A stretch of DNA of 64,000 nucleotides, from positions 32,001 to 96,000 of IMG/VR virus record IMGVR_UViG_3300009103_000007; one strand, given 5' to 3'. Source of the DNA: a virus. Made by a program: the position numbers and the translations under genes. Below are positions 1 through 64,000 of the stretch, piece after piece; position 1 is the stretch's first letter; each line of letters starts with the position of its first letter. The notes under the pieces are model-generated. The model had not been told where the DNA came from, made no database searches, and was given only the letters and a program-made list of their open reading frames with translations.

Positions 1-2
1 TA

Positions 3-950
3 AGTTTAGCTAAGGCCTCAGGAGCAGACGCCGTAAAATTTCAACATTTTCAGGCAAATTCTTTCATAAGTGCTGCAGGGTTTGATTCCCTCGACGGCCG
101 TAAATCTCATCAAGACACATGGAAAAAGAGTGTATACAAGGTGTACGAGGACGCCTCAATACCCCTTACGTGGACTGAGGAGTTGATAACTTACTGCAGT
201 GAAATTGATATTACATTTTTTTCTTCTCCATACGGCTTGGACATGGTGAAACACTTGAGCCAGCATGTGCCCGCTTGGAAAATTGGCAGTGGAGATATAA
301 ACTTCCATGCCCAACTAGAAAAGGTTGCGCGCACACAAAAGCCAGTCATGCTTGCCACTGGCGCCTCAACCTTAGAGGAGGTTATTGAATCTGTAGAGTT
401 ACTGAAGAAACACACAGATAAGATAGTGCTTATGCAATGTAATACAAATTATACTGCTGGCGAAGAAAATTTTGATCACATAAACCTAAACGTTCTTAAC
501 ACTTATGGCACCTTATTCCCTGATGTTATATTGGGGCTGAGTGACCATACGCTTGGTCACGAAACAGTCCTTGGCTCCATCGCTCTTGGAGCTCGGGTGA
601 TAGAAAAACACTTTACAGATGATAATACTCGCATCGGCCCCGACCATGCATTCAGCATGAACCCGGACACTTGGTCTCAGATGGTCAGAAGTAGTCGTAT
701 CTTGGAGCGCTCTCTTGGATCCCCAATTAAGAAAGTGTGCGAAAATGAAAAAGAAACTGTCATACTACAAAGAAGGGCCCTTTATGCGACAGAAGATATT
801 CCCGCTGGCACTTATTTAAAAAACAGCATGTTTGAACCAAAGCGCCCATCTCTAGGGGGGTGCGTGAACATTAATTCTTTTTTAGGCGAGAGGAAAACAA
901 GAAAGCCGATTAAGAGTGGGAGTTGTTTAAGGGAAGACCACTTGGAATGA
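3..950 (+). CDS. neuB: NeuB/PseI/LegI-family nonulosonic acid synthase with C-terminal SAF domain (5'-truncated by window edge)
   Basis: Frame is open from nt 3 and reads ...ASGADAVKFQ..., upstream of the listed GTG at 141. Contains KIGSGD, LATGAS, GLSDHT, VIEKHFT and GPDH motifs plus a C-terminal RRALYATEDIPAG..KRP SAF-like tail. Confidence 0.92.
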   Translation, partial: SLAKASGADAVKFQHFQANSFISAAGFDSLDGRKSHQDTWKKSVYKVYEDASIPLTWTEELITYCSEIDITFFSSPYGLDMVKHLSQHVPAWKIGSGDINFHAQLEKVARTQKPVMLATGASTLEEVIESVELLKKHTDKIVLMQCNTNYTAGEENFDHINLNVLNTYGTLFPDVILGLSDHTLGHETVLGSIALGARVIEKHFTDDNTRIGPDHAFSMNPDTWSQMVRSSRILERSLGSPIKKVCENEKETVILQRRALYATEDIPAGTYLKNSMFEPKRPSLGGCVNINSFLGERKTRKPIKSGSCLREDHLE

Positions 951-1468
951 CATCGCTGACACTCAGTCCCATCGAGCGCTCCGATTTAGCCTTGATTCAA
1001 AGTTGGAGAAACTCCAAAAAAGTGTTACCTTATGTGAGAGAATATCGCCTCTTATCTTTAGAGCATGTGGAAAAGTGGTTCGAGGACATGATATTGGATG
1101 ATAAATTCCAGATGTTTATGATGCACCACCAGTCAATTCCGATTGGAATTTGTGGCCTGACATACATAAATTGGCAAAACCGGCATGCCGATCTACACTT
1201 TGCAATCTACAAAGATGACAAGTGGATAGATGACAGATACGCTCCAGAGTTTTATAAAATAATTGCTGATTATGCATTTGGGGACCTTAATTTGAATAAA
1301 ATGTATGTTGAGGTCTATGAAAATGATCACAAAAAAATATCCTTTTTCGAAAGTCAACATTTTAAACTAGATGGCAGAAATAGACAGCATTATTATCACA
1401 AAGGCGAATATTTGGATTCACTCATTTACAGCATTCTGAAGGTCGAATATTTAGGAGAGAATTTATGA
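947..1468 (+). CDS. GNAT N-acetyltransferase, PseH/RimJ-like
   Basis: ATG at 947 overlaps the upstream stop (ATGA). DLALIQSWRNS..V, AFGDLNLNKMYVEVYEND and F..DGR.RQHYY..GEY.DS..YSIL are typical of PseH/RimL acetyltransferases; sits directly after a PseI-like synthase. Confidence 0.8.
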   Translation: MTSLTLSPIERSDLALIQSWRNSKKVLPYVREYRLLSLEHVEKWFEDMILDDKFQMFMMHHQSIPIGICGLTYINWQNRHADLHFAIYKDDKWIDDRYAPEFYKIIADYAFGDLNLNKMYVEVYENDHKKISFFESQHFKLDGRNRQHYYHKGEYLDSLIYSILKVEYLGENL

Positions 1469-2340
1469 AACTATTCATCCTTGGTCCTGGTTCGTCACTA
1501 AATCACCATATAGAGGAAATAAAAAAAGCATCAATTACTGAAAAGTTACTGGCCTTTCAAAATGTTTTTCCAAATTGCGTAGATCATTTTGATGTGGTGC
1601 CAGATTACTGGGTTTCAGGGGATCCGAACGCCTATATGCAGGGGTTTAGATATTTGATGAACACCACGGACAAGAGGTTTCTGAAGATGCAAATATTGAT
1701 ACCCGACATCTTTACTAAAGGAATTATTGAATATAGAAGGTACTGTGGGACGACTCCGCTTATAAGAGCTGCTGGTGCATGGCAAGAGTTTGAATACCTG
1801 TTGAAAGAAGTGAGAAAGAGATATAATACAAGGGTGGTGAAATGCACAACAACTAAATTTATTAAAGATCCCTCGCATCAATCGGCAGCTTTAAAAGAAA
1901 ATGATATTTTTGGTGAAAATGCTTTTTATCGATTTATGCATCATGTGCCAATTTTTGGCACTGTTGAGTTTGACAGTGAATCTGTCATAGGGGACAGATA
2001 TAAGTGGGGGCTGGAAAACAAGCTAAGTAGTATAGTTTTTCCAATAGCATATTATTTAAGAGCAAAGCAGGTATATATAGCCGGCTTCGACTTTCAAGGT
2101 CCAAGATTCTATAGCGACGACGAAAGGCATCCGTGGTCTGATGAGTCTCAAGCCAATTCTGTGGTAGAATTTCCTTTAAGAATTATCAAAAAATGGTTAC
2201 AATGGAGTAGATTCCATGGAATGGAACTATTCAGTATAGTTGATGAAAAGTGGTCACTGTTGAACAAGGTGATACCACATAAAAAAATTACAGACGTTTA
2301 TAAGGAGAAACAATGTTTAACCCATACAAAGACACGCTAA
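1465..2340 (+). CDS. Maf/DUF115/CstII-like putative nonulosonate glycosyltransferase (copy 1)
   Basis: N-terminal FILGPGSSL, central VVPDYWVSGDP and C-terminal AYYLRAKQVYIAGFDFQGPRFY match the GxGPS...PD..V..DP...LG.K.IYL.G.D pattern of this fold. Confidence 0.6.
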   Translation: MKLFILGPGSSLNHHIEEIKKASITEKLLAFQNVFPNCVDHFDVVPDYWVSGDPNAYMQGFRYLMNTTDKRFLKMQILIPDIFTKGIIEYRRYCGTTPLIRAAGAWQEFEYLLKEVRKRYNTRVVKCTTTKFIKDPSHQSAALKENDIFGENAFYRFMHHVPIFGTVEFDSESVIGDRYKWGLENKLSSIVFPIAYYLRAKQVYIAGFDFQGPRFYSDDERHPWSDESQANSVVEFPLRIIKKWLQWSRFHGMELFSIVDEKWSLLNKVIPHKKITDVYKEKQCLTHTKTR

Positions 2341-3179
2341 ATTTGCCATTTGTGATTGCTGAAATTGGCATTAATCACAATGGGGACATTGAGCTTGCAA
2401 AGAAATTAATTGATTTAGCGGTTGACTCAGGGTGTCAAGCCGTAAAATTTCAAAAAAGAGATATAGATGTGGTATACACACAAGAATATCTAGATTCAGC
2501 CCGTCAATCACCGTGGGGCACTACCCAAAGAGAACAGAAGCTTGGATTGGAATTTGGCAAGAAAGAGTATGATATTATAGATGATTATTGCAAACAGAAG
2601 GGAATTTTATGGTCTGCTTCCGCTTGGGACCTAGAGAGTCAAATCTTTTTGAGACAATATGATCTCCCTTTCAACAAGGTGGCTTCTGCTATGTTGACTC
2701 ACAAAGAGCTTCTTAAAGAAATTGCAAATGAGGGCCGCCACACTTTTATTTCTACTGGTATGAGCACCTTTGGAGACATTGACGATGCAATAGGAATTTT
2801 TGAAGCAGCAGGTTGTCCAATTACGTTATTTCATTGTGTGTCCACGTATCCGTGTAAAGACGAGGATTGTAATATAAATCTTATCAAGACATTGAAGGAA
2901 AGATATGGGGTTCCTGTGGGATATAGCGGCCACGAAGAGGGGATCCTTCCTTCAATACTGGCTGTTTCTGTTGGGGCTGTGGCCTTAGAGAGACACATTA
3001 CACTAGATAAGAATATGTATGGTTCTGATCAATCTGCGTCGATTGAGAGGGAGGATTTGGTGAGACTCGTGGAGGAGACTAGAAAGGTGACTAACACGAT
3101 GGGTACTGGTCAGAAATTCTTTCTACAACATGAGCGTCCTGTCGCGACCAAATTACGATATTTTGAAGTTGTGGGGTAG
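2313..3179 (+). CDS. neuB: NeuB-family N-acetylneuraminate/KDN(-9-phosphate) synthase, short form lacking SAF domain
   Basis: FVIAEIGINHNGDIELAKKLID, AVKFQKR, ISTGMS, LFHCVSTYP, VGYSGHE, ERHITLDK and GSDQSAS motifs; AAGGAG RBS before the ATG; protein ends at 288 aa. Confidence 0.93.
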   Translation: MFNPYKDTLNLPFVIAEIGINHNGDIELAKKLIDLAVDSGCQAVKFQKRDIDVVYTQEYLDSARQSPWGTTQREQKLGLEFGKKEYDIIDDYCKQKGILWSASAWDLESQIFLRQYDLPFNKVASAMLTHKELLKEIANEGRHTFISTGMSTFGDIDDAIGIFEAAGCPITLFHCVSTYPCKDEDCNINLIKTLKERYGVPVGYSGHEEGILPSILAVSVGAVALERHITLDKNMYGSDQSASIEREDLVRLVEETRKVTNTMGTGQKFFLQHERPVATKLRYFEVVG

Positions 3180-3192
3180 CGTGGCCGGTAAT

Positions 3193-3534
3193 ATGAAATT
3201 TGTTCCCAAGGGATGGGGATTTGAGAAGTGGATAGTGAACAAAGAGCAATATTGTGGCAAGTTGTTGTATTTTGTGAAAGACAAGAGGTGCTCGTGGCAT
3301 TATCATAAGATTAAAGATGAAGTGTTTTATATACAATCTGGCAAAATACTCGTTAAATATTCTGATCAAGATGATATAACCCTTGCTGAGGAAAAGATCT
3401 TAACAAAAGGTGATAATTTTCACGTATATGTTGGCTTGAGACATCAGATGGTAGCTTTAGAAGATACAGAATTATTCGAATTCTCGACTCAGCACTTTGA
3501 TGAAGACAGTTATAGGATTGTGAAAGGTGATTAA
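3193..3534 (+). CDS. Cupin-fold protein (mannose-6-phosphate isomerase / sugar isomerase-like)
   Basis: VPKGWGFE, CSWHYHKIKDEVFYIQSG and H..VGLRHQMVA cupin metal motifs. ATG at 3193 preferred over 3130, which overlaps neuB. Confidence 0.75.
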   Translation: MKFVPKGWGFEKWIVNKEQYCGKLLYFVKDKRCSWHYHKIKDEVFYIQSGKILVKYSDQDDITLAEEKILTKGDNFHVYVGLRHQMVALEDTELFEFSTQHFDEDSYRIVKGD

Positions 3535-4231
3535 GAATATTGACGAAATAGCTGTACTTGTCCAGGCAAGAATGTCGTCAGAAAGGTGTCCTGGTAAAAT
3601 GTTGAGACCCTTTGCTGAATCCAACCTTGTTGATATAACACTAAAAAAACTCAAAACTTCAAAAGTTTTCCCCAAAGAGAATATAGTGTTTGCAGCTGCA
3701 GAGCAAGAGTTATTGTCTGTTGCGATAGAAAATGGCGTGAATTGCTTTGTTAGGTCACACGAATCTTCGATGTGGGATGGCGGCCCCAATGCACATTTGA
3801 CTGGAATGTACGAGTGGTGGGATAAAATACCATTCAAATATGTAGTTCTTGTCAATGCTTGTACTCCGCTTTTGGCAATAGAGACTATAGACAATTTTGT
3901 AGAAGAGTATGTTAAATGTGAATCTAATGGCGCTTTTGGCGTGATAGATAAAATGAATTATTTTTGGGATGAAAATTTTAATCTACTAACCCCATTAAGA
4001 GATGCTGCCATGAATACAAAAAATGTTCAAAAAACCTACGAAGCAGCCCATTGCCTATATGCTAGTGCACTGGGGAGCATCGGGGAGAACATATGGATGG
4101 GCGACTTTAATGTTCCGGGAGAAATCGAACTTATTCCGATTAATGAAGAGGAATGTTACGACATAGATTATGAGTGGCAGTTTCCCATTGTGGAAGCAAT
4201 TTATAAATTAGAGTTTGATAATGATCGTTAA
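3527..4231 (+). CDS. neuA: CMP-nonulosonate synthetase (NeuA/PseF/KdsB-like cytidylyltransferase)
   Basis: AVLVQARMSSERCPGKMLRPFA, VLVNACTPLL and C-terminal EEECYDIDYEWQF motifs. Confidence 0.85.
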   Translation: MIKNIDEIAVLVQARMSSERCPGKMLRPFAESNLVDITLKKLKTSKVFPKENIVFAAAEQELLSVAIENGVNCFVRSHESSMWDGGPNAHLTGMYEWWDKIPFKYVVLVNACTPLLAIETIDNFVEEYVKCESNGAFGVIDKMNYFWDENFNLLTPLRDAAMNTKNVQKTYEAAHCLYASALGSIGENIWMGDFNVPGEIELIPINEEECYDIDYEWQFPIVEAIYKLEFDNDR

Positions 4232-5162
4232 TGGGTGTAAATTGGTTGCGGTTTCTGGAGAAATTATAGACAGCGACCCTTCTATTCAGCGCGCTTTCGA
4301 TGAATATGTTAGTGCGATCGGACACACCCCAAGGGACACTGTTTGGTATGATATCGAAGATTCTGTTTGTTTTGGATCTGATATGAATTATCTGAACTCC
4401 CCTAGACACGAAACGTGCTACCTAACAGATAGGGAATTTTTCATCAAAGATCCTCGCTATGGGTTGCCTTACTTTGATATTTATCGTGGCAGCGGTTATA
4501 AACTAAACGAACTGTATGTTGATAACGATATAATAGTCGAAAAGAATGTAAAAACTGAAAGGTACAGGGATTCGACAGTTTTAATCGTCGGCGCAGGCCC
4601 ATCTTTTAAAATGGCAAACATTCAGGAGGAGGAGTATGATCACCTCTGGATATGTAATGACGGGCACTCAACTAAGATGCCAGCTTCTTTATTTTATATG
4701 TCTAATACTTCTCAGACCCTTGGCACATCAAAAGAATATATGGAACTCAATAGAAATACCATAGGGTGTTTTGATATTAATGTGGTGAGAGATATAGGTT
4801 TAATGAAAGAATATCAGTCGAAGTTTGGCGAGAGAATGTTTTTGTTTAGCACTAGAGTTTTCACATCAATTGGTACGGTTCCTCGTTTAATAAATCTTGC
4901 TTCTCATCTGGGTGCCTCTAAGGTTAAATTTGTGGGCATGGATGGGCACTCTAAGGAGCATTTCAGTTCTGGGAAATCTTTCTCTTCATTCGAATTAACA
5001 TTAAAGGATATACCAAAGGGTCAAAACTACAGTAACCAGAGACGAGAATATTTATTATTCTGGGAATATATGAAAAAGAAATACCCTTCGGTTGAATTTG
5101 ATAATCTTGGAAAAGTGTACGAACATAATGTAACATCTAGGATCTTGGGATTTTTACCATGA
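4221..5162 (+). CDS. Maf/DUF115/CstII-like putative nonulosonate glycosyltransferase (copy 2)
   Basis: VLIVGAGPSF, HLWICND and LASHLGASKVKFVGMDG motifs. ATG at 4221 preferred to TTG at 4215. Confidence 0.6.
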   Translation: MIVNGCKLVAVSGEIIDSDPSIQRAFDEYVSAIGHTPRDTVWYDIEDSVCFGSDMNYLNSPRHETCYLTDREFFIKDPRYGLPYFDIYRGSGYKLNELYVDNDIIVEKNVKTERYRDSTVLIVGAGPSFKMANIQEEEYDHLWICNDGHSTKMPASLFYMSNTSQTLGTSKEYMELNRNTIGCFDINVVRDIGLMKEYQSKFGERMFLFSTRVFTSIGTVPRLINLASHLGASKVKFVGMDGHSKEHFSSGKSFSSFELTLKDIPKGQNYSNQRREYLLFWEYMKKKYPSVEFDNLGKVYEHNVTSRILGFLP

Positions 5163-5872
5163 AGTGTATTATTTGTTCTTGTGATAGTGATGTCAAAGCA
5201 GAGGATGTTTACCAATGCACATCTTGTGGTCACATATACCGGCACTTTCGAGGTGACTTGGAAGAATTTCATAGAGATAGGTATCGTACAGACCCACAAC
5301 GCCAACATAAACTTAAAGATGCCCCTGTGCGCAGAATGTTTGCTTCCAATATAGTGAGTACCATTAGTGAGCACATACCAAAGTCACCCTCATCAAGGAT
5401 ATTTGAAGTTGGATGTGGGTCAGGGTTTCTTTTAGAACAGATATCAAAAGACACAGAAGCTCAGTTAGTTGGCTGCGAATTAGACGAGGGGGTGTTAAGG
5501 ACAGCGCTAGCTTTGAATCCGGAAACATATATTATCAATGATAATTTCATGAATATAGAAAACATTGATCAAGTTGATCTTATAGTTGCCGTGGATGTTT
5601 TGGAGCATATTTTGCACGTCCGAGAGTTTTTAAGAAAGTGCCACAAGATGTTATCCGAAAAGGCATGTTTGGTTTTGCAAGTTCCAATTGACCGCCCCTC
5701 CATGTTCCGTCCCCCAAATCCTAATTTCGACGGGCATGTTCATTACTTTAATGAAGGGTCTATCAGGAAACTCCTCAGTGAGTTGTTTTTCACGGTGGAA
5801 AAAGTGATAAAGACTCAGAGAGGGCACACAGCACATGGCACAGAAATGATAATAATAGGAAAGAAAAAATGA
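5159..5872 (+). CDS. Class I SAM-dependent methyltransferase with N-terminal Cys-rich zinc-binding segment
   Basis: CIIC...CTSCGH at the N-terminus; IFEVGCGSGFLL motif I; DLIVAVDVLEHI and L..KACLVLQVP. Confidence 0.88.
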   Translation: MKCIICSCDSDVKAEDVYQCTSCGHIYRHFRGDLEEFHRDRYRTDPQRQHKLKDAPVRRMFASNIVSTISEHIPKSPSSRIFEVGCGSGFLLEQISKDTEAQLVGCELDEGVLRTALALNPETYIINDNFMNIENIDQVDLIVAVDVLEHILHVREFLRKCHKMLSEKACLVLQVPIDRPSMFRPPNPNFDGHVHYFNEGSIRKLLSELFFTVEKVIKTQRGHTAHGTEMIIIGKKK

Positions 5873-6180
5873 TCATATATATAGACATTGATGAAACAAT
5901 CTGCGTTACTTCGACAGATAGAAATTATAAAAATTCCAAACCCCTTTATCCTCGCATAAAGGAAATAAATGATTTATACGAACAAGGCAATAAGATAGTT
6001 TACTGGACTGCCCGCGGCAGCACAACCGGTATAGATTGGACCGATTTAACCCGATCTCAACTTGATGAGTGGGGTGCAAAATTTCACGATGTGAAACTCG
6101 GAAAGCCTCATTTTGATTTATATATATGTGATAAATCAATAAATTCAGAAGAATATTTCAACACAAAGGAGAAAAAATGA
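5869..6180 (+). CDS. Small HAD-superfamily phosphatase (capsule-biosynthesis phosphatase-like)
   Basis: IYIDIDETI motif I, YWTARG motif II, GKP motif III, LYICDK motif IV; cap-less 103 aa. Confidence 0.85.
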   Translation: MIIYIDIDETICVTSTDRNYKNSKPLYPRIKEINDLYEQGNKIVYWTARGSTTGIDWTDLTRSQLDEWGAKFHDVKLGKPHFDLYICDKSINSEEYFNTKEKK

Positions 6181-6389
6181 AATTATCAAACCAAGCATTA
6201 GGCGCCATTATGATGGCACTGCAAAAATCTTTAATGGAGCAGGAGGATATTGTTCCCATGCTAAACGAATTCAATTTTCGAATTGATTCAAATGAGATGT
6301 TGGTGGTAGAAAACCCTCCCTCATTTCAGGTATCTGAGTCGCAATTCAACGCCGATTGCGACACCAAAGCAACTACTGGCAGCGATTAG
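6177..6389 (+). CDS. Hypothetical protein (70 aa)
   Basis: ATGA overlap with upstream gene, AGGAG RBS, in operon. Confidence 0.7.
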   Translation: MKLSNQALGAIMMALQKSLMEQEDIVPMLNEFNFRIDSNEMLVVENPPSFQVSESQFNADCDTKATTGSD

Positions 6390-6390
6390 G

Positions 6391-6642
6391 ATGCCATTTT
6401 ACATATATCGCTGCGAGGCCTGCAGAGAGGAGTTTGAAATAAGGCATGGTATGTTTTATGTGCAGGAGAAATGCATCAAGTGTAATGGATCCGATTGCCT
6501 GTTTAAAGTGCCTTCTTTTAGTACTTCGAAGAAAGAGGAAGAGCTTGCAAGAAAGCCCGGCGAATTGATTGAGGAATATATGAAAGACGCAAAAGAAGAA
6601 ATAAAGAAAGAAAAAAAGAAATTAAAATCTGAGGAATTTTGA
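6391..6642 (+). CDS. FmdB-family zinc-ribbon protein
   Basis: MPFYIYRCEAC..EFE...CIKC pattern followed by a charged helical tail. Confidence 0.8.
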   Translation: MPFYIYRCEACREEFEIRHGMFYVQEKCIKCNGSDCLFKVPSFSTSKKEEELARKPGELIEEYMKDAKEEIKKEKKKLKSEEF

Positions 6643-6643
6643 G

Positions 6644-6949
6644 ATGTGGTTTACGTTGTTCGTGGTAAGTTTGGTGATTAATGTATTTGGCATCATGTAT
6701 GTGAGGTGGCTCTTGAAAACGCTGTCAAGTATAGGGGAGGACTTAGATGCTTTGAAGATGGCCATGAGTGAATACGTCGGCCATGTCAAATCAGTATATG
6801 AGCTAGAGATGTTCTATGGAGATCAGACGCTGAAATCTTTGATGGACCATGGTCGCGACCTAATTGGCAAGATAGAAGATGTGGATTTTGTTTTAAATTT
6901 AGAGGAGGAAATAGAGGTAGATGGCGAGAAAGAAACGGAAGAAGAATAA
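6644..6949 (+). CDS. Hypothetical membrane-anchored protein
   Basis: N-terminal hydrophobic segment WFTLFVVSLVINVFGIMYV followed by a helical acidic region. Confidence 0.65.
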   Translation: MWFTLFVVSLVINVFGIMYVRWLLKTLSSIGEDLDALKMAMSEYVGHVKSVYELEMFYGDQTLKSLMDHGRDLIGKIEDVDFVLNLEEEIEVDGEKETEEE

Positions 6950-7613
6950 TTATTTCACAAAAGTTCATGAAGACGCAATTGTAAGGTATTCAAAGACGGT
7001 TTGCCTGAAAGAGCGGACAGAATTGTATGTCTCTTTTATAGAGCCAGCGTTGTCGGAAATGGTAAATAAGATTATTTTTACTTACAAATTTAACACATTA
7101 CCAAATATAGATTCGTTGCGTGAAGATTGTAAAATTTGGCTGACAACCATATTAGACAAATATGATCAATCTAAGGGCTCGAAAGCATTTTCTTATTTTT
7201 CAGTTGTAACTAAAAATTGGTTTATTCACAAAGTTAAGAAAAATTCTAAAAAAGTAAAAAAAGAAGTCTCATACGAGAATCTCGTTGAGAACGGCGGAGC
7301 GCATATTCTTGGCACATCTGACGATAAAATAGTGCCATATACAGAACAAAGAATTGAAAATGAGTTTTGGAACTCTTTATTAACGCATCTTGACAGGTGG
7401 GATACGGGTAATCTTAAGCAAAATGAAAAAAATGTTTTACAAGGTGTGAAAATATTGCTACACAACGTTGATGATATAGATATTTTTAATAAAAAGGCGG
7501 TGTACTTGTATCTTAGAGAATTAACTGGCTTGAACACTAAGCAGGTAGTAAACAATTTAAACAAACTACGTGAAAAATATAGAATATTCAAGACAAGGTG
7601 GGATAGGGAATAA
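6921..7613 (+). CDS. Phage-encoded RNA polymerase sigma factor (sigma70 region-2-like; probable late sigma, gp55-like)
   Basis: NNYFTK..EDAIVRY and LDKYDQSKGSKAFSYFSVVTKNWFI resemble sigma region 2; GAGGAGG RBS; immediately precedes the structural block. Confidence 0.72.
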   Translation: MARKKRKKNNYFTKVHEDAIVRYSKTVCLKERTELYVSFIEPALSEMVNKIIFTYKFNTLPNIDSLREDCKIWLTTILDKYDQSKGSKAFSYFSVVTKNWFIHKVKKNSKKVKKEVSYENLVENGGAHILGTSDDKIVPYTEQRIENEFWNSLLTHLDRWDTGNLKQNEKNVLQGVKILLHNVDDIDIFNKKAVYLYLRELTGLNTKQVVNNLNKLREKYRIFKTRWDRE

Positions 7614-7626
7614 AACTGCATGGACT

Positions 7627-7634
7627 CTATTTAA
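7627..7634 (+). promoter_or_regulatory. Putative late-promoter motif CTATTTAA
   Basis: Intergenic, 3 nt before ATG 7638; same core recurs before several other late genes. Confidence 0.5.
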
Positions 7635-7637
7635 TGT

Positions 7638-7931
7638 ATGACAAAGAAAAAATTAAATAATTTTATTGAAACAGCGACTCAGAATATAACAGAGGACAGG
7701 GCAGCGACCAAAACTTTATTAATGAACTTGATGAAATATATGCAAGTTTCAGACGATCGTCACAAAGAAGTCGGTTTGGTGGCTGCGAAATATCTAGAGA
7801 CTCTACAGAGATCTAATGAGCAATTGGTTAAGCTGGCTACTCTACTACAAAGGGGTCAAAAATCTCCTGGCTCGATGACTGACGAAGATAAAGAGGAATT
7901 GTTTGATTTGATAAAAGGAGAAGAAGAATGA
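7638..7931 (+). CDS. Hypothetical helical protein (97 aa)
   Basis: Clean ORF in operon; amphipathic helical sequence; ATGA overlap with the next gene. Confidence 0.7.
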   Translation: MTKKKLNNFIETATQNITEDRAATKTLLMNLMKYMQVSDDRHKEVGLVAAKYLETLQRSNEQLVKLATLLQRGQKSPGSMTDEDKEELFDLIKGEEE

Positions 7932-8575
7932 GCTGGGAAAGAATGTATGATCCGTGGCGAATCGGGCTCAAGCTAGATAGGGCAGCACCAACTATAGGCG
8001 CGCTCCAGTCCAGCGATCCAAATATGGATAAAGTCACCAAGCTGATCAACACCATGAAACAAGCCGGCAAATATGAGGCTTTCACGCACGACCACTTGAC
8101 GAATACCGGCTTGCTGGGCTTAATATTGCATACTGAAAAAACAACTGTGAATGAGGTTAAATTTATGCTCGGCGCCCATGCCGCGACCTATAAAAATTTA
8201 AAGATGGACAGCAAGACTATAATCAAGAAAGCATACGTTTTCATTCCGGAGATTTCCACCGTGTTGCCTCCTATAACTTCGTTGGGAACACCGCGCGATG
8301 GCCCTTTTAAGAAGTTTATGGACCTTGCCCGCCTCAAAGGTGAGGCAGCGACGAAGCCGAAGGAGGACAATAATAAACAGAAGTGGGAGAAGGCTGAATG
8401 TGATTACTGGAGGGCTCTTAAGGAAATAAAGAGATACCCGATAGCTTACCCTGTCGAATCCGCCGAGAGCGCGCAGAACACCATCGCGGCTGGCCGCTTT
8501 TGTATATGTCTTTTTCCCGACCCCACCAATATGTCGTTGGTAATGATCAAAGCGTCTACACAAGAATGGACCTAA
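7928..8575 (+). CDS. Hypothetical protein, possibly OB-fold baseplate hub/spike N-terminal module
   Basis: AGGAG RBS; KAYVFIPEI..VLPP...RYP....G..C.CLFPDP loosely resembles gp5/VgrG OB-fold segments; directly upstream of the spike gene. Function is inference. Confidence 0.45.
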   Translation: MSWERMYDPWRIGLKLDRAAPTIGALQSSDPNMDKVTKLINTMKQAGKYEAFTHDHLTNTGLLGLILHTEKTTVNEVKFMLGAHAATYKNLKMDSKTIIKKAYVFIPEISTVLPPITSLGTPRDGPFKKFMDLARLKGEAATKPKEDNNKQKWEKAECDYWRALKEIKRYPIAYPVESAESAQNTIAAGRFCICLFPDPTNMSLVMIKASTQEWT

Positions 8576-8595
8576 TATAATGATAGGGATTTAGA

Positions 8596-10065
8596 ATGTC
8601 AAAAACAAAATTAAAAACATCAGTAACTAAGAGAAAAGACGGGAAATATTCAAGTACAGTTACGGTTGTTGACGAAACCGGTGCGGTATTATCAACTCAC
8701 GAATCAACCGGTGCAACACAAGAAGAGGCCGCCCAATCAGCAATCCAAGAAACAAGAGATTCTTACAAAGATTTAGATCCAGAAACCGGCTATGATATTG
8801 GTACTGCGCCCGTTGAGTATGTGCCCCCAAAGGGCGGCAAACGACGACCTAAACCACCACCAGCACCACCTAAAGATTCGGACGGAGATGGCATACCGGA
8901 TACAATGGACCGACAGAATGATCCGAACTATGAGGAGAGGGAAGTTACGAAAGGACGCAACCATACTTTGTGGAGGGGATTAGATGATAAGCCTCGCAAG
9001 ACTTCTGATCCCGGACATAAGTACGATGGCAAATACGGGTACCCCGTTAGAGAAGAGGTGCCGGGATACAAAGGCCTGCCAGGCGACGCCATATTGAATC
9101 CGAGTAATTTTGGCTCAGCTGTTGATAACAATACTCGCATAGTTCTTGGCCGCTCCCGCGATTTTCACTCTCATATGGCCGCAGGTTCTATAGATATTGT
9201 TGCTGGGCGAATGGCACCATTTCCTTTAGCATCCTGGGCCGGCCCGGGCGTAGATCCCATGAACCCTGACTCTGAGCGAACCAACGCACTTCGACTTGCA
9301 CCAATCTTTAAGCCAATGAAGTTTAATCAAAATTATGAACCCAAGTCGGCCGGCCAAATAATCGACGCAGAGGGTAATCCTGCAAAGCATCCTGGGGTTG
9401 TCATGGATGCTGCACGTGTTTACGTTAGTCAGATGACTGATGTAGATTCGCTCTTTGGTTTCGTATTGAATCCGAAGGAATCTCCTAACCCTACCATAGG
9501 AAAAGCAAATCCAGAGTACAACAAAAGGTATGAGACCCCACCTGCGCAAAAGATACCCACTTCGGCCGTCGCCGCTTCTGCTGATAAAGTGAGGCTCTAT
9601 GCGCGCCAAGATATTAAAATAATTACTGGAGGGAAAGAGGCTCAGTACAATTCTCAAGGTGTCCCGCTTAGATTTATAGGGGGAATTCACCTTATAGCTG
9701 GAAATGGAGACCCGTCCGCGGCCTCTTCAGAACCTATCCCAAAGGGAGTTAAATTAGCTGAGGCACTAGATAAACTAACAGATATAGTAGATAAAACAGT
9801 GGACCTTCTGGATGCTGGAATACAGGCCCAGATGGAGTTTAATACCGCTATGATGAACCATTTTCACCAATCTCCACTTCTTGGGATTCCAACCACCCCA
9901 TCTATAGTGGCTCAGGCTGCTGGGGTAAAGGTTCTCATTGATCACCTTTCCCGTGTTAAGGTTGGTGTTGCTTTTATAAAATCAAATATGGCTAGGTTTA
10001 AACTAAATAGACTTAACATCAGTGGGGATAATTATATCAATAGTAGATATAATACTACAAACTAG
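8596..10065 (+). CDS. Baseplate central spike protein (gpV/gp138/gp5 C-terminal-like)
   Basis: Beta-strand-rich middle (RIVLGR, SIDIVAGR, DAARVYVSQMTDVD, ADKVRLYARQDIKIITG, GGIHLIAG) and a C-terminal NHFHQSPLLGIPTTPS HxH tip motif; located before gp25/gp6-like genes. Confidence 0.65.
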   Translation: MSKTKLKTSVTKRKDGKYSSTVTVVDETGAVLSTHESTGATQEEAAQSAIQETRDSYKDLDPETGYDIGTAPVEYVPPKGGKRRPKPPPAPPKDSDGDGIPDTMDRQNDPNYEEREVTKGRNHTLWRGLDDKPRKTSDPGHKYDGKYGYPVREEVPGYKGLPGDAILNPSNFGSAVDNNTRIVLGRSRDFHSHMAAGSIDIVAGRMAPFPLASWAGPGVDPMNPDSERTNALRLAPIFKPMKFNQNYEPKSAGQIIDAEGNPAKHPGVVMDAARVYVSQMTDVDSLFGFVLNPKESPNPTIGKANPEYNKRYETPPAQKIPTSAVAASADKVRLYARQDIKIITGGKEAQYNSQGVPLRFIGGIHLIAGNGDPSAASSEPIPKGVKLAEALDKLTDIVDKTVDLLDAGIQAQMEFNTAMMNHFHQSPLLGIPTTPSIVAQAAGVKVLIDHLSRVKVGVAFIKSNMARFKLNRLNISGDNYINSRYNTTN

Positions 10066-10073
10066 TTAAAGAA

Positions 10074-13000
10074 ATGGCAGTTATAAAGCGAAAATATTTT
10101 GAAATAAGTCATAATAATGAAGCGATCTCTTTTGGCCCTCGCGGACTGGGAGATCTCGGCAGAGATATTTTAGCCGTCAAGGCAGCACTGGGAGAGATAG
10201 TGCCCGCTCAGGAAGTTGGCCAAGATGCTTCTGAAATGTCTGACAGCGGCTGGTTTGACTGTTCTACTGGTAATCCTCTAAACCCATCTGAAGGGGCAAC
10301 ATTCGATAAAAGAATGCAAAGGTCCCTGATGAAGTTCCAACTAGAAAACCAATACTACATATTAGAATATTTATTTCAGAAGTACTCTGTAAATAGAATA
10401 TTGGATGCTGTTGCTGAGGTGCAGAAAGGGGAGACTGATTATTGGTTCGAAGAAGCCGGCCCAGGCACTGAGACAACAGATAAGATGGCTGAAGCTATCA
10501 ATATGGCCAAAGAAGTACAGGCCATCATATCTCTTTTTGAATCAGAGTTTGGCTACTTGGGAGAAGCAACACTTAGTGTGCTAAATGGTTGGCTGCCCAT
10601 AACGAGCAATACTACATCGCCAGAGGGCACTTTTGATGTTGTAAGGGATGAGGCCACCGGTAGCCAACATTTATGGTATCTGACTCCCATAAACCTATGG
10701 AGTATGCTAAAAGATAAAACTATTGGCCCTGACTGGCAAGCATCGAGCACAATATTTAATTTACATACAATACAAGAAATTATTGATCACTCCTCATACT
10801 CTTATGAAGAGATTTATAGGGACTTGAGAGAGTCTTTTTTTCCACGGTCTGGCTTATCACCAGACTGGTTCAAGCTTATCCTCAGCCCTACAGGCCAGCG
10901 GTCCCAATTCGAGCGTTCTGGCCTCCCAGATTACGGATTTGTTCAGTTTGCTCGAAGACCGGAGGATTATCAGAGCCCCTTGAACACCGCGGTCCGTTTA
11001 ATTACAGAAAGTTTTCCAATACCCGCAGATCATCCCGAGTTGGAAACTCTATCCGCAGAAGCTCAGGCAGAGATGCTTATGAGGGCTTTTGAACCGGAAA
11101 TAAAAAATAATCCAGACCCCTATGAAGTTGGGTTGACTAAGATTAAATTCTTTTTGAAAACGGACTATACTTTTGAAAATCTGCCCCCTTCTCCGAATAC
11201 AGAAGAGTATGATGCATCTTTACGCGAAATGGCAGACGAGGCGCTACACCAAGTATTACAACACTATGAGCGCCCTGATGTGTGGTATATTAGCGAGGCA
11301 AGCGGAAAAGTGATTACACAGTATTTCTCTCGCCCGTGGCCACCTGAAGAAGACTCAGACAGGGCCCGACCGGAGGTCGGAGCCGGCCGGCATGATGGAA
11401 GCCTAACAGATAGCGAGACTTGGGTATTGACGCTGCAAAAACTAATAGATAATGGAACTGTCTCTTCAGACGCAGCAAAACACTTTTCATATATTGAGGG
11501 GTTCAATAACAAGGCGCCTTTAATAAAATTTGTAGAATTTAGAACACCGTCTCTTCGACCGGGCGACACCTATAGAGCTGAATTTGTCATCAACAAGAAC
11601 AAATTTGATTTAATTGAGAAAGGCATGCGCACTTCTGGCGATTACTCCGCTTCCGAAGGGTCTGTGGATTTAGGTGCTCGTCTTGATGAGGTGGAGGAGG
11701 ATCTCGCGAAGTTCTCTTGTGCAGAGAATGCAATGTCAGACGAAGAGCAGCGAAGGCGATATGCTGAGTTTAGGTCTATAGCTTCTAAGAAAAAGAAAGA
11801 AATTGTTAGAAATTTAAGAGCAATGGTTTTGGAAAGACAGGAAACTGCAGGCCGCCAACACGAAATAAGCATTCAGGGGAATCTGGGCCCTTTCGGAGAA
11901 TTAGACGTTACCAATAAGAACTTTAATGCTTTAGATGTTGCAGGGCTGGTCGGCCCCGCAGTACTCTCAAATAGTGAATCGGCCCATAACTCACTTACGG
12001 AAGATCTTCTTGGTAAGGCGAATATAGCCCAAAGCCGCAAGCAAGGTTCCCCTGTGCTGCTAGAGTGGAATACAATAAAGGTTGGTATACCAAAAGTTTC
12101 CAAAGCATTGCGCGATGCAGCTTCTGATGTATCATCTGAGGAATGGGTCGATACTAAGGGTAACCCTCTTAACCCGCCAATCGATATGGCGACAGAAGCA
12201 TCAAAATACGATGCAATTATGGACGAATTGGATCAACTATTTAAAATTATTGGCAACAAATCTATCGCTCGTCGAAATGATCAAGTTCAATTTTTGTTAG
12301 GGGGGTTTAAATCAAATTCGTTAATTCACATGGAGGACGATTTTAAATTTGACTTTACCGATGTCAAATCTGAAGACCAAACCATCATCCTCGGCCGCAA
12401 ACTTACTAAAATAGAATATGTGTCCTATCTGCGGCCGCAGTTCACATGTGCAATCGGCCCAGAGGAACTGGACTTGCACACAAAAGAGATGAACTCATTA
12501 TCCAGTCCAAGAACAATGGGATACTTTGAACAACACGAAGCCATGGCCGGCATGGGCATAGGGTCTATGGCTGACCCATTGAAGAGCACGTGCGCCGATG
12601 TCTTTTATTCAAAGCCGGGTGTTGCTTTTGCCATGCGCTATACTTATCCGAAATTGGAACCAAAGCCAAAAAAGCCCGGGCCCGACCCCGTAGAAGAGTG
12701 GGCTCGAACACAATTTATGGATCCCTTTGAAGATTGGGTTGCAACTTCCGCGGAGGGCCTCGGTGACCGATCTTGGAAAACCGGTTTCCTAGAGGATGAA
12801 AACAAATCATATAACTCCGCAGAAATATTGCCAATGATCGGGGAAGCTTGTACGCTAGAGCAACTATATGGAGAATTTTTAGATAAATATAATCTTTTTT
12901 CACTTTTGTGTGATTGGTTGAAATGTCTTCGGTTACCGGGATTTAGCTTGCAAATGCCAAATTTCCATATTCCACCTATCCCCGAGTTGCCTACATTTGG

Positions 13001-16000
13001 GTGGATGTCATTTCTTAGGGGGATGACTGAAGACATAATTATGCAAATTATCCGAAGAGCCTTGTGTACTCTAGTTCGCGGCCTGATGGATATTCTAACA
13101 TTTCCATTTTGTTCTGATGATTTACACAATGATATGTTCGGCGCAGCGGGCATTCCTGATATAGCCCAAAAGGCTCTTGCAGACGCCCTGACTGATTTAG
13201 GCCTACCAAGAGGAGAAATGCAGGCAGCCGGCGAGATGGTTTCTGACGCTAGTAATTTTCTGACTCCTCGCGAGCTGTGCCATCTGTTGCAAGGTAAACC
13301 AATGCCTTCGGATGTATATGATGTGGTGATAAACCTAATAGAATCCAGAGGTTATGGAACAGACGGAAATTTATCAAACAGTTTAAACACGGAAGATAAG
13401 GTTAAGTATTTCTTTGAAAGTTTGGGAGTGTTTGTAGATTCTGATCTTTGTAGTTCTCTAGAGCAGTATAACCATGTCCTAGGTGAATATACTTGCAAAA
13501 ACGCTTCAGATATGCTCAAACAAATTAGAGATCGCTTAAAAAGGGGCGGCGTCCCTGAAGGCAAGATAGAGGAGGCTTTAGATTTAGCGCAGAAGAACAT
13601 GATGGACAAATCAAAGGCCATGGAACTGATGGCTAGCAGTGCAGATATGTCCGCCATATTACCACCCGTGTTTAAGCCGGGCGACCCAGCTGCAGTAATT
13701 AGCGAGTTGCCACATGCTCTGAAGTATTCAGCCATGGAAGCAGCAAAGGGTATATTTGATCCAGCCAAGATGGCATACATTGGTTCTTTGAAGAACTATG
13801 TTCCAGCAATGACTATTTCTGTTCCTGGGGTGGTTGAAAAGTGTGATGACAATTATGATGCTGAATCAACAATTGTAGTTGAAAGGAATCTTGAGCGCTT
13901 AAGAATTTTTGCAAAACTTACCGAACAATCACCACTTGCCGTAGAGGATTTGGATGCCCATCATCCAAGATATGTCACTCCAAATCCTCGCGCTCGCATT
14001 GCAACGTGGTATGATTTGATAAATGTATTATATTTAGATTTCGAAACAAGATATGAACTTTGCGGCCCTCGACGCGTTAAAGTTCACAGTAAAAGGACAG
14101 AAACCGGTGCGGCGAACGAATTCACTTCTCGCTTGGATGGGGTGATTCCTTACCCGTCGATGAATCTTCGGCTGGGAGCTCCTGTGGATTCTCGTAGCCT
14201 GTCAGCATGGCGTAGTCAAACTAATACAGAATTTACGTATTATGAATATGACCAAAGGGACATTCAGATGGGTACCAACACGCCACAGGAGGCGAGGTTC
14301 CCATTCCAGAGAGTGACGGCCGACTCTTTTCTATCTTTCGGGTCGTTGGATCTTTCTATGGCTATAGACGTTGGCCGCAAAAGGACCAGAAAGGATCCCG
14401 GCGACGACGATAAGCGCGAAGTCTATATAAAAGCAAACGAATCTGAGCCGCTTTCGAAGATCTCTACCTATAAACAATTGATTCGATGTATGGAATCCAT
14501 CGATGTATGGAGGAGACTATCTCGAAATTCTGCATTAAGTCAGCGCAGCAAAAATCGAGATCTAGCCGCGGCCCAACTTAAAATATTAAAGTTGGCATTT
14601 TTACAAAAAATAGGCGACCGGATGATGGAGCTCCAAAAGGAAGTAGCTGATAATATTGAAAAGGTGACAAGTGTTGCCCAAAAGGCAGAACTCTTTGGGG
14701 TACTGAGGGGTTTATATGACCAATCCTTAGAAAACGCGAGAGAACAAAACCCCACTGCAGCCGGAGAGATGACATCATTCGCCGGCACAGGCGATGGTCA
14801 ACCCGGCGTATATGACACTTTTACAATCAAAATGCCAAATGAACTGTCAAACAGTACACCTTACGTGAAAATAAAAGAATTTCCAGGATATTATGATAAG
14901 GATCCGTATGTTATAGAAGTCGGAAATTCTCTTCATTTTAATGGGGTACCTCAAAGGTTTCAATATTGTGACCCGGTCGACCCGAGACACACAGACGAAT
15001 TAACTGAACGGTTTAAGGGCCCCGAAAAACAGTTTACTAAAAGAGCGGTCTTTTCTACTATGTGGACACAGGCAATTCAGGACACTCTTGCACGAGCCGG
15101 CGAGAATCAGAGATTATCTGACTATACAAATGTAAATTTATCTGATTGGTCTGCTGGGATTGAAATTGAGGGCGCCCCCTATTATCAGAGATCAATAGAA
15201 GGAATATTCGAGCAGAATCTTGGCTCTGTTTATCGTTCACGTATATTTGAAAATGATTATGTTGCTGAACTTGAACGACGCGTCTCTGGTCTATCTTTCT
15301 TTGATCCCATCGGCGGTCAGTGCGTGAAGAATAAATATAATTTGTCTCATTATGGGCTGCTGTCATTTGATGACTTGATATTTAAGGAATTTCCAGACGA
15401 GTTATCCAAAGAACTAGCTAGGCCGGAAAACGCACCAGAGATGACAGATTACACCAAACCTGGCCCTACAGAGAAAGCAATTCAAAATGTTGCATTACGC
15501 GGCTTTATTCGTGTTTGTTTGATTGAAATGTTGCTTAAGGGCGGCTTGGTATATCCTGTTTGGGATATGGAGCCGGTTATTTCTGATCCGTTTTTTATAG
15601 ATTATTTAACTAGAGTGGTCAAATTTCAAATAGAAAATAATCAGATGTTTTCTAAAAACGAGGAGGAGTTACTGAGTTGCCTCAGGAGGTTGGCCGCAGA
15701 CCGTAATGCCGAAAAGACTGATCTTATAAGGCACATTGTTAATATTGAGGCAATGCGTATGCCGGACTTGTCTAAGAGAGTGTTCGATAATCGAAATAAT
15801 ATTGATTACAGCAACTATTTTCTATCTGGAATTCCACATTATGATGTATCTGGTGAAATTGGCTGGTCTGGCCAAATCCTATGGAATAGGAGAAATAAGC
15901 TGTTAGAGTATAATGATCCATATTTGATAATGGAATCTTATGTACGTTTAACAGCTAGAAATCCAGAAGATCCTCATCTGGCAGACCTAAGTTCATTAAT

Positions 16001-19000
16001 AGGTTTCGGGGGAGCACAAATTGCTGATGTTCTGAGATCCTCGGGCGTATACAGAACATTCGATAACATAACGAGAGGCCTACAGATGCCTAGTTTGGCT
16101 TCTTACGATTTTGATATTTTGGATTATGGCGGCTTCTCTAATCAAGACAGAGACGACATCCGGCAAACCGAAATGGTCAACATAAATGAGTTACATAGAG
16201 TCATAAGATCTGTTGTCATACCTTCGGGAGACTACAAGAGATTTATAGACGACTTGAAGGGGTACTTTTATTATGAAGAGGGCCGCGACTATTCTCAATC
16301 TGATGCTGTTGTCATTACACTCCATCCTCTTGACGGCGCCCCCATCGCAATTGAAAATCAACCGGGACGATTCATCAGAAGAAAGAGGAGAAAATTTAAA
16401 ATAGCCCAACAAATATTTGATCCAGAATCCACCACGGGATCTAACGTTTTATTAAAGAGTGATTTAATTTCAGAGTTTCAATCTGGAATATTTCCAAGTC
16501 CAATGCCAGAAGGAGATGAGGAATCTTTTCAATCTTATATTGACGTAGCTTTTTCTCAAATCGTCGACAGCCCGGGCTGGGCAGAGAATAGCCCTTATAA
16601 ATATTACGTTGTTCCGGTCGACGGCGCTTTGCTGATAGAAAAGCCATCAAGAGGATTTAAGGGAAATCCTTATTCAGATGATGCGAATCTTGGCGATGGA
16701 ACTTTCGATTATAATTATAAGATTTTTCGACAAGGAGCAGAGCAGTCTATGCGCCTAGAAGGCGAGGTTTATGATTATGTATATGAGCAATATTCTTCGA
16801 TATATGGCCATGAATATGGGCCTCAAAAATATGACATACACAACAATGCCGGCCATAGGCAGGTGATGGACCCTGGAGTCAAAATGGGTCCAGTCCTTTT
16901 GCGCCAGCGCCGCTGGGATGAGGATAGGAGAGAGACGGTAACCACTATTGATGAGGAAAGCAGCTTGCCATTAGATCCAGATGCTCCGTGGTTTAATAGC
17001 CAGCGCGCTAGAGATAGAATAACGTTCACTGGCCGCGGCAACTTATTTATGAATAATTATGGAGAAATGGATCGCGCACAATGGGAGGCTATTTCCGGCA
17101 ACGAGAACCGAAATCATAAACGCGAGGATTGGGTTGAGACCGTGGTTGATTTTACTGGCACGCGCAGTATAATATATAAGATGCCAGGGGAAACTTTTGA
17201 CCCTCTTTTAGTATCAGGTGTAACAGGGGCATCTCTTCCAACTACACCGAACACCGCCGTCGGTCAGCTTGAAAGCCTCACAAACTCGCCAAATGTTCTT
17301 TTGCCAGCAACCTTGGAGGAGCAGTATTCATTCCAATGCGGCGACGAATTCCAAGCAAATGGCCACATTGTTTCGCCTGAATATAGAGAAACATTTAAGA
17401 GGCTTACAAAATATTTATCAACTCATGAATTGATATCAATGATACTGCCATATAGGGGTGATTTTGGTTGTTTTCACGGACCACACAATCATGTTTCCCA
17501 CGGCTTGTACGATGCTGGGGACGCTGTTCTATCACCCGTACCTTCACGCCCCATGGGATTTGTGCTGGATATATCAGCTAAGCGAGGCTATCTTTCCGGT
17601 CGAGCCACTTTAGAGGAAGAACCTACCTTTAGGAACAACCCAGTTCACCCTCAGGGAAGAGCTATGTTTGTTTGGGATAGGGTCAAAAACAACACTTCGA
17701 AGGAGCTTGGCTACAATGAATATCGCATACCCACAAGGTTGCTGATTACACAAATAAAAAGAGCCGCCCGTTCTGTGGTTGATACAAGTTATATGAAATT
17801 TGTTCTACCTCGTAGTATTACATTCGACTTTTATACTGAACAGTCAGCACCGGGCGACCCTCGTCGATCTCCAACTGATAAAGCTCGACTAGCCGAGGGT
17901 GGCTGGGGCTTATCTGAACGTTATCAGCTGATGCAGCGCGCCCTAGTTAGGATTTTCAATCAATACATGGAAGATGTTGACGCCGCTTACTTCAAGATAG
18001 CTTCACATAGAAATGACCAATCCGTCATAGACGAGATAGGGGAAGATATAATCAGGGCAGATAATTGGACGTTCAATGAGGAGCTTGCTGCCGATCCCAA
18101 ATGGCGCATGCGCGTGGTTCGTAAATATTGCCCAGATTTTCCTGTGTTTGTTAGGCAGGAGAATATGGAAAGATTTAACTATAGTGACTACAGTGAAATT
18201 CGAGGACAGGAATCGAAGAATTCCCGGATTTTAGAAAACGAGATAGTCACTGCGGCCAATGACCGATCATACGATGCTTCTTGGGATCTAGGGTCAGATT
18301 ATTATGACACTGCTAACGGGCGCTGGCTAGAGATGAAAGACAGAATTGTCGACCAAGACGCGGGCCATGAAAATGTAGAATTTCATGGTTGGCGCGATGC
18401 AGAAAAAGAAATATATAACTGCATGCACGAGTATAATGATTTACGTCCAGCTTATTGCTCTATTGCTAAAATATATAGTACTATGTGTGATATCGAGGCG
18501 GAAGAGGGGATAGGAAATTTTGATGACACCCTGCTAGATCGAATGTTCGGTCAGGACCCGGGTTTTCTCATCAAGAGGGATAATCTTGGTGAAAATATAG
18601 ATTATGCCTCCATTGTAGACCAAGCAAATCCAGATAATGCAAACAACATTGGTAATCGTTTCGCCCGCGGCGCCCAAACCGGTGACAACGTAGAGGGTGT
18701 TGAGACCGGATCCGATGTTGCTACTGGTTTGTTTGTTGGTAAATGGGATGCAATACTGTCAAACACCACGGGTTTATATCAGTGGGATCTACATTCTGAA
18801 ATTAATCAACATTCGGTTTTATCTATTTCAAATTTAATTTTATGGTTCAAACAGAGGAGAAGGGAGGGCTTCTGGGGGCGCACCTTTGATTTCAAGAAGT
18901 ATGCAAAACAAAAAATTGGACTGATGGTTTCTTACAGTAGGGGCGGAAAGATTGACGGGTTTGCCCTCACTAATCGATATATTGGGGGCACAGATAGTGC

Positions 19001-22000
19001 TATGCCCGATTTGAACTACAACCCCGATGAATATGCTGCAGATTCTCCGGAAAATTCACAAGAGAAGTTTTCAGGTACCAAGCTTTTTGGCACGATTGGC
19101 GATGCCACCACTCCCTATTCTTTTCACCTACAATCTTACGCGCCCAAGCTCGGGGGTTATATACAATATATTCCAGTGCAGGCAGATATACCAAATCCGG
19201 GTATTCTATGTGGTGCCTCACCAATTTTGGCCGACGGCCGCTGCAGTCTACCTGAGTTATATCGCGCGATAGAATCAGTTATGAAAACTGCGGTCGAAGA
19301 GAAAACGCTACTGGGCAAAACACGTTCTATGATACAAAGAGAGTCAACAGACGGTGTGGATTCCCTAACTATGGGCGAAAAAAGGTCGATCATGCAAGAT
19401 GGTCAGGGGATAATGTTTAGGGCATTAGTTGAGCTTGGTCTAGGTCCGCGCACTGCAGACTTGAAGGCGTCGAATGGGGGATATGACATGGCCCATACAT
19501 TCGGCTTACCTCAGCGCGTTACGCAGGCTAGGCCAGATATGAAGATGATTGACTTTATGACGGAGGTTATGTGGAAATATTTTAGATATCTTCCAATTCG
19601 AACTCAAAAACAGCATGACTTCACGGGCCGAGATCAATTACAAATTCCCGGTCTTGACAAATTTTACTACACGTATGCAAATGACTTGTTCAGTGCACAT
19701 GATTCTTGGGCCATGAACAATTCTTATGATGAAGCCGTCACGGAGACGTCTAGTGAAGAAAGGACAGTTCCAATCTTTGAAATGGTGTATGTTCTAAAGC
19801 ACTCACATCGCAATCGCCAACCCGGCTCTGGCGGATATGGCACTGACGAAACCCACGAATGGCGCGCCGTAAAAGTTCGCGACGAAGTGGTCACCATCAC
19901 GAACACTACAGCAACATTCAGGAGCCTGAAGGAGGGTGCTCTTCCGTATAGTCAGCCTCCATTGGAGTTATCCAATCTGGCAATCCGCGCCTTTAAAGAC
20001 CAAGCCAATCGGGAAATTTCAACAAGAGGTATGCTTAGGTACTGGATTCCTGATGTGAGATATGAACGTTATAAGCATGAAGACACAATAACGAGCACAA
20101 GGAGCTTTAACTTAGGCCTCGGCTCGGCTCTTGAGCAAACCATAGACACCGATACTACAACTGCAATATTCGAGATCGATTCCCGCATTGCAAATATGAC
20201 AAATTTTTATAGATTAGCTAAATATACTTATGCCAAAAACCACTGTTATGACCCGAAGCTCACGCTGATGGGTCAATCTTGGATTTCTAGGGGTTCGGAT
20301 CAATTTAGTACGCTATCGGAAAGTGTGCCTACTGTGGTTCACAATCGTTTTCAAAATTGGTCATCTTTTGTTTTTGATGATCTACTTAAAACGACATCGT
20401 GGCAATCATATTGCTATATGAAATATGGCGCTATGAGTTATGATAGGGCTGCAGCTGCTACTGTCCAGAATGAGGGCGATGACCTTTCAGTCTGGCGCGA
20501 CCATGAAGTCAGCAGAGACGCCGCGGTGGCTGCCGGCATTGCGCACGTCGAAGCGACCATCTCCGCCGAGCGCGATAGTAATCCTGGTCGCCTAGATCAA
20601 ATATTAGTAGAAGGCGACGGCGGATTTAGTTGGACTATCTCAGCGCCCCCGGTTGACGAATTTGGTGAAGCGCAAGAAGTGTCCGTAGGATTATCGGATC
20701 AACAGCTAGAAACACTACTAGAGGCAGATCCAGATTATTTGCGGTACCTTTTTGCAAATGATTTTTCAGAATCTAAAAATCTAGATTCAGCTGTGCAAAG
20801 CCTACTGGGTCACCCCTTTAGATGGGATAACTCTAGATGGAAAACATATGCTCTTGGTACTGGCAGGAATAATCGCTCTTCTCTACTAATACCTGATGGT
20901 GGATTTGCGTCTGAAAGGTCGCCTATATTTAGTAGGGGAACTAAACTTGTAACCCTCCCCTTTTCTACATATAGATTCATGGAAGACTTATACGGAAATT
21001 ATACTGATTCTACTGGCGGCAAAAACCTTTATCGGTTTTCATCACCAATGGACGCTAAAAGGCTTTTTAATGTCGGCAGCCACTCCGGCGAGAATCTAGA
21101 GGACGAAATTATGAAGTCTTCTCACGGTTCGATATCTACAACAAATCAGCCAATCCGGGATGGAGGAAATGACCCCTTTGGCTTGGAATATGTCGCCTTT
21201 GAGGGGGAAGAGACAGTGGTACCATTGGGGGTATATATACAACCAGGATCTGTTACTTACACAGCTGGTCTCCCTTCAGCTATGGTAGATTTGCTGCCTG
21301 GCTGGACGTCGATGACTAGATCGAGAGATGAAAACGCGATATTGGATACCGGCTCGCGTCGCATGGTGACATCCGGCCCTAGCTTGGACGAGAGGTTAAT
21401 GTTCTCTATGCACGAGAATTTAGATAAATATGATTTTGGAAGCAGAAAAACGGCTGAATATCCTCGCTGGTCTCAACTAAATTGTATTTCTAATGCCATG
21501 ATTCGTGAATGGGGTCCGAATCTAAGAGTAAGGTGGGATCAGGTATTGTCTGATTTGGGAATAACAAGTGCATTGAACACCGCACACACTGAATATAAAG
21601 ATTTACAATCAGGACGCATTCGCAATGTTTATGATAACACGGAAGTAAGGATGGGAATTCGACTGAATCATGTAACACCGCTAAATTCCCGATTCAGTGA
21701 AAGTGATCCTAGTGATCATGTGAAAGAATTTTTTCGTCAAATAAATCTTCGAGAAGAAGATGCTGGTGTAGTTGACTTGATTTCTCCAGAAAACGAAACA
21801 ATAATGTCAGCGTTTAGTCTCCCAATGGTGCATTACGAAGAGGAGATTATTTTAGAGGGCTGTCTTGATTTAATGAAAATAAAGGACCGGTTCAACGAAT
21901 CTAGAGAGTATATGAAGTGGAAACTGCAACAAGAAGAGGATTTTAAAACGATGGTGGATTATGTTTTCCCACTTAAGCGTTATATGTCGGCAATGACAGT

Positions 22001-22973
22001 GTTTAGTACAGATGTTTTAAGTATGTATGGGGATATGCCATCAGTCATGAGTTCGCCTAAATCTGCACTATCTGTAATCTTTTCTACGATGGCGAACAGG
22101 AACGACTTCAACAAGAACAATGCTTTGGAAAATATTGATGCTCAGAATTTAATAAATTCAGAACTCTTCAATCAGCAAATGCAGAATATGTCGGCACAGG
22201 GCCCAGGCCTTGAATGTTTTGATATTCCTGGCCTGCCAAAAGATTTCTGGAAAATGATATGGGAACAAATAAAACAATTTCTTAAGTATTTTCCGTCAAT
22301 GATTTTGAGAGGTATAGCGGATAATATAGATCCAGCTTATAAGGAAATGAAGCATCATTGGTTTGAGTGCGATATGGATTCATTTTCCTTTTGGGACGGT
22401 GGGGTGTTTAGACTCATAACTGATGGTACTTTTACGGGCGACAAGCATAAGGTTTTGAGACTGGGGATGGACGAGGACTGGGAAGACAAGACAGCTAATT
22501 ACGTGCCGGTAAATTTTGCATTCCCAATAGATCTCATTAGTTCTATTTGGGCTCTGTTTCCTCGCTTAATCGGCGGCGAAGATGATCGGGCAAAGTCACT
22601 GGGCCGCACGCTTGATAAGTTCATAACTTACATATATAGTGGTAACTTGCCTATGCTAGATCCAAATTTCGCTTTTGCTATACCGTGTATTGACGCGAGT
22701 GTCGCGACAGATTGGGGAAAGTTTGAGTTTGGTAAGCATGGTCGCTATGGGCATTCGATGACGCCCTTCACACTTATGGCAATGATGACACCAAATCTGC
22801 CTGGAGATAAAAACCAAAGAAAAGCCCTGTGTCAAGTGCGTGATGAAGAAGACGGCTCTCGCGAGGCATGCCCCGAGGAGTCACCTACTGTGCGCGATCG
22901 TAAACAATATGCTGGCCAAATTGAACGCACCAACAGAAAAACAGCCGGCCCCATGGGCCCAGTGAATTATTAA
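10074..22973 (+). CDS. Giant (4299 aa) putative virion protein with N-terminal peptidoglycan-binding-like domain
   Basis: Uninterrupted 12.9-kb ORF. N-terminus GLGDLGRDILAVKAALG...ATFDKRMQRSLMKFQ resembles PG_binding_1; positioned between spike and gp25-like genes. Confidence 0.6.
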   Translation: MAVIKRKYFEISHNNEAISFGPRGLGDLGRDILAVKAALGEIVPAQEVGQDASEMSDSGWFDCSTGNPLNPSEGATFDKRMQRSLMKFQLENQYYILEYLFQKYSVNRILDAVAEVQKGETDYWFEEAGPGTETTDKMAEAINMAKEVQAIISLFESEFGYLGEATLSVLNGWLPITSNTTSPEGTFDVVRDEATGSQHLWYLTPINLWSMLKDKTIGPDWQASSTIFNLHTIQEIIDHSSYSYEEIYRDLRESFFPRSGLSPDWFKLILSPTGQRSQFERSGLPDYGFVQFARRPEDYQSPLNTAVRLITESFPIPADHPELETLSAEAQAEMLMRAFEPEIKNNPDPYEVGLTKIKFFLKTDYTFENLPPSPNTEEYDASLREMADEALHQVLQHYERPDVWYISEASGKVITQYFSRPWPPEEDSDRARPEVGAGRHDGSLTDSETWVLTLQKLIDNGTVSSDAAKHFSYIEGFNNKAPLIKFVEFRTPSLRPGDTYRAEFVINKNKFDLIEKGMRTSGDYSASEGSVDLGARLDEVEEDLAKFSCAENAMSDEEQRRRYAEFRSIASKKKKEIVRNLRAMVLERQETAGRQHEISIQGNLGPFGELDVTNKNFNALDVAGLVGPAVLSNSESAHNSLTEDLLGKANIAQSRKQGSPVLLEWNTIKVGIPKVSKALRDAASDVSSEEWVDTKGNPLNPPIDMATEASKYDAIMDELDQLFKIIGNKSIARRNDQVQFLLGGFKSNSLIHMEDDFKFDFTDVKSEDQTIILGRKLTKIEYVSYLRPQFTCAIGPEELDLHTKEMNSLSSPRTMGYFEQHEAMAGMGIGSMADPLKSTCADVFYSKPGVAFAMRYTYPKLEPKPKKPGPDPVEEWARTQFMDPFEDWVATSAEGLGDRSWKTGFLEDENKSYNSAEILPMIGEACTLEQLYGEFLDKYNLFSLLCDWLKCLRLPGFSLQMPNFHIPPIPELPTFGWMSFLRGMTEDIIMQIIRRALCTLVRGLMDILTFPFCSDDLHNDMFGAAGIPDIAQKALADALTDLGLPRGEMQAAGEMVSDASNFLTPRELCHLLQGKPMPSDVYDVVINLIESRGYGTDGNLSNSLNTEDKVKYFFESLGVFVDSDLCSSLEQYNHVLGEYTCKNASDMLKQIRDRLKRGGVPEGKIEEALDLAQKNMMDKSKAMELMASSADMSAILPPVFKPGDPAAVISELPHALKYSAMEAAKGIFDPAKMAYIGSLKNYVPAMTISVPGVVEKCDDNYDAESTIVVERNLERLRIFAKLTEQSPLAVEDLDAHHPRYVTPNPRARIATWYDLINVLYLDFETRYELCGPRRVKVHSKRTETGAANEFTSRLDGVIPYPSMNLRLGAPVDSRSLSAWRSQTNTEFTYYEYDQRDIQMGTNTPQEARFPFQRVTADSFLSFGSLDLSMAIDVGRKRTRKDPGDDDKREVYIKANESEPLSKISTYKQLIRCMESIDVWRRLSRNSALSQRSKNRDLAAAQLKILKLAFLQKIGDRMMELQKEVADNIEKVTSVAQKAELFGVLRGLYDQSLENAREQNPTAAGEMTSFAGTGDGQPGVYDTFTIKMPNELSNSTPYVKIKEFPGYYDKDPYVIEVGNSLHFNGVPQRFQYCDPVDPRHTDELTERFKGPEKQFTKRAVFSTMWTQAIQDTLARAGENQRLSDYTNVNLSDWSAGIEIEGAPYYQRSIEGIFEQNLGSVYRSRIFENDYVAELERRVSGLSFFDPIGGQCVKNKYNLSHYGLLSFDDLIFKEFPDELSKELARPENAPEMTDYTKPGPTEKAIQNVALRGFIRVCLIEMLLKGGLVYPVWDMEPVISDPFFIDYLTRVVKFQIENNQMFSKNEEELLSCLRRLAADRNAEKTDLIRHIVNIEAMRMPDLSKRVFDNRNNIDYSNYFLSGIPHYDVSGEIGWSGQILWNRRNKLLEYNDPYLIMESYVRLTARNPEDPHLADLSSLIGFGGAQIADVLRSSGVYRTFDNITRGLQMPSLASYDFDILDYGGFSNQDRDDIRQTEMVNINELHRVIRSVVIPSGDYKRFIDDLKGYFYYEEGRDYSQSDAVVITLHPLDGAPIAIENQPGRFIRRKRRKFKIAQQIFDPESTTGSNVLLKSDLISEFQSGIFPSPMPEGDEESFQSYIDVAFSQIVDSPGWAENSPYKYYVVPVDGALLIEKPSRGFKGNPYSDDANLGDGTFDYNYKIFRQGAEQSMRLEGEVYDYVYEQYSSIYGHEYGPQKYDIHNNAGHRQVMDPGVKMGPVLLRQRRWDEDRRETVTTIDEESSLPLDPDAPWFNSQRARDRITFTGRGNLFMNNYGEMDRAQWEAISGNENRNHKREDWVETVVDFTGTRSIIYKMPGETFDPLLVSGVTGASLPTTPNTAVGQLESLTNSPNVLLPATLEEQYSFQCGDEFQANGHIVSPEYRETFKRLTKYLSTHELISMILPYRGDFGCFHGPHNHVSHGLYDAGDAVLSPVPSRPMGFVLDISAKRGYLSGRATLEEEPTFRNNPVHPQGRAMFVWDRVKNNTSKELGYNEYRIPTRLLITQIKRAARSVVDTSYMKFVLPRSITFDFYTEQSAPGDPRRSPTDKARLAEGGWGLSERYQLMQRALVRIFNQYMEDVDAAYFKIASHRNDQSVIDEIGEDIIRADNWTFNEELAADPKWRMRVVRKYCPDFPVFVRQENMERFNYSDYSEIRGQESKNSRILENEIVTAANDRSYDASWDLGSDYYDTANGRWLEMKDRIVDQDAGHENVEFHGWRDAEKEIYNCMHEYNDLRPAYCSIAKIYSTMCDIEAEEGIGNFDDTLLDRMFGQDPGFLIKRDNLGENIDYASIVDQANPDNANNIGNRFARGAQTGDNVEGVETGSDVATGLFVGKWDAILSNTTGLYQWDLHSEINQHSVLSISNLILWFKQRRREGFWGRTFDFKKYAKQKIGLMVSYSRGGKIDGFALTNRYIGGTDSAMPDLNYNPDEYAADSPENSQEKFSGTKLFGTIGDATTPYSFHLQSYAPKLGGYIQYIPVQADIPNPGILCGASPILADGRCSLPELYRAIESVMKTAVEEKTLLGKTRSMIQRESTDGVDSLTMGEKRSIMQDGQGIMFRALVELGLGPRTADLKASNGGYDMAHTFGLPQRVTQARPDMKMIDFMTEVMWKYFRYLPIRTQKQHDFTGRDQLQIPGLDKFYYTYANDLFSAHDSWAMNNSYDEAVTETSSEERTVPIFEMVYVLKHSHRNRQPGSGGYGTDETHEWRAVKVRDEVVTITNTTATFRSLKEGALPYSQPPLELSNLAIRAFKDQANREISTRGMLRYWIPDVRYERYKHEDTITSTRSFNLGLGSALEQTIDTDTTTAIFEIDSRIANMTNFYRLAKYTYAKNHCYDPKLTLMGQSWISRGSDQFSTLSESVPTVVHNRFQNWSSFVFDDLLKTTSWQSYCYMKYGAMSYDRAAAATVQNEGDDLSVWRDHEVSRDAAVAAGIAHVEATISAERDSNPGRLDQILVEGDGGFSWTISAPPVDEFGEAQEVSVGLSDQQLETLLEADPDYLRYLFANDFSESKNLDSAVQSLLGHPFRWDNSRWKTYALGTGRNNRSSLLIPDGGFASERSPIFSRGTKLVTLPFSTYRFMEDLYGNYTDSTGGKNLYRFSSPMDAKRLFNVGSHSGENLEDEIMKSSHGSISTTNQPIRDGGNDPFGLEYVAFEGEETVVPLGVYIQPGSVTYTAGLPSAMVDLLPGWTSMTRSRDENAILDTGSRRMVTSGPSLDERLMFSMHENLDKYDFGSRKTAEYPRWSQLNCISNAMIREWGPNLRVRWDQVLSDLGITSALNTAHTEYKDLQSGRIRNVYDNTEVRMGIRLNHVTPLNSRFSESDPSDHVKEFFRQINLREEDAGVVDLISPENETIMSAFSLPMVHYEEEIILEGCLDLMKIKDRFNESREYMKWKLQQEEDFKTMVDYVFPLKRYMSAMTVFSTDVLSMYGDMPSVMSSPKSALSVIFSTMANRNDFNKNNALENIDAQNLINSELFNQQMQNMSAQGPGLECFDIPGLPKDFWKMIWEQIKQFLKYFPSMILRGIADNIDPAYKEMKHHWFECDMDSFSFWDGGVFRLITDGTFTGDKHKVLRLGMDEDWEDKTANYVPVNFAFPIDLISSIWALFPRLIGGEDDRAKSLGRTLDKFITYIYSGNLPMLDPNFAFAIPCIDASVATDWGKFEFGKHGRYGHSMTPFTLMAMMTPNLPGDKNQRKALCQVRDEEDGSREACPEESPTVRDRKQYAGQIERTNRKTAGPMGPVNY

Positions 22974-23032
22974 ACTCGTAAGAGAAGTGATATTTTGTGG
23001 TCCGGAGCATAATTATATAGAGAGGTATCAAA

Positions 23033-23434
23033 ATGTATCAGCCGGAATTTCCACTAAAGATGTCTAGTCGCGACGGACCATATAAAAACATAGACCAATT
23101 GCAACACTCTGTTAAGCAAAATGTCCTGTTTTTATTAAACACATCTCCCGGCGAGTGGCCAGCTAAGCCAGACCTCGGCGTGGGTGTAAGAGCGTTCTTG
23201 TTTGAAAATCCTGGCTCATCTTCATGGGAAAGGTTACATCAGAGGATAAAGGAACAGTTTACTAGATATATGCCATTTTTGAATGTTGAAAGCGAGATGG
23301 TAACACATGATACACTGGGTAACAGCTTGGTGGATGAAAGCACCCTCAAGCTTGTGCTTAGGTATACAATAATTCCACTTTCAATAAATGAGGTGGTCAT
23401 GCTGGGGTTGAATACATCTCCGGATGAACAATAA
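23033..23434 (+). CDS. Baseplate wedge protein, GPW/gp25-like
   Basis: SVKQNVLFLLNTSPGEWPAKPDLGVGVRAFLFE matches the gp25 LL.T..GER...P.FG..L...LFE motif; GAGAGG RBS. Confidence 0.88.
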   Translation: MYQPEFPLKMSSRDGPYKNIDQLQHSVKQNVLFLLNTSPGEWPAKPDLGVGVRAFLFENPGSSSWERLHQRIKEQFTRYMPFLNVESEMVTHDTLGNSLVDESTLKLVLRYTIIPLSINEVVMLGLNTSPDEQ

Positions 23435-23454
23435 AGGGAGCATAAAATGGTTGT

Positions 23455-23470
23455 AAAACTATTTATTTTA
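23455..23470 (+). promoter_or_regulatory. Putative late promoter AAAACTATTTATTTTA (identical 16-mer at 49405-49420)
   Basis: Intergenic, upstream of the GAGGAG RBS and ATG 23491; exact repeat before the gene at 49457. Confidence 0.6.
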
Positions 23471-23490
23471 AAATTTGAGGAGCTGTTTTA

Positions 23491-25302
23491 ATGGTCAAAA
23501 AAGTAATGCCCATAGATTATACTAGTAGGGATTTCGACTCAATACGCCAAGACTTGGTGAGTTATGTAAAAAGGTATTATCCAAACACCTACAAAGACTT
23601 TAATGAGGCCTCTTTCGGGGCCCTTATGTTGGATGTCGTTTCATTAATTGGAGATAATTTATCATTTTATCTTGATTACAACTCAAATGAGTCATTTATG
23701 CAAACTAGTTTGGAATATGAAAATGTTTTGATGCACGCAAAACAACTAGGATATAAATATGTACCAGCTAGGAGTTCCGTCGGAGAAGTGGACATTTATA
23801 TACCAGTACCTGCAGATTCAGTTACAGTGAAGCCTGATATAAAGTATTTGCCAAAATTATTAAAAGGAACTACTTTCTCTACCCCTGGTGGAAAAGTGTT
23901 TACGTTGAATGAGAATGTGGATTTTTATTCGGAAAATATAGAAGTTGTCGGAGATCAAGTATCTTCGGAACAGGCAGATAGAATCGAGTGGTATATTTTG
24001 AAAGTTACTGCGCGCGTTGTCTCCGGCGAAGAGAGCGAGGCAGTTGTAGAGATTGGGGACTTTCAAAGATTCTTAAAAGTGGAGGTACCGAGCCTTACTG
24101 TGGGAGAAATCGTTAGAGTTGTCGATTACGACAACAATGAATATTATGAGGTTGATTATTTGACACAAAATGTGGTAACTAGATTAATACAAAGTTCTGA
24201 AGAGAAGCCAAACGAGCAGGTGAACTCTATATTAAAAAAGTACCCCGTTGCGCGCCGCTTTGTAGTTGAAAGGGACGGAAACAGGACCTTTTTGGTGTTC
24301 GGCTATGGATCAGAAAAGGATTTAAAAACGAACAAAATTGCAGACCCAAGCGAAGTGGCAATGAAAATAAGTGGAAAGAATTACGTTTCAGATGCAACTT
24401 TTGATCCGACCATGATGGTATCTTCTGACAAATTTGGTGTATCTCCCGTAAATACAACTCTGACAATTAGATACAGATATAACACACATGACAATGCTAA
24501 TACTGCGGTTGGAACCATAACTGATGTAAGAGACGCGTTAATAGAATTTAGAAATAGGCAAAATTTAGAAGACTCAAAAGTGCAATACATAACAAACAAT
24601 ATACAAGTTTACAACGAACTGCCTGTTAACGGGGATATAACAGTGCCAACAACGGAAGAAATTAAACAAAGATCTGCAGCATATTTTGCAACTCAAGGAA
24701 GAGCAGTCACAAAACAGGATTATATCAGTGCTGCTTACGCTATGCCATCCCAGCTTGGGTCGGTTAAGCGTTGTACAATCTCTAGAGATAAAGATGATTT
24801 TAGAAGAAATTTAAATTTACACATGATATCAGAAGGGTCCGATGGAGATTTGGAAAGAGCTAGTGATGCCTTAAAGAAAAATCTTCGTACGTGGCTTAAT
24901 TCTGTGCGGATGGTATCTGATAGTATAGATATTTACGATGCTGTATTGGTTAACTTGGCTATTGAATTTGATGTCATAGCTCAAGATAACGTAAACAAAA
25001 ATCAAGTATTTTCACGCGCGCGCCAAGCAATCTTTGAAAAACTAACAGAAACAATGCCGGAATTGGGCGAGCCATTTTATATATCAGAGGTGTTTAAGAT
25101 ATTGAAAGATGTGGAGGAAGTCCTTGATGTGATAAATGTAAAGGTCGTTTCTATTGATCCGACTGGCAATACAAATTATAGATCAGATATATTATATGAT
25201 ATTGAGAACAACATATCTCCCGAAGGGCGCGCCATATATTTTCCACACAATTATATATGGGAAATTAAGTATGTAGGCGACGTGAGAGGCACCGTTAGAT
25301 AA
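23491..25302 (+). CDS. Baseplate wedge subunit, T4 gp6 / baseplate J-like
   Basis: IDYTSRDFDSIRQDL...YKDFNEASFG.L..DV.S..GD.LSFYLD N-terminus; FGYG; QGRAVTKQDY; FYISEVFKIL..VEEV..V. Confidence 0.9.
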   Translation: MVKKVMPIDYTSRDFDSIRQDLVSYVKRYYPNTYKDFNEASFGALMLDVVSLIGDNLSFYLDYNSNESFMQTSLEYENVLMHAKQLGYKYVPARSSVGEVDIYIPVPADSVTVKPDIKYLPKLLKGTTFSTPGGKVFTLNENVDFYSENIEVVGDQVSSEQADRIEWYILKVTARVVSGEESEAVVEIGDFQRFLKVEVPSLTVGEIVRVVDYDNNEYYEVDYLTQNVVTRLIQSSEEKPNEQVNSILKKYPVARRFVVERDGNRTFLVFGYGSEKDLKTNKIADPSEVAMKISGKNYVSDATFDPTMMVSSDKFGVSPVNTTLTIRYRYNTHDNANTAVGTITDVRDALIEFRNRQNLEDSKVQYITNNIQVYNELPVNGDITVPTTEEIKQRSAAYFATQGRAVTKQDYISAAYAMPSQLGSVKRCTISRDKDDFRRNLNLHMISEGSDGDLERASDALKKNLRTWLNSVRMVSDSIDIYDAVLVNLAIEFDVIAQDNVNKNQVFSRARQAIFEKLTETMPELGEPFYISEVFKILKDVEEVLDVINVKVVSIDPTGNTNYRSDILYDIENNISPEGRAIYFPHNYIWEIKYVGDVRGTVR

Positions 25303-27965
25303 TGGCCGTAAAAAGATATACTGCAAGCAAAGACAATACTGTTACGAATTCCTATAAATTTAATTTAACTTCGAGGGCTTATAGCTCGAATATGGGGAGT
25401 TCTGATATAATGGAGATATATTCCATATTTGGGCAGGCCAACTCTTCTTCATTGGAAAAAACACGTATTTTGGTAGACTTCCCCATAGAAGAGATACACA
25501 AAGATCGCTTAGCCTCCACAATACCGCGTTCCGGATCGGTTAAGTTTTACATGGTGTTGACGAATGCTGAACATGGCCAAAGCACACCAGAAAAATATAC
25601 AATTTCAGCAATTCCGATTTTAAGAGAGTGGGATGAGGGATACGGCCTTGACATGGAGTCTTTTTTAGATGAGGGAGCAAGCAACTGGCTTTCAGCTAGT
25701 GACGGCAATCTGTGGCACACACAGGGGGGAGACTACAGAGACTACCATATTAATCCATACACAGCAGTGCCAAACGAATATACGCAGTATTTAAAATCCG
25801 GTATCGAAAATATAGAGATGGATGTAACCCACATAGTGGAAGAATGGATCTCTGGGCAAGCAAATGATATGCCAAGTGCTACATCAAAAATTGTTTTTAC
25901 TAATGATATCAGTAGGTTCTCTGGATCAACGTTAACACTTTATTCTCACGAAGGCCAGCAGGGTATCTTTAAATTTACTCGCGGAAATGGCGGAACTACC
26001 GTTTCAGCTGGCGAGCCTACCGGCTCATCAGGAAATACTCACTATGTCCCCACAGGATCTAACGTTTCGGAATTAATAACGAACTTATATGATTCTGTGG
26101 TATCAGCTTTTTCTAGTAAAATATACGGACAAGTAGAGACAGGAAACAGATCGATGGAACTCACACAATCTTCAGGTGGGTTTTTTGGAAACACTGTCAT
26201 AACTGCATCCGTTCATCAAACTAGCTCAATTACAATTTCAGCTGGCAATATAGCGGATGGTGATAGGTTTGAAATAAGATTTGCCGGCTTGAACCTTACT
26301 AGTAAGTTTTATTCATTTACAGCTTCTGGCGACGCCGGCACATACAATTTTGATAAAGGCGCCTCAAACGTGGCCGCAGCAACAAATCTATATACGAAGA
26401 TAAAGAGCACCGCAGAAGTTGCTAACTATATGGAGCCATCCAACCCATCGAACGGTGTAGTGGTGTTAAAAATGTTTAAACCAGGCCCAGTTTACGGATC
26501 CGGTAGCGTATCATTTAGGTTGAGATCCGGTGGCACAATCCCTGCCTCGCGCGTAGAGATAAACGGAATTAGTAATGAGGTCGATTCAAATATTAATCAG
26601 ATCAATTTTAATCCACCGAGTATATATCAAAGTCTGCCGCCGGTATTTACTGGTGGTGAATCAGCGCCATCTAATGGACTTCTTTTAAAGCTATCTGGAT
26701 CTTATGAAGCGGGGTCGCTAAAGAGATCTTTTTATACGAAGAAATTTTTTGCAAGAGGTTCTCAGTATTTCTTTCACAGGCCTAGACTTGAAGCGCGCTG
26801 GGATTCGTCCATGAAAGATGATAGGGGTTCTGTGTATAAATCAAGCAGTCTGGCAGAAGAAGCTGATAATTTGAATTCGATTTTCCTGTATAATAGACAA
26901 AGGGGTGGTTTGACTGACCTTCCAAATACTTCCTCTTATCTGCTTGCGCAATTGGTAACATCTTCTACGGGAGGCACTCCTGAAACTCTCAGTAAAGGAG
27001 GAGGAGTTTCTCCTGGCGCTTTAACATATATAACTGCAAGCAGGATGGATAAGGGTGTATATCGAGCACAGTTTGCATATCCTGGGAATTCAGCGACGTT
27101 ATATGATATGTGGTACCGCGGCGAAAAGAAAACAAAAGCAACAGCAACACTTTCTGTGACAGAGTCTCCAACGGCCGGGAACACAATAACCATAATAGAC
27201 AACAGCGAAACACCAGTAAGTAAAACATATATTGCCCATCAGGATGGCAGCCTTTCTGATCTTCATTTTGATGTTGATGGCAGCCAGCAGACTGTAGCTT
27301 TGGCGATTAAAGCAGCGATCGAATCTTCGGGAGGCCACAACGGCACAATACTTGTTTCAGATCCCGTCAACACAACGGGTAATACTTGGGCAATTACTCT
27401 AACTCAGAATGTCGAGGGCCCTACCGGAAATACAACAATTACAAGCAACGTGACAAATCTTGATGCCGGCTCAGGAGTCGCAAAGAACGGCGAATTTTCT
27501 GGGGGAGCGGTTCCGATAACTGCACTTGGGATAACTGGATCTCCGTTTACCATAAGAAAAATGGAGCACGATTTTTACCACCATACACCCTCATACTTGA
27601 CAAAGATAATAAACCTCAAACCGTCTTACAACAGCAACGAGAGGGTAACTTTTAGAGTTTTTACGAGAGATAAAAATTGGGCACCCAACGTTTACAGCAA
27701 AGCAACAAACAAAGTCCCAATTTCCAATATTAGAGACGGGTATTATAAACTTAAGAGAGTGGCTGATGACTTGACAGTAATACCATACTCTACGGGAAGT
27801 GTGCCTAGTTATTCTTCCATGTCTTATGATTTGAGTGGTAGTTATTTTGATTTAGATATGTCTTTATTGGAGTCTGGATATCTTTACGAAATTAGTTTCC
27901 TTTACAGGTTCGGTGGAGATTATGTTGAACAAAAGGAAAAATTTAAGTTCAGAGTAGAAGCATGA
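25302..27965 (+). CDS. Virion structural protein (887 aa), Ser/Thr-rich, with repeated beta-modules
   Basis: Follows gp6-like gene with 1-nt overlap; ILVDFP..., REWDEG.G and MDVTHIVEEW segments resemble DNRLRE-type domains; internal LTQ...GNT modules. Confidence 0.6.
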   Translation: MAVKRYTASKDNTVTNSYKFNLTSRAYSSNMGSSDIMEIYSIFGQANSSSLEKTRILVDFPIEEIHKDRLASTIPRSGSVKFYMVLTNAEHGQSTPEKYTISAIPILREWDEGYGLDMESFLDEGASNWLSASDGNLWHTQGGDYRDYHINPYTAVPNEYTQYLKSGIENIEMDVTHIVEEWISGQANDMPSATSKIVFTNDISRFSGSTLTLYSHEGQQGIFKFTRGNGGTTVSAGEPTGSSGNTHYVPTGSNVSELITNLYDSVVSAFSSKIYGQVETGNRSMELTQSSGGFFGNTVITASVHQTSSITISAGNIADGDRFEIRFAGLNLTSKFYSFTASGDAGTYNFDKGASNVAAATNLYTKIKSTAEVANYMEPSNPSNGVVVLKMFKPGPVYGSGSVSFRLRSGGTIPASRVEINGISNEVDSNINQINFNPPSIYQSLPPVFTGGESAPSNGLLLKLSGSYEAGSLKRSFYTKKFFARGSQYFFHRPRLEARWDSSMKDDRGSVYKSSSLAEEADNLNSIFLYNRQRGGLTDLPNTSSYLLAQLVTSSTGGTPETLSKGGGVSPGALTYITASRMDKGVYRAQFAYPGNSATLYDMWYRGEKKTKATATLSVTESPTAGNTITIIDNSETPVSKTYIAHQDGSLSDLHFDVDGSQQTVALAIKAAIESSGGHNGTILVSDPVNTTGNTWAITLTQNVEGPTGNTTITSNVTNLDAGSGVAKNGEFSGGAVPITALGITGSPFTIRKMEHDFYHHTPSYLTKIINLKPSYNSNERVTFRVFTRDKNWAPNVYSKATNKVPISNIRDGYYKLKRVADDLTVIPYSTGSVPSYSSMSYDLSGSYFDLDMSLLESGYLYEISFLYRFGGDYVEQKEKFKFRVEA

Positions 27966-30900
27966 CAAATTATAGAGATAAATATCGGAATCGCCCATCC
28001 CGCAAACTTACTGAATTTGATTCAACCGAAAGGAAGAATATTTTTTTCAATAAGCGAGGAGAAAACATACTCGCCAATAAAGATATTGATGATATAACAC
28101 CACTGGATGCTGAATCTGAAAGATTTATAAGAGCGTTCATTAAGAAAAAGACAAGATATGTTCCAGAAATGGATCATAACGATCCATCGACGTTTGCTTT
28201 TTATGGCTCGGCCGAAAAATATTATGAAGACTCAATTTCTCGCATATATGATACATATCCATATGATGGGTCCAAAGCAGAACGTTTAGAATGGTTCTTA
28301 AGCTCTTCTTATTTAGACATTTATATGTTTGAGCACGAGTACCCAAAGAGTACCGGATATGTTAAACTTTCTCCTGAAGGTTGGGGGTTGAAGGAGGCGT
28401 CTGATAGTAAGTATGGAAAGCCTGCTAATCTGCAATATATATATTTTAACGGCGGCCCACACAAAAACAACATATATAATGCTGCTAAAAATAGAGAAAG
28501 TAATTTAAAAATTGATGGAGCAAAAGGAAACACTGTAGAATTTTGGCTAAAAAAGAAAGCGTACGTATCTTCCACATTGACAACGCGGGAAGTGTTGTTC
28601 GATGTGCACGCCAGTAGAATTACCGCCTCTACTGACAATGATTATGCACGCTTTAGAGTAGAGCTTGATCAATCTGTTACTTCGGGTAGTCCTTTTCGGG
28701 TTACTTATTTGTCTGGAGCAGTAGGGTTCGATTCGGAACTTATTGGCAAGAATATCACCAAGGCCTCGGTGGCTGATGATTCTTGGCACCACTATGCTAT
28801 AACGGTCAAGCACTCTGGATCTTCTGGCCTGTGCGCCAAGCTTTATGTCGACGGCGCGCTCGAAGATGTGAAAAAGCAAGAAATAACTTCTTTTGGATCC
28901 GTGGATCGCCATCTTGTGGGCACCGTTGGTGCTTTGGTTGCTGAAGATGGCACCGCCGGCGGCCTTGGATGGGGGAAGTTATCCGGATCACTAGACGAAT
29001 TTAGGTATTGGAAAGAAGAAAGGTCCTCGAAACAGATAGGCAGATATTGGTATAGCCCCGTAGCTGGAGGAACAGACAAAGATCACTCCAACGCTTCCTT
29101 GGGTTTATACTATAAGTTCAACGAAGGTCTTACATCACCTATCCGCGACAGGACAATATTAGATTATTCCGGCCGGATTTCTAATGGTAAGTTTGTTGGC
29201 TATACTTCGTCTTGCAGATCCACATCTTCAGCAATAACTGAAGCTTCAGTTATATCCGAATCTGGCTTTGTGGAAAAGGGCGACCCAATCGTTAACAAAG
29301 AAAACACACAAGTTATAGCACTGCAAGAGAATTACTCTAAAAAAGGCAGTTCACATGATAGATCAAACCTCTCTTCGATGCAGAATACTATACCCGCCTA
29401 CATTACTGAATCCGGCGGTCCATTGTTCCAGGAATTGCTGCAGGTTGTATCCTCTGCTTTTGACGATATTTATATAAAAATAAAACTTTTACCAAAAATA
29501 AAAGATTACACTTATCATGACTTTTTTAACAAAAAGGGCACATCTAAGGTATTAAGGGACAACAACTTTTTACTTGGATGTGAATCTTCTGAGGATTTCG
29601 AATTTGTTGGCAGCCATATAAAACCATGGATAAGCTACATCTTGGAACATTTTGGGCTTGTTTCTAGAAATGTTTTTGCAAATGTTGAAGTATTTGAACA
29701 TTTTTCTAATAGAGCCGAGAAAGTCACTTACGAGCAGCAGCTTCATGAAGTAAAGAATGTAATTTTATCCAACATACACAGAAACCTCCCACTCTTGTAT
29801 AAAACAAAAGGAACGGAACAATCCTTCAGGAACTTGATAAGGTGCTTTGGTGTGGATGATGAGTTGGTGCGACTTAATGTTTACGCTAATAACGAAGAGT
29901 ACAAAATAAGTAACAATGCTACGTATTCTATTTTGAAACCCAAGAGTGTCGACTTCACAGATAAGGATTACTTGGGTACCATTTATCCTATTGCTGCCGC
30001 AAGTGACGAGAGAAGCTATATAACTGCCTCCTCTGGACAGATTCCAATCACCGTGGAGGGTAATTTTATTTTTCAAGAAGGCAAAGACGAAACTCAAAGC
30101 TTTGAAAAGACCTCCCTATTTGGAATGTATTCGGTAGAAGGAAAACAAACATCCAGCGATTTATCTTGGGCCAGCCCATCGTCTGGCTCATTTCAGGTAT
30201 ATGCAAGCAAATATAAAAAGCACGGAAACCGCGCTCAATTTGTTCTAGAGAGCGCTTCAGATTTATTTGAAACGGTAACTTCTTCATATTTTCCAGATGT
30301 TTATGATGGTAGTCATTGGAATATCTCTGTTAGGATGGGGAAATACTCCGATTTAAAATATGATGTTGCTGCTAGTTCATCGGTAGGTACACACGCTGTT
30401 GAATTTGCGGGATACAATTACGATCTAGACGTTCTTAAACATAGTTTTTACGTTACAAAAAGCATTGCAGCAACAGATTATGAGGCTTTCTGCAAAAGCA
30501 ACATGGCGCCATATCTTGGAGCCCAGAGAACAAACTTTTCTGGATCGAGTATCACCCCGGCTGATTCCCGTGCCCTCTCGTTTAATGTTTGGCACGACAA
30601 GCTGTCGGAACTTGAACTGAAGGAGCATGCGAAAAATCCACTGTCTTATGGCCGACAGGACCCACAGTTCGTTTCTAATTTTGATGTTGGTAAGAACCTC
30701 TCAGGTCAAGATTCTTTAGTCCTTAGGTGGCAATTTTCAGACATTACAGCATCTTCTGGCAATGGTGAATTATCTGTGGTGGATTATACCAGCGGGTCAT
30801 TATATAGATCGACAAGTGCCGGGTATAAATATCCTGGTAAGGGATTTGGTTTTGCATCCACGACAGGCTCCATAAGACAAGAATTCCTTCCAGTAACAAA

Positions 30901-33900
30901 ATATGCAGGAATAGATAACGTCTACACTAGCGATAGGGTTAAAATAAGAACTATTGATTCTACTGCTTACGAGGCAGACTCTAGACCAATTACTTATTAT
31001 TTTACATTTGAGAAGAGCATGTATCAGGCGATATCAGAGGAGATGATGAATTTCTTTTCTGGAGTTAAGGGTCTGAACAATTTGTTGGGCGACCCTATCA
31101 ACAAATATAGGGAAAACTACAAACTTCTTGGAAAGCTTAGGCAAAGATTTTTTGAAAAAGTTGAATCGGATATTGAGTTTGAAAGATATATTCAATATTA
31201 CAGATGGATAGATGATTCTTTATCAAATTTCTTAAATCAGCTTACACCATTATCGTCCGAGTTTTCGGACAGAATAAGAGATATTGTAGAGAGTCATGTT
31301 CTGGAGAGAAACAAATACCAACACAAATTTCCAACCTTAGAACCAAAAGATGGAGATTTAGAAGCTCATGTTATGGGTATCAACGAACTATTATATGATT
31401 GGGAATTCGGACATGCACCCCCAGTAGATACCGATAAGGTTATAACACACAGACCGCTCATAAAAGCTGTTTATTTTCCGGGGGGATTCAATGCCAACCC
31501 AGGCGGCGATGATGAATTAATAATTGATAAAATTAGCAAATCACTATCTTTTAATAATGCCCCGATAGCTCGCAACAGCCCAAGTACAATATCTAGTTAT
31601 TCACTAGCGGGCACAGAATTTATAGTAGGCAATAGCCCGTCCGGAGACTGGTCAGGCCAAGCTGGAAAGCTAGCAACTTGGGATGCAGAAAATTCTGAAT
31701 GGGATTTTTCCGTGAACCCATATGGTGAGAATCCTGGATACAACGCGTTCACTATAAGTGCGTGGATAAATATTTCTTCATATCATGGAAACAACGCATC
31801 CGACAAGAGGATAATATTAGAGAAGAGTTACGAATATAAATTAGCAATGGATTACAAGCTTTCCAGCGGCAATAATGTTCCGGACAAGTTGCAATTTTTC
31901 ATATACGACCAGGGCACAAATGGTTACAGCAGCACCAATCGTATGCAGTTGCTATCATCGACTGCAGCTGCCACAATGACTGATCATGAATTTCATCATG
32001 TTGTAGTCGTGGTGGACTCCACATCTGGCGATAAAATAAGGCTATATTTAGATGGCACACAGATTACTTTAGATTCAGATACTACGGTCACCACATCGGG
32101 CGCGGGAGTCACCAACATGCGCGCCGGCTCAGGCAAACTAAAGTTTGGCGAAGATATGGATTATGGTCATGACTATTTGGCAGATACAGTATTTTTCAAC
32201 AAAGCACTCAACTCGGCCGAGATAGAAGAGTTATATAATTCGGGAGATCTAATGGAAGTCTCGGAACACTCTGCTTATGATAATGTAATATCGTGGTGGA
32301 AGATGGGCGAGGGGGACGCCACCGGCGCTGCTGGAGTGAGGGATAGCGTCGGCTCTCATCACGGAACACTCCAAAATGAAGGAACGATAGTCCAATATTC
32401 TTCCGGAGAAAGCCCAAATACAGTCTTGGCGAAATACGGAGATGGGTCATTTAACGGCGGCACAGTAAACTTCTATTATGACTGGGATAAAGAGCAAATA
32501 GTCAGAGAAACCATAAAGGTCGCATCAGAAAAGAAAAGTTGTTTTTGGTGGCAAGAAAGGGCCGAGAGAAATCTTATAAACGTTTTGGGCATGTCTTCCA
32601 GCGTCGATAACACTAGGGAGGTTATAAAACTTAGAGGAAACACTGTGGTCAGCGGATCAACTTACGCAATAAGAAAATTGTCGCGACCATATAAAATTTC
32701 TCTAGATATGCAGAAGTCATATAAGGGTGGTGGAAACCACAAGGCAAATAAAACCAAAGATCTCTACAAAGTTGTGAATTATGATGAGAGCAACGAATTA
32801 ATTATAAGGTCTGAAGATATAGGGGTTTTCAAAGAATGCGGGGACATCAAGGAGCCTGCCGCAAAGAAGTCATATTTCGCGAAAGTTGATCTTGCTGGTG
32901 CAGATGATTATTCAGATACTGATGCATCAATGGTCCTTCCCTTTACATTGATGTCTTCTTCTGTTGGTACAGATTTTAGTAACTTTAAACAAAATCTACA
33001 AATCACCAACAACCATCATGATGGCATGGGTGCTTCGGATGAAATATCTATAAGAAGTTCTTTCGCCGCGGCCCATGTGGGGGGCATGCCTCACCGGCAC
33101 GTAGCATTTAACAATAATTTTCAAGGGCGCCGAGCCATCGCCATTGTTAATTTTACTGGCCAAACAAATCAGGGGGGAGAATCAGTTGACCTCACTCCAC
33201 GCGGCGGCACAAGAGAACGTTATAGGGAGGGGGTAGAGTGGTCGAAAGTAAACGGAAACGCCGCCGCCTCTGCATTAAATTTGTCTAATGCCATCAACGT
33301 ATCTAGTAACTTTGAAGCCCGCATCGATCCGACTGACTCTACCAAGATATTGATAACATCACTTCGCCCGGGTAATTTGGGTAATAAAGACGAAATAGTC
33401 TTCAATAACGGCGGTGGATCTTCAGCCATGTGGACAATACAAAAATTTTCTTCAGGTTTGTTCCAAGATCGCCCAGAGGCATATCATTTAACTGGGGCTG
33501 ATAATGGTAGCTGGCTGAAGCTCAAGAAAGTTGATCTTGTAAATGCTCGCTCGCAGTTTTATAGAGATTTTGCCGCAAACACATTTTACAACGTTAAGAA
33601 TATAAAGTATAATACGTCTTCTGCGTTGATAGGAAACTACGACAAAGACTATCAAATTGTTATGACGACCGGTAGGCGCTCAAATAATGGATATCTTTTG
33701 GACTTGACAGCGTCAGCTTATCCGGCTAACCCTTCGTGGTCTTGGCCAATAAGCGGAGTAATAGACCATGCGATAGTAGAGCGCCCTCGGCAAAGTCACG
33801 TTATAACAAGTCGATTTTCGACAGTGGGTGGTGAATCTGCTAGTCCGCACACTAGGGATATGGAAACAGACGAATATTCAATTTATTCTACTTTAAATTA

Positions 33901-36900
33901 TAAGAATGCAATCATCCGTCGGGCCCTGAATGAGCTTCACAGGGAGCGCTCAAATCAGTTTGGATTCCGTCTTGGCAGCGCAGATTCGGGTTCGCATACA
34001 GTTGGCGTCCCATCTCCATTAAACCATGCTTCGGTTCATATGACTAACAGAAACCCTCGCCACGCGCTGAGGTACGACAAAGTTAAGGATTTTAATACCA
34101 AGGTGATTAAGTTCGACGGAACTAGTGATTACTTTGATATAAGTGCGACTAGACTTATCTTTAAAGATAGTGCAGGCTCTTCATTTTTTGCTTGGATAAA
34201 ACATCCCGAAGTTACTCAGGTTTATTCTCACGCCCTTCTAGCTATCAATGGCCCCACAGGTAACGACAACCCGCTGATATTTGGTTTATCCGGCACAGGG
34301 TTTTCCGCGGCCGAAGAAGGCCACCCAATGTGGTGGGACGATGCGACCGGCACGCCAATTCGCTACCTGCCAGCCCCTAGTTCTTCGAAGGCCAGAATTG
34401 ATGATGACAAATGGCATTTGGTTGGGTTTGTTTATAATTCCGCCGGAAACATGGCTACCATATACGTAGATGGAGTTCAATATGATGAACCGTTTGTAGT
34501 TTCTAGTCTTACCAGCGTGATAGCCGCTAATGACTACGTCTCGATAGGGACAGAATTCGACGCCAGTTCCGCGGGAACCCCCGGCAACTGGGCTAAGGGT
34601 TACGTGTCAAATGTGTCCATTTGGAGTACAGCGTTAAGTAATGACCAAGTAGCTGAATTATATACTGATGGATATGCTGAGAGATCTAATTTTTGGGAAG
34701 GATATAAAACTGGTCCGGCCAACCTACTTCACCATAGTGCCGCAAAACACTTAGCGGCATGGTATCGCTTTGGTGATGGTTATGACGAATCGACACCCGC
34801 AAACAAGGATATGTTGGGCGGAGATAATAATAGTGACGCAGGTAATAGGATCTATGATATGAGTCCTGGCACCAAATATCATGCAACTCCGATGGGGACA
34901 TTCGCCGCTAGTGCGATGCTTGACGCTGAAGGCTTTCCGGGGCGCACTGGCCCCGCTCCAAAGTTTGATAACTTTTTTGTAAACCATCCAATACCTCAGT
35001 CCGAGTTTCAATACGCATGGATAACAGCAAGTATTGACAAGAGTAAAACCGTATACGATTTCGTAGAGAGTAATGCCGGCTTTGGATATCAACACAATTT
35101 TTCGATTACAGATTCTGTTACGGGAGAATACTTGAAATCAAAAGAATCGATACCGTTTATTACAATAAGCGAGGTTGGGAGTCATCACGGCATATATGCC
35201 GCCAGTGATCCCGACACGGAGGTCCCTCTTACTTTTGGACTGTCCTTGGTAGGCAGCGCCGCCGGCATTGTGGCCGACGATGATAGGTACGTAATGACTG
35301 ACTTTGTGGGAATGAACACCATTGTTTATGAACCCGTGAACCCAACGACGAACACGCTTGGTCATAATTCACTTGAAATGGTAAATACTGCTGGCCAGAC
35401 TGTGATTCAGGATATCAATTATATTAATTCTACCATCAATAATACAGATTTGCCTTGGGAAGGGATGTATTCCCCGCCGGTCGTAACCGGTGATGATACT
35501 GTGGTACCGGAAGGCCTCGCGACCACGTTAAATGCAATCATAAACAACCGCCAGGGCCCTTATGGTTGGCCGTCATGGAAGCAGCTTCGAGGCGCCTCAC
35601 ACCCCGTGGCGCGCTCTCACAGAAAAGCAAATATACACTCATTCGTCGTACGCGGAGGCGTTACACCAAATGAGGTAAATATTAACTCACTGCAGCTTTA
35701 CGAGGTAGATGCCTTTTCTAATGAATATAATTCGAAAACAAATATAGTCTATCCAGAAAACTACAATGGCCAACGGAATGAAGAATTCAATGTAGTCAAG
35801 ATGACAAATGCTCGCTCTAACGCAAATTATATTGATATACCTGTTACGGTTAGATTTAATCCGGTGTGTTTTTCTGAACACGCAAATCGAATGCCGGGTA
35901 CCCTCGGCGGCCCCCACAGACTTAGTTTTTGGGAAGCCAAATCTCGACTAGAGAAGGCTAGCCAAAATCAAGAGCAATCGATTTGGGATCTTGATGAATA
36001 TATTTATGACTTGTGGGCTTCTAGTGCTGGCACTGGCCTTTCCGGCCAATCACCGGAAGGGGACCCTTTATTGTTAGAACGCTCCGACGCTCAGTTTTCC
36101 TCGCGCGCATGGGACATAACAGCTACGAAGGTTTCTTATCAAAATGATGTAACTACCTATGCTAACAAGAAAATAACTGAAAAATTGGAGATTGATGAAT
36201 ATAGGCAAGGGGCTGCCTTAAATCTTATTGGCCAAGTTGGGCGCTTTAGTGAAGCTGCCTCGTCGGAGATAAATTATATTGAAACTATTTATCCCAGAGA
36301 AGAGAACACTTTTACAAAAAATGCAAGAACAAGAGAGAAGTTTAAATTCACTTGGGTTTCTGGCAGCTCTAATAGAACTAAAATATTTGAAAATTCCAAT
36401 AATTATGGTTCATATATAGCTATCTCGTCATCGTCACCATATTATTATTTATTTCCAGAGATTTCTTCAAAAGGGAATATTGGGTATAGGGATCACAACG
36501 GCCTTAACATTGAAGCGGTAGACATGGTGGGTGATGAGACAGCAACAGGATTTGGAACACTTCATAGGATAACTTCGTCAGTGTGGCTTCTTGATTCGCG
36601 AAAAGACTTCTCTAAACCACCATTAAATTTGACGGCCTCTTATTTCAGAGGGAGGCATGGTCTAAGAACCGAGTCAGATAGAAATGACTTTTTAGCAAAC
36701 AGAGATCAAGGCAAAAGAGGGGAAGGTACACTACAAAATGATTACAACATTTTCGGATTGGGATATAATGCGCTCCATGGCTATACCCCGCCGGCGCCTT
36801 TATATAACAGAAGGATACCACAGTTTGTGCAAATTTCTAATGCACAGTGCACAATTACAGCAGCTAACAGTTGGGGCTCCGGCTGGCCAGACACCTACCA

Positions 36901-39900
36901 CGAACGCACAGTAACAATCAAGGATGCTGATGGCAATTCAGTTATTTTCAAGGTAAATAAGAACACAGCTTATACCACCACGGGGGGTGCTCTTGGGGTA
37001 GGCAATGGGACAGTGTCAATACCCCTTCAAGGTGCCGTCGACACTGGTAAAGCAATTACTGGCATAAGGAATGCACTCTTGTTCGCCGCGTCTTCGGACA
37101 TCGCACAGTATACTCTGAATATTACGGTGTCAGATATAGAGGAATCTAAGAGAATTATTTTGACACAAACAACCCCCGGCACGATAGGCAACACTACACT
37201 TACTTTTTCTCACGGCGGAAGCAACCCCCTGAGTAGTGCATATACTTTTGCTGACTCTTCGTTCACAAAAGGCGCCGACGCTGAATACCTCTCTGGCGAA
37301 GCAAAGTGGGAAACGGGCCAGCAAGCGGACAGGTACCCATCTAAGGATAGCTATTATCTGCAAACCAATGCAGTAAAAGCTATCGCGCAAGACCATTCTC
37401 TAATACCTGAATTCAGAATAAGTGATTTTGTAGAAGATGTGGTAACTAACGAGAATGGTGATTTCTTGAGCATAAGTGACAAATTTTTATCCCTAACTGG
37501 CGCCCTATATGCAAACTCAGAAGGTGAAATAGAATCAGACACAAAGTTCTTTAAAACATATTCAACTAGCGAATTTATGAAGTATTTTGATATTGTTTCT
37601 GAAAACTGCATAGAGCATGATTTTTTGCCTCGTCGCTTTACTCTAAAATGTAATGCTGCCTTGCAATTCGTTCCCTATTACGGCTTCTATCCAGCAGAAA
37701 GGACTCAACAATTGGCAGAACTTTTTGGAAGGGGATACATGCCGGACGACTCTTGGTCAGTGAACTTTACACCGGGAACAGGAATAGCAAACAAAAGCCA
37801 TTATTTGAAAAAGAAAATTTCAGGCTCTCTAGCTCGTGCTGTAAAGCCATTATTTTCGCCGGGCGTGCTGTACAATTCAATTAAATCTGGTATAGCAGTT
37901 GATTATCCAATCTTTAAAACAGATATCAGCCAAGGTTTGGGTAGCGCTACAAAGGGGGTAAAGTATCTAACTTCAACCTCTGGGCCGTTAAAAAAGTGGC
38001 ATCACCTATCCGCTTCGGCCGGCCAGTCCGGAATCACAGGATCCTTGATTAACGGCACACACATGGCGGGATATCGTAACTTTACAGGATCAATAGCTAC
38101 TATGCGCGCCGGGATTCCTCGTCTTTCTGGCTCTGTTGAGAGCCCTTCTGTTGGCGGCGTTAGCTATAGGGTTAAGTTTGAGGATTTGCTAAATCCTGAG
38201 AACCTGTTTGAAAAATCAATGTATAATAGCGAACCTCATCCAAGTGCTAGTGCTTATTTTGGAGGCAGGGAATGGTCGAAAATAAATGACTATCCATATA
38301 AGTTCGGCACAATAAACAAGAATGACGACCACTTCGGCCGCCTAGGCATCGCAACGTTCAGCAGATCTAAGGGTCTCGCCACTTCATTGGCGCCATATAA
38401 AATGGCAATGAACAATTTCGCAGCAGAAACAGTAAATTTCTTCTTAAAAGACAGCAAAGTGGCTACCTTGACATCCAAGGAAGTAAATTTTCAGCTGGAT
38501 GCGGATGTTATATATAAGACAAGGATATACCTGAAGAATGTAGATTTAATGATGTACGATAGGCATTCTGCATTTGGTCCCCCAGTTGATGAGGGGGAGG
38601 GGTTAGAGGTAACTATAACAACTGCTGCCGGCGGCAAGCGCGCCTATGGAGGCAACATGAGATCTCATGTTGTGGATGGTGGCACTCTAGCGTGGCAAAC
38701 TGATGCTGTTATGACAACACTCCCTGCTATTAAAATAAATTTCTTAAATGAAGACGGTACGGAAACTGAAAAAAAGATTCAGTTTTACAACGCTGCTTCA
38801 ACTCCGGATACACTTGAAACTGCTGATATTTATAGCATTAAGTTGTGTGATGAAAACAAGAATGTTATATCTGATGAGAGTTTGGCTACCAAAATTATTT
38901 TGGGATTAGGTCACCTTGGGTTTGTTGATATGTCTTCCATGGGCGCCCACATTTTTAATACATCGCAAGCGAATCCTGGAGCAGGCGCCAATAGTGGAAC
39001 TTTTAGCGTTACGAAGGTGAATGGTTCCGACGGTACGAACACTTTTTATATTTTATCAGCCGATGCGATCGCTGCAGGGGCTAATGCTCACCTATTTCAG
39101 TATTTAGATGATTTGACGGGCGGCACGAACGTAACTCTTGTACAGAGAGAGACGGAAACTAGAAATCATATGCATGGTTATGCTCCGTTTACTCCTCCTT
39201 TCTTAGACAAAAACTCTGAGCCATATATGGAAATTTCCTATCGGCCGCAAAGTACAGACGCAGAAGATCCTAGAATTGTGAATGTAACGTTAGATAAGAT
39301 TCACAGAGGCATGACCGTTGAGTATAAGAATTTCCATCCAGATAACGAGCCAAACAACAAGTTGAATAATACTAACTTTCGAGAATCGATGAATTTGGGA
39401 GCGAGTCTTGATTTTAAAGAATTTGTCCGCTATTACGATAGTGGGAACCACAACGAGGAGATTTTAGCCAAACGTCGATGGGTGATACAAACAAAATGGG
39501 AAACACCCGTTTTGGATTTCAAGAATGCGGAAAAGACAGCTTTAAGGCTCGACACGATGACAACTGAAAAAATTTCCACTTCACCGTGGAAAGTAAGAAA
39601 CTGGGATTCATACTATACGATTGAACACTCTTCTGATATTCCGTATTTAACGGGGTCGACCGGCATGTGGCACCAAAATGGCGTACGCACCTCCACTTCG
39701 GGAAATGGGTATTATATGCAAGTATCTGATATTCCTGGCCTTGATCAGGATCACCAACTGGGGAGACATCTTGGCTGGACCAACGGCGCCGGAAGAACAA
39801 CCGAGTCGGGTATCACACCAGTCGGCCGAATATCTCAAAAGAAGGAAATAAGTGAAGCAGTTGTAGCTATACCTTATACTGTTGATTCGGAAACCTGTGA

Positions 39901-40795
39901 GGTTAAGTTTTTTAATTTAGAATTATCATCTCGAATGCGCGCAGCCACACTTAATGCGGAGATGCACGAAAGATTATTGAGAGCATCATCCAGAGGCGGA
40001 GTCAATGTATTTGAAGCCACATATAAGGAATGGTACGATAATCCAGGCCAAAGCGCTGAAGAATATATTTCATATCAGATGAGGATGATGAGTAAGTATG
40101 TAATTCCGCCTAGGTTCGATTTCATGGAATATAAGGATATAACAAAACTCACCGCAGTTTGTCCCATGATGTATATATTCCAATTCCGAGCCCTTTTAGA
40201 CGAAAAGGATTTAGCTAATATATGGCAGAATATCATGCCATCTAGCAGAACTTCAGCTGCGAATGGTAGGTACTCCAACATAAAAGAATCAGAAGATTTG
40301 AATATGGCGCCCGACGTTAAATATGTATCACACTTTATTACAAATCATGGCAATTTTCGACCGGATCAAGAAGTGAACGATGCGAATCCTAGATTTTCAC
40401 CTGTCAGCGACATTGATCAAGATAGGTTTCTTAACGGCAAGGTGAGATGGTTGGTGTTTAAGGCAAAAATGAGAGCAGAGACAGATTTGGCGAAAATAAA
40501 ACAAAAGTCAATAGACAAATCCTTTTTAGTGGAAGAGTCGTCGCTAGAGACATCTTCTAACAGAAACTACTCTAGGAGTGCCACGCATTCGCCAGGGGAT
40601 CCTATTGATTATGTGCCAGATATATTTTCTGAAGCAGATGGGGTTATCCGCCACAACCCGGACGAAGATTCAAACCTTCCAGCTGCGTCAGACTTGCAGC
40701 GCATTTATAGATATGGTTATAACTGGCCTTATGATTTCTTTTCTTTGGTAGAACTAGTTAAGGTAGAGGCCAAGATGGATTTTGTAAAGAGGTGA
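27962..40795 (+). CDS. Giant (4277 aa) tail/baseplate protein with multiple LamG (concanavalin A-like) domains
   Basis: TVEFWL..WHHYAIT..LYVDG..GSLDEFRYW; FTISAWI..FHHVVVV..LYLDG..FFNKALNSAEIEELY..WWKMGEG; FDGTSDY..FAWIK..KWHLVGFVY..IYVDG..NVSIWSTALS..WYRFGDG. LYKTKGTEQSFRNLIRCFG resembles baseplate/tail protein I-like motifs. Confidence 0.8.
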   Translation: MTNYRDKYRNRPSRKLTEFDSTERKNIFFNKRGENILANKDIDDITPLDAESERFIRAFIKKKTRYVPEMDHNDPSTFAFYGSAEKYYEDSISRIYDTYPYDGSKAERLEWFLSSSYLDIYMFEHEYPKSTGYVKLSPEGWGLKEASDSKYGKPANLQYIYFNGGPHKNNIYNAAKNRESNLKIDGAKGNTVEFWLKKKAYVSSTLTTREVLFDVHASRITASTDNDYARFRVELDQSVTSGSPFRVTYLSGAVGFDSELIGKNITKASVADDSWHHYAITVKHSGSSGLCAKLYVDGALEDVKKQEITSFGSVDRHLVGTVGALVAEDGTAGGLGWGKLSGSLDEFRYWKEERSSKQIGRYWYSPVAGGTDKDHSNASLGLYYKFNEGLTSPIRDRTILDYSGRISNGKFVGYTSSCRSTSSAITEASVISESGFVEKGDPIVNKENTQVIALQENYSKKGSSHDRSNLSSMQNTIPAYITESGGPLFQELLQVVSSAFDDIYIKIKLLPKIKDYTYHDFFNKKGTSKVLRDNNFLLGCESSEDFEFVGSHIKPWISYILEHFGLVSRNVFANVEVFEHFSNRAEKVTYEQQLHEVKNVILSNIHRNLPLLYKTKGTEQSFRNLIRCFGVDDELVRLNVYANNEEYKISNNATYSILKPKSVDFTDKDYLGTIYPIAAASDERSYITASSGQIPITVEGNFIFQEGKDETQSFEKTSLFGMYSVEGKQTSSDLSWASPSSGSFQVYASKYKKHGNRAQFVLESASDLFETVTSSYFPDVYDGSHWNISVRMGKYSDLKYDVAASSSVGTHAVEFAGYNYDLDVLKHSFYVTKSIAATDYEAFCKSNMAPYLGAQRTNFSGSSITPADSRALSFNVWHDKLSELELKEHAKNPLSYGRQDPQFVSNFDVGKNLSGQDSLVLRWQFSDITASSGNGELSVVDYTSGSLYRSTSAGYKYPGKGFGFASTTGSIRQEFLPVTKYAGIDNVYTSDRVKIRTIDSTAYEADSRPITYYFTFEKSMYQAISEEMMNFFSGVKGLNNLLGDPINKYRENYKLLGKLRQRFFEKVESDIEFERYIQYYRWIDDSLSNFLNQLTPLSSEFSDRIRDIVESHVLERNKYQHKFPTLEPKDGDLEAHVMGINELLYDWEFGHAPPVDTDKVITHRPLIKAVYFPGGFNANPGGDDELIIDKISKSLSFNNAPIARNSPSTISSYSLAGTEFIVGNSPSGDWSGQAGKLATWDAENSEWDFSVNPYGENPGYNAFTISAWINISSYHGNNASDKRIILEKSYEYKLAMDYKLSSGNNVPDKLQFFIYDQGTNGYSSTNRMQLLSSTAAATMTDHEFHHVVVVVDSTSGDKIRLYLDGTQITLDSDTTVTTSGAGVTNMRAGSGKLKFGEDMDYGHDYLADTVFFNKALNSAEIEELYNSGDLMEVSEHSAYDNVISWWKMGEGDATGAAGVRDSVGSHHGTLQNEGTIVQYSSGESPNTVLAKYGDGSFNGGTVNFYYDWDKEQIVRETIKVASEKKSCFWWQERAERNLINVLGMSSSVDNTREVIKLRGNTVVSGSTYAIRKLSRPYKISLDMQKSYKGGGNHKANKTKDLYKVVNYDESNELIIRSEDIGVFKECGDIKEPAAKKSYFAKVDLAGADDYSDTDASMVLPFTLMSSSVGTDFSNFKQNLQITNNHHDGMGASDEISIRSSFAAAHVGGMPHRHVAFNNNFQGRRAIAIVNFTGQTNQGGESVDLTPRGGTRERYREGVEWSKVNGNAAASALNLSNAINVSSNFEARIDPTDSTKILITSLRPGNLGNKDEIVFNNGGGSSAMWTIQKFSSGLFQDRPEAYHLTGADNGSWLKLKKVDLVNARSQFYRDFAANTFYNVKNIKYNTSSALIGNYDKDYQIVMTTGRRSNNGYLLDLTASAYPANPSWSWPISGVIDHAIVERPRQSHVITSRFSTVGGESASPHTRDMETDEYSIYSTLNYKNAIIRRALNELHRERSNQFGFRLGSADSGSHTVGVPSPLNHASVHMTNRNPRHALRYDKVKDFNTKVIKFDGTSDYFDISATRLIFKDSAGSSFFAWIKHPEVTQVYSHALLAINGPTGNDNPLIFGLSGTGFSAAEEGHPMWWDDATGTPIRYLPAPSSSKARIDDDKWHLVGFVYNSAGNMATIYVDGVQYDEPFVVSSLTSVIAANDYVSIGTEFDASSAGTPGNWAKGYVSNVSIWSTALSNDQVAELYTDGYAERSNFWEGYKTGPANLLHHSAAKHLAAWYRFGDGYDESTPANKDMLGGDNNSDAGNRIYDMSPGTKYHATPMGTFAASAMLDAEGFPGRTGPAPKFDNFFVNHPIPQSEFQYAWITASIDKSKTVYDFVESNAGFGYQHNFSITDSVTGEYLKSKESIPFITISEVGSHHGIYAASDPDTEVPLTFGLSLVGSAAGIVADDDRYVMTDFVGMNTIVYEPVNPTTNTLGHNSLEMVNTAGQTVIQDINYINSTINNTDLPWEGMYSPPVVTGDDTVVPEGLATTLNAIINNRQGPYGWPSWKQLRGASHPVARSHRKANIHSFVVRGGVTPNEVNINSLQLYEVDAFSNEYNSKTNIVYPENYNGQRNEEFNVVKMTNARSNANYIDIPVTVRFNPVCFSEHANRMPGTLGGPHRLSFWEAKSRLEKASQNQEQSIWDLDEYIYDLWASSAGTGLSGQSPEGDPLLLERSDAQFSSRAWDITATKVSYQNDVTTYANKKITEKLEIDEYRQGAALNLIGQVGRFSEAASSEINYIETIYPREENTFTKNARTREKFKFTWVSGSSNRTKIFENSNNYGSYIAISSSSPYYYLFPEISSKGNIGYRDHNGLNIEAVDMVGDETATGFGTLHRITSSVWLLDSRKDFSKPPLNLTASYFRGRHGLRTESDRNDFLANRDQGKRGEGTLQNDYNIFGLGYNALHGYTPPAPLYNRRIPQFVQISNAQCTITAANSWGSGWPDTYHERTVTIKDADGNSVIFKVNKNTAYTTTGGALGVGNGTVSIPLQGAVDTGKAITGIRNALLFAASSDIAQYTLNITVSDIEESKRIILTQTTPGTIGNTTLTFSHGGSNPLSSAYTFADSSFTKGADAEYLSGEAKWETGQQADRYPSKDSYYLQTNAVKAIAQDHSLIPEFRISDFVEDVVTNENGDFLSISDKFLSLTGALYANSEGEIESDTKFFKTYSTSEFMKYFDIVSENCIEHDFLPRRFTLKCNAALQFVPYYGFYPAERTQQLAELFGRGYMPDDSWSVNFTPGTGIANKSHYLKKKISGSLARAVKPLFSPGVLYNSIKSGIAVDYPIFKTDISQGLGSATKGVKYLTSTSGPLKKWHHLSASAGQSGITGSLINGTHMAGYRNFTGSIATMRAGIPRLSGSVESPSVGGVSYRVKFEDLLNPENLFEKSMYNSEPHPSASAYFGGREWSKINDYPYKFGTINKNDDHFGRLGIATFSRSKGLATSLAPYKMAMNNFAAETVNFFLKDSKVATLTSKEVNFQLDADVIYKTRIYLKNVDLMMYDRHSAFGPPVDEGEGLEVTITTAAGGKRAYGGNMRSHVVDGGTLAWQTDAVMTTLPAIKINFLNEDGTETEKKIQFYNAASTPDTLETADIYSIKLCDENKNVISDESLATKIILGLGHLGFVDMSSMGAHIFNTSQANPGAGANSGTFSVTKVNGSDGTNTFYILSADAIAAGANAHLFQYLDDLTGGTNVTLVQRETETRNHMHGYAPFTPPFLDKNSEPYMEISYRPQSTDAEDPRIVNVTLDKIHRGMTVEYKNFHPDNEPNNKLNNTNFRESMNLGASLDFKEFVRYYDSGNHNEEILAKRRWVIQTKWETPVLDFKNAEKTALRLDTMTTEKISTSPWKVRNWDSYYTIEHSSDIPYLTGSTGMWHQNGVRTSTSGNGYYMQVSDIPGLDQDHQLGRHLGWTNGAGRTTESGITPVGRISQKKEISEAVVAIPYTVDSETCEVKFFNLELSSRMRAATLNAEMHERLLRASSRGGVNVFEATYKEWYDNPGQSAEEYISYQMRMMSKYVIPPRFDFMEYKDITKLTAVCPMMYIFQFRALLDEKDLANIWQNIMPSSRTSAANGRYSNIKESEDLNMAPDVKYVSHFITNHGNFRPDQEVNDANPRFSPVSDIDQDRFLNGKVRWLVFKAKMRAETDLAKIKQKSIDKSFLVEESSLETSSNRNYSRSATHSPGDPIDYVPDIFSEADGVIRHNPDEDSNLPAASDLQRIYRYGYNWPYDFFSLVELVKVEAKMDFVKR

Positions 40796-40799
40796 AAAA

Positions 40800-41711
40800 A
40801 TGACTTTTTATAACAAAAAAGAAGATGTAATAGATATCAAATTAACACAATTCGGAAAGAACCTGTTAAGCCGCGGCGCCTTTAAGCCAGCGTATTATGC
40901 TTTTTTTGACGATGACATCATATATGAGGCTGCTGCAGGTTTTGTGAAAGAACTACAAAACAATAGCGAAGACAGAATTAGGGATTCAATTCGTTTACAG
41001 ACACCTTATGTAAACATTGGTATTGAAACAAGATTTGACCAAGAAACCAAGAAAATTGAAAAAGGTGATTCCAGTGTTTATAAGATAATACAAAGAAAAC
41101 AGAACCCACTAGAAAAAGAAAAATTGTTAAAGTACCCGCTTGCAGACAAAGAACTGGGCACCCAAAAGACACCTTACTTCAAAGTGGCGTTCCTAGGAAG
41201 TGAAATCACAGGTAGTGTCACAAAATTGATAGAAAAAGTGTCAAACCCCTCAGATTTGAAAATCAAATCGCCGACCGGCATATTAACATCTACGCCACAG
41301 ATTGCTACCAAGCCATTTGTGAATTTAAAAATAGATTATAGTCGCATCATTGAACCCGACGCCACGACCCCATCAGATTTTACTGTTGATCTTCTTGCGG
41401 ATGAAATAACCTATCCAAATGGAATAAGGATCAAAAAGGAAGAGGCTAATATAATTCTTGACTTGCAGGAATTCGGTGTGCCACATCTTCAAGATAATTT
41501 TGAAATTGAGATATTTGAATTCATTGAAGAGGTAGCATCTACCGATGATCCGAACACCGAAGAGGACGAGGGTCTAATACTGACAAGGACAGTTAAACTT
41601 GAAGATAATGATCAGATATTTGAATTGTTTGATATTTTTACGGATTCATCAGTTTCAGTTTATGACCCAGAACAGCGCGCCAAGGAACGCCGAGCACGCA
41701 CTATTTATTAG
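40800..41711 (+). CDS. Putative baseplate/tail-fibre attachment protein (N-terminus paralogous to 49457 gene)
   Basis: IDIKLTQFGKNLLSRGAFKPAYYAFFDDDIIY aligns with ILDAVLTDAGRQRMARGEFKIVKYAFGDEEINY of the 49457 product. Confidence 0.55.
   Translation: MTFYNKKEDVIDIKLTQFGKNLLSRGAFKPAYYAFFDDDIIYEAAAGFVKELQNNSEDRIRDSIRLQTPYVNIGIETRFDQETKKIEKGDSSVYKIIQRKQNPLEKEKLLKYPLADKELGTQKTPYFKVAFLGSEITGSVTKLIEKVSNPSDLKIKSPTGILTSTPQIATKPFVNLKIDYSRIIEPDATTPSDFTVDLLADEITYPNGIRIKKEEANIILDLQEFGVPHLQDNFEIEIFEFIEEVASTDDPNTEEDEGLILTRTVKLEDNDQIFELFDIFTDSSVSVYDPEQRAKERRARTIY
41700..41709 (+). promoter_or_regulatory. Putative late-promoter motif ACTATTTATT embedded in the last codons of the upstream gene
   Basis: Encodes T-I-Y-stop of the 40800 gene and lies just before the GGAGG RBS of ATG 41726. 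Confidence 0.5.
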
Positions 41712-41725
41712 TATTTGGAGGATGA

Positions 41726-44700
41726 ATGAGTACACCAGATCAGATAGCAAACTATAGTCCCTTTCCTGCGCTTTCGATTACATCGGTATTCATAGGCACT
41801 GATGACGTGACAATACGCTGCAGTATATCCACTTCCGGTGGCACAACCTTGACGCCATCTTGGTTCGAAGCTGGTGTTTTTTCACGTTTTGTAAAGTTTT
41901 ATTTTGTATTAACTGGTATTCATTTTAGGGAGGATGACCACAACTCTTCGTGGACTCAAGCCGCCGCGGCCCTGAATATAGATGCCAAAACGCGTTGTCA
42001 GTTCCTTCAAAACGAGGGCCTATTCGAAGATTCAGGGTTCGCTGGACTTACGTCAATTAAAGTTGTTAATTTGTCGGAAATAATATTGGACGAGGCTCAA
42101 TATAGATCAACGAAGGATGTGAATAATATAATATTTGAAATAAAGATCCCAATCAAATTAGGAAACGACTCAGCCGAATACGCCACCGACCGCGACCCGC
42201 TCGTTGGCGAATACACCGAAAACAAGATAAGTTTGGTGGCATTTAGTCACTTAGATGTTCAGGAATTGGCAGATCAGTTTGACATTAACATACCAGAAAA
42301 CCCCACTGATCCATTGTGGCAGATTGGCGGGAATATGACGTACGATACGCTTCTTACGAGAAGTGCTGAACAAGATCCAATGAAGGTACCAGACACTATT
42401 AATACTTTTGTGTATTCTCAATCGGGTACATACAGGGGCAAATCATATGTCACTGGCCAGCCATATATCGGCCCTGCACACTATCACAATGATCCCCTTT
42501 ATTTCAATGCCGGTGACCCCAATGGGAACGATAGATATTACGGCACTGATGCAGAAACTGGTACGGGATACACTGGGTGGATGGCCGGCGCAATTCACAA
42601 CCATGCGCCAGCACCTGATCAACGACAACCCTTGTTAGCTGTTCGTGAAACCAGAAACACAAAAGTTAGCGCAGTTGCTTCCACATTTTCGAGTGTTGGT
42701 TTTTCTGTTGGCTTCTTCGGCGCAAATGCCATATATAGCCAAGAAGAGGGTCAGTTACAACTTGGTGGCCCATTAGTGGAAGATTTAGATAAAAAATTTA
42801 AACAAACGTTTGATCCTCTAGTTCTTTACGGTCGCAGCGGCCGCGCTCAAGGAGGCCTTGGGTTTGTTGAAACATATTTAGATAGGATGAGGCAAATTTA
42901 TTTTATGAAGGAGCATAAGAAGAATTCGATAGAATTTATTGTGGATAAGGAGGCGTGGATCCACACTGAGCATGCGCCCCCAATACAGGCATCGGACACG
43001 GGTTCTGGCGTTGGGCAAACACGTGAAATTGGTAGAAGTTACCATGGTATCCTATTCGGCCTAGATTACAGAAAGATAGTACAAACAAACTCTGTATATG
43101 GGTTTCTTCTTAAGAAATTTGCACCAAATCCGATCGTACCCGACCGCCGCGACTCACTTCTTGCAAGATGCGATCTTGAGGAGATAAAGATATATAGGAG
43201 GAGGTTATCTAATGTTCCAAGTGGCAACAACAGCATGGGCTCTAATGGGTTTGAATATCACCGCGACGAGGAGTTTGGGGAAAAACTTCTTGTAACTTCT
43301 TTTGACCGGCCAGACCTTGAGAGGAATACTCACTCTGAGAACTATAAGATGAATCTCTTCCCCGCCGGCGATGCTACTGGCGCTGCATCCATACAAGAGT
43401 TGGATGTTCGTTATGATCATCTTGGGGAAAACGAACACTTGAGAAGCTTCCTTGTTAAAGATTTTGAGTTATTTCGAAAAGTGAATTATGGAAAATACAC
43501 GTACATAGTAGAGTTAAAAATAAGAGATGGAATTAAAAGCTACATCGTTGAGCGCTATAATGCCCTGCTGGAGGCATCGCAAGTTCTTAAAGAGTTTGTT
43601 GTCTTAGCTTCGAGGCCTTATGTAGATATGAATAATAGATTTTCAGGCTTCGACCATCAAGGGACTTTGGTGAAAACTAATATTGCGCCTCATGGATTGG
43701 TGCCCCTGACTTCAGTGGGATCTTATGATTATGTTATGGATGCCTATACGGAAGACTTCATCAATACAATAGAAAATAATGATTCAATGTGGCCTAGCAA
43801 AATTAGAAATTCTATAGAAACTTATATTGATTCGGCTGTCCTTCTTACTGATAGTGGTAATGCCGCGATTCCCATTTTCGCGCGAAAAGGACAACTCATG
43901 TCAGCCGTAATACCCAACTCGGATTCACCAACACGCGCCAAAGTTAGGTACGCACAGGAGCTTTGTGAGCAGGTTTCTTCTTTAGTTGGAATTTATGAAA
44001 AGTTGTTAGAAAGAGACAAGTATACCCCTGCGCGCCGCTGTCCAGTTAACAATCCATTATCAATATGTTCAGAATTCAATAACACAGAGGATAATCATAT
44101 GTGTAAAAATTCTCTTACTGGCGGTTTTCATGGTTCTTCTACCCCGCGCGCGCCAAAAAAACATATTATAATTAAGGCAGATCTGCGCTTTACCGTCGAG
44201 GCTATCAGGGAAGGCGACGTGGTCGTTTCTTTCGATGTGGTTAATCCTACAGTGTTGCCTCCGGGCATTCGCCATGGTTTTGATCAGGCAACAGAAAGAA
44301 ATCTACTGACGGCCGCTCAGATAGCTGCCGAATACAGACCCTCTGATGAAGCTGTTGATCCATCAGAGTTTTCTGATCGATTGGATTCGGGGCCCCCTGC
44401 TAGTGATTATGATGTTTCTGATGTTTTGGATATGGACTATGGATACGCGCCGACAGCCGTAAGCATGGGCCCAGCAATGCCCGAAATAGATACTTCGGCT
44501 TTAGCTCGCAGCTTATCAAGCTCAGATTCTACTCTACCTGGGTTTGGTGTAACGGGAAGAGAACTCTCGGCGTTAGCTAGTGGGTTGTCCACTCTTAATG
44601 TCGAGCCTCGCGAAATAAAGATTTTTTCTGCTGCTGAGGCGTGGACAATTGCAAGCAATGATGAAATGAAAGGAACAAAAACCGCCAATGAACAAAGTGC

Positions 44701-45505
44701 GAAAGCAAATAGACTGGAAATAATTGTAGGACAGGGTAACGCTAGGGATAGCGACGGCTCTGCTGGTTTTGGGTTCTATTACGATCCTTCTGCCTATAAT
44801 TCGCAAGCCGCGGCCGCTGCTGGCATTGTAGGGGGTATTTCTTTTGGAATTGCCGGCGCAGGCGTCGGCACCGCGACCCCATCGCCCCGCCGTTCGGTCC
44901 CTGCGAATTACGGACTTGATATTGAGCGCCGCACAAAACTATCTGCTGCTATCGAGGCCGCTTTGTGTGCTGCCGCCGGCTTTCGAAATTTTTCTGCGAT
45001 TTTGGAAAGGGAAAGTTTGGAGGTAACAGCAGAAGAGCTTGCAGTGGCTAGAAATGTTGGGAATCAATATTACCAAACCATGGATATGCTTCGTGCAGCA
45101 ACCCGAGTTTTTAATGTTGGCCCAGGCATGCCCGCGGGGTCAAACTCAATGTCTCAGAATGCCAGAGAGGCTACGCGGAATGGTGAAATCTCGGGAGGTA
45201 TATCTGACTTACCCTCAGCTCGCACTTTCGAATCTCCCGCACAACTACAACGCGCCGACCCGCATGCTGAATTCTTTGGCTCTAGGAGCGCTCCGCTAGT
45301 ACTTAAGACCGGTCCGTCCCTTGGTGCTTCCGGCGCCGGTACATTTAGGAACCTACCGCGAAATTCAAGAATAGTATCCACTCCAATGCCGGGATCGACA
45401 GTGATGCTTGCAAGGATTCAACACAATTCACGTTCAGAATTTGCAGGTCAGGGAAATGTGAGAACATCTAATGATGTGGGATTCTTGGAGGTGCGTAATG
45501 ACTAA
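41726..45505 (+). CDS. Large putative virion protein (1259 aa) with Ala/Gly/Ser-rich C-terminal third
   Basis: Long ORF in the structural block, GGAGG RBS; His-containing YIGPAHYH...GWMAGAIHNH segment; YGKYTYIVEL Ig-like strand. Confidence 0.55.
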   Translation: MSTPDQIANYSPFPALSITSVFIGTDDVTIRCSISTSGGTTLTPSWFEAGVFSRFVKFYFVLTGIHFREDDHNSSWTQAAAALNIDAKTRCQFLQNEGLFEDSGFAGLTSIKVVNLSEIILDEAQYRSTKDVNNIIFEIKIPIKLGNDSAEYATDRDPLVGEYTENKISLVAFSHLDVQELADQFDINIPENPTDPLWQIGGNMTYDTLLTRSAEQDPMKVPDTINTFVYSQSGTYRGKSYVTGQPYIGPAHYHNDPLYFNAGDPNGNDRYYGTDAETGTGYTGWMAGAIHNHAPAPDQRQPLLAVRETRNTKVSAVASTFSSVGFSVGFFGANAIYSQEEGQLQLGGPLVEDLDKKFKQTFDPLVLYGRSGRAQGGLGFVETYLDRMRQIYFMKEHKKNSIEFIVDKEAWIHTEHAPPIQASDTGSGVGQTREIGRSYHGILFGLDYRKIVQTNSVYGFLLKKFAPNPIVPDRRDSLLARCDLEEIKIYRRRLSNVPSGNNSMGSNGFEYHRDEEFGEKLLVTSFDRPDLERNTHSENYKMNLFPAGDATGAASIQELDVRYDHLGENEHLRSFLVKDFELFRKVNYGKYTYIVELKIRDGIKSYIVERYNALLEASQVLKEFVVLASRPYVDMNNRFSGFDHQGTLVKTNIAPHGLVPLTSVGSYDYVMDAYTEDFINTIENNDSMWPSKIRNSIETYIDSAVLLTDSGNAAIPIFARKGQLMSAVIPNSDSPTRAKVRYAQELCEQVSSLVGIYEKLLERDKYTPARRCPVNNPLSICSEFNNTEDNHMCKNSLTGGFHGSSTPRAPKKHIIIKADLRFTVEAIREGDVVVSFDVVNPTVLPPGIRHGFDQATERNLLTAAQIAAEYRPSDEAVDPSEFSDRLDSGPPASDYDVSDVLDMDYGYAPTAVSMGPAMPEIDTSALARSLSSSDSTLPGFGVTGRELSALASGLSTLNVEPREIKIFSAAEAWTIASNDEMKGTKTANEQSAKANRLEIIVGQGNARDSDGSAGFGFYYDPSAYNSQAAAAAGIVGGISFGIAGAGVGTATPSPRRSVPANYGLDIERRTKLSAAIEAALCAAAGFRNFSAILERESLEVTAEELAVARNVGNQYYQTMDMLRAATRVFNVGPGMPAGSNSMSQNAREATRNGEISGGISDLPSARTFESPAQLQRADPHAEFFGSRSAPLVLKTGPSLGASGAGTFRNLPRNSRIVSTPMPGSTVMLARIQHNSRSEFAGQGNVRTSNDVGFLEVRND

Positions 45506-48500
45506 TAGATTCGAGGATCCTTGCTCTGCACCACCACCATGTCCAGATCCCAACAATCCCGAGTGTGATAATAATCCGTGGCGCCGGAATAACAACGGCG
45601 GGAACGAGACAACACCAGTCCCGCCGGTACACCCCAGAACAGCTACAAGGGTCTTATTTCCAAAAAATGTAATCACTTCGAACGAGATGTTACTATCGGA
45701 TTCTGATCCGGATTCCGACTCTTTCAACAATCCACTAACTTCCAATAGAAGTGTGACATTGATAGATACTCATTTTTGGCTGCAGGGGCTTCCGTTTCGA
45801 CACAATGAACGAGGGCAGGCAGATCAAACTTCCAATTGGGCCCAGCGCGCCTCAAAATATATTCCTTCGCCGGTTAGCAGGTCATCTATACGGATCGCTT
45901 CTACAGGTCGAGATGATCATAGTAATTATGGCAGGGGTCTTGGAGGCACTGTACGTGTCCATCAGGACCGAGAAAGACAAAGGGTCAGGTACCGTGAAGG
46001 CGGCCACGCTTTAGATGAATTAGAGTATGGCATGATATCATCTCCGTGGGAAGGCTTTGGAAAGTTTGATAGTTTTCGGTATGTTACAGCGTTATTTTAT
46101 GATGTTCGAAAGTCTGGAGCTGTTGGGCCCGTGTTCCCCATCAAATATGGGTACCAACATACGCGCCTACCAGAATTGCCGGGCGTCGAGACATTCAATT
46201 ATGGTATTAAGCACAAGATAACGATAGGTAATGTCGACGGATTCCCTACGGGTGACAGATCCGATGAGGAAAGTCCCTTTCGGTTTCCAAAAGAGGACTT
46301 TTCTGTTCCTGAAGCGAATTGGTCTGGCGCCCATTGGCGAACTGCCATTGATGTAGACCTTACTGGATATCATGATCACGAAACCGTGGATGACGAGCAG
46401 TATGCGCACTTCGCAAACCCCGAAGAAACGACTCTTAGCAGACGCTGGTCGCTGTATAGATCTCTCTATATGTTCGGCTACTCGAACGTGTGGCCGCGGC
46501 GCATACCAGACAAAGCGGTATACATCGGCGTCGATGCCGGAAGCCGCGGCCCAAATCCAATTGATTTTGAGAGACAATTTAAAATCGATTTGGCTGCAGC
46601 TTGGGACAATTTGCCAAATGAAAGAAAGGCGAGATACAGTCATGGGGTTATTCCGGATAGGAGATTCATCGCGGACACAACTTTCGAGTCCCCGATACCT
46701 TTTTATGAGGGCGAATTGGCAAGGATGTCCATTCCCCAATCTGTAACAGGTAAGGTCTCACTGCATCTTACAAATACAGATATTGATAAAGTACCCACAA
46801 CCAGAAAAGCTAGCTTATATAGGACATATTCAGCTACGAGGGAAAGTGCTGAACTTCTTGAAAGTGGCAATGCAGCTTGGTGCCCCATATTGCCAGATCA
46901 TCAGGATAAGATCCAAAAATTTACTTGCCAAAATGTGATTGATTTTAAGGAGATACACGACAGCGGTTTGTTAACAACATTTAATAAGCATGTGCATATA
47001 AGGATAGGCACGAGTCAGACTTCAAAATTGGCGGATTTGTTGCGAGAAACAAAAATGGATAAGCATATATTGGAGTATATGTGTAAATATTCATCGGAAA
47101 ACCGACTATACACACAAGTTATGGATGAATCGCATCGCGATATGAATGTGGCAGTCCAAGGGCGTGACCGCGCCCAAGCCGGAGCTGGTACAACTTCTGA
47201 ATCTTATAGAGTGAATGAGGGTATAGTGGAGAGTGTGAGAATCCGAGCATGGCCTCGCCAATTTGATTTTAATTATGTAGATGATGTTCCCCCAGATCTT
47301 GCGACCACAGCTGAGAAATGGCCAGTGGACCCGATTGCATATATAAGAGATGAGATAAAAGACTTTCAAGAAGATGAATATAGTGATTATTCTGAAATAA
47401 CTTACGAAGATGCCGTAAACATGGAATGCCCAGACCAGCGCGCCATCGCCAAGTCTATTACACGCACCCAATATGCAGAAAAACTCCAGTATTCTCTGCA
47501 ACGCTGCGCCGATTATCGGCGCAGCGTGAGAAGTCCCGACGGAACCCTTGCGCTTGAAACGGTCAATACGTGCATGGAACGCGTTCTCAGCGCCTTGGAT
47601 AGATCGATGCGCCAAGCGCTCGCCACGATCGAGGCATCACAGCCCGGAAGCGATATAACGGTTTATTATTTTAATCCTGACACAGGGGAACTTGACAGGT
47701 CCCATGTTCTGCGCGCCAACTGCCGAAGCATCGACGCGTCTACAGGCATTGCGAAGAAAAAATACAGCGGATTTGACAAGAAGGCATATCCGCTAAATTA
47801 TGAGAATCACAATCAAGAGGACATGTTACGATTTTGGGATTTTATTAGAAGTCAAGTCTTTTGGAATAAGTTTAAAAACTTTTATTATCCTGAAAACCAC
47901 TCAAACGAATATATAAGATCTTTTAAAGATATTGTGGAAGGCAAAAAAGCATACTCAGAGGTTATCGGATACAAAGTATGCAAATATATGATACTGGATG
48001 GCGAGGTTCAAGATATAGAACCCTTGCAGGAATTTTATATGATGGACTGCAGCGAAATCCGGGAAATAGATTTTTATGACACTCAGATAGTTTTTGGCTT
48101 ATCCTACATGTATAGAATTTATGCCATTAATATGGTATTCGGTTCTAGATATCAGTATGATAAGGCGTATCTTAGGGGTTGGGGAGGCTTCGGCACCGGC
48201 GGACACGCATCACACGGCGATTCTAACGCCGATGGCTCCGTATTGGTGGGTCATAACCTTCGCGGCCCATCGATTAGTCGTTGGCAACAGGGTCCGGGCT
48301 CAAATCCCTTGCCCCACAAGAAGAACATCGATGCACGACTGGTTGTAAATACATATCCGTTTTTTACGATTGTAGAAACCCCCTTCATGGAGAAGTACGT
48401 GAAGGTAGTCGACCGGCCACCACTCTTTCCACAGGTAACATTTTTGCCATATCAGGGAATAGCAGATAAGTTGAGAGTGATGATGCATGCAAACTATGGC

Positions 48501-49367
48501 CAATATAGTGCGGTACCAATTGGGATTCTTGAGAGTGATGAGGAAATAATGAATACAATGCAGGAGTCGGCAGCAAGACAAATGCACGACAATCCAGCAT
48601 ACCCTCATGACGGCAAAGTAAACTATAAGCACGATTCTATACCAACTCACTATCAAATAATGAGATTGGGAAAGCCGCGTAATGTTGAAACGGCGCCCTA
48701 TTCTTGGCCGCCAAATAGATATGAGGATTTCAAATATAGTCAGTATGTTGCAGAAATTCCTACGTCGGGCATGTGTGCATTCTTTGAAGAAGACGTTACT
48801 ACTGGGTTTATGCCTGATACTGAATACTATTATATATTTCGGGCAAAAGATGACCAAGGTATCTCAAACCCCACTGAGGTGTTTCGAGTAAAAATGGCCA
48901 CCTATGAGAATGGGACCTTTATGGATATGAGGACACACGAGTTGACACCAGAGATTGACAAGAGGTCCATTACTTTTGAAAGGTTGTTGGAAATAAGACC
49001 AAGCTTAAAATATCGTCAAATAAAATTCAGAAACGACCCAAACACGCCTCCAGATCCAGATGGTGTCCGCCTCGGTCGACCATTTCCGGATGCTTTCGGT
49101 CTGGAACGGGAACACACCCCATTGTATGGTCGTAAATTTAAGATGAGAATAACATCGAAAACTTCCGGAAGAAAGATGGATATCCATTTTAGTTTTAAGA
49201 CAGGTAACAGTGTTGTCCCCATACAAGTGGGTGCACCGGATAGGGTTGTCCAAGGGGACCCCCGCTGGCGCCCACCTCCGGAGAAAGAAACTCCGTGTGG
49301 CACATCATCTAAGGTCCGGTCGGCTATAGAATATAGAGATGAGTTGTTTTCAGAGGATGATGAGTAG
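45498..49367 (+). CDS. Large putative virion protein (~1290 aa) with fibronectin type III-like domains
   Basis: ATG at 45498 after GGAGG; FYDTQIVFGLSYMYRIYAIN and F.PDTEYYYIFRAKDDQGISNPT resemble FN3 C-terminal strands. Confidence 0.55.
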   Translation: MTNRFEDPCSAPPPCPDPNNPECDNNPWRRNNNGGNETTPVPPVHPRTATRVLFPKNVITSNEMLLSDSDPDSDSFNNPLTSNRSVTLIDTHFWLQGLPFRHNERGQADQTSNWAQRASKYIPSPVSRSSIRIASTGRDDHSNYGRGLGGTVRVHQDRERQRVRYREGGHALDELEYGMISSPWEGFGKFDSFRYVTALFYDVRKSGAVGPVFPIKYGYQHTRLPELPGVETFNYGIKHKITIGNVDGFPTGDRSDEESPFRFPKEDFSVPEANWSGAHWRTAIDVDLTGYHDHETVDDEQYAHFANPEETTLSRRWSLYRSLYMFGYSNVWPRRIPDKAVYIGVDAGSRGPNPIDFERQFKIDLAAAWDNLPNERKARYSHGVIPDRRFIADTTFESPIPFYEGELARMSIPQSVTGKVSLHLTNTDIDKVPTTRKASLYRTYSATRESAELLESGNAAWCPILPDHQDKIQKFTCQNVIDFKEIHDSGLLTTFNKHVHIRIGTSQTSKLADLLRETKMDKHILEYMCKYSSENRLYTQVMDESHRDMNVAVQGRDRAQAGAGTTSESYRVNEGIVESVRIRAWPRQFDFNYVDDVPPDLATTAEKWPVDPIAYIRDEIKDFQEDEYSDYSEITYEDAVNMECPDQRAIAKSITRTQYAEKLQYSLQRCADYRRSVRSPDGTLALETVNTCMERVLSALDRSMRQALATIEASQPGSDITVYYFNPDTGELDRSHVLRANCRSIDASTGIAKKKYSGFDKKAYPLNYENHNQEDMLRFWDFIRSQVFWNKFKNFYYPENHSNEYIRSFKDIVEGKKAYSEVIGYKVCKYMILDGEVQDIEPLQEFYMMDCSEIREIDFYDTQIVFGLSYMYRIYAINMVFGSRYQYDKAYLRGWGGFGTGGHASHGDSNADGSVLVGHNLRGPSISRWQQGPGSNPLPHKKNIDARLVVNTYPFFTIVETPFMEKYVKVVDRPPLFPQVTFLPYQGIADKLRVMMHANYGQYSAVPIGILESDEEIMNTMQESAARQMHDNPAYPHDGKVNYKHDSIPTHYQIMRLGKPRNVETAPYSWPPNRYEDFKYSQYVAEIPTSGMCAFFEEDVTTGFMPDTEYYYIFRAKDDQGISNPTEVFRVKMATYENGTFMDMRTHELTPEIDKRSITFERLLEIRPSLKYRQIKFRNDPNTPPDPDGVRLGRPFPDAFGLEREHTPLYGRKFKMRITSKTSGRKMDIHFSFKTGNSVVPIQVGAPDRVVQGDPRWRPPPEKETPCGTSSKVRSAIEYRDELFSEDDE

Positions 49368-49404
49368 GTGAATAATGATTATTAGTTTGCTAAATACCAA
49401 ATTT

Positions 49405-49420
49405 AAAACTATTTATTTTA
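49405..49420 (+). promoter_or_regulatory. Putative late promoter AAAACTATTTATTTTA
   Basis: Identical to 23455-23470; intergenic, upstream of AAGGAG RBS and ATG 49457. Confidence 0.6.
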
Positions 49421-49456
49421 TAAAAAGTGATCATTTTGCGTTAAAGGAGATAATTT

Positions 49457-50536
49457 ATGGCTTTTTTGGATAATTCTGGTGATATTATTTTAGATGCGGT
49501 TCTTACCGACGCCGGCCGCCAGCGCATGGCCAGAGGCGAGTTTAAGATAGTTAAGTATGCTTTCGGAGATGAAGAGATAAATTATGCACTTTTTAATGGT
49601 AATCACCCTAGCGGCTCTGCGTTTGCAGATATTAAAATAATGCAAACACCCGTGATGGAGGCATTTACAAACAATACTTCATTGATGAAGACAAAGTTAA
49701 TTTCTCTTAATAGGAATAATATTCTTTTTCTGCCAATTTTGAGAGTAAATGAAAGGCCCGCCTTCGACTCAGGAGTCGCTACCTCTTGGGCATCCAAGGC
49801 AAATCAAGGCTCTTATAAAAATGGCTGGATTCTTTTAGCTGATAAGGCGACAAAAGATGCATTGAATCCTGGAGGCGTCCACGAACGAGATCCAGGCCGC
49901 GGCATATTTGTCGGCCACGCAAATCCACCAGAGGGTCAAGTTAGACATATTTGTATTGATCAGGGTATAGAGACGGGAGGAAAGGTGCCTCCTGAGACTC
50001 CGATGCCCGATGATCTTCGCGAAACGGCATATTTGGTTCGTATGGATCATCGACTCATGAGGTTGTCCCTCGCATCAACGGGCGATAAAGAAGACGACAA
50101 CGCCCTCGGCCCTTCCGGAGTTCCGAGGCAAATCGCTGGTGATATATTACAGAATTCTTTTGTGGACGATGACGGAATAGCAACATATTACTTACCCAGA
50201 ACTCATTTCGGCCCATCTGCCGCCACCCGGGCCGCTGGTATTGTAGCAGCAAGAGGTCACGAAGATGCCAACAAAATTACTAAAGCTATCACCGCAGAAT
50301 CTTTTAATGGACCCCTTGGCCCACGATTGCGATTCGCTCCCAAGAGTTCCCTACACATACAGCAGACTGATGCATTGTTCGATGAGATTGGCAAAACTGT
50401 AACATCTGGCAAGAATATCGTTGTTGGTGCTAGCACACTCACTGCATACAAATTTATTGATACACTGATAAACGTGGTAGGGGTGACCACAGGACATTCT
50501 ATTGATTTGCCAATAAGAATTATAAAGAAGACTTAA
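49457..50536 (+). CDS. Putative baseplate/tail-fibre attachment protein
   Basis: MAFLDNSGDIILDAVLTDAGRQRMARG..KYAFGDEEINY N-terminus resembles the first half of tail-collar/DUF3751-like domains; structural context. Confidence 0.55.
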   Translation: MAFLDNSGDIILDAVLTDAGRQRMARGEFKIVKYAFGDEEINYALFNGNHPSGSAFADIKIMQTPVMEAFTNNTSLMKTKLISLNRNNILFLPILRVNERPAFDSGVATSWASKANQGSYKNGWILLADKATKDALNPGGVHERDPGRGIFVGHANPPEGQVRHICIDQGIETGGKVPPETPMPDDLRETAYLVRMDHRLMRLSLASTGDKEDDNALGPSGVPRQIAGDILQNSFVDDDGIATYYLPRTHFGPSAATRAAGIVAARGHEDANKITKAITAESFNGPLGPRLRFAPKSSLHIQQTDALFDEIGKTVTSGKNIVVGASTLTAYKFIDTLINVVGVTTGHSIDLPIRIIKKT

Positions 50537-50554
50537 AAGAATTAGGAGAAGCAA

Positions 50555-51901
50555 ATGGCACAAGCGACATTTTTTAAAACCTTTACAAATACGGACAGAA
50601 CCTCAACAAGGACATTGTTACATGAGGCTATCCCGATCACGGGAGCAATTGTCTCTGGCACATATAATCGTGTAAGTTCAAATTCAGGAAGAGAGAAGAA
50701 TATAAAAGTATTTTCCCATGGTATGTTTCAATCCGTATACGATTATCCGTATTTATCATCTTCGGCAAATCATATATTTGACATTAGTGTGGGTTGCAGC
50801 ACTGCGTCTGCGTTATCTGCCAGCAAGGCAATCGTTGGAGTGGACTACGTACAGATTGATAAGAAAGTAAACATTTACAATCAAATGGCTCAAATGCTTA
50901 TGGGTTACGAGCTGCAAACCATTCCAGGTGCAGATGGCACAAACTTCACTCAAACAAGAATTCGAGCATTTGATGCCGACGCCGATTTCTCAACAGCAGG
51001 CGACAAAATGCATGATGCTATATTTTTCAACTTTTCGCGCCTCCTAACGAAAGACGAAATAAAGAAGGGGTCTTTTAAGATGAAGCTCGGAGCAGGCCAC
51101 TGGACTGCTTCGGTGGGCTCTGTATCAAATGGTGGAACTTTTACGGTAGCGGACACAGACGCTGCTTCTAATTATTTTATTAACTGCCCAGCCGGAGAGT
51201 ATGGAATTCTTTATGGCACAAATGACGGCTCTTATACCCAGTTGAGTGCATCAAGCCCAACATCAACAAAGGTTGGTTTAATATTTTATCAAGCCGGCAT
51301 ATGTGTACTAACATCTTCAATTTTTGAGGATGGCACTGGCCGGATTTATAAAAAGAGCGCCGGCGCCAATGGCGCCGGCACCGCTTATGCTGCTGGCGCA
51401 CACGTCGTCCGCGATCACGGCGCCGGCGGCGTACAAAACAGCTTGTTGCATTCCCGCGTTGGTGCTCTTTATACGGGATCCCTCGCCGGCAACGCTGGCC
51501 GCGGCTTTTTCTATGATTCAGATAAAACAAAATCTAGGCGCTATCACGAGCTATTTACGGGCTCAACAATAGACACTTTGTGTGACGGTATACGAAACAA
51601 AGTTATAAACATTTCATTTAATAATACCACCGAGTTGAATTCAACGGTTTATTTTTGTAGGGCTCACCACAATGAGTTTAACTATTCTTCTAACCCAACA
51701 TACTTAAGCGGTAGCCAGATGAGGGTCAAGACTATCGGAGCTGCCGGCGTTGGCAATGCTTTAATGCCACCCCGCGCATACATTACCACAGTTGGACTCT
51801 ACTCCGCAGACAATGAATTGTTGGCAGTTGCCAAGCTTTCTGAACCAATCAGAAAGGATCCAACTAATGAGGTAACCTTAAGAGTCCGCCTGGATTACTA
51901 A
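50555..51901 (+). CDS. Putative baseplate/tail-fibre attachment protein (paralogue of 51903 gene)
   Basis: C-terminus FCRAHHNEFNYSSNPTY...YITTVGLYSADNELLAVAKLSEPIRKD...LRVRLDY; AGGAG RBS. Confidence 0.6.
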   Translation: MAQATFFKTFTNTDRTSTRTLLHEAIPITGAIVSGTYNRVSSNSGREKNIKVFSHGMFQSVYDYPYLSSSANHIFDISVGCSTASALSASKAIVGVDYVQIDKKVNIYNQMAQMLMGYELQTIPGADGTNFTQTRIRAFDADADFSTAGDKMHDAIFFNFSRLLTKDEIKKGSFKMKLGAGHWTASVGSVSNGGTFTVADTDAASNYFINCPAGEYGILYGTNDGSYTQLSASSPTSTKVGLIFYQAGICVLTSSIFEDGTGRIYKKSAGANGAGTAYAAGAHVVRDHGAGGVQNSLLHSRVGALYTGSLAGNAGRGFFYDSDKTKSRRYHELFTGSTIDTLCDGIRNKVINISFNNTTELNSTVYFCRAHHNEFNYSSNPTYLSGSQMRVKTIGAAGVGNALMPPRAYITTVGLYSADNELLAVAKLSEPIRKDPTNEVTLRVRLDY

Positions 51902-51902
51902 A

Positions 51903-53153
51903 ATGATACATAAGAAGTTCACTTCAGATGACTTATTCTACAACACTGTTGTGACTTATCCTGAATTTCAATTTATAGTTCAGAGTGGAAAAGTATATCT
52001 CAATAGAGAGGTTGAAACCGCCGGCGATTTTGGCAATAAAATCAAGCACGCACCACAGGGGTCAGTAAATCTTTATGAACTGAACATAAACAGGCCCGCT
52101 GATACTGAAACGAAGAACAATCTAATATACCCCTTCGTAACTAAAGACGGCGCCCGTACAAGCTTCAGGACCATATCAACAAATCAATTTCAAGATTCGA
52201 GCCAATATAACTTTGGAGATGTAATAAAAGGTTCATACCCCCTTACGGCAAGTATAAGTAGAATATATGTCAAATCTGGTATAGAATTTGATATTCACAA
52301 CCACGATGACCCTATAACGACTGCTCCGGATAATAAAAAATATATACGAGCACTCAGAAATAGTTTGGAGAATAGTAACCAGAGGAGCGCTTATTATTTC
52401 TACTCCTCTTCAATGTCAACTGCCGCATCAGCAAATGCGCCCGCATACAAGGGTACATGCAACGTAAACCTAGTCTGTATACCATCTATTTTTTATGGCA
52501 GCGGTTTACAGAAGGGTAGTATACAGTTAGATTATTTTATCACGGGCGCCCTGTGCGCCCAACTCAAAGATTCTAATAAGAATGGGGAACTCATAGAACA
52601 GATAGGGGCCAATGCTGGAAAAGTTGCTGGTGTGGCTTTATATGAACAGGGAATACTTGTTTTAACGGGGTCTTACGACTTACCAACTACTCATACAGAA
52701 AACTTCTTCAGCGCCGGCGCCGTTAAGCCTTCATGGCTATCTTATGGATCAGGCATGTCGGAAGTGGGCCAATCTTCAGGGTATATAGTTACCTCAAAGT
52801 GCACTCATGTGACCTCTTTTAGGGGTACCAATAAGATACCAACACTAACCATGTTGGCACATGCTAAAAAGGGAGAACTTAATTATTCTCACAATCCCAC
52901 ATATTGTCACGTCAGTCATTCGATTACTTCTTCGACTAGCAACAATTCTTATACTGAGACTCCAGGCACCATTAAAAATATTAAGAAATCTCGCTTTGAG
53001 GGGTACGACGAGGAATTTGAACCTATAACATACATTTCAAAAATAGGAATATATGATGAAGATAGAAACCTAATAGCAATTGCTTCATTAGCAAATCCAG
53101 TTAAAAAGACAGAACTAAGAGAGTATACTTTTAAATTAAGATTAGACTTTTGA
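51903..53153 (+). CDS. Putative baseplate/tail-fibre attachment protein (paralogue of 50555 gene)
   Basis: C-terminus LAHAKKGELNYSHNPTY...YISKIGIYDEDRNLIAIASLANPVKK...FKLRLDF; shared G..LYE.GI.VLT.S segment. Confidence 0.6.
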   Translation: MIHKKFTSDDLFYNTVVTYPEFQFIVQSGKVYLNREVETAGDFGNKIKHAPQGSVNLYELNINRPADTETKNNLIYPFVTKDGARTSFRTISTNQFQDSSQYNFGDVIKGSYPLTASISRIYVKSGIEFDIHNHDDPITTAPDNKKYIRALRNSLENSNQRSAYYFYSSSMSTAASANAPAYKGTCNVNLVCIPSIFYGSGLQKGSIQLDYFITGALCAQLKDSNKNGELIEQIGANAGKVAGVALYEQGILVLTGSYDLPTTHTENFFSAGAVKPSWLSYGSGMSEVGQSSGYIVTSKCTHVTSFRGTNKIPTLTMLAHAKKGELNYSHNPTYCHVSHSITSSTSNNSYTETPGTIKNIKKSRFEGYDEEFEPITYISKIGIYDEDRNLIAIASLANPVKKTELREYTFKLRLDF

Positions 53154-53162
53154 GAAAGCAGA

Positions 53163-53759
53163 ATGAATGCTGAAAAGAAGTTTACATTATTATCTGTCCG
53201 TGTAAAGTACCTCAAAGAAGAACACAGAGTAACAACTGAGATATTTAATGATGCATCACGATCATTCTCGGGAGAATTTCTTTTAAAAATTAAACACTCT
53301 GGAAGTGCTCCATCTCCCGCTTCAAATCAAGAGGTTGCTGGCAAGGACTCTTCCGCTCCACCAGATAATGATTCATCTATCGATCACACCAAGGACGATG
53401 ATCTGAAGAAGATATATCGAAAAATAGCAACTGATTCCCATCCGGACAAAACAATAGATAAATCTGATTTTGAAAAAAAATATAAAGCTCAGCTTTTCGA
53501 AAAGGCGCGCCAATCTTATGAGGAGGGGGACTATTGTACCCTATCGGAACTTGCGAAGGAGTTGGGTTTTGAACCGCCGCGACCCACAAAAAAGCACGTA
53601 AAAATGGCGAAATCCACTATTGTTAAATTAGAAAAAGATATTAAAAAAATGAAAAATACATATGCCTGGGTGTGGTACAATGAAGAGGTCAAAGAAAAGA
53701 AGGACACTATAATGGAGAAATATGTCGAACTTTATGAAAAAAACAATTCTAGGACTTGA
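53163..53759 (+). CDS. J-domain (DnaJ-like) co-chaperone
   Basis: LKKIYRKIATDSHPDK...F..A...Y core J-domain with intact HPD, flanked by coiled-coil segments. Confidence 0.82.
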   Translation: MNAEKKFTLLSVRVKYLKEEHRVTTEIFNDASRSFSGEFLLKIKHSGSAPSPASNQEVAGKDSSAPPDNDSSIDHTKDDDLKKIYRKIATDSHPDKTIDKSDFEKKYKAQLFEKARQSYEEGDYCTLSELAKELGFEPPRPTKKHVKMAKSTIVKLEKDIKKMKNTYAWVWYNEEVKEKKDTIMEKYVELYEKNNSRT

Positions 53760-54276
53760 TGTATCCACATCTATAACGGGTGCAAGTATTATACATGGGG
53801 AGAAAATTGTCAAAACTTACATATGGGATTTGAGAAACAAAAGAAAGTTTACATCCTTGTATGAAAAAGCAGAATTCATAAGAGAAAAGGTAAAAGAAAT
53901 AGAAGAAACACAAGAAGTTGCTGCGGTGATAATTGAAAAACCATTTATGTTTTTTAATTCAGGTGGATCCAGTGCTAAAACAATGTCTACGCTTCAGAGT
54001 TTTAATGGAATGGTTTCTTGGATTTGTAGAGACACTTTCGGGTTTGATCCAGTTCATATTGCCGTCCGAGAAGCGCGAAAAATAGCTGGTTTAAATATAA
54101 AAAGAGGAGAGAACACCAAAGAGAAAGTATTGTCTTTTGTGCTTGACAAATACCCGCATATTAATGTAGAATATACTAAACATGGAAATCCACGCCCTGG
54201 CGTGTATGATATGTGCGATAGCATTATAATTGGCTTAGCGGGTAATAAATTTGTCGGAGAAAATTCAACTACTTAA
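53734..54276 (+). CDS. ruvC: RuvC-like Holliday junction resolvase
   Basis: ILGLDVSTSITG (catalytic D), VIIEKP (catalytic E), D..DSIIIG near the C-terminus; ATG at 53734 (alternative 53722). Confidence 0.82.
   Translation: MKKTILGLDVSTSITGASIIHGEKIVKTYIWDLRNKRKFTSLYEKAEFIREKVKEIEETQEVAAVIIEKPFMFFNSGGSSAKTMSTLQSFNGMVSWICRDTFGFDPVHIAVREARKIAGLNIKRGENTKEKVLSFVLDKYPHINVEYTKHGNPRPGVYDMCDSIIIGLAGNKFVGENSTT
54143..54172 (+). promoter_or_regulatory. Sigma70-type promoter TTGACA-N18-TAGAAT inside the ruvC-like gene, oriented toward primase
   Basis: TTGACA at 54143-54148 and TAGAAT at 54167-54172; ~80 nt upstream of the primase start. Confidence 0.55.
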
Positions 54277-55174
54277 TAGGTTCCTTGGCCATTCGTGGAT
54301 CAATGGAGAAGAACATTTGTTCAATTGCCCCAGCTGCAATCATCACAAGAAGAAGTTATCTATTAATATAGATAAAAATGTCTTTAAATGTTGGGTTTGT
54401 GACTATTCTGGAACAGATATCAGCCAGCTGCTAAAAAAACATGCTTCTGGCACTCTTTTAAGTGAGTGGAGGCAGTTATCCGGCCAGATCGATATGTCTA
54501 GGTATGAAAAGATTTTCTCTTCTGAAGAATTGAAAATTGAAGAGGCCATAAACCTTCCTTCCGGATTTAAGACGTTATCTGGAACTAAATTTACGATCAA
54601 TAATAGGCCCCTAAGGTATCTCTATTCTAGAGGTCTTACAGACGAAGATGTAGTAAGGTGGAAGATCGGATTTTGTGATTATGGGGAATATGAAAACAGG
54701 ATTATCATTCCGTCGTTTGATATAGCTGGAAATTTAAATTATTTTGTAGGAAGAGCGTATGCTCAAGGCACCTACAAATATAGGAACCCTAAAATTAGTA
54801 AAGATATTATTTTCAATGATCTTCTCATCAATTGGGAGAAGGAAATAATTCTTGTAGAGGGTGTGTTTGACGCAATAAAATGTGAGAATGCGATTCCTCT
54901 TTTGGGGTCTTCGTTGAGGGAGGGCAGTCGCTTGTTTGAAAAGATCTGCCTAAAGAGGCCCACTGTATATATGGCATTGGATAGCGATGCTAAGGAAAAA
55001 GAGTATAATATAATGAATAAGCTGAGGTCCTATGGGGTAGATACCTATTCTATTGGGTTGGGGGGTTACAATGATCTCGGAGAAATGACAAGAGAAGAAA
55101 TATTAAATCGAAAATGTAATGCGGATATTGTAACAAATATAGACTATTTAAAGTATAAAATGAAACTCCAGTGA
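54251..55174 (+). CDS. DNA primase (zinc-binding domain + TOPRIM), T4 gp61/DnaG-like
   Basis: CPSC..H...KCWVC zinc finger; YLYSRGL; RIIIPSFD..G.LNYFVGR; ILVEGVFDAI and ALDSD TOPRIM motifs. TTG start. Confidence 0.92.
   Translation: MSEKIQLLNRFLGHSWINGEEHLFNCPSCNHHKKKLSINIDKNVFKCWVCDYSGTDISQLLKKHASGTLLSEWRQLSGQIDMSRYEKIFSSEELKIEEAINLPSGFKTLSGTKFTINNRPLRYLYSRGLTDEDVVRWKIGFCDYGEYENRIIIPSFDIAGNLNYFVGRAYAQGTYKYRNPKISKDIIFNDLLINWEKEIILVEGVFDAIKCENAIPLLGSSLREGSRLFEKICLKRPTVYMALDSDAKEKEYNIMNKLRSYGVDTYSIGLGGYNDLGEMTREEILNRKCNADIVTNIDYLKYKMKLQ
55142..55151 (+). promoter_or_regulatory. Putative late-promoter motif GACTATTTAA in the primase 3' end
   Basis: ~35 nt upstream of the small ORF at 55185 and its GAGG RBS. 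Confidence 0.4.
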
Positions 55175-55184
55175 GGTTTAAAAC

Positions 55185-55358
55185 ATGGAAATAACAAAAA
55201 AGCGCTTAAAGACGCTTATTAAAGAGGAAATGCTTTTGTTGGCAGAGAGTGGTGATATAAAGCTTGTCTCCGAGTCAGAGATGAAGGCTTTTGAGCTGAT
55301 ATTGGAAAAACTAACAGAAGAAGATCTCCATCAATACGGATTAAGAAAGATAAGATAA
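55185..55358 (+). CDS. Small protein (57 aa, MEITKKRLKTLIKEEMLL...), below the ORF-track cutoff
   Basis: Translated by hand: ATG 55185 to TAA 55356-55358, GAGG RBS, fills the gap between primase and the next promoter. Confidence 0.75.
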   Translation: MEITKKRLKTLIKEEMLLLAESGDIKLVSESEMKAFELILEKLTEEDLHQYGLRKIR

Positions 55359-55361
55359 TTC

Positions 55362-55390
55362 TTGACTTATTCAGCTACTTTATGTATAAT
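55362..55390 (+). promoter_or_regulatory. Sigma70-type promoter TTGACT-N17-TATAAT
   Basis: TTGACT 55362-55367, 17-nt spacer, TATAAT 55385-55390, then GGAG RBS and ATG 55420. Confidence 0.85.
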
Positions 55391-55419
55391 GAAGTAATAG
55401 AAAAAGAGTCGGAGAACTA

Positions 55420-58400
55420 ATGAAATTTGCGCACATCGCAGACACACATATTCGTAATTTAAAATATCACTTTGAGTATAGAGAGGTTTTTGGTCAACTT
55501 TACTCTTCTTTAAAAGAAGAAGAGGTTGACTACATTATACACTGTGGTGACATAGCTCACACCAAGACACAAATATCTCCCGAATTTGTGGATCTTTGTC
55601 GAGAATTTTTTGAAAATTTAGCATCGATTGCCCCAACTTATATAATTTTGGGGAACCATGATGGTAACTTAAGAAATGGATCTAGGCAAGATGCAATTTC
55701 CCCTATCGTAAGGGCTATCAATTCTCCTAATTTAATATTGCTTAAGGATGCAGGCGAGACAAAATTGGCCCCGGGGTTTTGTCTGAATGTTTTATCGGTC
55801 TTTGACGAAGAGAATTGGGTATCCCCATCTTCTAATGAGGATGTTAATATTGCACTGTATCATGGTGCCATCAATAGGTCCAAGACAGACTCTGATTGGA
55901 CTCTTGGCGGCGACCATGGTGTAGAGGTTTTTGATGAATTCGATTTTGCATTTCTTGGGGACATACATAAGACACAGGCCCTCGATAAGGAGGAAAGGAT
56001 TTGGTACGCTGGCTCTACTGTTCAACAAAACTTTGGAGAATCCCTAGATAAGGGGTACTTGCTTTGGGACATAGAAAGTAAGGACAAGTTCTCCAACAAA
56101 TTGATTACATTTGTAAATCCGAAGCCCTTTATAACGCTTTCCTTAACAAAGAAGGGGAATCTTCCCAGAAGTAAACCACCGTCGGGCGCCCGCCTGAGAA
56201 TAGTGTCAGAAGAAAACGTGTCTTTTGACAAAGTACGGAAAGCAGTTGATATAGTAAAATATCGGTACAATCCAGAATCCGTAACCTACCTTAATCGCGC
56301 TGCGGGCAAGCAAATAGTCGTCTCCTCCCCTCATGGTTTTGTGCAGAAAGATCTTAGAGACATAAAGACGCAAGAAGAATTAATAACTAAATACTTGCAA
56401 GAATTCGAAGCCACAGAGCAAGTAATAAAGAAGGTCTTCGATCTCAACAAGAGGTACAATACGCAAATTGAAGAAGGTGAAGACACTTTAAGGAATATAA
56501 ACTGGTCTCTTCAGTCTTTGCGGTGGGACAATTTGTTTAATTATGGCTCTGATAACTTTATAGATTTTACCAAACTTGAGGGGGTGGTTGGTATTTTTGG
56601 TAAAAATTACTCTGGCAAGTCATCTATTGTTGATTCTTTATTGTATACAATGTTTAATAGTACATCAAAAAAGATAGTGAAGAATCTTAATATTATTAAT
56701 CAAAATCAAGAATTTTGTAAGGCAGTTGCCTCAATACGAATAGACGATACGGATTACTATATTGAAAGGCAATCAGAAAAATACCTGAAAAGACTTAAAG
56801 GTGTCGAGTCCATGGAAGCGAAAACTGATTTAGAGTTTTATGAAAAAGATGCAGTGGACAATATAACGGGACTGAATGGAACGTCACGACAAGATACAGA
56901 TAAGAATATTAGAAAATACTTTGGCTCTTTGGAGGATTTCCTAACTACCTCTATGTCAAGTCAATTAGATTCCTTATCTTTTATTAATGAGGGCTCGATG
57001 AGGCGAAAGGAAATCTTGGCTAAATTTCTGGATCTTGAGATTTTTGATAAAAAATACAAGTTAGCAAAAGAAGAATCCGCTGCAACAAGTGCTGCCCTCA
57101 AGCGACTAGAGGGTATTGACTTTGAGGGCCAAACAAGAAGTTTGGAATCGTCAATCATGAAGAGTGAATTGGCCATAGAAGATAATAAGGCTGAATGCGG
57201 AAAACTAAAAGAAGTGATGCAGGCTCTCCAAGAAGAGATCTTAGATGTTCAAGAGAAGATCAGTTCAGTTCCTGGCGAGATCATTGATCCGGTTTTGACA
57301 AGCAGGGAAATAAGGGAAAAGCAAAAGACTATTCTTCAGGCAACTGGAGATAGAAAGAATGCCATCAAGGAACTGTCCGAGAGTGAAGAGAAGTTTGAAA
57401 AGATAGATACTTTTTTATCACAATTTAATATTGAATCGTATCAAGAAAAAAAGCGCTTAATAGATTCAAAAAAAGATAAATTAAAATCTCTTCTTGAGGA
57501 ACTTCGACGGGCCTCACAGACTAAAGACAATAACGTGAAAAAGCGCGACCTTTTATCTGAGGTGCCTTGCGGCACACAATATCCATCTTGCAAGTTTATT
57601 AAAGATGCACACACCGCTGTGGATTTAATTCAGGTGACTGAAAGAAAAATGAATGAATTAACAAATGAAGTGAATTCTACTGGAGCAGACTTGGCCCTGC
57701 ATACAGGAGAGCAGATAGAGGATCACATTTCTAAGTACGAGAGGCTTCTAGAGAAGAGGTCATCGATGGCCACGAGAATCGCGACTTCTAGACTTAAAAT
57801 AGAGAGGACTGATTCACTCTTATTTCGCACGCAGGTAGAATTGGAAGATCTGCAGGCAAAAAATCTCGAATATCAAGATAATCGGGAAGCAATAGAGAAC
57901 CTGAAAGAGTTGATTAATCACAATGATGAATTGCGGCAAATTATGGAAAATAAAAGCGATCAACTTGAAATTTGTCAAGAAAGAGTGATGAGTCTGCACA
58001 AGAGGCATGGCTCCTTGGAAGAAAAATTAACACAAATTAAAGAAATGTCGAATGAGTATGAGACTCTAAAAGAAGAGGTTGCCGCACATCACTTGATGAT
58101 GTCATGCTGTCACCCAGATGGGGTTTCTTATGATATAATAAAAGAAAGACTTCCAATTATTAATCAGGAAATAGCCAAAATATTGACCAATATTGTGGAA
58201 TTTGAAATTTTTATTCAAAATAATGAAAAGAAGCTTGATATTTTCATAAAACACCCAAAACACGAACCCCGCCCACTGGAGATGGGTTCTGGCGCCGAAA
58301 AAACCATTGCCTCTATGGCCATTCGTTTGGCATTCTTAACAGTGTCGTCTTTACCGAAATCGGATCTATTTATATTAGATGAGCCTGGCACCGCTTTGGA

Positions 58401-58557
58401 CGAAGAGAACATGGAAGGGTTTGTTCGGATATTGGATATGGTTAAGGGTTATTTTAAAACTGTTATTTTGATATCTCATCTTGATAGCTTGAAAGATTGT
58501 GTTGATATGCAAATTAATATAGAGAAAAAAGATGATTATGCATATGTTAATATATAG
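55420..58557 (+). CDS. Single-chain Mre11/SbcD nuclease - Rad50/SbcC ATPase fusion (T4 gp47-gp46-like)
   Basis: N-terminal HIADTH, HCGD, GNHD, YHG and GDIH phosphoesterase motifs; then GKNYSGKSS Walker A, long coiled coil, MGSGAE signature, FILDEP Walker B, ALD D-loop and ISH switch, all in one frame. Confidence 0.93.
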   Translation: MKFAHIADTHIRNLKYHFEYREVFGQLYSSLKEEEVDYIIHCGDIAHTKTQISPEFVDLCREFFENLASIAPTYIILGNHDGNLRNGSRQDAISPIVRAINSPNLILLKDAGETKLAPGFCLNVLSVFDEENWVSPSSNEDVNIALYHGAINRSKTDSDWTLGGDHGVEVFDEFDFAFLGDIHKTQALDKEERIWYAGSTVQQNFGESLDKGYLLWDIESKDKFSNKLITFVNPKPFITLSLTKKGNLPRSKPPSGARLRIVSEENVSFDKVRKAVDIVKYRYNPESVTYLNRAAGKQIVVSSPHGFVQKDLRDIKTQEELITKYLQEFEATEQVIKKVFDLNKRYNTQIEEGEDTLRNINWSLQSLRWDNLFNYGSDNFIDFTKLEGVVGIFGKNYSGKSSIVDSLLYTMFNSTSKKIVKNLNIINQNQEFCKAVASIRIDDTDYYIERQSEKYLKRLKGVESMEAKTDLEFYEKDAVDNITGLNGTSRQDTDKNIRKYFGSLEDFLTTSMSSQLDSLSFINEGSMRRKEILAKFLDLEIFDKKYKLAKEESAATSAALKRLEGIDFEGQTRSLESSIMKSELAIEDNKAECGKLKEVMQALQEEILDVQEKISSVPGEIIDPVLTSREIREKQKTILQATGDRKNAIKELSESEEKFEKIDTFLSQFNIESYQEKKRLIDSKKDKLKSLLEELRRASQTKDNNVKKRDLLSEVPCGTQYPSCKFIKDAHTAVDLIQVTERKMNELTNEVNSTGADLALHTGEQIEDHISKYERLLEKRSSMATRIATSRLKIERTDSLLFRTQVELEDLQAKNLEYQDNREAIENLKELINHNDELRQIMENKSDQLEICQERVMSLHKRHGSLEEKLTQIKEMSNEYETLKEEVAAHHLMMSCCHPDGVSYDIIKERLPIINQEIAKILTNIVEFEIFIQNNEKKLDIFIKHPKHEPRPLEMGSGAEKTIASMAIRLAFLTVSSLPKSDLFILDEPGTALDEENMEGFVRILDMVKGYFKTVILISHLDSLKDCVDMQINIEKKDDYAYVNI

Positions 58558-58566
58558 GGGGTACCG

Positions 58567-58791
58567 ATGATGGCTAGATTTAAGGCATTTGCCGACAAGT
58601 ATGTAGAGAGGTTTATTTCTAGGAAATTTTTAGCGTGGCTTACTGCAACCATCTTATGTGTTATAGGGTCTGTAACTAGTGATAACTGGACGGCGATAAC
58701 ATTGGCATATATCGGCACGCAAGCTTTGGTTGATATGGCAGTTCAGTGGAAACACGGCCCGAGAGAAGAAAATGACTTGGTTGGTAGTTAA
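58567..58791 (+). CDS. Putative holin (74 aa, two transmembrane segments)
   Basis: FISRKFLAWLTATILCVIG...WTAITLAYIGTQALVD: two hydrophobic helices with the SRK-led pattern of small phage holins. Confidence 0.6.
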   Translation: MMARFKAFADKYVERFISRKFLAWLTATILCVIGSVTSDNWTAITLAYIGTQALVDMAVQWKHGPREENDLVGS

Positions 58792-59176
58792 AACTTTTTG
58801 CAAAAAATCTTGGATTTGGATCAAGGAACACTGGCAGATTCCTTTTCTGTTTTTGTGGACAGTTGGGGTCTGGATTGTGGCTCGAAGAAATACAGATGCA
58901 ATGCTAGAGGTGATTAATGCGAAGAAGGATTCTTATAAAAAACAATTAGAGGTACTGAAGGACTCTCACAGTAGGGAAATTTTAGAGAGAGACAGGTTAA
59001 TGCAACACTATGAGGATGCCCTGAAAAAGGTCGAAGCCGATTTTGTCAAAAACAAAGAAGAACTTACGAACGCTCATAAAAATAGTATTAAAGAGGTCGT
59101 AATCAAATCAAAGGGAAACCCTGACGAAATCCGGAAAAGAATTGAAGAAGAGTTTGGCATTAGATATGTGGAATAG
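58772..59176 (+). CDS. Membrane-anchored coiled-coil protein (i-spanin-like)
   Basis: Trp-rich N-terminal TM (WQIPFLFLWTVGVWIVA) then a long charged coiled coil; overlaps the holin-like gene; ATG 58772. Confidence 0.5.
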   Translation: MTWLVVKTFCKKSWIWIKEHWQIPFLFLWTVGVWIVARRNTDAMLEVINAKKDSYKKQLEVLKDSHSREILERDRLMQHYEDALKKVEADFVKNKEELTNAHKNSIKEVVIKSKGNPDEIRKRIEEEFGIRYVE

Positions 59177-59633
59177 ATTAATAATTTACACTCTTGCAGT
59201 AATGTGTGCATTGCCGGCCATGGCCAACCCGACAATGGGGGAAAGCGTTGTCCCTCCCGGCTCTTTTACTCGTGTTGATGATGGTATTGCTCTTGGTTTG
59301 GGCATCGAGGGGCCCCTTTGGTGCTATGACGAGGAAGCAAATGCCATATTGATAACTGCCAAAGCCCGTGCCGTAGCAAATTGCGAATTAAAAATGCAGT
59401 TTGAGCTAGAGAAACAAAAAGTTAAATACGACTTGGAGGTATCAAACTTGAGATTGAGGGTTGAGACGCTTACAAAACAGCATGAAGAAATTCTCCTTAT
59501 TAAGAATGTAGAAATAGAGAGACTCACCGAAGCATCTTTGAAGCGCCCCAACGATTATACTGCATGGTGGACAGCTGGCGGTTTTGCAACTGGAGTGCTA
59601 GTTACTTTAGCTATCTTTTTTTCTGTTCAGTAA
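59166..59633 (+). CDS. Secreted/membrane protein with signal peptide, coiled coil and C-terminal TM (spanin-like partner)
   Basis: MWNRLIIYTLAVMCALPAMA-NP signal-peptide-like N-terminus; coiled coil; WWTAGGFATGVLVTLAIFF C-terminal TM. Confidence 0.5.
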   Translation: MWNRLIIYTLAVMCALPAMANPTMGESVVPPGSFTRVDDGIALGLGIEGPLWCYDEEANAILITAKARAVANCELKMQFELEKQKVKYDLEVSNLRLRVETLTKQHEEILLIKNVEIERLTEASLKRPNDYTAWWTAGGFATGVLVTLAIFFSVQ

Positions 59634-59643
59634 TGGAGGATTT

Positions 59644-59775
59644 ATGTTTTCTAAAATTGTTAAACGCGTGAGCAAGTTCGCAGTTTGTCTGTGTTATTCT
59701 ATAGTGTACTTTTTATTTCTCGGTGTGCCTCATCCGACTGGTATTTTATGGAGCGCAGAGAATGAAAAAGGATGA
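59644..59775 (+). CDS. Small hydrophobic protein (43 aa), below the ORF-track cutoff
   Basis: GGAGGA RBS at 59635-59640; MFSKIVKRVSKFAVCLCYSIVYFLFLGVPHPTGILWSAENEKG-stop; one predicted TM; overlaps next ATG. Confidence 0.6.
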   Translation: MFSKIVKRVSKFAVCLCYSIVYFLFLGVPHPTGILWSAENEKG

Positions 59776-60142
59776 TTTGAATTATATAGCCAAGGTTGAG
59801 AGGGCTATTGCTGATAAGTATGGTGCGGAAGCCATCTCTAACCCAAAGAGCGGCTGGGACGAAGAGAAGGAAAAAAAATACCTTCAAGAGCTTTCTGAGC
59901 TTTATAAAAACTCTTCGCCACCACAAGGAGAAATCGTGGATATGGGCTCCTTTGTTATAAAGGGGAATGCTTTCCTTAACAGTGGCCGAAATCGTAGAAC
60001 CTGCCCAAATTGTGAATCTTATTCTCTTTCATTTAGTGATGATTTATATATGAGCAAATATGATTGCTGTTTTGACTGTTTTGTGGAATATGTTGAGGGT
60101 AGAGAGGCTCGCTGGAAAACTGGCTGGAGACCAAATAAGTAA
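59762..60142 (+). CDS. Hypothetical protein with Cys cluster (possible zinc finger)
   Basis: ATG 59762; CPNC...YDCCFDC...RWKTGWRP C-terminus. Confidence 0.65.
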   Translation: MKKDDLNYIAKVERAIADKYGAEAISNPKSGWDEEKEKKYLQELSELYKNSSPPQGEIVDMGSFVIKGNAFLNSGRNRRTCPNCESYSLSFSDDLYMSKYDCCFDCFVEYVEGREARWKTGWRPNK

Positions 60143-60170
60143 CTATTTAAATATACGGATACTATTTATA
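60141..60170 (+). promoter_or_regulatory. Tandem putative late-promoter motifs AACTATTTAA and TACTATTTATA
   Basis: Two copies (60141-60150, 60160-60170) upstream of the GAGGA RBS and ATG 60185 heading the terminase-portal operon. Confidence 0.6.
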
Positions 60171-60184
60171 TAAGAGGATATAAT

Positions 60185-60724
60185 ATGGCTACAACATTAG
60201 AGATAATTAACGGAATTTCCCAAGTGCTTGCAAATACATACGATGGTGCACTGGACAAGGACGGAAAGCCGATCGAAATCGGCCTTCGTCGAGAAGAGGG
60301 TGATCCTCTTTTGGATGAACGCGTCATGGATGGCTTCGGGGCCTACATTAGTGGCGACCGCCTCCACATCAAATACCACTGCGAACCAATGCTTAAGGAG
60401 GTCCACAACCCATCTTACGAGTCAGAAATAGACTCAATGGTAGAAAAAGTAAAATCCTTTATACAAAAGGAGTTCAAGAAGGTTACGGGGGATAGTTTAT
60501 CACTTTCCCAGCCTTCAGAAGTGGACGTTCTAGTAGAATACATATCGAGAATCAGAGTTTCCGTGAAAGCTCACAAGTGCTGGAAAATTGGCTCCATAGG
60601 GGCAGATCCTGTCTTCGATGATAAAAAGAGAAAATTAGATTCAGCCACTCGCAACTGGATTGAGCTCGGTGGTTTAGAAAAGGGCGGCAAAAAGCCGAAA
60701 AATGTTACAGCTAAGAAATCATGA
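60185..60724 (+). CDS. Hypothetical protein (179 aa) upstream of terminase
   Basis: Clean ORF with RBS, ATGA overlap with the terminase gene; no motif recognised. Confidence 0.65.
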   Translation: MATTLEIINGISQVLANTYDGALDKDGKPIEIGLRREEGDPLLDERVMDGFGAYISGDRLHIKYHCEPMLKEVHNPSYESEIDSMVEKVKSFIQKEFKKVTGDSLSLSQPSEVDVLVEYISRIRVSVKAHKCWKIGSIGADPVFDDKKRKLDSATRNWIELGGLEKGGKKPKNVTAKKS

Positions 60725-62307
60725 CCGTCTCTCTGGATAAGCGAGAAATAATGAAAGAGATAGTCAGGTGTGGAAAGAAGCCTGACTATTTTATAAACAC
60801 TTATGCTAAGATCACTCACCCTCAGCGAGGACTGATCCCATTTCATATATATGACTTTCAGAGAGATCTGTTACACGATTTTGAAGATCATCGTTTCAAT
60901 GTGATTCTTAAGGCGCGCCAGCTCGGAATCTCAACTATAACTGCAGCCTATATTGCGTGGATGATGGTATTTCACAGAGAAAAGAATGTACTAGTTATAG
61001 CTACCAAATTTCAGACTGCAGCAAATTTGGTGAAAAAGGTTAAGGCTATTATTAGGAGCTTGCCCGCGTGGCTTAAAATTTCGGATGTTACGATAGACAA
61101 CAGGGCGTCTTTTGAGTTATCCAATGGCTCTCAGATAAAAGCCTCCTCAACATCATCTGATGCTGGCCGCTCTGAGGCTCTTTCTTTATTGGTCATAGAC
61201 GAGGCTGCACATGTCGAAGGTCTAGACGAATTATGGATGGGTCTTTACCCAACACTCTCCACAGGCGGCCGCTGCATAGCCTTGTCGACCCCCAATGGCG
61301 TTGGGAACTGGTTTCATAAAACATATGTCGAGTCCGAATCGGGCACAAACGATTTTAATGATGTGAAGTTGAAGTGGGACGTACATCCTGACCGCGATAG
61401 CGCATGGTTCCAACGCGAGACCAAGAATATGTCCAGAAGAGAAATAGCCCAAGAGCTGGAATGTAACTTTAACATGTCAGGGGAGACCGTTTTCGATGGT
61501 ATGGATATTGAACGCATCTCGGCCAACGTTAGGGAGCCGAAATACAGGACAGGTTTTGACAGAAACTTTTGGATATGGGAAGAATATCAGCCGAACTCAA
61601 CATATATGATTTCTGCCGACGTAGCCCGCGGCGACGGAAAAGATTATTCTGTTTTTCACATTTTTAAGTTAGAAACCATGGAGCTGGTGGGCGAGTATCA
61701 GGGGAAAGTTACGCCGGATGTTTTTTCGCGAGTGCTACATGATGCAGGAAACGAATATGGAAAGTGTTTGATGGTGGTGGAAAACAATTCAGTCGGCTTC
61801 TCTGTTTTAGAAAAATTAAAAGACTTGAGTTATTCAAACATATATCATTCAATTAAATCAACTCACGAGTATGTTGAGGAACACTTAGCGGAAAGGATGT
61901 CAAACGCTGTTGCTGGCTTCACAAACTCTTTAAAGACTCGTCCACTAATAATAGCAAAGATGGAAGAATTCGTAAGAAACAGTCTAATTACAATATATTC
62001 TCCAAGGTTGTTGAATGAGATGAAAACTTTTATTTGGAACAATGGCCGTCCCGAGGCAATGAGGTCTTACAATGACGACCTCGTCATGTCGTGTGCGATC
62101 GGCTGCTGGGTAAGGGACACGGCACTTGAGGGAAATGCTAGAGATTTGGAATACAAGAAGGCTTTTATAAATTCAACTATTTCAACTTCAACAGAATTAG
62201 ACACTAGAATTCCAGGAATGTTGGGAAGAAGTAATTTAAAATTGAAAGAAGATATGGTAAAACAAATAGAGGCACAAAAAAGCTTTCCGTGGTTATTTAA
62301 AGGTTAA
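60721..62307 (+). CDS. terL: Terminase large subunit (T4 gp17-like)
   Basis: LKARQLGIST Walker A, LLVIDEAA Walker B, ALSTPNG coupling motif, ISADVARGDGKDYS and NDDLVMS nuclease motifs. Confidence 0.96.
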   Translation: MTVSLDKREIMKEIVRCGKKPDYFINTYAKITHPQRGLIPFHIYDFQRDLLHDFEDHRFNVILKARQLGISTITAAYIAWMMVFHREKNVLVIATKFQTAANLVKKVKAIIRSLPAWLKISDVTIDNRASFELSNGSQIKASSTSSDAGRSEALSLLVIDEAAHVEGLDELWMGLYPTLSTGGRCIALSTPNGVGNWFHKTYVESESGTNDFNDVKLKWDVHPDRDSAWFQRETKNMSRREIAQELECNFNMSGETVFDGMDIERISANVREPKYRTGFDRNFWIWEEYQPNSTYMISADVARGDGKDYSVFHIFKLETMELVGEYQGKVTPDVFSRVLHDAGNEYGKCLMVVENNSVGFSVLEKLKDLSYSNIYHSIKSTHEYVEEHLAERMSNAVAGFTNSLKTRPLIIAKMEEFVRNSLITIYSPRLLNEMKTFIWNNGRPEAMRSYNDDLVMSCAIGCWVRDTALEGNARDLEYKKAFINSTISTSTELDTRIPGMLGRSNLKLKEDMVKQIEAQKSFPWLFKG

Positions 62308-62310
62308 TAA

Positions 62311-63999
62311 ATGGAAAAAAACAAGAAAAACACTAGAAACCCACAAAGTCTCCTTTTCCGGAGACTGACTAGGTTACTGTCCGGACCGCTTGTCAACTAC
62401 AGAACTCAAACGGCTCATCGCTTGAGAAGAATAGACATGGACAAGTATTCTAAGAAGTTCACATCCGCTACAGGGAGGGATTTCAAGAAAACTGCATACA
62501 ACCCATACGACAATTTGCAAGCAAACGTTATGGCAACTCAGCAACGAACTGAGAGATATGTAGATTTTGATCAAATGGAGTATACTCCAGAAATCGCTTC
62601 AGCGATAGACATATACGCTGATGAAATGACAACTCACAGCAAGCTTCAGAAGCTTTTGGATATAGACTGCCATAATGAAGAAATAAAATCGATACTCGAA
62701 TCACTTTATTACAATGTTATGAATGTTGAGTATAACTTGTTTACTTGGTGTCGCACAATGTGCAAATATGGAGACTTTTTCCTGTACTTGGACATTGATC
62801 AAGATACGGGTATACAGAGTGTGATAGGTCTCCCGTCGTATGAGGTGGAAAGGCTGGAGGGGGAAGACAAGACAAATCCCAATTATATACAATTTCAATG
62901 GAATTCGGCCGGATTGACATTTGAGAATTGGCAATGCGCACATTTCCGTATACTGGGGAACGATAAGTACAATCCATATGGCACTTCTATTTTAGAGCCG
63001 GCCAGAAGAATTTGGCGCCAATTAACATTGCTAGAAGATGCGATGATGGCATATCGTATTGTTAGGTCACCGGAGCGTAGGGTGTTTTATATTGATGTTG
63101 GGAGTATACCTCCGACAGATGTGGAGCAATATATGCAAAAGGTGATGACGCAAATGAAAAGACATCAAGTGGTGGATCCTAGCACCGGACGCGTCGATCT
63201 TAGATATAATCCTCTCTCAATTGATGAGGATTACTTTATACCCGTCCGTGGTCAAAGCGCTACAAAAATAGATACAGTTCCGGGCGGTACATATACTGGT
63301 GATATCGATGACGTAAAATATTTAAGAGATAAATTGTTTTCAGCGCTGAAAATTCCTCCGTCTTATCTTTCTAGGTCTGACGAGGGAGGCGAGGAAGATA
63401 AAAGTACATTAGCCCAGAAAGACATAAGATTCGCTAGAACTATTCAGCGCCTCCAACGTTCGGTAATCACTGAATTGGAGAAGGTTGGCATTATACACTT
63501 GTATACTCTCGGTTATCGAGATGAGGATTTGGTTAGTTTTAAAATTTCTCTCAACAACCCATCTAAAATAGCAGAATTGCAGGAACTAGAGCATTGGAAA
63601 ACAAAATTTGATATTGCATCTTCGGCCACTGAGGGATTTTTCTCCAAGAGATGGATTGCCAAGCGCATGTTTGGATTGACAGATGAAGAATTTATTAGAA
63701 GCAGAAGAGAATTATTTAGTGACCGCAAATTTGAAGCAGAGCTGGAAATAGTGGCCGAACAAGTGCAGGCAGCCATGAGCCCGGGCACCCAAGGTGGTGA
63801 CATGGGCGGCATGGGCCTTGAGAATGAGCCGGGTGGCATGGGTACTGTTGGTATGGAGCCGGAATTAGGCGTTCCTGATGAAGGCGCCGGCCCTGCCCCC
63901 GAGGCACCTACTGCAGGGGCCCCCGCCGAAGATGCTGGAGAATTATTAGCAGCACCGCCAGGAAAAAGAGACGATGATGCTGGTTCCCGCTGGACATAT
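62311..63999 (+). CDS. Portal protein (T4 gp20-like), 3'-truncated by window edge; missing from the ORF track
   Basis: Translated by hand from ATG 62311: RYVDFDQMEYTPEIASAIDIYADEMT, CKYGDFFLYLD, EDAMMAYRIVRSPERRVFYIDVG, EDYFIPVRG, DIDDVKYLRDKLFSALKIP, LAQKDIRFARTIQRLQ. No stop seen before 64000. Confidence 0.95.
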   Translation, partial: MEKNKKNTRNPQSLLFRRLTRLLSGPLVNYRTQTAHRLRRIDMDKYSKKFTSATGRDFKKTAYNPYDNLQANVMATQQRTERYVDFDQMEYTPEIASAIDIYADEMTTHSKLQKLLDIDCHNEEIKSILESLYYNVMNVEYNLFTWCRTMCKYGDFFLYLDIDQDTGIQSVIGLPSYEVERLEGEDKTNPNYIQFQWNSAGLTFENWQCAHFRILGNDKYNPYGTSILEPARRIWRQLTLLEDAMMAYRIVRSPERRVFYIDVGSIPPTDVEQYMQKVMTQMKRHQVVDPSTGRVDLRYNPLSIDEDYFIPVRGQSATKIDTVPGGTYTGDIDDVKYLRDKLFSALKIPPSYLSRSDEGGEEDKSTLAQKDIRFARTIQRLQRSVITELEKVGIIHLYTLGYRDEDLVSFKISLNNPSKIAELQELEHWKTKFDIASSATEGFFSKRWIAKRMFGLTDEEFIRSRRELFSDRKFEAELEIVAEQVQAAMSPGTQGGDMGGMGLENEPGGMGTVGMEPELGVPDEGAGPAPEAPTAGAPAEDAGELLAAPPGKRDDDAGSRWTY

Positions 64000-64000
64000 C

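What the first reader, a model, noticed from the sequence alone, without database searches (positions are those of the whole stretch)
3..6180. Phage-encoded, apparently two-branch nonulosonic (sialic-like) acid synthesis and transfer cluster next to the virion genes
Seen: nine contiguous sugar genes arranged as [NeuB+SAF, PseH-like GNAT, transferase 1] then [short NeuB, cupin, NeuA, transferase 2, SAM methyltransferase, HAD phosphatase], with no host genes between them and the sigma factor/baseplate block. Established: NeuB + NeuA make CMP-activated nonulosonates, PseH acts in pseudaminic acid synthesis, and virion glycosylation is known in some mycobacteriophages and giant viruses. Inference: the phage makes two different nine-carbon sugars, each with its own transferase, to decorate its virion or remodel the host surface. 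A two-donor, two-transferase sialylation system in a phage would be unusual.
Basis: partly seen in the sequence, partly recalled or inferred. Interest (0 to 1): 0.82.

Follow-up and report, generated by a model that had tools for sequence, protein, structure and literature searches.

The report
Phage sialic-like sugar island, hypervariable
An uncultured marine T4-like phage carries a 13-gene operon with two unrelated sialic-acid-type synthases and three sialyltransferase-like enzymes. It is one version of a sugar-gene island that differs from phage to phage in a very large lineage, so these phages probably wear or impose strain-specific sugar coats, which has not been tested.

Summary
The nine genes are real and correctly ordered, and all lie on one strand with overlapping ends. 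The cluster is cut by the window edge. Four more genes lie upstream: a GT4, a GT4 fused to a Maf-like domain, a PseB-like 4,6-dehydratase and an RmlD-like 4-reductase. That makes 13 genes over 11.3 kb.

The two NeuB copies are 25% identical and fall in different clades, one with a SAF domain and one without. Models of both 'transferases' match the sialyltransferase/Maf fold (Z 12-13).

No named pathway is complete. The 121-kb contig has no aminotransferase, PseG or NeuC, and only one CMP-synthetase.

At least 595 IMG/VR stretches share the conserved left border (nuclease, GT4, GT4), and complete genomes are 185-190 kb. In 80 relatives the DNA after that border is hypervariable: 593 ORFs form 257 clusters, mostly sugar enzymes. 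Two-NeuB versions recur in at least 8 relatives and in a Zixibacteria MAG.

The 'two sugars, own transferases' reading is partly supported. Sugar identities and the acceptor (virion or host surface) are unknown.

This scan has noted phage NeuB+Maf cassettes more than 100 times on other DNA. I found no paper describing them.

The parts
1..950 (+). NeuB1, a nonulosonate synthase with a C-terminal SAF domain. It is 353 aa and its GTG start lies 111 nt upstream of the window at contig position 31889. Four more island genes lie upstream, outside the window: GT4 (contig 26904-28160), GT4+Maf-like fusion (28162-30189), PseB-like 4,6-dehydratase (30186-31160) and RmlD-like 4-reductase (31153-31911).
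   Evidence: Pfam NeuB 232.8 bits and SAF 24.8 bits. The full ORF scores 259 bits on NeuB_NnaB and 234 bits on PseI, both under the equivalog cut-offs. Best PDB matches are 1xuu (NmNeuB) at 7e-43 and 8h2c (PseI) at 1e-41. It forms a 100% supported clade with the L147 and L154 phage copies and a Zixibacteria MAG copy. Upstream genes.
923..1468 (+). GNAT acyltransferase, PseH-like but below the equivalog cut-off.
   Evidence: Acetyltransf_4 68.9 bits. TIGR03585 PseH 74.6 bits against a cut-off of 93.1. It follows a NeuB1-type gene in L008, L147 and L154 as well.
1465..2340 (+). Transferase 1: a single-domain protein of 291 aa with the Maf / GT42 sialyltransferase fold.
   Evidence: MptE-like 27.0 bits, below the gathering score of 34.6. 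AF2 model pLDDT 87. Best structural match is the catalytic domain of Maf 5mu5 (Z 12.7, rmsd 3.3, 191 aligned residues), followed by Cst-II at Z 10.9. The family has 152 representative clusters, almost all stand-alone proteins of 250-300 aa.
2313..3179 (+). NeuB2, a short nonulosonate-type synthase of 288 aa without a SAF domain.
   Evidence: Pfam NeuB 228.1 bits and no SAF. Best PDB match is 6ncs, a 290-aa SAF-less enzyme, at 1.3e-45. It is 25% identical to NeuB1. It lies in the large SAF-less clade with bacterial and archaeal members. Its cellular relatives are 49-64% identical.
3130..3534 (+). Small metal-binding cupin, probably a sugar or sugar-phosphate isomerase or epimerase.
   Evidence: Cupin_2 27.8 bits. 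The HxH...E...H motif is invariant in 5 phage copies that are 57-71% identical to it. Weak profile hits: Cap5F cupin domain at 6e-4 and D-lyxose/mannose isomerase at 6e-3. The nearest Atlas clusters are almost all viral, and some members carry Lyx_isomer or MannoseP_isomer.
3527..4231 (+). Divergent cytidylyltransferase (CMP-ulosonate synthetase). It is the only one found in the 13-gene island.
   Evidence: CTP_transf_3 48.4 bits. PseF 32 bits and KdsB-type 30 bits, all far under the cut-offs. Relatives L005 and L094, and the bacterial locus L039, carry two or more.
4215..5162 (+). Transferase 2: 315 aa, with an N-terminal extra domain of about 110 aa and a GT42/MptE/Maf-fold domain.
   Evidence: MptE-like 19.6 bits. 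The family profile hits Cst-II at E 3.2e-5. AF2 model pLDDT 91.5. Structural matches: MptE kinase Z 12.5, Cst-II Z 12.2, Cst-I Z 11.9, Maf Z 10.1.
5159..5872 (+). Class I SAM-dependent methyltransferase, probably modifying the sugar.
   Evidence: Methyltransf_23 48.2 bits and Methyltransf_12 47.5 bits. There is a weak hit to the Pse-associated methylase TIGR03587 at 20.6 bits. One Maf1-family homologue (P0017, 498 aa) also carries methyltransferase domains.
5869..6180 (+). Minimal HAD phosphatase (103 aa) of the capsule-biosynthesis phosphatase type.
   Evidence: The DxDxT motif is conserved. The profile hits PDB 9iqw 'capsule biosynthesis protein' at E 4.6e-15. TIGR01689 25.3 bits. Homologues occur in 10 of 80 bacterial NeuB2-type loci and lie directly downstream in L064 (Prochlorococcus) and L070.
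6177..6949 (+). Three small conserved ORFs (70 aa, 83 aa with a Zn-ribbon, 101 aa) that form the conserved right border of the island.
   Evidence: They are conserved at 40-67% identity next to the sigma gene in relatives. Zn_ribbon_8 scores 30 bits, below its cut-off.
6921..7613 (+). gp55-like late sigma factor, the first conserved gene after the island.
   Evidence: phrog_234 late sigma transcription factor, E 8.8e-5. It is 53-77% identical in relatives.

Best explanation
The stretch is the right-hand nine genes of a 13-gene, 11.3-kb, single-strand operon in an uncultured marine T4-like myovirus. It is one version of a hypervariable glycan-synthesis island. The island sits at a fixed place in a very large phage lineage, between a conserved nuclease-GT4-GT4 block and the late sigma gene.

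This version encodes two independent ulosonic-acid branches.

Branch 1: a PseB-like 4,6-dehydratase and an RmlD-type 4-ketoreductase make a 6-deoxy-HexNAc-type precursor. The SAF-bearing NeuB1 condenses it with PEP, and the GNAT changes the acylation.

Branch 2: the cupin isomerises a sugar or sugar phosphate. The SAF-less NeuB2 condenses it with PEP. The HAD may remove a phosphate, as in the Kdn/Neu5Ac-9-P route. The methyltransferase decorates the product.

The single cytidylyltransferase activates the acid(s). Three cut-down sialyltransferase/Maf-fold domains and the GT4 enzymes then build a glycan on an acceptor. The most likely acceptor is one or more exposed virion proteins made from the adjacent late genes.

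Shown here: gene content, folds, clade separation, and the variability and abundance of the island. Inferred: substrates, products, which transferase uses which donor, and the acceptor.
For: - Families and order of the genes.
- The NeuB copies are 25% identical, and both keep the KFQ motif and the two metal-binding His motifs. They fall in separate clades.
- The RmlD-like profile hits RmlD structures at E 3e-30.
- The block PseB-like / RmlD-like / NeuB1 / GNAT recurs in phages L147 and L154. A PseB-like / CMP-synthetase / RmlD-like / NeuB+SAF block sits beside a NeuB2-type gene in a Zixibacteria MAG.
- NeuB2 is followed by the cupin, with the HAD at the right end of the island, in L005 and L006. 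The NeuB2-type gene and the HAD are adjacent in Prochlorococcus (L064) and L070.
- Transferase folds: Maf1 matches Maf 5mu5 at Z 12.7 and Cst-II at Z 10.9. Maf2 matches Cst-II at Z 12.2, and its profile hits Cst-II at E 3e-5. All three domains carry a GxGPS-type loop and a G-[FMW]-D motif.
- Island: at least 595 IMG/VR stretches share the left border. In 80 relatives, 593 ORFs form 257 clusters. These are mostly epimerases/dehydratases, GT2/GT4, methyltransferases, NeuB, DegT and CTP_transf_3. Three of 5 complete relatives (185-190 kb) carry a NeuB.
- Position and orientation: the island lies directly upstream of the late sigma and structural genes, on the same strand.
Against: - No biochemical or proteomic data exist.
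- The contig is 67% complete. It lacks any aminotransferase, NeuC-type epimerase or PseG hydrolase. The step that frees the hexose from its nucleotide is therefore unassigned, and the GNAT has no obvious amino substrate.
- One cytidylyltransferase must serve two synthases.
- The cupin and the HAD also occur together in relatives with no NeuB hit within 10 kb of GT4a (L107, L114-L117, L146). Their tie to NeuB2 is therefore not strict.
- All three transferase domains score below Pfam's MptE-like gathering score. Maf2 matches the MptE kinase as well as it matches Cst-II.
- Nothing links the island to a specific acceptor. The T4 late-promoter motif is not enriched, so late expression is assumed from position only.
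Confidence: 0.5

Rival explanations
1. Host-surface remodelling. The island's products are put on host LPS, capsule, S-layer or pili during infection. This could block superinfection or stop progeny from sticking to debris. It would resemble phage seroconversion genes and the 'LPS gene' clusters long noted in marine cyanomyoviruses (the latter is from my own knowledge, not checked here).
For: The closest cellular homologues of NeuB2 and the HAD sit in surface-polysaccharide loci. In Prochlorococcus L064 these include GDP-mannose dehydratase, a Bac_transf initiating transferase and GT9. L039 and L028 carry GT2. The GT42 enzymes that the transferases resemble act on glycans (lipooligosaccharide), not proteins. 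Hypervariability would also fit matching diverse host serotypes.
Against: No flippase, polymerase, initiating transferase or other membrane-export gene was seen among the 13 genes. The phage looks virulent and T4-like, and lasting seroconversion mainly benefits temperate phages. The best fold match of transferase 1 is the protein-glycosylating Maf.
Confidence: 0.27
2. This is not a two-nonulosonate system. The two synthases make one nonulosonate plus a different keto-acid (for example an 8-carbon or other deoxy-ulosonate), or they act in turn or redundantly on one glycan. The 'two donors, two transferases' symmetry would then be false.
For: There is only one cytidylyltransferase. SAF-less NeuB enzymes are a poorly characterised 'environmental' group (PMC8208679). 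Neither NeuB reaches an equivalog cut-off. There are three transferase-like domains rather than two. The cupin and HAD occur without NeuB in some relatives.
Against: Both proteins are full-length NeuB-family TIM barrels with conserved metal and PEP motifs. Relatives with two NeuB genes often carry two or three cytidylyltransferases (L005, L094, L039), as expected for two activated donors.
Confidence: 0.15
3. Glycosylation of phage DNA. The conserved GT4 enzymes and the variable sugar genes hypermodify bases, as T-even phages glucosylate hmC.
For: Both GT4 proteins give hits to Pfam 'GT4-conflict' (31.5 and 22.7 bits). A PD-(D/E)XK nuclease is the conserved left neighbour.
Against: There is no ThyA-type or ThyX-type gene in this contig. 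Five complete relatives have no ThyA-type (hydroxymethylase-like) gene either. I know of no sialyltransferase-fold enzyme that acts on DNA.
Confidence: 0.03
4. Artefact: host DNA joined to a phage contig by misassembly or mis-binning.
For: Island G+C (0.39-0.40) is slightly below that of the structural region. One Maf1 homologue is labelled as coming from a Flavobacteriales MAG.
Against: Phage genes flank both sides. The same borders are found in more than 80 independent viral contigs from many samples, including five complete genomes, one with terminal repeats.
Confidence: 0.01

Closest known systems
Bacterial flagellin glycosylation islands with Maf transferases (Campylobacter, Aeromonas, Magnetospirillum Maf, PDB 5mu5)
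   Same: The gene set is similar: a PseB-type dehydratase, a NeuB-family synthase, a GNAT, a CMP-synthetase, methyltransferases and several divergent Maf-type transferases in one variable locus. The best fold match of transferase 1 is the Maf catalytic domain (Z 12.7).
   Different: - It is on a virulent-type phage, and no flagellin gene was noticed among the genes examined here.
- The transferases are 291-315 aa single-domain proteins, against 632 residues for the 5mu5 chain.
- They score below the Pfam gathering score, and their profile does not reach full-length Mafs.
- There is no aminotransferase or PseG; an RmlD-type reductase is present instead.
GT42 lipooligosaccharide sialyltransferases Cst-I/Cst-II of Campylobacter jejuni
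   Same: The fold matches (Z 10-12). The transferase 2 profile hits Cst-II at E 3e-5.
   Different: Sequence identity is only 11-16%. Transferase 2 has an extra N-terminal domain of about 110 aa. The acceptor is unknown, and catalytic residues were not mapped here.
Virus-encoded glycosylation of virions: mycobacteriophage capsid/tail-tube glycans (Freeman et al. 2023, cited in PMC12619734) and Mimivirus-type fibril glycans
   Same: The virus carries its own sugar-nucleotide and transferase genes next to structural genes. The gene sets vary between clades.
   Different: The mycobacteriophage paper was seen here only as a citation in PMC12619734, and no nonulosonate is mentioned there. Giant viruses infect eukaryotes. 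No paper found here describes a NeuB plus sialyltransferase-fold system in a phage.
Kdn / Neu5Ac-9-phosphate route (synthase acting on a sugar 6-phosphate, then a HAD phosphatase, then a CMP-synthetase)
   Same: Branch 2 has a NeuB-family synthase, a small HAD phosphatase, a cytidylyltransferase and a possible sugar-phosphate isomerase (cupin). Synthase and HAD genes are adjacent in some bacteria.
   Different: The HAD belongs to the EcbF/BcbF capsule-phosphatase type. Whether it resembles the known Kdn-9-P or NanP phosphatases was not compared here. No activity data exist, and the cupin and HAD also occur without NeuB.
neuB/neuA listed among metabolic genes in viromes (Roux et al. 2013, PMC3877843)
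   Same: That survey counted 126 neuB and 11 neuA sequences in low-contamination viromes. The presence of these genes in viral DNA is therefore already on record.
   Different: In the table seen here the genes are only counted. It gives no genomic context, transferases, island structure or function.

Membership tests
NeuB family (Pfam PF03102) nonulosonate synthases | Full-length match to the NeuB TIM-barrel profile above the gathering score | tested here: met
   NeuB1 scores 232.8 bits and NeuB2 228.1 bits, against a cut-off of 22.1.
NeuB family (Pfam PF03102) nonulosonate synthases | Conserved PEP and metal motifs (KFQ and two His motifs) | tested here: met
   The pairwise alignment shows KFQ, SDH/SGH and E[KR]H in both copies. 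NeuB1 has Asp where NeuB2 has the first-motif Glu.
N-acetylneuraminate synthase equivalog (TIGR03569) | Score above the curated equivalog cut-off of 399.65 bits | tested here: not met
   NeuB1 scores 259.3 bits and NeuB2 239.5 bits.
Pseudaminic acid synthase PseI equivalog (TIGR03586) | Score above the curated cut-off of 340.25 bits | tested here: not met
   NeuB1 scores 234.2 bits and NeuB2 177.8 bits.
Pseudaminic acid pathway (PseB-C-H-G-I-F) | PseC-type DegT aminotransferase present | tested here: not met
   PF01041 has no match on the whole 121-kb contig. Relatives L005, L008 and the bacterial locus L028 do carry one. The contig is 67% complete.
Pseudaminic acid pathway (PseB-C-H-G-I-F) | PseG UDP-sugar hydrolase present | tested here: not met
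   TIGR03590 has no match on the contig.
Pseudaminic acid pathway (PseB-C-H-G-I-F) | PseB, PseH and PseF at equivalog level | tested here: not met
   PseB scores 261.9 against 407.75, PseH 74.6 against 93.1 and PseF 32 against 205.7.
Legionaminic / neuraminic acid pathways | NeuC/LegG-type hydrolysing 2-epimerase (PF02350) present, and LegB-type dehydratase present | tested here: not met
   PF02350 has no match. LegB TIGR04180 scores only 44.8 bits against a cut-off of 475.
Maf (motility accessory factor; Pfam MptE-like PF01973) | Sequence match above the gathering score of 34.6 bits | tested here: not met
   The three domains score 27.0, 19.6 and 23.4 bits. Six-frame scores are 21.3, 13.3 and 21.8 bits.
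Maf (motility accessory factor; Pfam MptE-like PF01973) | Fold of the central catalytic domain | tested here: met
   Transferase 1 matches 5mu5 residues 273-514 with Z 12.7, rmsd 3.3 and 191 aligned residues. Transferase 2 matches 5mu5 with Z 10.1.
Maf (motility accessory factor; Pfam MptE-like PF01973) | Flanking N- and C-terminal domains of full-length Maf (about 600 aa), and flagellin as acceptor | tested here: not met
   The proteins are 291 and 315 aa. Only the central domain aligns. The family profile finds almost only proteins of 250-300 aa. The acceptor cannot be tested here.
GT42 sialyltransferases (Cst-I/Cst-II) | Sequence or fold kinship | tested here: inconclusive
   The transferase 2 profile hits Cst-II at E 3.2e-5 over 128 profile positions. 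Z is 12.2 for Cst-II but ties with the MptE kinase at Z 12.5. Catalytic residues were not mapped.
dTDP-4-dehydrorhamnose reductase-like (RmlD) 4-ketoreductases | Profile match to solved RmlD enzymes | tested here: met
   Profile A7 hits 2ggs at E 3.2e-30, 1vl0 at 1e-22 and 3sc6 at 1.3e-21. The equivalog score is only 39.3 bits against a cut-off of 224, so the nucleotide-sugar substrate is unknown.
HAD phosphatases, EcbF/BcbF capsule-biosynthesis type (TIGR01689) | DxDxT nucleophile motif and family match | tested here: inconclusive
   The motif is present and conserved. The profile hits 9iqw at E 4.6e-15. TIGR01689 scores 25.3 bits, far below its cut-off of 162.
T4-like (Straboviridae-type) myoviruses | gp55-like late sigma, gp6-like baseplate wedge and T4-type large terminase | tested here: met
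   Matches to phrog_234, phrog_219/10646 and phrog_2. TerL is 43% identical to Flavobacterium phage immuto and 42% to Microcystis phage Mel-JY01.

The most novel reading that the evidence does not exclude
Virions of an abundant, uncultured lineage of 185-190 kb marine myoviruses are O-glycosylated with phage-made acidic nine-carbon sugars. In this strain there would be two different sugars, one a 7-hydroxy-9-deoxy type made without any aminotransferase. The island encoding them would be swapped between strains like a bacterial O-antigen locus. Phages would then have glycan 'serotypes' that shape adsorption, stickiness or escape from host and grazer recognition.
Probability: 0.3. Interest if true: 0.85.

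Novelty: new variant of a known kind. Interest (0 to 1): 0.62.

Why it matters
Nonulosonic acids are best known as bacterial and animal surface signals. A virulent phage lineage that makes its own, with its own cut-down sialyltransferase-type enzymes, would add a new class of virus-encoded surface chemistry.

The gene set also varies between strains as much as a bacterial O-antigen locus does. That suggests strong diversifying selection on phage, or infected-cell, glycans in the ocean.

The lineage is abundant: at least 595 IMG/VR stretches, and more than 120 NeuB2 clusters at 65% identity or more in metagenomes, many of them marine. Any effect on adsorption, aggregation or particle export could therefore matter ecologically.

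The locus also offers compact enzymes for glyco-engineering: SAF-less synthases and 290-aa transferases. It points to a candidate route to a nonulosonate that needs no aminotransferase.

Tried and rejected
- Megablast of the island against 50,697 phage records gave no match. tblastn with NeuB1 found homologues in only 3 records, one of them a bacterial contig.
- Sequence and profile searches of transferase 1 against the PDB gave nothing useful. The fold search was needed.
- Profile-profile comparisons among the three Maf-like families gave only motif-level matches, with probabilities of 62%, 21% and 5%. I do not claim they are close paralogues.
- The T4 late-promoter motif TATAAATA occurs 7 times against 4.6 expected, so it is not enriched. 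I make no claim about timing.
- The DNA-modification idea found no ThyA or ThyX in this contig and no ThyA in 5 complete relatives.
- The idea that the cupin and HAD serve only NeuB2 is weakened by relatives that have both but no NeuB hit nearby.
Bacterial context came from the search for related loci instead.
- No paper on PDB entry 9iqw was found.
- A NeuB tree with biochemically characterised references could not be built, because no reference sequences could be fetched. The tree is FastTree only, has sparse sampling on the NeuB1 side, and carries long-branch warnings.
- Host identity was not resolved. The tmRNA tag and the TerL neighbours are uninformative.

Full report
**What is there.** The window is positions 32001-96000 of a 121,041-bp linear IMG/VR viral contig that CheckV rates 67% complete.

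| Window coordinates | Gene | Evidence |
|---|---|---|
| up to 950 | NeuB+SAF | NeuB 232.8 bits, SAF 24.8 bits |
| 923-1468 | PseH-like GNAT | 74.6 bits, below the 93.1 cut-off |
| 1465-2340 | weak MptE/Maf-like protein | 27.0 bits |
| 2313-3179 | second NeuB, no SAF | 228.1 bits |
| 3130-3534 | cupin | Cupin_2 27.8 bits |
| 3527-4231 | cytidylyltransferase | CTP_transf_3 48.4 bits |
| 4215-5162 | second weak MptE-like protein | 19.6 bits |
| 5159-5872 | SAM methyltransferase | 48.2 bits |
| 5869-6180 | 103-aa HAD | NCBIfam TIGR01689 25.3 bits |

The window edge cuts the cluster. NeuB1 starts at a GTG 111 nt upstream and is 353 aa. Four more genes precede it in the same orientation:
- a GT4 of 418 aa;
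- a 675-aa fusion of a GT4 with an MptE/Maf-like domain;
- a PseB/FnlA-like UDP-GlcNAc 4,6-dehydratase (Polysacc_synt_2 273 bits; PseB 262 bits, below its 408 cut-off);
- a 252-aa RmlD-like reductase.

The unit is therefore 13 genes over 11.3 kb. It is flanked on the left by a PD-(D/E)XK nuclease. On the right are three small conserved ORFs and a gp55-like late sigma factor. A baseplate wedge gene, two ORFs of about 4,300 aa and the large terminase follow. The phage is a distant T4-like myovirus. Its TerL is 43% identical to that of Flavobacterium phage immuto.

**The two synthases.** NeuB1 and NeuB2 share 25% identity, and both keep the KFQ and two His motifs.
- NeuB1 is about equally close to N. 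meningitidis NeuB (1xuu) and C. jejuni PseI (8h2c).
- NeuB2 is closest to 6ncs, a 290-aa SAF-less enzyme.
- Neither reaches the NeuB or PseI equivalog cut-offs.

I built a FastTree of 118 NeuB sequences from phage and cellular loci. The two copies lie on opposite sides of the deepest split. NeuB1 sits in a fully supported clade with two phage copies and one Zixibacteria copy. NeuB2 sits in the large SAF-less clade. The phage label needs 5-7 changes on that tree, so NeuB genes have moved between cells and these phages several times. SAF-less NeuBs are described in the literature as an 'environmental' group of unknown specificity (PMC8208679).

**The 'transferases'.** Sequence evidence alone was too weak, so I modelled both proteins.
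- Transferase 1 has 62 homologue clusters. Its AF2 model has pLDDT 87. It matches best the catalytic domain of the Magnetospirillum Maf glycosyltransferase (Z 12.7, rmsd 3.3, 191 residues), then Cst-II (Z 10.9). Every match above Z 7 is a sialyltransferase, an MptE kinase or SteA.
- The profile of transferase 2 hits Cst-II at E 3e-5. Its model has pLDDT 91.5. It matches the MptE kinase (Z 12.5), Cst-II (12.2), Cst-I (11.9) and Maf (10.1) over residues ~116-312. An extra N-terminal domain of about 110 aa is not covered by the Cst-II alignments.

All three Maf-like domains carry a GxGPS-type loop and a G-[FMW]-D motif. Otherwise they are barely comparable with one another. An exhaustive profile search with the transferase 1 family found only 152 representative clusters, nearly all stand-alone proteins of 250-300 aa, and did not reach full-length Mafs. 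I therefore describe them as cut-down proteins with the sialyltransferase/Maf fold, not as members of the Maf family.

**What the pathway can and cannot be.** The contig has no DegT aminotransferase, no NeuC-type epimerase and no PseG. The pseudaminic and legionaminic routes are therefore incomplete.

In relatives, the slot after the PseB-like gene holds a DegT aminotransferase (L005), and L008 also carries one beside its NeuB1-like gene. Here that slot holds a reductase whose profile matches RmlD structures at E 3e-30. This is not an accident of one contig:
- PseB-like / RmlD-like / NeuB1 / GNAT recurs in L147 and L154 at 43-63% identity.
- A Zixibacteria MAG has PseB-like / CMP-synthetase / RmlD-like / NeuB+SAF (54% identical to NeuB1) a few genes from a NeuB2-type gene.

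My inference is that branch 1 reduces the 4-keto intermediate instead of aminating it. That would give a 7-hydroxy-9-deoxy nonulosonate. The step that frees the hexose from its nucleotide and the GNAT's substrate remain unassigned.

Branch 2 is NeuB2 with a metal-binding cupin and a minimal HAD.
- The cupin's HxH..E..H motif is invariant. It gives weak hits to the Cap5F cupin domain and to lyxose/mannose isomerases. Its nearest Atlas clusters are almost all viral.
- The HAD has a DxDxT motif and matches PDB 9iqw at E 5e-15.
- HAD homologues occur in 10 of 80 bacterial NeuB2-type loci. They lie directly downstream in a Prochlorococcus cell (L064) and in L070.

This fits a Kdn/Neu5Ac-9-phosphate-style route. 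However, the cupin and the HAD also occur in relatives with no NeuB nearby, so I rate that reading at about one in three. Only one cytidylyltransferase is present here. Relatives with two NeuB genes often have two or three.

**The wider picture.** Searching IMG/VR with NeuB2 gave five syntenic relatives. Searching with the upstream GT4 gave at least 595 matching stretches, of which 80 were kept. They include five complete genomes of 185-190 kb, one with terminal repeats.

In nearly all of them the block nuclease / GT4 / GT4 is conserved. Where the flank reaches far enough, the small ORFs and the sigma gene close the island. Between these borders the content is hypervariable:
- 593 ORFs from 80 loci fall into 257 clusters, and the largest has 16 members.
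- A Pfam census of 150 cluster representatives is dominated by sugar-nucleotide epimerases/dehydratases (17), GT2 (7), FkbM methyltransferases (7), NeuB (5), DegT (4), CTP_transf_3 (3) and radical SAM enzymes (3).

Other versions carry formyltransferase, carbamoyltransferase, an HpcH-type aldolase, a B12-radical SAM enzyme and extra SDRs. At least 17 of the 80 loci have a NeuB within 10 kb. Three of the five complete genomes have one farther out, so islands can exceed 20 kb. Versions with two NeuB genes occur in L005, L008, L009, L094, L113, L140, L147 and L154.

The finding is thus one version of a strain-variable glycan island in an abundant marine phage lineage. NeuB2 itself has more than 120 clusters at 65% identity or more in metagenomes, many from Tara.

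**Acceptor.** Nothing here identifies it.

For a virion target:
- The island sits directly upstream of the late sigma and structural genes, on the same strand.
- The best fold match of transferase 1 is a protein O-glycosyltransferase.
- None of the 13 genes resembles a flippase, a polymerase or an initiating transferase.
- Three structural-region proteins are enriched in [ST][GAS]S tripeptides beyond what their composition predicts (z 4.5-5.1). That lead came from another note of this scan.

For a host-surface target:
- The cellular homologues sit in polysaccharide loci.
- The GT42 enzymes act on glycans.

DNA glycosylation is unlikely. No ThyA-type hydroxymethylase is found in this contig or in five complete relatives. 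Misassembly is excluded by the recurring borders.

**Known or new.** Roux et al. 2013 already counted neuB and neuA among virome metabolic genes (PMC3877843). Virion glycosylation is documented for mycobacteriophages (cited in PMC12619734). Six full-text searches found no paper describing a phage NeuB plus sialyltransferase-fold system or this island. Earlier notes of this scan report phage NeuB+Maf cassettes in at least 104 other genomes, so the general theme is recurrent in uncultured phages.

What is specific here:
- the T4-like lineage;
- the two-branch version without an aminotransferase;
- the three cut-down transferase domains;
- the O-antigen-like variability of the locus.

I rate it a new variant of a known kind, with interest 0.62.

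Noticed in passing
window 10074-22973 and 27962-40795: Two giant ORFs of 4299 and 4277 aa lie in the structural region, on either side of the baseplate wedge gene. Only the second is enriched in [ST][GAS]S.
   Followed up: partly
window 25302-27965, 27962-40795, 50555-51901: [ST][GAS]S tripeptides occur 19, 39 and 9 times, against 6.9, 17.7 and 2.3 expected from shuffles (z 4.5-5.1). No other ORF of 300 aa or more on the contig exceeds z 3. They are possible O-glycosylation sites, but this is unproven.
   Followed up: partly
L004:7531-7835 (contig 7531-7835) and L003:9646-9720: The phage carries a tmRNA with tag peptide ANDDVEIFEDFALAA and a tRNA with a CAU anticodon.
   Followed up: no
L003:11482-12792: A 436-aa protein fuses an N-terminal PIN domain (92 bits) to a PhoH domain (176 bits). 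A ClpP-like protease lies at L003:9739-10368.
   Followed up: no
L003:13027-13722: A 231-aa ORF gives a weak, sub-threshold hit to the zincin-type ATLF domain (21.5 bits against a cut-off of 27.4). It is probably a small metallopeptidase-like protein.
   Followed up: no
L064:4927-6822 (Prochlorococcus single-cell genome): A 631-aa fusion of a NeuB domain with a xylose-isomerase-like TIM barrel sits two genes before a NeuB2-type gene and its HAD. The related phage L008 has the same parts as separate genes.
   Followed up: no
L005:5049-5801 and 7311-8990; L008:16232-17890: Other island versions carry a formyltransferase, a carbamoyltransferase and a B12-binding radical SAM enzyme next to NeuB and Maf-like genes. 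This implies N-formyl, carbamoyl and C-methyl-type sugar decorations.
   Followed up: no
L116, L132, L167, L139, L127 (records of 185-190 kb): Five relatives are rated 100% complete, and one has direct terminal repeats. The present 121-kb contig is therefore about two thirds of a genome. Islands can reach more than 18 kb beyond the GT4 gene.
   Followed up: partly
P0017 (homologue of window 1465-2340): One transferase 1 homologue is 498 aa and also carries methyltransferase domains. This is a natural transferase-methyltransferase fusion.
   Followed up: no
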